From NCBI GenBank assembly GCA_036172245.1, contig JAYWIR010000126.1, positions 62,001 through 92,261 of the forward strand: 30,261 bases of DNA. The letters run 5' to 3'. Under the pieces are notes generated by a model that did no database searches, had not been told where the DNA came from, and saw only the letters and a list, made by a program, of their open reading frames with translations. The position numbers were made by a program, and so were the translations under genes. Below, piece after piece: positions 1 through 30,261 of this stretch. The DNA is from Raillietiella orientalis. Its lineage: Eukaryota. The stretch's first letter is position 1. Each line of letters starts with the position of its first letter.

Positions 1-1545
1 GAGGTATGCGAAGGAGGTCCTTCGTCCGCTTTTTTGCTTCCACGGGGTCGAGGCAAACAAAAAGCAAGGGGCGGAGGATGGAGGCCGCGAAGGCGTTCCA
101 AACCGCGGCCCGTTCCGGCAAGTGAAACTTTCCTTCCAGGAACGGGCCGATCGCCGTCTCGACTTTTTGGAGGCAGCTGGAACACGCTTCCGCAGGGGAG
201 AAGTCCCCCAACGGCACACCGAGGTACTTGATGCACCTCACCGTGGGGATCCCTAGACGGACCCAGTCCTGCTGCCCTGCGCACGTCGCTCCAGCTGGCA
301 ACACTGTCGACTTCGCCCTGTTAACATGTAATCCGGCCCCACGGCTAAGCAGGTCGAAGAAATCTCCGACTGCCTCAGCCGGGGTGGACATAGGTAAGAG
401 GAGCAGAAGATCGTCGGCATACGCCGCTACAGCTGGCGTGCCGAAGCACGAGCTCGGCAAGGGGGCCAAAGTCTCCATGTACGCTCTCAGCACCAACTCA
501 GCGTAGGTGCTAAAAAGCAGGGGGCTGAGGCTGTCGCCCTGCCTTATGCCCCGCCGCACCGGCACGCCATACACCTTTTGTCCACTGAAATCAATCGAGA
601 TTATCGCGTTTCGGCAGCAAGAGCGCAGGTAGGTAATCAAGGAGGGTGGAAAGCCCATGCGACCCAGGAGCTCCAAGAGGAGTTCCTGATCAACACAGTC
701 GAATGCCTTATGCAGGTCGACTGAGATCGCTAAGGCCCCTTTTCCCGCATGAGCGTCCCCACCCTGTCCTACTGGCGGCCCTAAAGTAGGGTTGCAAATT
801 TTTCCTTTCCCTTCTTTCTTACTCCGCTGCGCGTGCATCCGTGTGCTCGCGAAGAAGAGGTTGTCGTCCATACTTCACCCTGGAACAGCGTAAGTCTGTT
901 TCGGGCTAATTATGGAATTGGACACCTGCCCTAATCGCGACGCCCACAGCCCGGCAATGAACTTGGCGTCCGTGTTTACAATCGTGTTGGGACGCCAGCT
1001 ACAATGTTTCCTGAGGTCTCCTCCCTTCGCGAGGAGCCTCACCCTGGCTGACCGAAACGAGGCGGGAACATCGCCTTCGTCTCGAATTCGCCTTGTCAAC
1101 TCGAGCACCAGGGGGGACAGTTATTCCGCAAAACTCTGAAAGAACTCCGCGAACAAGCCGTCCTCCCCTGGCGCCTTACGCCTCTTGAGCATTTTGATAC
1201 CGGCGAGAATTTCACCGGTCGTGAAAGGCTCATCGAGGTTTTCTATCTCCTCCTCCCCTATCGCCAAGGAACCGCTCATGAGCAATCGCCGCGAGGCGTT
1301 TTGTTCGAGTGGTGTTTTGGCGTGAAGGGAAGAATAAAAACACCGCACGAGATTCCGTACCGCAGACGGAGACGAACGTTCCCGGCCCAGGTCATCCGGC
1401 ATGCTGGCTGACCCGGATTGCCAGGCTTGTCGCTTGGCTCCGGCGCGGTATTCGGCCAGGCGACGGACATTGGGGTTCCTCTCTTGACGACGCGCGTGCA
1501 AATACGCGCGTTCGTTGCGAGCCCCTTTGCTGAATTCCCGCTGTG
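1..1545 (-). mobile_element. LINE copy A: ORF2 fragment (EN-RT linker, RT, thumb), degenerate; runs off the window start and is interrupted at its upstream side by element B
   Basis: Minus-strand translations give RKAPGEDGL, WRPNTIVNTDAK, QTYAVPG, DLHKAFDCVDQ, GIRQGDSLSP and AYADD (about 410-425), with frameshifts and stops. Confidence 0.93.
1529..1545 (+). repeat. Left TSD of element B (GCTGAATTCCCGCTGTG); partner at 28124-28140
   Basis: 14/17 identity to GCCGAATCCCCGCTGCG, which directly follows the 3' tail at 28123; all three mismatches are C/T; reads as host ORF2 codons Q-R-(E/G)-F-(S/G) on the minus strand. Confidence 0.8.
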
Positions 1546-1571
1546 GAGAGCGGACGTGCTTTTCCTGCGCT
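1546..1571 (+). promoter_or_regulatory. Conserved 5'-terminal motif GAG(A/T)GCGGACGTG-pyrimidine tract-GCGCT, putative internal promoter; also at 3989, 10897, 18663, 26011(-) and 28141
   Basis: The same motif begins all six intact 5' ends at or within a few nt of the junction; promoter function is inferred from general LINE biology. Confidence 0.6.
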
Positions 1572-1640
1572 ACGCTTGCGTGGCAAAGCGGGTGGTTTTT
1601 CTTTCTTGAGTGATTTGGGCGTGCCCATCGTCGGTGTCCG

Positions 1641-3520
1641 ATGGCAGCGTTGCCAGAGGACACCGCGATGAAAGTAAGCGTGATGGAGGCTTGTTCGTCC
1701 ATACAGCCTACTGGATCAGGGGCATCCGCCCCGGAATCGTCCCCGGCGACACCGAGGTCATGGAGCGCCATGGTGGCCGTGCCTAGCGTGGAAGCCATGG
1801 CCGAGATGGAAGCCTACAAGTAAGCGGGGTATAAACCCTCGCAAGTTTACAAGGTAGGCAACCTTTTCGATGGGCAAACTGAACGCGCCTTTACGAAGGC
1901 GCTGCAGAACGCCAATATTTTCGAAAAAGATCTCGACGGCCTCTGCGTACTCAGCGGCGGGCAGCGGGTCGAGGTGGTATGCAAGGATATCACCTTGGCC
2001 CGACACCTGATCACCGACCCGCTGATCGTTGATGGTCGGAAGATCTTGCTTCTAAAGATGGAGCGCTCGGTGGTGGTCCATCTCACTGGGATCCCCAGTC
2101 ACATGACAAGGTCAGCGGTTCGCGAACAGTTAGAAAAGCACGCAGAAGTGCACGCGTTGTTGCCGAACTCCACGATTTTCCTAGGCTACAATAGCCTTTT
2201 CGGAGTTCAAGCTGCGGCGCGTATCACCGTAAAAGAGGGTGGTGCGCTTCCCCACAAGCTGGAGGTCTGCCAAGAAGCGGTGGACCTCTGGTACGTGGGG
2301 AAACGCCAATTTTGTGGTTACTGCAATGCAGTAGAGCATTTACGAAAGAGGTGCCCGAACATTGTGTGCCACCTATGCGGCGAAAAGGGTCACGTTCCTC
2401 GCGTGTGCCCCAAGCGCCCCACCCCGGTGCCCCCTGCCGCCAAAAAGGCGCAGGGAAAACGTGGAAAGTTGGTAGGAAGACCAGCTCGCAAAAATGGCCG
2501 TTCCCAACTGCCAGCCTCCCTTCCTCCCGTACAGACGTCGGAGGAAAGAGCTCCCGTGAACGCGGAAATGGAGGAGGGTTGGCAGCTGGTTCAGGCCAGA
2601 AAAGAAAAAAAAAAAGAAATTAATGCCAGAAGAAAAGTCGTAGAAGAAAACTGCCGGCAACAAGAAAAAAGCCGCGCCGGTTTCAAAAAAAAAAGCAACT
2701 CCGCTAATGCTCGGTGGCACTCGAACGCTTAGCCGTTCCTGCCGAGTCCGCCAGCGGCAATGTTCGCAGAACAGTTGATGCGGACGCGATGAATACTCGC
2801 GTGGACGAGCCCATTCTACGTTTAGAGGGTGAGACGCGAGACTCGCGCGCCGACAACCAGGACGCCGCGATCGACAAAGCCGCGGAGGAGCCCGCGGCAA
2901 CGTCCGCCGTCAGCGATGAAGCCGCGCTCGATAAGGTCGCGGAGCAGTGCGCGGCAACCGTCGCCGCTGGCGAAGACGCGGCCTTCGAGAAAGCGGCAGA
3001 GGAGCACGCAGCAACGCTCGCCGAGCGCCGAATCCCGTCGCGCAAGGGCGTACGCAGGTCGGCTCCGACCAAGATGGCCCCCGCAGGTGAGTGCGACCGG
3101 GGGGCCGGTAGCGGATCCTCCTCCTCGGAGGCAACCCCCAGGAAGTCGGGACGCAAGTCCCAGAAACCCAGGAGGAGCCTCCCCTCCACCAGCGAGGAGG
3201 AGAAACCGGAAGGAAGCGGCAGCGTGGGAATCCCGAAGGGGGAATACCCACGTCCGGAAGCCGTCGAGTCGGCCACCCCCATGGAGGAGGGAGAGCAGGG
3301 GGGTGAAGTCCTCCCTGCAGTCGCGAAACCTGAGCAGCCCGAACCCATATAGGAGGGCGAACAGGTAGGCGCGACTCCACATGCTGGTGATCCGGCCGAC
3401 GCGCCGGCATCGATGGAGGAGGAGGAACAGGTGCCTTCAGTACCTGTCCCCCATCCCCCTCCACCTAGCATCCCGCCCCAGCAGGTGGCGTACGCCGCAT
3501 CGCCGTTTTCCCAGGACTAA
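1641..3520 (+). pseudogene. ORF1 of B (gag-like nucleic-acid-binding protein, two CCHC knuckles, basic and acidic disordered tail)
   Basis: ORF pieces 1641-1823, 1974-2732 and 2714-3352; CGYCNAVEHLRKRC and CHLCGEKGHVPRVC; premature stops and a frameshift in A-runs near 2600-2700. Confidence 0.9.
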
Positions 3521-3988
3521 CACCTGGGCTCGCCAGTCGCCGTCGGATTCGCGCGGCCTGTTGGAACGTCAACGGGCTGAGCGACGACGGGAACAGGCGA
3601 GATACGGCCGACACCCTGCGTGAGCTCCACCTGGCGCTGCTGCAGGAGATCCACGTGATCACCGCGGCAGACGCCCAGGAGATCGAGACGATCGCGGGTG
3701 GTCGGTTGTATTGGCGATGCGGCCTCCGCAACACCTGTGGGGTCGCGTTCTTCGTAAAGCCGGCCATAGACGCTGCTGTAAAGGGCGTGCGGTTTGATGA
3801 CGACGGTCGGATCGATCAGCTGATTCTCAGCTGGTCCGACTGGATCGAACTAATCGTCACAAACGTGTATGGCCTAAGCGGCAAACAGGGGTATTGCGAC
3901 TGCACCAGGCTGTTGGAAACCCTGAAACGCGACTGGCTGGCGGATACCAATGTGGGAAAGGCTCACCTGATAGCGGAAGATTTCAATC
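3520..3988 (+). pseudogene. ORF2 of B, part 1 (APE endonuclease N-terminal half); start codon reads ACA
   Basis: WNVNGL, LLQEIH, TCGVAF, TNVYG and LIAEDFN motifs; cut by insertion of C. Confidence 0.9.
3980..3988 (+). repeat. Left TSD of element C (ATTTCAATC); partner at 9894-9902
   Basis: Perfect 9-bp direct repeat; host frame ...EDFN|LRLL... is restored when C is removed. Confidence 0.92.
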
Positions 3989-4162
3989 GAGTGCGGACGT
4001 GTTTTTCTTCGCTCTCATCTCCGTGCTTTCATCCGCTTCATCTTGGCGTCGTACATTTTGACGACGATGTCGACCCAACCCTAAGCTCCTGAAGTTGGAG
4101 GAACAGTATCCGGATCTGCAATCGCAGAACCGACGGCCGCCTCCACTTCGTCTTTCTCGCCA

Positions 4163-5989
4163 ATGGAGAGGAGTTTTGCTGACGTTGCTGCCACAGCAGC
4201 TGTCAAAGGGAAACCACTCGACGAGTCGGAGTTGCGGGCATACGTAACCCAAGGCTATAGACCTGCTCTCCGATATAAGGTGAGTGGTTTTCTTTCTGCG
4301 CTCGACGGGAATCAGTTCAACGATGAACTGACCCGTGTTGGCGTGCGGAAGGAGGAACTTCTCGCCATTATGCCCATTAAAGACATGGGCTATTTCAAGG
4401 TGCGCTGCAAAGACGCTGCACTTGTGCAACGCTTGCTGCGCACCCCGTTGTCGATCCGTGGCCAGAAGGTCTTCCCGACCGCCATGGACGACTCATTTGT
4501 GGTGGAGATTTTCGACATCGAGTTGCAAATCTCCGATACTGATATTCGGAACGCGTTGGCGAAATTCGCCACGGTCCATGCGCTGTGGAGGGTGCGTAGC
4601 AACCTCAAGGACTTCCCGTCCATTCACAGCGGAGTCGCTGGAGTCCGGCTTACAATGCCGGACCGCCGTCTGCTGCCCACGAAACTACATGTGAAAGACA
4701 CGGTCGATCACCTGTGGTTCGTGGGCAAAGTAAGAACGTGCGAGCAATGCGGGAAGAAGGGGCATTGTTTGGATAAATGCCCCTCTGGAAAATGCCGTTA
4801 TTGCAAACTATCCGGGCACCAATTGAAAAATTGCCCGGATCTTTTGCGAAAAAAGGCAGCCGCGGAGCTTCGTCTTAAAAAACGAAGCGCGGATAAAAAG
4901 AAAAAATCTGCGAAAAACCTGGAGACCCCACGGCAGAAATTCCGAAAAAAGGCGAGCTGGAATGTCGCCCCAAAGCAGCAGGAAACCTCGCACGCGAAGC
5001 CCTGCGCACCCCCTCTCGCGGCATGGGAGCCGCAAAAGAATGGGTGCGGGGAATCCGGGGCAATGGAAAGTCCCCCTAGGCGCAATAGCTGTCCTTCCCA
5101 AGCACGCCCGGCTCTCTCGGAGTTCGAGCAACCGGCGGGGACGCCAATGGACAACGGCGGTAAGGACACTTCCAGTACCGTCAGATCCATTCCTTCACCT
5201 CCTGCAGTGGCTGAGAAGCCCAAATCGGGTAAGAAGGGTTGTGCCGTGTCGACTTCGGAAGTCAACAAAAAAAAATCCGCGTCGCGATCCAACACCGTGA
5301 AAGCGAAGAAAAATCTCACGCTGTCGCAGTCGGAGAGCAAGCTCTAGACTGGCGCGGATGCCATGCCAACGAAGGGATTAAAAGCCCTTCCGAAGGCAGC
5401 GTCCATGACGAGCGTGTCGAAGCCATCCAAAGTGCTCCCGTTCAAAGACGCGGATGGCTTCAAAGATGGCCATGGAGCACAATCTCCATTTACGGCGCCA
5501 CGCGAAGTGAGGGACCGTAATGAAGTAAAGAAGACTTCAGCAAAGGTACTTCGTGCAACTGCGCGTGAGCACGCTGAAAACGCGCGCGCCGGGAAAGCAG
5601 CCGTCACCAAAAGCGATGCTGTGGTGACGGAAAACAAAAACAGGACAGCTCTCAATCCAGCAGAACCTGTCACTGCTTTGCGGAAGGCCGAAACCCGATC
5701 GAACATGCGACGGTCGGACACCGAAATGGATGCCGTTCCGATCACCGAGACGAGGACAACTCGCTCGAAAGCGTGTGCGCGCCGATCAAAAGTAGGCAGC
5801 CAGGCAACGCTCGCCGCGAAGCAACGCGAAGTCTCCACGAAACCCGACGGGTTTCAGCCTGGCGTGTACGCATTACATGCATGCAGCACGATAGAGGACG
5901 GTGGCGACCGTCCTTCCCAGCCAGTCGTGCTGCTCGCCGTCTGCTCGCCGGATAAAGCGAGCAAAAAGCTGCCACCTTCCCAGCAGTAA
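4163..5989 (+). pseudogene. ORF1 of C with one in-frame stop at 5345-5347
   Basis: ORFs 4163-5347 and 5363-5989 share a frame; CEQCGKKGHCLDKC and CRYCKLSGHQLKNC knuckles; SFADVA N-terminal motif. Confidence 0.9.
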
Positions 5990-8900
5990 TGCGGGGAATC
6001 GCGTCTTCTCGTCTTCTGTCCGTAACGTGTTGGAACGTGAACGCACTGCAGAACGACGAGAAGAGGCGATTAGTAGCCAACGCCCTGCGCCCCTTCGACC
6101 TCGCGCTGCTGCAGGTGATTCACGTAATCTCCGACGAGCAGGCAGCCGAAATCGAGAAGCGCGCAGGCGGAACGCTACATTGGCGGTGCGGCGGCGCACG
6201 CACGTGCGGCGTCGCGTTCCTCGTAAGAGGAAAAATGGCGGAAGCGGTGCGTAGTGTTTGTTTCGATGACGACGGACGGATAGACCAGCTTGTCATCAAG
6301 TGGTCCGAGTCCATCGATCGCGTCGTTACGAACGTCTACGCTCCGAGTGGCTCTCGCTACCTCGAAGAAAGAGTAGCTTTCTTTGGTGAGGTGCAGAGCC
6401 ACTGGCTCAACAACTCCGGCTTCCAAGTGGCGCACCTCGTCGATGGGGACTTCAACGTCCGCCTGCTCTCCGACGATTGGAGCCGCTCGAGGAAGCGCGC
6501 TGCCCATCGAGATGTGCGCGTCCGTGCACGCCGCAAACTTGATGGTCAGCGAACCTGGAATGCAAAGATCGCTCGATGACGTTTTCCTCGATGAAAACCT
6601 GCATTCGCGTGTGGGTAGGAGTGGAAGATTGTTGACTGAGCTTTCTGACCACCACAGGTTGGAGTTTGAGATCCTTCCGCCAGGCAGATGGCCTCCGTTG
6701 CCAAGCTGGAGGATGCAGGCGGATTGGCTTAGTCAACCGGAGGATGCGGAGCATCTACGTCAATACCTCCGGGGCTTTGTCATTCAAGAACTTGCAAACT
6801 GGGACGATCTCAAAAGATCTGTCCGCGAGTTCTGTTGCCAATTCCCCTTGCACTGGCTTCCACGCGGTTTCGGAGAGGGCGTGGCCCACAGTAGAGACTT
6901 TCTGCAGGCCCGCACGTTTTCGAGACGCGCGGATGTCGGGCGACTCGCAGAGTACAAGGCGAGGGCAGAGCGCCAGGTCTGGCAGTCCGGAGCAGCATGC
7001 CTGCTGGACGACAAGGGCCAGGAATGTTCGGCCCCAGCCGAAGTACGCCGCATTGTGAGACGCTACTACTCCTCTCTGTACGCGGAATCCCCGACGGAGG
7101 ATATTCTTTCTGAGATACTCCTGTCTCAGGATGCTCGTGTTGTCGGCGAGGAGGAACGCGAACGTCTCAACGAGCCCTTCACGGCGGATGAATTTTCGTC
7201 CGCAATCGCTGAGCTGAACAGACGAAAGTCGCCAGGCGAGGATGGGCTCCCTGCAGAGTTTCATCAGTACTATGCAGTGGAGCTCATTCCCTTGATGCTG
7301 AAACTCGCCACGCTGATGAGTGAATCCGGGAATGTCCCTGATTCCATCCGCTCAGCGAAGGTGCGTCTCCTGCCGAAAGGCGGAGAATTGCGACAACTTA
7401 ACAACTGGCGTCCGATCACCTTGGTGAACTCGGACGTCAAGTTGTTTTCCAAGCTGTGGGTCGCGCGGTTAGGAAGAATCGCGGAATCTGTGGTGAGCCC
7501 GGAACAAACCTACGCGGTTCCGGGACGATCCATGGAGGCGAACATCCTTTTCGCGCGTACATGGATGCAGCTGCAGGAAGTTGTGGCGCAGCAAAGCCAG
7601 GCTGCTGCGAAAGTCACTGACGCAGGCAAAAAGAACAGGCGCCGACGGCAGGAGGGAACGCCAGGTGCCTTGGCGGTCGCGGTCGATCTCCACAAGGCGT
7701 TCCACTGCGTAAACCAGAAGCTGCTTTTGGAGCTTATGGAACGCCTTGGGTTCCCGGCGCAACTCCTGCTGTATTTGCGCGCGTGCTGGCGCCACGCGCT
7801 AACCTGCATCACTTTTAGCGTCTGTTGCGTGTATGGTATTCCCGTTCGTAGGGGCATCCGACAGGGCGACAGCTTAAGCCCGTTGCTTTTCAGCATCTTC
7901 TTTGAGTTGGTGCTAAGAGCATACAGGCTGACGCTGTCTCACTTGCCAAGCTCCTGCCCGGGAACGCCTGCCGTGGCCGCCTACGCTGATGACCTGCTTC
8001 TTCTGCTCCCCATGTCCACCTTGGCGTCCAGTGTCGAGGATTTCTTCGACCTGATTCGTCGGGGAGCGGGCGTGAGCGTGAACAGAGAGAAGAGCGTGGT
8101 CGTTCCTGTGGGTACGTCGTGTGAGGGGCAGTCCGACTGGATCCGCCTGGGGATCCCCACGTGCGAATACTTTAAGTACCTTGGCGTTCCGTTGGGCGCT
8201 TTCGGCGCAGCCGAAGCGTGGGCGGACTGTCCTCAAAAAGCAGAGTTGGCCATCAGCCCGTTCTTTAACGGCAAGTTTACCTTGCAGGAACGGGCGACTA
8301 TTTGGAACATCTTTGTGGCCCCCCTCCTCCGTCCCCGGTTTTTTGTTTTGGACCCCCCCTATGCGGCGAAACAGCAGGCTGAGCGACTGTTCAGGAACGC
8401 TCTCTGGGGTCCGGCGATATCCAAAATCCGCCTTGAAGATTTGTTAGCTCCGCGTCGGGATGCTGGTTTGGGTATCCTGACAATAAAGCTAAGCGGACTG
8501 CAGGTGCAGTTCCGACTGCTGGCACTGTGTGCCCAGGTATGGACATCCCCCCTGTGTGTGCCAGCCCGCATTCTCCTGCGGAGATGCGCCGGCAGCGGAG
8601 GATTTCTCTCGCTTTTGCCGGGCACTCAATACAGGAAGCGGGGTTTCGTGTTTCCATTGCGGCAGTTGACCGCACTTCTGGAAGCTCACTCGTGGATCTC
8701 CTGCCGCTTAATGAACTTTGAAGCTTGGAGGCAAGAGTCTGTTGAATCCTGCGCGGCGTTCCAAGGAATACGCCCTGAAGATCTTCGCCCCCTGCGTCAC
8801 TTTTTTCCACGATCCTTGGAAGAAGTACTGCAGAACGAGGTGAAGTTTTCTACTCTGGCTGCCACGCCTCTTGCCGCAGCGCTGTCTGCCCTCAGGGCAA

Positions 8901-9580
8901 GAAACGACAGTTACGCACCGGCGAGGTGGGAGGTTTCCTGCACGACAGCGGGAAGAACCAAACTCCTTGGCACCTGGAAGACAAGTGAGTTGGCGGACGC
9001 CGCCACTCCTCGTGTTACTGCAAAGGGACTCCTCCGGTGGGCAGAAGAACTTGCTGTCACCCCCGAAGAACTTGTAGTCCCTCCACAGTTTATGGACAGT
9101 TCGCTGCTCCCCCTTGCTTGGAAACAAGCCGTGCTGCTTTTCGTTCACTGGGGTTTTCAGTGCAACGAGCGTTGGCATCGTGACTCCGGGGGACTTGCGT
9201 CTGCGAACTGCGTTCGGTGCGGATCGACGGAGTCGATTCCGCACCTACTTCTGGATTGCGGTGTCCTACAAGGACTGTAGCGTAGGCTGGCAACAGCACT
9301 AATGCATCCCGTGGACACCGCAAGAGACTTGCTGCGACGATTTTTCACGCCGAGCTAGCTTTCACTAAGCGCAAGGATTGCAGCCATCGGTTGTATACGC
9401 GCGATAGTTTCCGTCCGCCAGGCGTTGGTAATCAACGGATAGCACCAAGAGGTAATCAGCAAAGCATCCTTCTACATGCAGGCATCATCTAGATGGCCTC
9501 ATTTGACAGAGGACACAAAGAGGAATCTCGCCGCAATACACCGCCGGTTTACACACCCTCAGCAGCGGCCAACCCGGTGA
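5989..9580 (+). pseudogene. ORF2 of C (APE-RT-CCHC), frameshift near 6480 and stops from 9278
   Basis: WNVNAL, NVYAP, GDFN, LSDH, KSPGEDGLP, WRPITLVNSD, DLHKAF, GIRQGDSLSP, YADD, KYLGV, CVRCGSTESIPHLLLDC. Confidence 0.95.
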
Positions 9581-9863
9581 TCATTGCCCTACCCTCCATT
9601 AACTAATTTTGTATTTTCTTTTTACACCCGCGTCCCCATGGGCTCCGGAACATTTTAGGTGCTCATCGTTTAAATCCCCGTGAGTACGGAGCCTAACCGA
9701 AAACCCGTTACCCTTCCCTCCAGTTTTTGATTTTTGTTTGTTTCCTCTCATTCCTTCCACGCTGCGAGCGGTTTGTTTACCAGGCCTGCGTGCAGGTAAT
9801 TTTTCTATGTTCTCTGTCGTTCTGTTGGTTGGGTAAATTGTCCCTGACTAGTTTATTATTATT

Positions 9864-9893
9864 AATAAACGCCCCGGCGTGACCGGGTGATAA
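9864..9893 (+). terminator. AATAAA followed by a terminal GC hairpin and very short A tail (3' end of C); equivalents at 16359-16388, 28092-28123, 10237-10266(-), and a variant at 20635-20665
   Basis: AATAAACGCCCCGGCGTGACCGGGTG directly before the TSD. Confidence 0.75.
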
Positions 9894-9902
9894 ATTTCAA
9901 TC

Positions 9903-10236
9903 TCCGACTGCTAACAGGTGAGCCCAAAACACAATAGAACGCGATGAACGAGTTGTACGCCGCCATGCGTGCGCGTAACTTGTTCGCGGGTGAGTAGGGA
10001 ATGGTCTTTAGCATCGAATACGTCTTCCTCGACGCTGACCTGTGTTCACAGGTCGGCAAACGGGGGAGGGTTGCGTCGACGTTGTCGGACCACTCCCGGT
10101 TAATTTTCGAGATGCGGCCTCGCGACAAGAGACCGCCATCCGGGGATTGGCGTCTACCGGGGGACCGGACGCGACTCTCAGGTGCGAAGGAACACCTTCG
10201 CGAATACCTGAGAGGCGTCACGCTCCGGAATCTCCA
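9903..10236 (+). pseudogene. ORF2 of B, part 2 (APE C-terminal half and linker start)
   Basis: LRLL..., SIEYVFLD, LSDHSRL, WRLPGD, HLREYLRG; ends at the 3' tail of antisense element H. Confidence 0.9.
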
Positions 10237-10449
10237 TTGAAACCCGGGTGCGCCGGGATGTTTATTCTCACGAATAAACCTATACAATCTGTGACTGGAC
10301 CAGTAGTCCAGCGACGCCCTGGAAAGATATAGCTTGCCGGGCTACCGGTGCGCAGACCGGCGCGGTCCACCTTGGCAGCAGAGGAAAGGGGGAACGAAAC
10401 AAAAAGAAAACAAAAAATAAACAAAAATCAGGTAGGGAGCGAGAAGGGA

Positions 10450-10896
10450 TCAAAGTCTGCTGTGAGGGTCCGTCATCCTCTGGAGGATGCCGGCAAGCTG
10501 TTTCTGCGTGTGTGGTTCCAGATGGGGCCATCGCGTCGCCATCCTGAGGAAACGGGCGGCATACACGTTGGCATCCCTGTCGCTGGATCCTCCCGTCTCT
10601 TTGCTCCATGCCACGACGATCCCGCGTAGGCAGCACAGGGCTGAAAGCGAGGCCGCTGGAGGCAGGGCGTCACGGACGAAGAGGGGGCCCAAAGCGTCTC
10701 TGGGGTTGCCTCCGGGGATCCCCAGGGCTGCGGCAAACCGTTCTTACAAGGGACGGAGGGCAACACAATCCACTAACAGGTGGGGGAGGTATTCCCTCTC
10801 CCCGCACCTGACACAATAAGGGTTGACACCCCCCGCGTCCAGTGGTGTCGGCAGGCGTTGCAAGGAAGCCCCCAATGCAACACCAGCACCGCCGAC
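10450..10896 (-). pseudogene. ORF2 of H, C-terminal part
   Basis: VLHWGLPCNA, HLLVDC, PLFVRDAL, RWPHL motifs homologous to C-termini of E, G and B. Confidence 0.88.
10885..10896 (+). repeat. Left TSD of element E (AGCACCGCCGAC); partner AGCAGTGCCGAC at 16389-16400
   Basis: 10/12 identity; host H reading frame restored on removal of E. Confidence 0.85.
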
Positions 10897-10971
10897 GGTC
10901 AGACGTGTTCTCTGCGCGCTCCTGACTCGCTCGACTTTATTGGTGTAGTGCGGTGCATCAGTGGTCGGGGG

Positions 10972-12573
10972 ATGGCAGAAATGCCTGATCCCGTTACTAG
11001 TGAATGTGGCGTGGGGGCCGGGCGAACGTCCCCCCTACCCATGGAGATAGGGGCACCTGCCCCGTAAGCTTCGTCCCCCGCGCCGGCGAGGGACTACAGC
11101 GCCGTGGTCGCCGCGCCATCTGCAGCGGCCATCGCCGAGGCCCAGGCCTACAAGGCCTACAACTACAACCCGAGTCTGCTGTATAAGTTAGGCCGGGTGT
11201 TTGATGACCGTGTGGCGCGCTCCTTCGAGAAGGAGCTCCACCGTTTGAACATTAACAAGGAGGATCTGCTGGGTCTCTCCATCCGCAGCGGGGGACAGCA
11301 TGTCGAGTTGACCTGCATAGAAGCAGGGTTGGCGCAAAGACTACTGCGAACCCCCGTCAGGGTCGAGGGCCGCCAGATCTTCTCTGTCCCGGTGGACAAC
11401 TCAATAGTTGTCCACCTTCGTGGAATCACCGTGCGGATGTCACCGAGCGCCGTTAGGGCTGAACTCAGCAAATTCGGCACCGTACACGCGCTGTGGCTGA
11501 AGCCCAACAGGTTCCGTACTTATGACGGACTCCTGAGCGGACTCGCCGCGGCACGTGTGACTGTGAATAATGACATTGGGGTTCCCCATAAACTAGTAGT
11601 CGACGGAGATTCTGTCGACATCTGGTATCTGGGGAAACCCAAATACTGTGCGTTTTCTGATGGTACGGGGCACGTGAAGAAACGCTGCCTCAACATCACT
11701 TGCCGCAAGTGCGAGGCAATCGGGCACACAGAAGAAGTGTGCCCCAAAAAGACTTCGCGCGCGCCGGCTGCTGCCGTGAGCGGCACGAACGCGAGCAAGA
11801 ATCCTGGCAAGACCAGGCCGCCGTCCTAAAATACGGTTGACCCGGAGCCAGCCAAAAAGGGCATCCCGACCACCCCGTCTGCAGAAACGCAGGCAACCGA
11901 GGTGGAAGGAGAAGAGCCTGGCTGGCAAAAGGTCAGTCCAAAGAAAAAGAAAGAAAAAAAGGACGTAAATAATAAAAATAAAGTCCCTGCAAAAACCGCG
12001 AAACCCGCGAAAAAGCAGGGACTGAAAAAATGCACGGACGCACTGGAGCGCCTTGCAGACGCCGAAGTGCCGTGCGAACAGGACGTTGCCGTGTGCAACA
12101 TCGCTGACAGCCCCGTCGCTGTGCAAACAGCGTCCGAGGGCTGCGGCGAGGGGGAGAGCCGCGATGACGCGGGCTTTGCAATAGCAGCCGCCGAGCTCGC
12201 CGCCAGTCAGCAGCCTCCCGCAAAGGTCGGGAAGAAGGCCGTTCGACGTCCGGCCGAGAGGAGGGGGACCGGGACCTCGGACTCGGACCCGGAGACCGGA
12301 CACGCACCATCCGCATCTGCACCCCCGAGGAAGACCGGAAGGAAAATCCGTAACCCGAGGAGGATCGTCTCCTCCGAGGATGGGTAATCCTCCGGAAACG
12401 AGGGTGCGGCGAGCGTGGGAGAGATGGACACGAGTCCTGAACTCCCACGATCGGTCGAGACGGAGCCGATGGAGACGGAGGGGGTCTTCGAGCCGCCCCC
12501 CACCGCACAGGAGAAAGCCGGCGTCCCGCCCCTAGGTGAGGCGGGAGACGCAGCATCACTTTCTTAGCAGTAA
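10972..12573 (+). pseudogene. ORF1 of E with in-frame stops (11065, 11827, 12385)
   Basis: ORF pieces 11104-11829 and 11902-12387 are in one frame; WYLGKPKYC, CRKCEAIGHTEEVC, GWQKV. Confidence 0.88.
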
Positions 12574-15500
12574 TGCCGGGACTCGCCACCTGCCGTCAAA
12601 TACGCATCGCCAGCTGGAACGTCAACGGGCTTTGCAATGACGGCAGGAGACGAGACATAGCTGCCACCTTGCAAGCCTTCGACCTCGTGCTGCTGCAGGA
12701 GATCCATGAGATTTCCGCAGAACATGCGCGGGAGATCGAACGGATAGCAGGTGGTCAGCTTATGTGGCGATGCGGCCACCGCCGTACGCGCGGGGTCGCT
12801 TTCCTTCTGAAGCCTGCCTTACAACGCGCGGTGCGGAAAGTTCGTTTCGATGAGGCAGGTCGGGTCGGGCAAATCCCCTTCAGGTGGTCCGACTCCATCA
12901 ATCTCGTCGTCACGAACGTGTACGCGCCGAGCGGCGGTCACGCGCGCGTGGCACGGACGGCGTTTTTCCGTGCGTTCAAGCGCGACTGGCTGTCGGAGGC
13001 AGGCGCGCGCACGGCGCACCTGATAGCCGGCGATTTTAATATTCGCCTGCTATCAGGTGCGGCGAGGACAGAGGCCACCCCGGTTAACGAGATGTGCGCT
13101 GCGGTGCACGCATCCAACTTGTTAGCTGGGGATACCGGGATGGAACGGAGCGTGGACCACGTCTTCCTCGACGATCATCTGCGCTGTCGCGTGGGCAGGC
13201 GAGGTAAGATACAGTCCGCAGTCTCCGACCACTCCCGCGTGGAACTCGTCATTCGCCCGCGCGACAGGGGGCCTCCCGCGCAGGCGTGGCGTCTACCGGG
13301 GGACTGGCTGACCAAGCCAGGCGCAGCGGAACACCTCCGCGCGTTCTTGCGAGGTTTCAGCCTGCAGACGCTCGACGACTGGGACGATTTGAAAGTCTCG
13401 GTGCGAGAGTTCTGCCAACAGTTCCCCATGGACCGTCTCCCGAAAGGATTTGGAGAAGGTGTTCGGAACGATAGGGCTTACCTGCAGGCCCGTAGTTACT
13501 CCCGAACACCAGACGTCCGAAGACTGGCGGAATTTAAAGCCGGGGCCGAGCGGCAGGCCTGGCAATCGGGGTCGCCCAGCCTGCTGGACGACGAAGGCCA
13601 AGAGCACTCGGCCCCGGCAGAGGTGAGTAGCCTAGTGCACGACTATTATTCTTCCCTGTACACCAGGGTGCCTCCAGACCGGGAATTTTTCCAATTTTTG
13701 CTTCCGGACGGTGCCCCGGCGATCGGGGAAGAAGAGAGAGTACGCCTGGACGAGCCTTTCACGATGGGTGAAATCATCACCCCAATAGGGAAGCTCAAAA
13801 GGCGGAAGTCACCGTGGGAAGACGGCCTGCCCGCGGAGTTTTTTCAGTGCTTCGAGGCGGAGCTGGCTCCCCTGGTGCAGCGGCTAACGCTGCTGATCCG
13901 GGAGACAGGAGACGTTCCCGCCTCCTTCCGATCGGCACGTATGCGTCTCCTACCGAAAGGAGGAGACTTACGGAACCTCAACAATTGGCGTCCGATTACC
14001 GTACTGAACGCGGACGCCAAGCTGGTTGCGAAGCTATGGTCGGAGCGAATGGGGCGGGTGGCGGAAAGCTTCATCAGCCCGGAGCAGACCTACGCTGTTC
14101 CCGGGCGAAGCATGGACGCCAACCTGCTCTTCGCGAACACCTGGTTCGAACTTCAAAGAACCAGAATGAATGGAGGGAACAAGGTCGGCAGCCCGATTTG
14201 CAGGACGTCCGCTGGTGGTTCGCGGGATAGTAGGGAGAGAGAAGGGGCCCTCGCGGTCGCTGTCGATTTGCGGAAAGCATTCGACAGTGTCGACCAGGAG
14301 CTCCTGCTGGAGCTTCTGAAGCGCTTGGGCTTCCCGGCATCCTTATTGGCCTTTTTGCGCTCTTGCTGGCGCGACGCGCTGACCAACATTTCTTTCAGGG
14401 GAAGGAACGTGTTCGGTGTGCCGGTGCGCCGCGGAATACGGCAGGGTGATAGCTTGAGCCCCTTGCTCTTCAGCACCTACTTCGAGTTGGTGCTGATGGC
14501 ATTCAGGGAGACTCTTGGTCGCCTGCCGCGCGTGTGCCCAGGTACACCGGCCTTGGCGGCGTATGCGGACGATCTTCTGCTGCTGCTCCCCATGTCCACC
14601 TGGGCGTCGGCAATCGAAAACTTTTTCGAGCTGCTGCGTCGCGGGACAGGACTGGAGGTGAACAGAGGAAAGTCGTCCGTTGTTGCAGTCGGTTCCTCGT
14701 GGGCAGAGCAGCTAGACTGGTCTCGCTTGGGGATCCGCACGGTACGGTACCTTAAGTACCTCGGTGTGCCGTTGGGGGACTACTCCCAACGGAACAATGG
14801 TCTTGCTGCCTCCAAAAGGCCGAGAGAGCGATCGGCCCGTTCCTGGATGGCAAGTTCTTCTTGCCGGAACGTGCCGTGCTGTGGAACACTTTCGTGGCCC
14901 CCCTGTTTCGCTCCTTGCTTTTTGTTTGTCTATCACCCCGTGGTGTGAGAACACGTACAAAGGACCTCCTCAGAATCGCCATCTGGGGCAGAGAAAGGCC
15001 CCGCGCGCGTTGGAAGGACTTGTGCGCCCCTCGTCGCGATGGGGGCCTTGGCCTCCTCACGCTGGAGCGCCTCGAACTGCAGCTGCAGTTCCGAACAATC
15101 GCCCTAGTGGCGAAGTTGTGGAGCGCCAGCTGGTGCGAGCCTGCACGATGCCTGGATCAGCGAGTCGGCGGCTGTGCGGGAATGTCTACCTTCCTAGCGC
15201 GCCTAAAAAGCCGGTACCTGTTCCACTGCGGACTGGCTCTTCGGCGAGTGGCGAAGCTGACCAGGAAGAACACCTGGATCTCCTGCCGGCCCGCGAACAA
15301 CACTTCCTGGTTGCAGGAAAGCCTTCGCACGTGGGCCCAGATCGAGGAAGCGAGCCCGGAGTTGCGGCATCGAATGCTGCACTCCTATCATAAGAGGCGC
15401 TCGCTGCAGGACATCATCGTGCAGCCCGCCTTGAGTGCGTGGGCTGAGAAGACCTCCCTTGCCACAGCTCTGTCTCACCTGAAAGAACATCTGGGCAGTA

Positions 15501-16138
15501 GCCAGCCGGCCATGTGGGAGGTCCGGTGTACGATCAGGGACACTGAGAAAGAACAAGGTGGTTGGACCACGGGTTAGCTTGCTGATGCCGCGATCCCAAG
15601 TTCCCCACCGAGAGGACTGTTGCGCTGGGGCGAGCTGCTGTGCATCCCGCGGGATGAACTTGAGTGGCCCCCAGTGCTGAGGAATACTCGGGCCCTCCCC
15701 CTAAAGTGGCAGGAGTCGGCGTTCCTGGTGTTGCACTGGAGACTCCCCAGAAACGCCCGCCGCTCTCATTGGACGAGGGGGGTTGTGGACCCAAACTGTG
15801 TTAGGTGCAGGGAACGAGAAACTCTCCCGCACCTGCTCGTTGACTGTGTTGCCCTGCGGCCCCTGTGATTGCGCTTTGCAACAGCCGTTGGTGCACCCTT
15901 GCACGCTCCCAGAGACGTTTTAAAGCGCCTCTTCGTGCGCGACGCCCTTTCGCCTGCCGCAACCCTTGCAGCCCTCTGCTGCCTACAAGGGATTGTAGCG
16001 GCTTGGAGCACCGCCACTGGTGGACCGAACGATAGGGACATCTTGTGCTACGCCCTGCGCTTCCTGAGGACGGCAGCCAGATGGACCCATCTGGGACACA
16101 TGCAGTTTGAACTTGCCGGCATCCTGCAAAGGATGTAG
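12573..16138 (+). pseudogene. ORF2 of E (APE-RT-CCHC); 791-codon open N-terminal portion, frameshift near 14785, later stops
   Basis: SWNVNGL, LLQE, NVYAP, GDFN, SDH, WRPITVLNAD, DLRKAFDSV, RQGDSLSP, YADD, CVRCRERETLPHLLVDC. Confidence 0.95.
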
Positions 16139-16400
16139 AGGACGTCTCCAGCGGAACGTGATCCCTTCCCCAACCCCTCCCTGCTTTTGTAAATAGTGTT
16201 TTCTTTTTGTTTTTTTCTATTTGTCCCTTCCCCCTCCGCTGCCGAGTCGACCTTGGGAGCCTGCGTGCTGCCCACTCGGCGAGTTCAGAAGAACATCTTC
16301 TGAACACTGTAGGGGAGATAGCCCTACATTTGCTTGTTTATTTTTTTTTCATTAAAGAAATAAACGCCCCGGCGCACCCGGGTGTAAAAGCAGTGCCGAC

Positions 16401-18655
16401 TGTTGCCACTTCATGGGGAGGGTGCGGGAGTCCATGAGCACCGGGGGCCACTCGAGATGTTCCTCTGGAACATCCAGCAGCTCTCATCAGCGCAACAGTC
16501 CATTTGGGGTGGTCCTAGGGGTCGCAGCGTTGGTGAGCTGACCCGTCCTCCAATCCCCGATCTTCTTTGCCCTGCTGGCGAACTTGACAGTAACCTCCCA
16601 TTGTGCCGCGACGTCGCTGCCCAGATGTTCCCGTAGGGTAGGCAGTACCGCAGGAAGGGAGGTTCTGTGTGCCCACGCTCTCCTTCGGGGATTCTCGATG
16701 ATTTCTCGGAGCGTGCGGTGGGCATGCGGCCCGAACAGAGCTATGCGCTCGTGTTGCGGGCTCGGCTCCTGAATCATCGCCCACGTGCGGACGGTTTCCT
16801 GCAACCAGGCAGGACCGTTCGCGGGGCGTACGAGGAACCGCGCCGAGTTGTTCTTCACCAGCTTGGCCGCCCTCCGAAGTTGAAGTCCGCAGTGGCAGAT
16901 GGGGCTTCGGAGTGCAAATTAAGACGAGAGTCCCGCATTGCCAATGGCCCGCTCGACGAGGAGACGTTCAGGGAGGCACCAAGGGGTGCACCAATTTTCT
17001 GCCGTAAAGGCAACAACTCGGAACTGGAGCTGTAGCTCCAGCCGCTCCTACCTCAGGAGGCCCAGACCACCATCCCAACGAGGAGCGCACAAATCCAAAA
17101 GACGGACTGGGGGCCTCCCTCTGCCCCAAAGGGCGATCCTCAGGATGTCCTTCGTCCTCTTCGTTGAATCCGCTCAGGGGGGGCAAAAAAAAAGCAAGGG
17201 GCGAAGGAGGGGGGCCGCAAACGCGTTGCACGCCGCGGCCCGTTCCTGCAGGTAGAACCTGCCGTCCTGGAACGGGCCGATCGCCGCCTGAGCCTTCTGA
17301 AGGCAGCCGGACCACGCTTCCCCATGGGAGCAGTCCCCCAACGGCACACCAAGGTACTTGAAGTACCTCACCGTGGGGATCCCCAAACAGACCCAGTCCT
17401 GCTGCCCTGCCCACGCCGCTCCGACTGGCATTACGGACGACTTCGCCGTGTTCACCGTCAGTCCTGTTCCCCGACTCAGCAGGTCGAAGAAGTCCTCGAC
17501 CGCCTAGGCCGGGGTGGACATAGGCAGCAGCAGCATAAGGTCGTCCGCGTACACCCAAACCGCAGGCGTATTGGGACAATCGCCCGGCAGGTGCGCAAGA
17601 GTCTCCATGTACGCTCTCAGCACCAATTCGAAATAAGCGCTGAAGAGCAAGGGGCTGAGGCTGTCTCCCTGCTGTATGCCGCGTCGCACCGGTACGCCGT
17701 ACACGGTGAATCCCATAAAAAAAACATTAATAAGCGCGTCGCGCCAGCTGGAGCGCAGGTAGGCCAGCAAAGAGGCCGGGAAGTTCAAGCGTTCCAGAAG
17801 CTCAAAAGGAGTTTCTGGTCGACGCAATCGAATGCTTCATGCAAATCGACTGCTACCGCGAGGGCTCCTCTCCCCTCCCGACCATCTCGTCTTCCACCGA
17901 CGGACGCATTGGAATTCCGGTTGCTTATTATGCTCCTTCCTTGTTGGAGCTCTAACCATGTGGAAGTGTGGAACAGGTTGGCCTCCATACTTCGCCCGGG
18001 AACAGCATATGTCTGTTCCGAGCTGATGAAGATGTTGGTGACCCGTCCCAGGCGCTCTGCCCACAGCTTGGCTAGCAACTTGGAGTCCGCATTCACTATT
18101 GTGATAGGATGCCAGGTGTTCATGCTCCGTAGGTCTCCTTTCTTCGGGAGGAGCCGCACCTTTGCTGAACGAAACGAGGTGGGAACGTCACCTGTTTCAC
18201 GGATCAGCAAGGTGAGCTGATGTACCAGGGGAGTAAGCTCTGCCGCGAAAGCTTGATAAAACTCCGCAGGCAGGCCGTCCTCCCCTGAAGCCTTTCGCCT
18301 CTTGAGCTTTCCGATGGCGGAGGTGATCTCGCCCATCGTGAAAGGCTCGTCGAGGTTCCTTTTCTCCTCCTCCTTGATTGCTGGAGCACCTTCCGGAAGC
18401 AGGAGTTGTGAGACAGCCTGCTCCGGAGGCGCCCTGGCGTACAGGGAGGAGTGAAATTTCCTCACTATCCCGCGTTTCTGAGCGGGAACCGAGTGCTCCC
18501 GGCCCTGGTCGTCCAACATGCTGGCCGACTCGGATTGCCAGGCTTGCCTCTCGGCTCCCGCTCGATACTCTGCTAACCTGCGCATGTCAAGGGTTCTCGC
18601 GTAACGTCGGGCCTGAAGATAGCACCTTTCGTTACGCGGCCCCTCCTCAAATCCC
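16401..18655 (-). pseudogene. ORF2 of H, middle part (linker, RT, thumb)
   Basis: ORFs 17785-18585, 17504-17827, 17174-17455 and 16487-16858; DLHEAFDCVDQ, QQGDSLSP, YADD, KYLGVPL. Confidence 0.92.
18645..18655 (+). repeat. Left TSD of element G (CCTCAAATCCC); partner CCCCAAATCCC at 20666-20676
   Basis: 10/11 identity; encodes host G-F-(E/G) on the minus strand. Confidence 0.82.
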
Positions 18656-18756
18656 TCTCCTAGAGAGCGGACGTGTTTTTCCGGCGCTCCGCGAACGAGC
18701 AGCGGAAAGCGGTTTTTTCTAGTTCAGTGTGTGCTTTTTCACATCGTTGGTGTCCG

Positions 18757-19623
18757 ATGGAATCGCTGCCAAAAGACACCACGATGGAGGTAGGCGTGAT
18801 GGAGGCTAGCCCCCCCCCACGACCTACAGAATCAGAAGCATCCGTCCCGGAATCGCTCTCGTCTCCCAAGACGAGGAGCTGGAGCGCCATGGTCACCGCG
18901 CAGAGCGCGGAAACCTTGGCTGAGCAAGCGGCCTACAGGGCCTCCGGATATAAACCATCCTTGGTTTATAAGGTAGGAAACCTGTTCGACGGTCGCACCG
19001 CGCGTGTCTTTAGCAAGGCACTACAGAAATTCCCCGTGCGTGAGGAGGATCTTGACGGCCTCGCCGTACTCAGCGGGGGGCAACGCGTGGAGGTCGTCTG
19101 CAAAGACCTAGCCTTAGCACAGCGCCTCATCAACACCCCGCTGAATGTGGCTGGCCGAAAGATCCTACCCGTTAGCATGGACCGCTCCGTACTGGTGCAT
19201 CTAACGGGGATCACGAACCGCATGACGCGCTCTGCGGTGAACGCGGAATTGAAGAAATACGGAGATGTGCACGCGCTTTGGCCAAAGCCAACCATTTTTG
19301 ACGGCTATAACAGCCTCTTAGGTGGCCAGGCAGCAGCGCGTGTCAAAGTGAACGAGAATGCTGGGTTAGCCCACAAACTGGAGGTAGGGAAGGAGCTAGT
19401 TGACCTCTGGTACGTGGGGAAACCCCGCTATTGTGGCTACTGCGATGCAGTAGGGCATGTGCGCAGGCGGTGCCCGAATATCGAGTACCACTTGTGCGGA
19501 GAAAACGGACACGTCCGTCGTGTGTGCCCTAAACGCCCTGGTCAGAGATTACGGCTGGACGGTATGCAGCCCCGCCAACTCCTCCGCCTGGCTAGAGGAA
19601 TCCGTTGCGACGTGGGCAGCTGA
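18757..19623 (+). CDS. Truncated but open ORF1 of G (288 aa from ATG, zinc knuckles, aberrant C-terminus)
   Basis: Uninterrupted frame MESLPKDTT...CGYCDAVGHVRRRC...YHLCGENGHVRRVC (second knuckle has C to Y); expression unknown. Confidence 0.6.
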   Translation: MESLPKDTTMEVGVMEASPPPRPTESEASVPESLSSPKTRSWSAMVTAQSAETLAEQAAYRASGYKPSLVYKVGNLFDGRTARVFSKALQKFPVREEDLDGLAVLSGGQRVEVVCKDLALAQRLINTPLNVAGRKILPVSMDRSVLVHLTGITNRMTRSAVNAELKKYGDVHALWPKPTIFDGYNSLLGGQAAARVKVNENAGLAHKLEVGKELVDLWYVGKPRYCGYCDAVGHVRRRCPNIEYHLCGENGHVRRVCPKRPGQRLRLDGMQPRQLLRLARGIRCDVGS

Positions 19624-20449
19624 ACCTCCAGACTTCCCCGGACTGGAACCGCCTTCGATTCGGTCCCAACGACCGCTGCACACTGCGGAGTAAACTGGAG
19701 TGTCCCGCCAGGAGCACGTGGGCGCAGCCACCTTTCTAGCTTTGACCCTGCCCTTCCTCCGGAGAACTTTAACCAGCGGCCGCAAGCCGAATTGGCAAGT
19801 CTCCTGCCGAATCGCAGGCAAGGAGAAGAAGATGAGCGGTTAAACCATGGGAGAACTGGCGGATGCCACGACCCCGAGTGCCCTCCCTCGTGGACTTCGT
19901 CGATGGGGCGAGCTGCTCGGCATTCCGACGAATGACCTGAAGTGGCCCTCAATACTGATAAGATCCAGTCTTCTCCCCCTGAAGTCGCAAGAGTCGGCGA
20001 TGCTGCTGTTGCACTGGGGTCTACCCTGCAACGCGCGCCGCTTTCACTGGACGCGGTAGAGTGTAAGGCCTGAGTGTGCCAGGTGTGGAGAGCGAAAATC
20101 GCTCCCCCAGCTTCTAGTTGACTGGGCTGCCCTCCTTCCCCTGTGGGAACGGTTCGGGACGACCTTCGGTCTCCCAACGGGCAGCGCGGCCAGAGACGTT
20201 CTTCGGCCCCTCTTCGTGCGGGACGCCCTACAGCCCGCTGCAGCTCTCGCAGCCCTCTGCTGCATCCGGGGCATCGTGGCGGCATGAAGCGACATTCTTG
20301 ACGAAGAAGTGGATGCCAACGTGAGGGATGTCATCCCGTATGCGGTCTGCTTCATGCGGAGAGCAGCGAGATGGCCCCATCTGGGAAGCATGAAGATGGA
20401 CCTGGAGGGAATCCTGCGAAGGATGGACCCTCCTCTATGTGGAACGTGA
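19538..20449 (+). pseudogene. ORF2 C-terminal remnant of G
   Basis: AWLEESVATWA, ELADATTPSALPRGLRRWGELL, LLLHWGLPCNA, RWPHL, with stops and frameshifts. Confidence 0.85.
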
Positions 20450-20676
20450 TCTTTTCCTCTCCCTTCAAACTCTTTGTGTTTTCCTTTATTTTTATTTTTA
20501 ATTTTGTTTTGATCCCCATCCCCCTCCACTGCCGAGGAGCGTCACGCTGGGCTGCGTCCCGGCGTCCCGGCAGGTCCGGTGTTGTGTGGCTATTAGTGGG
20601 GCCTTGTACCACGTTTTCTTGTAGTGTTCTTTACAATAAACGCTTCTTGCGTTCCTGAATGGGAACCCCAAATCCC

Positions 20677-21553
20677 GCAGGTAGGCGATGCAGGGGGAAC
20701 TGGTCGCAGAACTCCTGGACCCACCGCTTGAAGCGGTCCCAGTCCTGAAGTGTCTGCATCCAGAAGCTCCGAATAAACGTGCGGAGGTGCTCAGCCGCGT
20801 CGGGAAACTTCAGCCAGTCCCCTGGCAGACGCCACGCTGACGAGAGGGGGCCCTTGTCGCGCAGATGCACTTCGAACATGATCCGACCATGGTCCGACAG
20901 CTCGAATGGTACCTTGCCGCGCCTGCCACCCGAGAGCATTGGTGCTGATCAAGGTACACGTGATCGATGCTGCTTTCCATGGCCGTGTCCCCAGCCAACA
21001 AGTTGCGCGTGTTCATTTCTGCGCACAACTCGTTGACGCGGTCGTTCAGTGTATCCGGCGCACCTGAAAGCAGGCGCAGGTTGAAATCACTTGCGATCAG
21101 GTGCGCTTTGCGAACTCCTTCATCGGTCAGCCAATCGCGTCTCAGGGCAAGGTACAATTCCCTTCTTGCCTTCGCCCTCAACGCGGAGTTTCTGCTAGGA
21201 GCGTATAGGTTGGTGACGACCAGGTCGATAGAGTCGGACGAGCTGAGAGTCAGCTGACCGACGCGACCTGCGTCATCGAACCGAACGTCCTTTATTGAGG
21301 TCTCGATGGCTGGCCGAAGCAGGAAGGCGACACCGTTTGATTTCGCGGTGTCGCAACGCCACAACAGCCGCCCACCCGAGATCCGTTCGATCTCCCGAGC
21401 TTGATCTCCGGAGATCACATGGATCTCCTGCAGCAGCACCAGGTCGAAGGATGTCAGGGTGGCGGCCACGTCACGCTTCTTGCCGTCGTCGCTTAGCCCG
21501 TTCACGTTCCAACAGGCGATCAGAAGACGACGGCGAGAGGCGATTCCCGCCAT
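20677..21553 (-). pseudogene. ORF2 of H, APE endonuclease part, frameshift near 20940
   Basis: MAGIASRRRLLIACWNVNGL, LLQEIH, NLYAP, SDFN, IDHVYLD, LSDH. Confidence 0.92.
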
Positions 21554-22838
21554 TATGGCTAAGAAAGTGGCGTCGCGACACCTGCCGCGGGGCAGGTGTA
21601 GGAAAGGTCCATCGGTATGAAGACGGAGGCCTCTTCAGGCGCCTGGGGTACCTGTTCGGCCTCCATCCTCACCATCCCCTCCGTGTCCAAGCGTGGAATT
21701 CCCTTGGGCGACGGGTCCCGGGAGTTTCCCACGCTCATGGCACTCTCGCTACCGGAAGCCATCTCTTCCCCTTCGTCGGGGGAGACGATCTTCCGGGGCA
21801 TTGTGGACTTTTGTCCTGCCTTTTTGCGGGGTGCCGCGGAGATGAATGCTGTGTTTCCGGCCTTCACCTCGGGGTCGGAAGTGGCCGACTCCTGAGGGGA
21901 AGCCGGACGCCTGACGACCTTCTTGCCAGCCTTGGGGGCAACCGGCTGCAGCGAGGCAGCCAGCTCCTCCGCGGCGCGCTCGAAGGCGACGTCATCGAGC
22001 GTGGGCTCGATGACGGACGCCGCCGCCTCGCTCCCCTTCTTGTTGACTTTGTCAGCGGAGGGTTGAGCAGAGGCAGCAGCGAGTTCTTTAGCGCCGCATC
22101 CGTCGATGGCGGGAATCCGCTCTACAACGAAGCAACAGCTTTTAATTTTTACGCTGCGCAGAGCAGTTTCGCTCCGTTTCCCCACGTTCTTTTCCTTCTT
22201 ATGGGAGTTTTTCTTGGGGTCGACCTTCTGCCACCCTGGCTCTTGACCCTCGCCCTCGACCTTTTCGGCGGTTTTCGCCAAGTTCTCGGGGCTGTCCTTC
22301 GCCTTGGTGGCGGAGGTGACCTCCTTAGCAGCAGCACGAGCTGCAAGCTTCTTTCTCTTTTTAGCCGCTCCCTTTCTCACGTTTTTCGCGGACACGAAGC
22401 AGACTGTGTTTTGGGGGCACACCAGACAGGTGTGCCCGCTTGTTTGCATTGCTGGCACTGCACGCTCGGACACCTCATTTCAAGGTGACGAAAGCTGCTG
22501 TAGCAGCCGCAATACTTGGGTTTCCCCACGTACCACACGGCAACGGATTCACCGTTGACGGTGAGTTTGTGGGGAATCTCACATCCCTCGCGAACCGTCA
22601 CTCGCGCTGCACCCAGGCCGCCAAGCATCCCGTCGTAATCGACAAAAGGAGTAGGCTTTCCCCACAGCGCGTGGACAGTCAATTCGTTCCGGACGGCCTC
22701 CTTCGTCATCCGGAACGTGATACCGGTCAGGTGAATGATCACCGAACGGTCTTCAGTAATGGGGAGAAGCCTCCGGCTGCCCATAATTACGGAAGTTCCC
22801 AGAAGTCTCTGCGCAAGAGTTTCCTCCTAGCAGATAAC
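21553..22838 (-). pseudogene. ORF1 of H, N-terminus missing, frameshift near 22430
   Basis: ORFs 22377-22784 and 21559-22473; WYVGKPKYCGC, CQQCKQAG, GWQKV. Confidence 0.88.
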
Positions 22839-24605
22839 GCTCTCAGTATCAACTGAAAGTAGGTACTGAAGAGCAAGGGGCTCAGGCTGTCTCCTGCCGG
22901 ATCCCACGCAGCACCGGCACGCCGTGCACGGTCTGCCCGCTAAAAGTGACATTGATGAGCGCGTCGCGCTAGCAGGAGCGCAGAGAGGCCACTAATGAAA
23001 CCGGGAAGCCCAAGCGTTCCAGAAGCTCCAGAAGGAGATTCTGGTCGACGCAATCGAATGATTTTGGCAAGTCAATTGCGAACGCAAGGGATCCCTCCCC
23101 CACCCGACCATCCAACCTCTTGCCGGCGCACGCACCGGAATTCCGGCTGCTTACCACGCTCCTTTCATATTGGAGCTCTAGCCACGTGGAAGCGTGGAAC
23201 AGGTTCGCCTCCATGCTTCGCCCGGGAACAGCATATGTCTGTTCCGGGCTGATAAAGATGTTTTCTACCCGTCCCACACGCTCTGCCTAAACCTCAGCCA
23301 GCAACTTGGCGTCCGCATTCACTATTTTTATGAAACGCCAGTTGTTAATGCTCCTCAGATCTCCTCCCTTAGGGAGGAGCTGCACCTGTGCCGAACGAAA
23401 CGAGGCGGGAACATCACTTGTTTTGCGTATCAGCAAGGTGAGTTGCTGTACCAGGGGGGTAAGCTCAGCCTCGAAAGTTTGATAAAACTCCGCAAGCAGG
23501 CCGTCCTCCCCTGGAGCCTTTCGCCTCTTGAGATTTCCGATGGCCGAGAGGATCTCGTCCATCGTGAAAGGCTCGTCGAGGTTCTTTCTCTGCTCCTCCC
23601 CGATCGCTGGAGCGCCTTTTGGAAGCAAGAGTCGTGAGACGTTCCTCTCCGGAGGTGCCCTGGCATACAGGGAGTTGTAGTAACTTCGCAGCAGGCCGCG
23701 GATTTGGGCAGGTGCCGAGTGCTCCTGGCCCTGATCGTCCAGTAAGCTGGCCGATCCGGAATGCCAGGCTTTCCTCTCGGCTCCCGCTTTGTATTCCGCC
23801 AGCCTGCGGATGTCGGGGGTCCTGGCGTAACGACGGGCCTGCAGGTAGGCTCCTTTGTTACAGACCCCGTTCCAAAAACCCGTAGGTAGGCGGTGTAGAG
23901 GGAACTGGTCGCAGAACTTCTGGACCGACCGCTTGAAGCGGTCCCAATCCTGGAGTGTCCGCAGTCTGAAGCTCCGTATGAACGTGCGGAGATGTTCCGC
24001 CGCGTCCGGGAACTTCAGCCAGTACCCTGGGAGACGCCACGCTGACGAGAGGGGGCCCTTGTCGCGCGGATGGATCTCGAGGACTAGCGGGCGATGGTCG
24101 GACAGCTCGCACGGTAACTTGCCGCGCCTGCCCACGCGAGGACACTGGTGCTCGTCAAGAAACACGTGGTCAATGCTGTCTTCCACCCCCGGTGCACTGG
24201 CCAACAGATTACAGGTGTGCACCGCCATGCACACCTCGTTGACCAGGTCACGCTCGGGATTCTGCTCATCTGGTTTCAGGCGAACGTTGAAATCGCCTGG
24301 AACCAGATGGGCATTCCGCACGCCTGCTTCGGTCAGCCAGTCTCGCCGGAGGGCAAGGAAAAACTCTTTCCTCGCCCTCCTGTTCATCAAGTCCTTGCCG
24401 CTCGGTGCGTACACGTTCATCACGATCAGATCCATCGAGTCGGACCAGCTGAGAGTCAGCTGGCCGACATGACCGTAATCGTCGAACGGCACGCCCCGAG
24501 CCGCGGCCTCGACGGCTGGCCGGAGCAGGTAGGAGACACCGCAACATTTCGGTCTCCCACACCTGTACCATAGCCGCCCTTCGGAGATCCGCCCTCCGAA
24601 GATCC
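22838..24605 (-). pseudogene. ORF2 fragment of I (partial APE, linker, N-terminal RT)
   Basis: NVYAP, GDFN, IDHVFLD, LSDH, KAPGEDGL, DLPKSFDCVDQ; stops at 23287 and 22969. Confidence 0.92.
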
Positions 24606-25923
24606 GTATCCGTGGGCCAGCCTTGGAGGGTTCTGGCTGCAACGAGGCTGCCAGCTGTTACGCGGCTCGCGAGAAGGCTACGTCATCGATGGTGGTGTCG
24701 ATGACGGAAGCCGCTGCCGGCTCGCTCCCCTCGCTGTTGACTGTGTGAACAGAGGGGAGGTCGTTTATAGCGGCGAGTTCTTTCCGGAAGCGTTCGGCAA
24801 CATCGAGAACGCGTTCGACAACGACGCTGCACTCTTTAATTATCGCTCTTCCCTGCTCATTCTTCTTCTGTTGGTAGGCGATTTTCTTTTCCATCCTCCT
24901 CTCCTTCTTTGATTTTTTGGCCGTTGTCACTTGCCACCCAGTCTCCTTGCCGGCTCCCTCAACTTTTTGGGCGTTGGTCGCCGGGGTCTCGGGTGCGGCC
25001 TGGTTCTTGGGCGCGGGTGGCACAGCCTTCGCGGCAGCTTTCGCTGCCAGCCTTTTCTGCAGAAGCCGGGCGCGTTTTTTAAGGTTTCTCTTGGAAACCA
25101 ACCGCACTGCTGCTTTTAAGCACACCTCGGTCGTCTGGCCCATTGTGCCGCATACTTTGCACTGCACATTGGGAAACCTCTTTTTGAGGTGGCCCGACGT
25201 ATTGCAGAAGCCACAGTATTTCGGCTTCCCCACATACCAGAGGTCGACGGTTTCGCCTTCGACCACCAGTTTGTGGGGAAGAGTGCAGCCATCCCGAACG
25301 GTCACGCGCGCAGCAGTGAGGCTGTGTTGCAGCCCCGTGTAGTCCTCGAAAGGACTAACTTTCGTCCACTGCGCGTGGACCGTTCCGTATTTCTCCAACG
25401 CGGCGCGAACCTGTTCCTTGCGCATCCGCGCGGTAACACTTAACAGGTGGACCACCATGCTGCGGTCCGCCGTAATAGGGAGAAGCCTGCGCGTCCCCAT
25501 CACCAAGGGGGTTTTAAGCCGTCGCTGGGCCAGCTCTGCTTGTTTGCAGATGACCTCAACGTACTGACTTCCGCTGCGGATGGTCATAGCTCTGAGCTCC
25601 TCCTCTTTCACATCGAGAGCGCGCATGCCCTTCGAGAAGGCGCGCGCGCTCTCTAAAGAATATAAATTGCCTACCTTGTAGAACAATTAGGGGTTGTACC
25701 CCTTTTCCACATAGGCCGACAATTCCGCCGCGGCTGCAGGCGATGGCGCCGACACAACGGCGCTCCACGCCCGCGCTGCAGCGGGGACCGATTCTGTGGG
25801 GGCGGATGCCCCCATCTCCATCGCCTCTGGGGGCGACGTTTCCGCCGCTTTCTGGCTCTCCATCGCCTCTGGGGGATGCGTTGCCGCTGCCCCCTGGCTA
25901 TCCCTGGTGGTCGCGTCAGGCAT
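24606..25923 (-). pseudogene. ORF1 of I, stops at 25687 and 24658, C-terminus deleted
   Basis: YKVGNL, WYVGKPKYCGFC, CKVCGTMG, GWQV, ECSVVVERV. Confidence 0.88.
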
Positions 25924-26016
25924 CGCCGCCTGATCGACCAGCGAACCACACGACGCTTGCACTGGGGGAGACTTCCTGGCACGAGGAGCACCGAGAAAAC
26001 ACGTCCGCCCTAGAGC

Positions 26017-27913
26017 GCACAAGGCGTTCGACTGTGTAGACCAGTAACTTTTCTTGGAGCTCCTGGGTCGCATGGGCTTCCCACCCTCCCTGATTTCCTA
26101 CCTGCGCTCTTTCTGTCGGAATGCGATGATTACCGTCTCTTTCAGTGGACAGAAGTTGTATGGCGTGCCGGTGCGGCAATGCATCAGGCAGGGCGATAGC
26201 GTCAGCCCACTGCTCTTCACCACCTACTTTGAGTTGGTGCTGAGAGCGTACAGGGTGACTTTGGCCCCCTCGCCGAGCTCGTGCCCCGGCACGCCCGCCG
26301 AAGCAGCGTACGCCGACGATCTTTTCCTTCTGTAGCCGATGTCCACCCCGGCGAAGGCCGTCAGGGAGTTCTTCGATCTGCTTAGCCGCGGGACCGGACT
26401 TGCGGTGAACAGGGCGAAGTCGACGGTGGTTCCAGTCGGTGCGGCGTGGGCTGAGCAGCAGGACGGTCCGCTTGGGGATCCCCACGGCAAGGTGCTTGAA
26501 GTACCTTAGTGTGCCGTTTGGGGACTGCTACCCAGCGGAAGCGTGGTCCGGTTGCCTCCAAAAAGTGGAAACGGCGAACAGCCCGTTCCTGAAAGACAAG
26601 TTTCTTCTTCCGGAACGGGCCGCGGTATGGAAGGCGTTCGCGGCTTCTATCCTCCGCCACTGCTTTTTGTTTGCCCCGTCCCCAGAGAGTTGAAAAAACG
26701 GACGAAGGACCTCCTGAGAATTGCATTTTGGGGAAGAGGGAGGCCTCGATTCCCGTTGAAGGACTTGTGTGCTCCACGTCGGGATGGCGGTCTCGGCCTC
26801 TTGACGATGGAGCAAGTAGAGATTCAGCTGCGGTGGCAAGCCCTCGCAATCGCAGCGAAGTTATGGAGCACCCCTTGGTGCCCTCCGGCCCGCCTCCTGG
26901 GCAACCGTGTGTCCCTGTGCGATGAAACTCGCGTCTTTTCTTCTGAGCCGTGGCCGGAAGATGCGAAGATGCGGCCTACTGCTCGGGCGCATGGCAACAT
27001 TGGCCAAGGAGAACAGTTGGATGGTTTGCTGCCCCGCCAACTCTCCGCCTGGCTGAAGGAGAATACTGGAACGTGGGCAGCGGTTAACCAGAGCAGCCAC
27101 GAAACATGGAATCGTCTCCGATGCAGCCCCTACGCGCGCTGCACGCTGCGGAATCTCCTGGAGAGTCCAGCAAGATGCACGTGGGCAGGGACGACCTGCC
27201 TAGCTACGGCGCTGCCCTTCCTGAGGAGGGCACTGCACAGCAGCTGGACGCCAAGGTGGCAAGTCTCCTGCTGCATCGAGGGACGCGAAAAGTTGATCAG
27301 CGGCTGGACAACAGAAGAACTGGCCGACGACACGACCCCGAGCGTCCAGCCGCGAGGACTAAGAAGATAAGGCGAGCTGCTGGCCATCCCTATGGATGTG
27401 CTGAAGTGGCCCCCGCTTCTTCAGGAATCCAGGATTCTGCCCCTTAAGTGGAAAGAGTCGGCGTTGCTGTTGTTGCATTGGGGTTCACCCTGCAACGTAC
27501 GCCGCTCTCACTGGAGAAGACGAGTTGTGGATCCTGCGTGTGTCAGTTGCGGAGAGCGGGAATCGCTCTCCCACCTTATTGTGGACTGTGCTGCCCTCCT
27601 TCCCCTTTGGGAACGGTTTGGGACGATCCTCGGGCTCCCTACGGGCAGTTCCCCTAGAGACGTTCTTCGGCCCCTCTTCGTGAAGTACGCCCTGCAGCCA
27701 GCCGCCGCCCTTGCAGCCTTGTGCTGCGTCCGAGACATCGAGGCGGCATGGAGCGACACCAACAAGGAAGCAGTGGGTCAACACGCGAGGGATGTCATCC
27801 CATATGCCCAACGCTTGTTGCGGAGAGCTGCTGGATGGCCTCAACTGGGGAATATACGGATGGACCTCGAGCGCTTTCTTCAACGGATGGGCCCTCCTCT
27901 CAGCGAACAGTGA
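26017..27913 (+). pseudogene. ORF2 RT-to-C-terminus fragment (inferred part 3 of B)
   Basis: HKAFDCVDQ, RQGDSVSP, YADD, KYLSVP, CVSCGERESLSHLIVDC; several stops and frameshifts. Confidence 0.92.
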
Positions 27914-27989
27914 TCCCTTCGCTGCCCCCCAACCTCATTTGTTTGTTTGCGTTTTTGTTCTTATTTTCGTTTTTCCCCATCCCCTTTCG

Positions 27990-28034
27990 CTGCCGGGGAG
28001 TGCCACGCCGGGCTGCGTCCCGGCGTCCCGGTAG
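27990..28034 (+). other. Conserved 3' UTR stem-loop with CTGCG(T/C) loop; homologues at 9777-9799, 10344-10361(-), 16241-16280 and 20544-20565
   Basis: Perfect 8-bp stem ACGCCGGG/CCCGGCGT around CTGCGT, nested in CTGCCGGG/CCCGGTAG; same loop with different paired stems in other copies. Confidence 0.75.
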
Positions 28035-28123
28035 GTCCCGTGCAAAAGGCCGTGAGCGGGGCCTGGTACCGCAATTGTAAAGTTTTTTATAAATAAACGC
28101 CGCGGGCGTACCCGGGTGGCAAA

Positions 28124-28140
28124 GCCGAATCCCCGCTGCG
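28124..28140 (+). repeat. Right TSD of B and left flank of B' (GCCGAATCCCCGCTGCG)
   Basis: Matches 1529-1545; a 17-nt island of antisense host ORF2 between a 3' tail and a 5' end. Confidence 0.8.
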
Positions 28141-28234
28141 GAGAGCGGACGTGCTTTTCCTGCGCTCCGCCTGCTTGGCAAAGCGAATGGTTTTTTTTCC
28201 TGAGTGATTTGTGCGTGCACATCGTCGGTGTCCG

Positions 28235-30113
28235 GTGGCAGCGTTGCCAGAGGACACCGCGATGAAAGTAAGCGTGATGGAGGCTTGTTCGTCCATACAG
28301 CCTACTGGATCAGGGGCATCCGCCCCGGAATCGTCCCCGGCGACACCGAGGTCATGGAGCGCCATGGTGGCCGTGCCCAGCGTGGAAGCCATGGCCGAGA
28401 TGGAAGCCTACAAGAAAGCGGGGTATAAACCCTCTCAAGTTTACAAGGTAGGCAACCTTTTCGATGGGCAAACTGCACGCGCCTTTACGAAGGCGCTGCA
28501 GAACGCCAATATTTTCGAAAAAGATCTCGACGGCCTCTGCGTACTCAGCGGCGGGCAGCGGGTCGAGGTGGTATGCAAGGATATCACCTTGGCCCGACAC
28601 CTGATCACCGACCCGCTGATCGTTGATGGTCGGAAGATCTTGCTTCTAAAGATGGAGCGCTCGGTGGTGGTCCACCTCACTGGGATCCCCAGTCGCATGA
28701 CAAGGTCAGCGGTTCGCGAACAGTTAGAAAAGCACGCAGAAGTGCACGCGTTGTGGCCGAACTCCACGATTTTCCTAGGCTACAATAGCCTTTTCGGAGT
28801 TCAAGCTGCGGAGCGTGTCACCGTAAAAGAGGGTGGTGCGCTTCCCCACAAGCTGGAGGTCTGCCAAGAAGCGGTGGACCTCTGGTACGTGGGGAAACCC
28901 CAATTTTGTGGCTACTGCAATGCAGTATGGCATCTACGAAAAAGGTGCCCGAACATTGTGTGCCACCTATGCGGCGAAAAGGGTCACGTTCGGCGCGTGT
29001 GCCCCAAGCGCCCCACCCCGGTGCCCCCTGCCGCCAAAAGGGCGCAGGGAAAACGTGGAAAGCTGGTAGAAAGACCAGCTCGCGAAAATGGCCGTTCCCA
29101 ACTGCCAGCCTCCCTTCCTCCCGTACAGACGTCGGAGGAAAGAGCTCCCGTGAACGCGGAAATGGAGGAGGGTTGGCAGCTGGTTCAGGCCAGAAAAGAA
29201 AAAAAAAAGTAATTAATGCCAGAAGAAAAGTCGTAGAAGAAAACTGCCGGCAACAAGAAAAAAGCCGCGCCGGTTTCAAAAAAAAAAGCAACTCCGCGAA
29301 TGCTCGGTGGCACTCGAACGCTTAGCCGTCCCTGCGGAGGCCGCCCGCGGCAATGTTCGCGGAACAGCTAATGCGGACGCGATGAATACTCGCGTGGACG
29401 AGCCCATTGCACGTTTAGATTGTGAGACGCGAGACTCGCGCGCCGACAGCCAGGACGCCGCGCTAGATAAAGTCGCGAAGGAGCCCGCGGCAACGTTCGC
29501 CGTCAGCGATGAAACCGCGCTCGATAAGGTCGCGGAGCAGTGCGCGGAAACGGTCGCCGCTGGCGAAGACGCGGACTTCGAGAAAGCGGCAGAGGAGCAC
29601 GCAGCAATGCTCGCCGAGCGCCGAACCCCGTCGCGCAAGGGCGTACGCAGTTCGGCTCCGACGAAGAAGACTCCCGCAGGTGAGTGCGCTTGGGGGGCCG
29701 GAAGCGGATCCTCCTCCTCGGAGGCAACCCCCAGGAAGTCGGGACGCAAGTCCCAGAAACCCAGGAGGAGCCTCCCCTCCACCAGCGAGGAGGAGAAACC
29801 GGAAGGAAGCGGCAGCGTGGGAATCCCGGAGGGGGAATACCCACGTCCGGAAGCCGTCGAGTCGGCCACCACCATGGAGGAGGGAGAGAAGGGGGGTGAA
29901 GTCCTCCCTGCAGTTGCGAAACCTGAGCAGCCCGAACCCATGGAGGAGGGCGAACAGATAGGCGCGACTCCACCTGCGGGTGATCCGGCCGACGCGCCGG
30001 CACCCATGGAGGAGGAGGAACAGGTGCCTTCAGTACCTGTCCCCCCTGCCCCTCCACCTAGCGTCCCGCCCCAGCAGGTGGGGGACGCCGCATCGCCGTT
30101 TTCCCAGGACTAA
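28235..30113 (+). pseudogene. ORF1 of B' (first codon GTG, frameshifts in A-runs at 29200-29290)
   Basis: ORFs 28211-29212 and 29307-30113; both CCHC knuckles present; the A-run shifts could be sequencing errors. Confidence 0.85.
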
Positions 30114-30261
30114 CACCTGGGCTCGCCAGTCGCCGTCGGATTCGCGCGGCCAGTTGGAACGTCAACGGGCTGCGCGACGACGGGAACAGGCGAGATACGG
30201 CCGACACCCTGCGTGAGCTCGACCTGGCGCTGCTGCAGGAGATCCACGTGATCACCGCGGC
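30113..30261 (+). pseudogene. Start of ORF2 of B' (APE), start codon reads ACA
   Basis: SWNVNGL and LLQEIH motifs. Confidence 0.88.

Follow-up and report, generated by a model that had tools for sequence, protein, structure and literature searches.

LINEs that are specific for a target are already known, as are LINEs that nest within themselves, Zepp and Cnl1 among them. The route to self-nesting at the level of sequence is mostly undescribed in the literature examined. As portrayed in the parts of the reports drawn on here, Zepp and ZeppL are L1 LINEs of green algae (Coccomyxa, Chlamydomonas) that form GC-rich nested clusters of tens of kb and target existing copies (PMC3446292, PMC8226300). 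Cnl1 of Cryptococcus, a non-LTR element, prefers, according to a similarly limited part of its source, to insert within itself, and occurs in nested arrays (PMC9942834). Tx1L of Xenopus targets another transposon, Tx1D, in the passages of PMC6719617 that concern it (also PMC3747384).

The locus described here, a window of 30,261 bp (the whole stretch of DNA that was analysed), has something in common with each of these systems as those passages picture them. Like Zepp/ZeppL, it is a nested, LINE-only cluster in existing copies, and its elements have an L1-like set of domains. Zepp, however, is there given an (A)n tail (PMC3747384), whereas the window's elements end in a hairpin and A2-4. Zepp is also pictured in tandem arrays consisting mostly of 3' ends, whereas here insertion is mostly antisense, two elements (C and D) are full length and a third (G) has both of its ends. 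No report of a codon-precise Zepp insertion site was found in the partial texts consulted, a body of literature that did not include Higashiyama 1997. Insertion into its own kind, and nesting, are shared with Cnl1. Unlike Cnl1, whose arrays are tandem and subtelomeric in that source, the elements called lineage 1 below insert antisense at the ORF2 linker, and the host organisms are unrelated. Like Tx1L, the Tx1 group and the R1 clade, so far as the excerpts characterise them, lineage 1 is an APE-type LINE that may have a sequence-specific multicopy target. Unlike that of Tx1L, the target is coding sequence of the family's own ORF2, a putative specificity seen in one window.

A window made of LINEs

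The window is LINE (APE+RT) sequence in its entirety, a nest of at least 30 kb with no other sequence in it, and holds three diverged lineages of one LINE family. ORF1 of the family gives a weak match to a CCHC knuckle. ORF2 of element C matches Exo_endo_phos (9.3e-15) and RVT_1 (1.5e-21), an N-terminal APE endonuclease followed by RT, and EN matches are present in B, D and H too. At the C-terminus of ORF2, as read in the translation of D, stands CX2CX7HX4C, a Cys-His motif typical of L1. The best PDB match for ORF2 is human LINE-1 ORF2p (5.2e-46), with R2 at 1e-16. Judged by the APE+RT domain order, the Cys-His motif and the match to LINE-1 ORF2p, the family would be of the L1 type (L1/Tx1 superclade), albeit one in which the poly(A) or simple-repeat tail of L1-type LINEs is lacking: there is no long poly(A), and the five 3' ends consist of AATAAAC, a short GC hairpin, then 2-4 A. 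The family's 5' end sequence is GAGAGCGGACGTG. Protein searches with ORF2 found two close fragments (78% and 66% identity), all other matches being at 39% or less, and an Rfam search gave 0 matches.

Element ends were enumerated throughout the window, five 5' ends by motif scan plus the divergent 5' end of C, and four 3' ends by scan plus the divergent 3' end of G. The features are as follows.

1-1539, minus strand: host LINE A, ORF2 from the G-F-G linker word through RT (tblastn to ORF2 of C, aa 304-800; RVT_1); groups with K; the left window edge cuts the element, and its upstream half is missing
1529-1539, minus: linker target word in A (host sense GGGAATTCAGC), directly adjoining the 5' end of B
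1540-3988, plus: insert B, 5' part, lineage 1, with 5' end GCTGTG-GAGAGCGGACGTG, ORF1 and ORF2 EN to aa 167 (Exo_endo_phos)
3980-3988 and 9895-9902: TSD of D, (A)TTTCAATC; the first copy is the last 9 nt of the B 5' part
3989-9894, plus: D, full-length LINE, lineage 3, inserted in sense in B's E-D-F-N codons
6865-6875, plus: empty linker site in D
9895-10236, plus: continuation of insert B, EN aa 165-278, stopping at the 3' end of H
10237-10896, minus: host LINE H, 3' terminal part, with its 3' end at 10237
10886-10896 and 16390-16400: TSD of C, GCACCGCCGAC and GCAGTGCCGAC, respectively
10897-16389, plus: C, full-length LINE, lineage 2, antisense in H
13445-13455: empty linker site in C
16390-18655, minus: host LINE H, middle part, RT to linker word, with the left TSD copy at 18645-18655
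18656-20665, plus: insert G, lineage 1, with complete 5' and 3' ends and an open ORF1; internal deletion of ~3.4 kb near 19540-19556
20666-22838, minus: host LINE H, 5' part, EN and part of ORF1, 5'-truncated (Exo_endo_phos; boundary with J approximate); right TSD copy of G in H at 20666-20676
22839-26017, minus: J, lineage 2, 5' end to ORF2 aa 654; its 5' end adjoins K at aa 578 of K
23870-23881: empty linker site in J
26018-28123, plus: K, lineage 1, aa 578 to the 3' end, which adjoins the 11-mer X
28124-28134, minus: X, 11-bp remnant of a putative third host, host sense GG GGA TTC GGC
28135-30261, plus: insert B', lineage 1; the right window edge cuts the element

Eight LINE-in-LINE junction events were counted across the 30,261 bp. 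Where the host is identified, five of six insertions (B, G, C, H and J) are antisense to it, D being the one in sense; K and B', at X, are likewise antisense to the word. J and K were considered as a twin-priming inversion, which is ruled out, the overlapping stretch being only 71% identical.

Insertion at the G-F-G codons

The clearest case is that of G, which splits H between TSD copies at 18645-18655 (CCTCAAATCCC) and 20666-20676 (CCCCAAATCCC). H resumes on either side of G (ORF2 aa 300 onward from 18663 to 17182; aa 4-315 from 21577 to 20637). At the junction H reads, in host sense and with a slash marking the junction, G GGA TTT GGG G/AG GGG CCG CGT AAC GAA AGG. The original prediction described this pair correctly (both copies found, 11 bp, mismatch 1/11), as it did the antisense orientation of both B in A and G in H.

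B adjoins A, by its 5' end, at the homologous place in the EN-RT linker, the G-F-G codons, where A reads, in host sense, GG GAA TTC AGC/AAA GGG GCT CGC AAC GAA CGC; the registers of the A-B and H-G junctions are 1 nt apart. That B interrupts A was claimed together with a TSD at 1529-1545. The first part stands at this 5' junction, but the stretch named has no TSD partner in the window, and its look-alike at 28124-28140 (14/17) flanks another copy, B'. Similarly, the homologous codon and the 1-nt offset hold for A and H, but A does not contain the junction quoted for it, GGA TTC GGC/, which belongs at 28123/28124, where the 3' end of K meets the 11-mer. B stops at ORF2 aa 278 at the 3' end of H (10236/10237) and does not resume within the window. 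The window contains neither its 3' end nor its second TSD copy; only the 5' junction is visible. H is joined to B on its 3' side and to J on its 5' side, joins that need a deletion or rearrangement. A protein search with the open reading frame crossing the A-B junction scored 0 of 651 candidates.

Two events at this site were all that had been thought visible. A third, possibly a fourth, lies at 28123-28141, where the order is the 3' end of K, the 11-bp G-F-G word X and the 5' end of B'. X has the length of the same 11-bp stagger as the H TSD, with its register shifted 1 nt relative to H, and since it is set between the 3' end of K and the 5' end of B', the same stagger and, within that 1 nt, the same register seem to have been used. 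X comprises 11-17 bp, and its 14/17 likeness to A's word suggests that it is the same G-F-G linker word of a third host. B' is 95.8% identical to B (blastn), and the two may be duplicates of one event; the mismatches between the flanks at A and X, 2/11 (P=0.075) or 3/17 (P=0.03), are not decisive.

Lineage 1 consists of A, K, G, B and B'. Amino acid identity in ORF1 is 65-66% among B, B' and G, compared with 42-50% to C, H and J and 30-34% to D. Over the 3' 1.1 kb, G and K are 73% identical in nucleotides, compared with 61% against C and H. The resemblance claimed between B and G is thus borne out in ORF1, but the likeness in the 3' UTR is that of G and K, not of G and B. A has no overlap with B, and its overlap with G is too short to compare; its place in the lineage is suggested through K, which in RT is nearest to A and at its 3' end nearest to G. 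A and K are 83% identical in RT nucleotides, whereas A is 72-74% identical to C and H. It was right, then, that the same-site inserts come from one subfamily, all four termini being of lineage 1, but hosts and inserts are not separate classes, for A, a host, groups with K, an insert.

Within the window, lineage-1 elements have a terminus at this site in four cases out of four (B, B', G and K), insertions of other lineages in none of four (C, D, H and J). The four share the G-F-G word, antisense orientation and the 11-bp stagger, all within one 30-kb window and arising from 3-4 events. Half of the window's six linker sites are occupied; the other three, those of C, D and J, are empty and have words unlike the occupied ones, which read AAWTYCCC-GC. 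Lineage 1 probably does prefer the G-F-G site in its family's own ORF2, in its own lineage (A) and in another (H). That both were hit makes this look like targeting of kin or self, a safe-haven habit such as Zepp, Cnl1 and Tx1 show. The idea that the inserts are hyperparasites that inactivate their relatives fares less well: selection for such a role is unsupported, and a safe-haven niche fits the data equally.

Independence of the insertions

It might be supposed that a single nested pair was copied, by segmental duplication or composite mobilisation, and that the copies then diverged. A-B and H-G are indeed colinear across the junction (12-2419 versus 17142-19538, 70.6%), and divergence is similar for hosts (A-H, 70.0% nt identity) and inserts (B-G, 71.5%). 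But the divergence is biased towards synonymous change. With dN/dS computed on reference-anchored codons, omega is 0.27 for A-H (bootstrap 0.21-0.36, 495 codons) and 0.17 for B-G (0.11-0.25, 264 codons), whereas a simulation of neutral decay gives 0.96 (0.78-1.17). The same simulation expects 9 in-frame stops (4-16) per 507 codons, and A has 2. Nor does identity rise toward the junction, the junction bin standing at 63% and the others at 57-88%. Omega far below neutral and flat identity at the junction lead me to reject a duplicated nested pair, as had been argued from the start. Such a pair would also have to accommodate the 1/11 difference between G's TSD copies and junction registers 1 nt apart, and it leaves K's junction at X unexplained; I give it almost no credence. 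The antisense insertions at this site arose independently of one another. Gene conversion that spread an already occupied site was considered as well and is ruled out by the lack of any rise in identity at the junction.

How lineage 1 may find its target

I propose that lineage 1 integrates by target-primed reverse transcription, making a cut staggered by 11 bp. This would fall at the G-F-G codons of the EN-RT linker in the family's own ORF2 (host sense GG-GGA-TTY-GGN, nick just after), and insertion would always be antisense. The window records no fewer than three such hits, each independent of the others, in A, H and X. The lineage-1 ORF2 protein, most simply its endonuclease, would prefer this asymmetric word, the asymmetry setting which way round the insert lies. 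Read-through transcripts that pair with the target could be an aid. Each new copy would split the ORF2 of an existing copy, of its own or another lineage, leading to a LINE-only island.

Were insertion uniform over both strands of a 5.5-kb element, the chance that two more events fall within ±1 nt of the first would be P ~7e-8. A generous loose motif fitted post hoc, with 4-6 candidate sites per element, raises this to P ~0.01-0.04. One may imagine a loose nick preference of the whole family (~GGRRWTY, ~4 nt, nick) combined with targeting of LINE clusters, so that reuse of G-F-G is modest luck and no trait of lineage 1. In D (GGAGATTGAAA) and H (CCGGAATCTCCA) the word at the first nick is loosely like the G-F-G word, GGAGATT or GGAAT lies ~5-10 nt before the nick on the first-nick strands of both, only 4-6 sites per element fit the motif, and a window of nothing but LINEs implies some targeting at the level of the cluster for every lineage. 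Yet the motif was fitted after the fact, the insertion site of C lacks it, and it is asking much of luck that the site should hold four of four lineage-1 termini and none of four others, or that the empty sites of C, D and J should differ in sequence from the occupied ones. I consider this explanation unlikely, and less likely still one in which homing rests on RNA, the downstream word of a read-through transcript annealing to a nicked homologous site without a strictly specific endonuclease. RNA-target pairing operates in site-specific LINEs such as R1, and the 3' ends, a hairpin and A2-4 without long poly(A), leave no poly(A) tract on which priming could depend; but the window gives no direct evidence of pairing, the TSD masks any transduced word, and a nick at the word is still required first.

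It is very improbable that the junctions are artefacts of assembly, chimeric joins between paralogous copies in a repetitive nest. The region is 100% repeats, and the joins of H noted above, to B (3') and J (5'), could be read this way, but G has a clean TSD and complete termini, and elements ~30% apart in sequence are unlikely to be mis-joined. Contigs of sequencing run X1, which contains 9% of the sampled words, support D and C as insertions: one joins 3979 to 9894, so a copy without D exists, and another joins 10886 to 16391, supporting C. Of 593 X1 contigs placed on 1401-21400, 11 have identity of at least 99%, 68 of 95-99%, 115 of 90-95% and 399 below 90%, a spread that points to related copies and not to the source genome. 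Loose contig ends of the same run, among those listed, fall at 19551, near the internal deletion of G. When metagenomes were scanned for the word at the lineage-1 5' end, 6 loci came up, all of them chance matches that agree with the window in nothing beyond that word (24 nt in L001).

The best explanation overall, and a probable one, is kin or self targeting by lineage 1 at the G-F-G word, of the safe-haven kind, with endonuclease specificity and a genome-wide pattern presumed. More tentatively, and with the balance somewhat against it, lineage 1 might have true endonuclease specificity for the antisense G-F-G word, probably that of the APE domain. Its members would then be obligate LINE-in-LINE parasites, disabling kin and competitors with codon precision and building and renewing LINE-only islands, maybe centromere-like as with Zepp/ZeppL.

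What the preference would mean

Should the preference prove loose or confined to this window, the locus is an ordinary nested LINE cluster. If it is true, it provides a concrete and testable mechanism for LINE-only islands, made up of one conserved ORF2 word, a fixed antisense orientation and an 11-bp stagger. It would also add to the targets of APE endonucleases one of a new kind, a protein-coding motif that selection on the target element itself holds constant.

Organization of the window

A single LINE family makes up all 30,261 bases (GC about 58-60%). Its elements were mapped by self-comparison and tblastn, and their ends located by motif scan, except for the divergent C 5' end and G 3' end, which were placed by alignment.

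Individual LINE copies in the window (position, strand, copy)
1-1539, minus, A
1540-3988, continued at 9895-10236, plus, B
3989-9894, plus, D, full length
10237-10896 (3' part), 16390-18655 and 20666-22838, minus, H
10897-16389, plus, C, full length
18656-20665, plus, G
22839-26017, minus, J
26018-28123, plus, K
28124-28134, 11-mer GGGGATTCGGC (host sense)
28135-30261, plus, B'

ORF2 carries APE endonuclease and RT domains (Pfam) and a CX2CX7HX4C motif at its C-terminus, and among proteins of solved structure its best match is human LINE-1 ORF2p (5.2e-46). ORF1 gives only weak CCHC-knuckle matches, under Pfam's cut-off. Elements begin with 6-7 nt followed by GAGAGCGGACGTGYTTTTC and end, without poly(A), in AATAAAC, a short GC hairpin and 2-4 A. 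The AATAAAC, the GC stem (CCGG..CCGG) and the 2-4 A are conserved at 9894, 16389, 28123, 10237 (minus strand) and 20665, the copy of the stem at the 3' end of G being degenerate. Rfam has no match for these 3' ends, and the protein collections searched hold almost nothing of the family. One database protein, P0008 (1555 aa), aligns with the RT over 9 distinct stretches (E 2.6e-110, 35% identity) and may be a gene model spanning another nested LINE cluster.

Insertions at the linker word

As the original prediction had it, G interrupts H: the two 11-bp TSD copies (18645-18655 and 20666-20676) differ by one mismatch, and H resumes on both sides. Without G, H reads CTA CCT GCG GGA TTT GGG GAG GGG CCG CGT AAC GAA AGG, or L-P-A-G-F-G-E-G-P-R-N-E-R, which contains the G-F-G word of the EN-RT linker in ORF2. 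The B 5' end adjoins the homologous place in A (...GG GAA TTC AGC/AAA GGG GCT CGC AAC GAA CGC, junction at the slash), the junction register shifting by 1 nt between A and H. The TSD pair claimed for B at 1529-1545 is not visible, because the H 3' end breaks B off at ORF2 aa 278 and B does not resume, its own 3' end being absent from the window; 1529-1545 instead resembles the B' flank, 28124-28140.

The junction GGA TTC GGC/, earlier attributed to A and B, is really the K 3' end meeting the 11-mer GGGGATTCGGC. This 11-mer sits between the K 3' end and the B' 5' end, as would be left if one 11-bp staggered target had been hit twice. It adds at least one further independent event. Two events had been claimed; repeated use of the site stands, and the count becomes at least three, conservatively B or B', G and K. 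The window has six linker sites: three are occupied, in A, H and X (a third host, known from the 11-mer), and three, in C, D and J, are empty and differ in sequence. Five of the six insertions with an identified host (B, G, C, H, J) are antisense to it, D being sense; K and B' are likewise antisense to the word.

One lineage, comprising A, K, G, B and B', supplies all four of the termini at the word. ORF1 identity among B, B' and G is 65-66% (aa), against 42-50% with the second lineage (C, H, J) and 30-34% with D, which stands alone. The predicted likeness of B and G thus holds in ORF1; the 3' similarity is of G with K instead (73% nt over the last 1.1 kb, against 61% with C and H). In RT, A and K are 83% identical (nt), against 72-74% otherwise. 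Since host A belongs to the inserts' own lineage, the pattern is one of kin or self targeting and not of a separate subfamily preying on its relatives; the proposed hyperparasite role stays hypothetical. The other four insertions all lie away from the word: D in B, within the E-D-F-N endonuclease codons (TSD 8-9 bp, 3980-3988 and 9895-9902); C in H, close to the H 3' end (11-bp TSD, 9/11 matching); H in B at aa 278; and J in K at aa 578.

If insertion were uniform, P would be about 7e-8 for two more events landing on the same strand within ±1 nt. An alternative is that a looser nicking preference, common to the whole family, accounts for the repeated use of the word. On the first-nick strand, both D (GGAGATTGAAA) and H (CCGGAATCTCCA) show a loose likeness to the G-F-G word, and the D sequence matches the K target word at 6 of 11 positions, which may hint at such a preference. 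A generous loose-motif model, its motif fitted after the fact and occurring 4-6 times per element, raises the probability of coincidence to about 0.01-0.04, so the family-wide preference stays a live rival, unlikely as we judge it. The same-site observation, with these corrections, is real in this window, and the lineage-specific site preference that we propose is moderately supported.

Independence of the events

It could be that one nested pair was duplicated, or that gene conversion spread an occupied site. Codons of every element were anchored to common reference proteins and dN/dS calculated by Nei-Gojobori. Omega is 0.27 for A and H (bootstrap 0.21-0.36; 495 codons, dS about 0.97) and 0.17 for B and G (0.11-0.25; 264 codons), against 0.96 (0.78-1.17) in simulated neutral decay to the same divergence. 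The simulation yields 9 in-frame stops (4-16) per 507 codons; A shows 2. The A/B and H/G composites show no gain in identity near the junction, which rules out gene conversion and, together with omega and the few stops, a duplicated pair, as had been predicted. Omega, simulation and the identity profile therefore indicate that the divergence of hosts and inserts arose in replicating lineages and predates insertion.

B and B' are 95.8% identical (1529-3668 compared with 28124-30261), whereas no other pair in the window exceeds about 83%. Their coding sequence is 97.6% identical, with omega 0.5 (interval 0.19-1.29), and their flanks mismatch at 2/11 or 3/17 positions. They could represent one duplicated event or two, and their closeness either the youngest subfamily or local duplication.

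Unusual structures and related copies

G retains an open ORF1 of 319 aa together with its 3' end, but about 3.4 kb of ORF2 is gone (breakpoint about 19540-19556). At least six contigs of X1, a sequencing run with related copies, diverge just before 19551, at this deletion. Either G was mobilised in trans as a non-autonomous derivative, or it lost this stretch once inserted. X1 also contains copies without D and copies without C. A metagenome scan with the lineage's 5'-end word gave chance matches only.

H meets B (aa 278) with its 3' end at 10236/10237 and J (aa 654) with its truncated 5' end at 22838/22839. The window lacks the remainder of B, the upstream half of A and the 3' part of J. To explain this, either a large target deletion at H insertion or recombination of two H-like copies is needed.

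Comparison with other LINEs

As described in the passages cited, Zepp and Zepp-like LINEs target copies already in place and so build nested clusters (PMC3446292, PMC8226300), Cnl1 goes into copies of itself, in tandem orientation (PMC9942834), and the target of Tx1 is another transposon (PMC6719617). Unlike all of these, as far as those passages go, the inserts described here have a fixed antisense orientation and hit the EN-RT linker at a codon-precise site. The ends differ from Zepp as well, whose tail is given as (A)n (PMC3747384). Our literature search found no such codon-precise site described; the original Zepp paper, outside that search, may bear on the point. Nested and target-specific LINEs are both known, and the inserts here depart from them in their antisense orientation, in the codon precision of their linker target and in ending with a hairpin plus A2-4 in place of poly(A).

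Follow-up and report, generated by a model that had tools for sequence, protein, structure and literature searches.

A candidate two-tier hairpin with a CUGCG(U/C) loop in the 3' UTRs of L1-clade retrotransposons

The 3' stem-loops of L2-clade LINEs precede short tandem repeats. Those of eel UnaL2 and zebrafish ZfL2-1 and ZfL2-2 have been studied (PMC4176376, PMC1636434) and, in the parts of this work drawn on here, ORF2p of stringent L2-clade LINEs is described as reading the 3' loop specifically and the stem generally (PMC4176376). Recognition is there bipartite, and an interruption of the stem, by a bulge or an internal loop, plays a part (PMC4176376, PMC1636434). In the L1 clade, a monocot lineage around LINE1-1_ZM carries a conserved 3'-end hairpin, common to ZmSINE2/3 and sorghum SINEs, which has been read as a sign of stringent template recognition; LINE hairpins described as recognition elements are found within the final 45-80 nt (Ohshima, 2012; PMC3472496). 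In Alu-like templates, human L1 ORF2p uses its CTS, RBD and thumb domains to grip a stem-loop that precedes the A tract; in the sections of that study used here, the contact is largely not sequence-specific and a long poly(A) is needed (Thawani et al., 2023; PMC10830416). A 3' UTR stem-loop, positionally conserved in L1, has also been proposed for human L1 and Alu, in what that account presents as a mammalian L1, poly(A)-dependent mechanism (PMC5135761).

The window analysed here, a 30,261-nt stretch of Raillietiella orientalis DNA, is filled with nested, diverged non-LTR retrotransposons of the L1 clade. The preliminary description had called the family L1/Tx1-like, a label borne out at the level of the L1 clade: ORF2 carries APE endonuclease and reverse transcriptase (RT) domains, and among solved structures its best match is human L1 ORF2p (E=5e-46, versus 1e-16 for R2), the relationship to anything named being only distant. 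Weak matches were found to zf-RVT at the ORF2 C-terminus of copy B and to the CCHC zinc knuckle in ORF1 translations (E 0.0014-0.0026, under the Pfam cut-off), which also weakly matched knuckle-containing PDB chains. An nhmmer search with a UTR profile detected exactly five 3' UTRs in the window (copies B, G, H, E and C; E<=2e-40, next best match E=0.68), and with this profile neither a SINE nor any other non-autonomous element sharing the tail was seen in the window. All five copies are decayed. Pairwise UTR identity is 48-61%, except for B and G (74%), which are sisters, so that the five copies represent about four independent lineages. Copy H, on the minus strand, represents the 3' end of an older element that E and G have interrupted. 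Target-site duplications flank G (8 nt, CAAATCCC, at 18648-55 and 20669-76) and E (~12 nt, 10885-96 and 16389-16400, 10 of 12 positions matching); element G terminates between 20668 and 20672, and element E ends with ...GGGTGTAAA at 16388. Being L1-clade LINEs with target-site duplications, these elements move by target-primed reverse transcription.

The structured 3' UTRs are about 210-310 nt long. In copy B (27914..28123, plus strand), the stop codon TGA (27911-13) is followed, in order, by a T-rich tract (~27938-27974), a C-rich run, a GCTGCC box, the CTGCG-loop hairpin, a further hairpin (HP3), AATAAA, a terminal hairpin and AAA. The UTR of G occupies 20450..20672 (plus strand; T-rich tract ~20472-20511), that of H 10240..10449 (minus strand; stop TGA 10452-10450, T-rich tract ~10427-10393) and that of E 16139..16388 (plus strand; T-rich tract ~16194-16233), downstream of a premature stop (16136-38) and with a conserved TGATCC at ~16159. 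Copy C has the longest and most diverged UTR (9581..9893, plus strand; T-rich tract ~9724-9744). Of the 267 columns of the UTR alignment 48 are invariant, and the longest invariant runs are AATAAAC (7 columns), then CTGCG (5 columns).

The hairpin that presents CTGCG, named HP1, has an outer and an inner stem (hereafter 'two-tier'). It had been placed beforehand at 28005-28026 in B, 20544-20565 in G, 10361-10344 (minus strand) in H, 16254-16274 in E and 9777-9799 in C, and both positions and letters proved exact in all five copies. The accompanying claims of a preceding U-rich tract and of AATAAA some 70-100 nt downstream are also correct, the distance from loop end to AATAAA being 74, 77, 83, 92 and 72 nt in B, G, H, E and C respectively, and the loop is indeed fixed as CUGCG(U/C): only its last base varies, being C in H and T in the other four copies. 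The outer helix begins in the conserved GCTGCC box. In copy B (HP1 at 27990..28034, plus strand), the outer stem CTGCCGGG/CCCGGTAG and a 7-nt 5' bulge lead to an inner stem of eight contiguous pairs (28005-28012/28019-28026) with the loop CTGCGT at 28013-28018. In G (20529..20573, plus strand), the outer stem is CTGCCG/CGGCAG plus GGA/TCC, the 5' bulge has 6 nt and the inner stem (20544-20551/20558-20565) has eight pairs, one of them U·G, closing on CTGCGT at 20552-20557. In H (10335..10377, minus strand), a short outer stem TGCC/GGCA accompanies six inner pairs, one G·U (GCCGGT/ACCGGT, 10361-10356/10349-10344; loop CTGCGC 10355-10350). In E (16241..16280, plus strand), the hairpin is enclosed, as had been claimed, by GCCGAGT/ACTCGGC (16241-47/16274-80), with a 7-nt 5' bulge; the inner stem TGGGAGC/GCT-G-CCCA consists of three pairs, a bulged G, then four pairs (loop CTGCGT 16261-16266). 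Copy C has a weak counterpart (9777..9799, plus strand; loop CTGCGT 9786-9791), TTACC-A-G-GC/GC-A-GGTAA, of two pairs, a bulged G with an A·A mismatch, then five pairs; the outer stem is absent. The statement that all stems remain paired thus applies to the clean stems of B, G and H (6-8 bp), and less well to E, which is bulged, and to C, with its bulge and mismatch.

When given the five-copy alignment, RNAalifold predicted HP1 unprompted, on its second outer stem, and two-tier HP1 and the terminal hairpin were its sole predictions for both the short alignment and the whole UTR. Paired cells make up 79.7% of the consensus HP1, and this drops to 30-47% in controls with slid partners. Changes on both sides affect 7 of 16 pairs (as many in 7 of 500 shuffles), and the covariation score is 0.444 versus 0.247 (1 of 500). 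The loop-closing pair is GC/GC/UA/CG/CG across copies, three types that are all complementary, and E, whose stem letters are wholly unlike those of B, G and H, gives the same two-tier local minimum free energy (MFE) fold as B and G. The sense strand is favoured in the consensus (-14.5 versus -11.9 kcal/mol for the antisense) and in four of five single copies. The data show the anatomy of HP1 and its conservation, together with moderate covariation. However, these statistics are weakened because a coding-region control often yields similar signals: in a column-shuffle control on the ORF2 coding alignment, 9 of 38 windows reached z<=-3, and coding windows contained up to five double-change pairs, versus six in HP1, which ranks first among all windows scored. 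In conclusion, the alignment moderately supports a conserved sense-strand RNA hairpin in these LINE 3' UTRs, which five copies cannot prove.

The control also bears on the rather doubtful possibility that HP1 is structurally functionless, a GC-rich, CCGG-laden stretch that folds incidentally, CTGCG being kept otherwise, for instance as a linear RNA or DNA protein site, or by chance and alignment anchoring. The apparent covariation would then be the product of five sequences and a structure-seeking program. Single-copy energies fit such a reading. We forced the loop open and shuffled the flanks 1000 times per copy: equal or better energies were obtained 8 times for B, 58 for G, 267 for H, 49 for E and 195 for C. 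The result falls short of significance in H and C and is no more than borderline in G and E. Local 65-nt folds have weak z-scores (-0.5 to -1.4). The local MFE is exactly two-tier HP1 in B (-29.6 kcal/mol, closing-pair probability 0.97), two-tier HP1 in E (-20.5 kcal/mol, 0.96) and contains HP1 in G; in H it is another fold (closing-pair probability 0.01), and in C it buries CTGCG in a stem (0.00; two contiguous pairs at the loop). In the whole-UTR MFE, HP1 forms in G and H and is absent from B, E and C. Alternative pairings exist, as in B, G and H the terminal CCCGGCG..CCCGG is similar in sequence to the HP1 3' arm. The same two-tier fold on the different letters of E, the three complementary closing pairs, the loss of pairing in slid controls and the top rank in double-change pairs argue against an incidental fold, and a double-stranded DNA site would keep the stem letters, not complementarity alone. 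CTGCGY occurs 65 times on the two strands of the window and is flanked by at least five contiguous pairs in three cases, all of them UTR copies; the background rate of this property is ~1% (612 hexaloop hairpins/2 x 30261 positions).

The 3' UTR contains at least three conserved hairpins, HP1 among them. HP4, conserved in sequence, directly follows AATAAA and adjoins the terminal A-run; this hairpin, the nearest to the 3' end, is absent from the preliminary description. In B, the terminal region spans 28092..28123 (plus strand; AATAAA 28092-97, HP4 28098-28118, end GCAAA), in H 10240..10266 (minus strand; AATAAA 10266-61, HP4 10260-10241), in E 16359..16388 (plus strand; AATAAA 16359-64, HP4 16365-16384, end TAAA) and in C 9864..9893 (plus strand; AATAAA 9864-69, HP4 9870-9889, end ATAA(A)). 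That of G (20635..20668, plus strand; AATAAA 20635-40) is diverged and has a different small hairpin, ACGC-TTCTT-GCGT. In H, E and C, AAUAAAC itself pairs with GUUUAUU, as the 3' arm of a hairpin of 8-12 bp (in H, 8 bp with GTTTATTC). All five copies end in merely 0-4 A, ~25-30 nt past AATAAA, a pattern more in keeping with initiation at a defined 3' end than with initiation on a long poly(A).

Upstream U-rich elements enhance polyadenylation. HP1, the U-rich tract and the other hairpins might together address the host, as a signal governing 3'-end formation, stability or export, with the loop bound by a host RNA-binding protein, a reading that we consider unlikely. The element carries its own AAUAAA; if cleavage occurred at its last base, as this reading supposes, there would be no place in it for a downstream element, and selection would favour upstream enhancers and folds that draw them close to AAUAAA. 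The T-rich tract of 20-40 nt ahead of HP1 in all five copies, the conservation of AATAAAC, the highest of any block in the UTR, the short distance from it to the ends and the pairing of AAUAAAC in H, E and C, which suggests selection on folding around the signal, are consistent with this. However, ~120-190 nt separate the tract from the downstream AATAAA, a long way for an upstream enhancer to act, and LINE self-recognition has been described with this very pattern of a base-specific, invariant hexaloop on stems that vary.

We give a probability of roughly 45% to the reading that HP1 is a module of a structured L1-clade 3' UTR whose loop is read by the element's own protein, marking the template. 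In the sense-strand RNA, the two-tier stem would present the invariant CUGCG(U/C) hexaloop, the outer helix, which arises from the GCUGCC box, being set apart from the inner one by a 5' bulge of 6-7 nt. The protein would read the loop base-specifically and recognise the stem by shape alone, and this would mark the RNA as template for target-primed reverse transcription ('stringent-type' template selection), while HP4, lying after AAUAAA and ahead of the terminal 0-4 A, would bring the 3' end to the enzyme. We infer that HP1 folds in vivo and is bound by a protein; ORF2p is the first candidate, on purely conjectural grounds. Counted against recognition by the element's own protein is the distance of HP1 from the element 3' end, 102-122 nt, outside the range of described LINE recognition hairpins. 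Known LINE recognition stem-loops occupy the position of HP4, whose claim to be the RT anchor is therefore no weaker than that of HP1.

Retroviral nucleocapsid proteins and packaging-signal loops provide the analogy for another, very unlikely, reading: HP1 might be a packaging signal, its exposed loop being a high-affinity site for the CCHC zinc knuckle of ORF1p rather than for ORF2p. The weak ORF1 knuckle matches, in Pfam and among PDB chains, and the occupation by HP4 of the place expected of an ORF2p priming anchor, with HP1 far from the end, are compatible with it. However, the zinc-knuckle matches are sub-threshold and, in the LINEs covered by the studies drawn on here, the reader shown for the 3' stem-loop is ORF2p.

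Recognition of HP1 by the element's own protein would have a close parallel in the LINE1-1_ZM lineage, also L1-clade, whose 3' UTR hairpin keeps strongly conserved loop letters on a stem that varies with compensatory changes (PMC3472496). The preliminary description called the element possibly undescribed; this stands for the motif, for which there was no match in Rfam and none in a literature search on the loop, and not for the kind of structure, already described in the L1 clade by the same study. The two hairpins differ in position (last ~45 nt before a poly(A) end, versus 102-122 nt from a 0-4 A end), in conserved loop letters (UCU versus CUGCG(U/C)) and in SINE partners, known for LINE1-1_ZM (PMC3472496) and unseen in the window for the HP1 family. 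HP1 shares with the L2-clade stem-loops, as the cited parts of that work present them, a stem interruption (PMC4176376, PMC1636434), which in HP1 is the conserved 5' bulge of 6-7 nt between the helices; unlike HP1, those stem-loops belong to the L2 clade, lie at the extreme 3' end and have a function proven by retrotransposition and binding assays, whereas HP1 is known from sequence. With human L1 the family shares a homologous ORF2p, which, in the sections cited, uses a stem-loop that precedes a single-stranded 3' stretch to help set the start of reverse transcription; that stem-loop abuts the A tract, a place held here by HP4 and not by HP1 (PMC10830416).

HP3, located between HP1 and AATAAA, was supported by the alignment and pair counts in B (28056..28072, plus strand, GCGG...CCGC) and G (20596..20612, plus strand, GTGG...CCAC), and additionally by the fold in H (10294..10312, minus strand, (G)CTGGAC...GTCCAG(T)) and E (16308..16328, plus strand, TGTAGGG...CCCTACA). 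Between B and G it shows a compensatory change, from C-G to U-A.

The window is a nest of diverged non-LTR retrotransposons that occupy both strands over 30 kb, the copies being 65–82% identical to each other. In copy E, ORF2 (12573–14948) encodes an APE-type endonuclease at its N-terminus and a reverse transcriptase after it (Exo_endo_phos, E=9e-15; RVT_1, E=1.4e-21). When ORF2 was compared with proteins of solved structure, the best match was human L1 ORF2p (E=4.8e-46), and R2 proteins matched at 1e-16 or weaker; in this comparison, which covers solved structures only, L1 appears to be the LINE clade nearest to ORF2. The L1 label of the preliminary description is borne out at clade level by the presence of both domains in ORF2 and by human L1 ORF2p being the closest solved relative, and those L1-clade features that are open to testing by sequence comparison seem to be present in the family. 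A C-x2-C-x7-H-x4-C motif follows the reverse transcriptase in the translations of copies B, E and C; the zf-RVT match at the ORF2 C-terminus of B is weak (E=0.0016, under the Pfam cut-off). In ORF1, all zf-CCHC matches are sub-threshold (E 0.0014–0.0026) and matches to PDB knuckles are weak. The protein database contains a single close relative of ORF2 (P0001, 78% identity), which stops short of the C-terminus; all other relatives, including named ones, are at most 30% identical, and a protein-atlas look-up yields 'APE+RT LINE' only. Target-site duplications were found for copies G (8 nt) and E (about 12 nt, 10 of 12 positions matching), and copy B is 5'-truncated, beginning within ORF2.

When the window was searched with a 3'-UTR profile, exactly five 3' ends were identified, those of copies B, G, H (minus strand), E and C. 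All five terminate with 0–4 A and lack the long poly(A) tail of relaxed L1 type; this is weak evidence, because the tails of old copies can decay. From 5' to 3', the UTRs comprise the stop codon TGA within TGATCC, a T-rich tract of 20–40 nt, a C-rich run, a GCTGCC box, the two-tier hairpin HP1, a variable hairpin, the hairpin HP3, a U-run, AATAAAC, the terminal hairpin HP4, and 2–6 nt followed by the terminal A residues. Mean column identity in the five-UTR alignment is 62%, with 48 of 267 columns invariant, and the longest stretches without variation are AATAAAC (7 columns), CTGCG in the HP1 loop (5) and CTGC of the upstream GCTGCC box (4). Since pairwise identity of the UTRs is 48–61%, with the exception of B–G (74%), and few columns are invariant, the loop block CTGCG stands out.

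The preliminary description reported a CUGCG(U/C) hexaloop with covarying stems in all five 3' ends. Re-reading of the five copies showed that its positions and letters were all correct; the statement on the stems was too strong, as B, G and H bear it out well, E does so with a bulge and C does so poorly. The stem has 8 pairs in B, 8 in G (one of them G·U) and 6 in H (also with one G·U), whereas E has 3 pairs, a bulged G and then 4 pairs, and C has 2 pairs separated from a further 5 by a bulge plus an A·A mismatch. In B, G and E, HP1 consists of an outer helix that starts from the GCTGCC box, a 5' bulge of 6–7 nt, an inner helix and the hexaloop; this same architecture is the local minimum-energy fold of the three copies, though E's stem letters differ. 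The outer helix, HP3 and HP4 had been missed in the preliminary description. HP3 (28056–28072 in B, 20596–20612 in G, 10312–10294 on the minus strand in H and 16308–16328 in E) has 83% of its cells paired versus 37–60% in slid controls, in which the pairing partners are shifted by columns; its GG/CC core is conserved and its outer pairs are compensatory, with the series G-C/C-G/U-A. In H, E and C, AATAAAC forms the 3' arm of an 8–12 bp hairpin with an upstream GTTTATT (10247–10266 region on the minus strand, 16330–16365 and 9846–9870 respectively); this hairpin is only partial in G, and B folds otherwise.

Several comparisons bear on whether HP1 is a conserved structure. Among the 65 CTGCGY hexamers of the window, at least five contiguous flanking pairs are found around only three, all of them clean UTR copies, and the criterion of a hexaloop closed by at least five pairs is satisfied at about 1% of all positions. 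In the two-tier HP1, 79.7% of the cells are paired, versus 30–47% when the partners are slid by 1–3 columns. Pairs altered on both sides account for 7 of 16, a proportion reached in 7 of 500 shuffles, and the covariation score (0.444 vs 0.247) was reached in 1 of 500; the loop-closing pair itself is G-C, G-C, U-A, C-G and C-G across the copies. RNAalifold predicted HP1 without any hint on a short alignment, and HP1 and one other hairpin only on the whole-UTR alignment. Folding is also somewhat better for the sense than for the antisense strand.

Other results leave room for an incidental hairpin potential placed upon a conserved linear motif. Local-fold z-scores of the HP1 copies are only −0.5 to −1.4, another structure is the preferred local fold in H and C, and HP1 is absent from the whole-UTR folds of B, E and C. 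When the flanks were shuffled around a loop that was forced open, the number of equally good shuffles, out of 1000, was 8 for B, 58 for G, 267 for H, 49 for E and 195 for C. A column-shuffle test gave z=−3.9 for HP1 (0/300 shuffles as low) and −2.6 with grouped shuffles (4/300), but z-scores of this kind are uninformative, as the coding control, the last ~620 alignment columns of ORF2, also passes easily (9 of its 38 windows have z≤−3). By number of double-change pairs (6 of 14), HP1 ranks first, narrowly, the coding windows reaching up to 5. Weighing these folds against the paired cells and double changes, we consider an incidental hairpin unlikely, while retaining it as a serious alternative. 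All HP1 statistics derive from five copies representing about four independent lineages, and for this reason the case for HP1 as a conserved, covarying hairpin is moderate and not closed.

To our knowledge, it is settled in only a few families how a LINE selects its own RNA for use as template. In the L1 clade, this choice is usually ascribed to poly(A) and cis-preference. HP1 shows an invariant loop on stems whose letters vary while pairing is largely kept, in a sense-strand 3' UTR. LINE self-recognition has been described with this pattern, and recognition of HP1 by the element's own machinery is therefore the reading that we favour; we give it a probability of about 0.45, and each binding step in it is putative. 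Three reports provide precedents. In monocots, an L1 lineage carries a 3' hairpin in which the stem shows compensatory changes and the loop is conserved, and it has SINEs as partners (PMC3472496). The ORF2p of zebrafish L2-clade LINEs is specific in its reading of the loop and general in that of the stem (PMC4176376). Human L1 ORF2p grips a stem-loop beside the A tract, and this contributes to fixing the start of the cDNA (PMC10830416). The UTRs in the window resemble those of the monocot lineage (PMC3472496) in combining a conserved loop with a varying stem, and differ from them in that no partner SINE was found in the window. Neither a SINE nor any other non-autonomous element with the same tail was detected there, the best additional matches to the UTR and HP1 profiles having E=0.68 and 0.12.

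The position of HP1 also has to be considered. Its loop is not at the extreme 3' end but 102–122 nt away; HP4 (28098–28118 in B, 16365–16384 in E, 10260–10241 on the minus strand in H and 9870–9889 in C) occupies the very 3' terminus of the RNA, the usual place of LINE recognition hairpins, directly after AATAAA and 2–6 nt ahead of the terminal A-run. HP4, which in E reads CGCCCCGG-CGCA-CCCGGGTG, is predicted by RNAalifold and is conserved in sequence in B, H, E and C (near-identical in E and H, close in B and C) and diverged in G; no covariation could be demonstrated in it, as 176 of 500 shuffles scored equally high. Because it adjoins the short A-run, HP4 would be a better candidate than HP1 for the anchor of the priming site, and the nearly A-less ends are in keeping with a defined start of reverse transcription. 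HP1, which precedes AATAAAC in the UTRs, could instead be a signal directed at the host, serving 3'-end formation, stability or export; set beside the resemblance of its loop and stem to LINE self-recognition elements, we regard this as rather improbable. Loops are used in the packaging signals of retroviruses, and by analogy HP1 might be a packaging signal for ORF1p; given that the ORF1 knuckle matches are all sub-threshold, this is the alternative to which we give least credence.

Recognition by the element's machinery might also be divided between two separate signals. HP1 would then provide specificity or packaging, its individual bases being recognised by a protein of the element, possibly a CCHC-knuckle ORF1p, the terminal hairpin would position the 3' end for ORF2p, and reverse transcription would start essentially without poly(A). 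This arrangement is quite improbable as a whole; if true, it would define a bipartite 'stringent' L1, unlike mammalian L1 and unlike the single-hairpin tails described so far.

HP1 had also been proposed to be possibly undescribed. For this particular motif the proposal is sustained, as a permissive Rfam scan of the whole window gave no relevant match and a full-text literature search on the loop motif did not return the element; the kind of element is already in print (PMC3472496). The sole Rfam match, mir-875 (24255–24318), has 26 bits where the gathering score is 84 (E=0.1); it falls within a retrotransposon ORF and is most likely due to chance. More L1-clade lineages with structured, loop-conserved and nearly A-less tails would support stringent recognition as the ancestral state of the clade (PMC3472496). 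Such a family would, in addition, provide a small RNA–protein pair for study, and its non-autonomous passengers could be traced by their tail. The gain from the window alone is modest: probably one more example, not yet proven.

Other readings of the HP1 region were rejected. In copy B (27914–28096), the frame is open for 60 codons past the ORF2 stop TGA, to a TAA inside AATAAA; a read-through coding extension does not fit, as the frame of G ends after 20 codons and indels disrupt the frame in the alignment. As it is not conserved in G, the open frame of B probably arose by chance in T/C-rich sequence. An antisense ORF over HP1 was dropped as well, since the overlap of minus-strand ORFs with the UTRs of E and G is not consistent. 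A triple-helix element that clamps poly(A) was discarded because the HP1 internal loop is not U-rich, a known hexaloop element such as the iron-responsive element because Rfam gave no match, and a double-stranded DNA binding site because the HP1 stem letters vary. Pairing of the loop with a site in the 5' UTR was likewise rejected, the profile match at 28131–28189 being weak (E=0.68–1.6).

No further copy of the family was found in genome contigs or in viral contigs. In metagenome contigs, a protein-guided scan matched 230 pattern stretches, none of them a relative, and a DNA pattern drawn from the 3' end gave one match, in an unrelated bacterial coding region.

Within the window, an older minus-strand element (10240–22500), whose 3' end is H, was split in three by the insertions of E (10897–16388) and G (18656–20668). 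A further copy, A (from 1540), was seemingly split likewise by C (about 3885–9893). The starts of A (1540) and G (18656) occupy a homologous position in ORF2, antisense to it, in two distinct older copies; the insertion site of E differs. A and G represent distinct subfamilies, with an identity of about 71%, and their two host copies are about 70% identical. The 8-nt target-site duplication of G is CAAATCCC. The A/G insertion site (1529–1540, 18648–18656; compared with 23855–23885) is intact in three other copies, and an 11-nt look-alike is found just before another copy, F (28124–28134). The shared position of A and G could reflect a target preference; use of a single target sequence characterises Tx1, the site-specific subgroup of L1.

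The segments 1529–3668 and 28124–30261 form a recent pair, 95.8% identical over 2140 nt, and part of the family was thus active recently; the 3' ends of this pair are outside the window or interrupted. Alignment of the full-length copies revealed a conserved 5' start, with GCGGACGTG, a T-run and GCGCTCC in it, at 1540–1580, 28135–28175, 18656–18700, 10897–10935 and, on the minus strand, 26020–25980, which may be a promoter or 5' UTR core.
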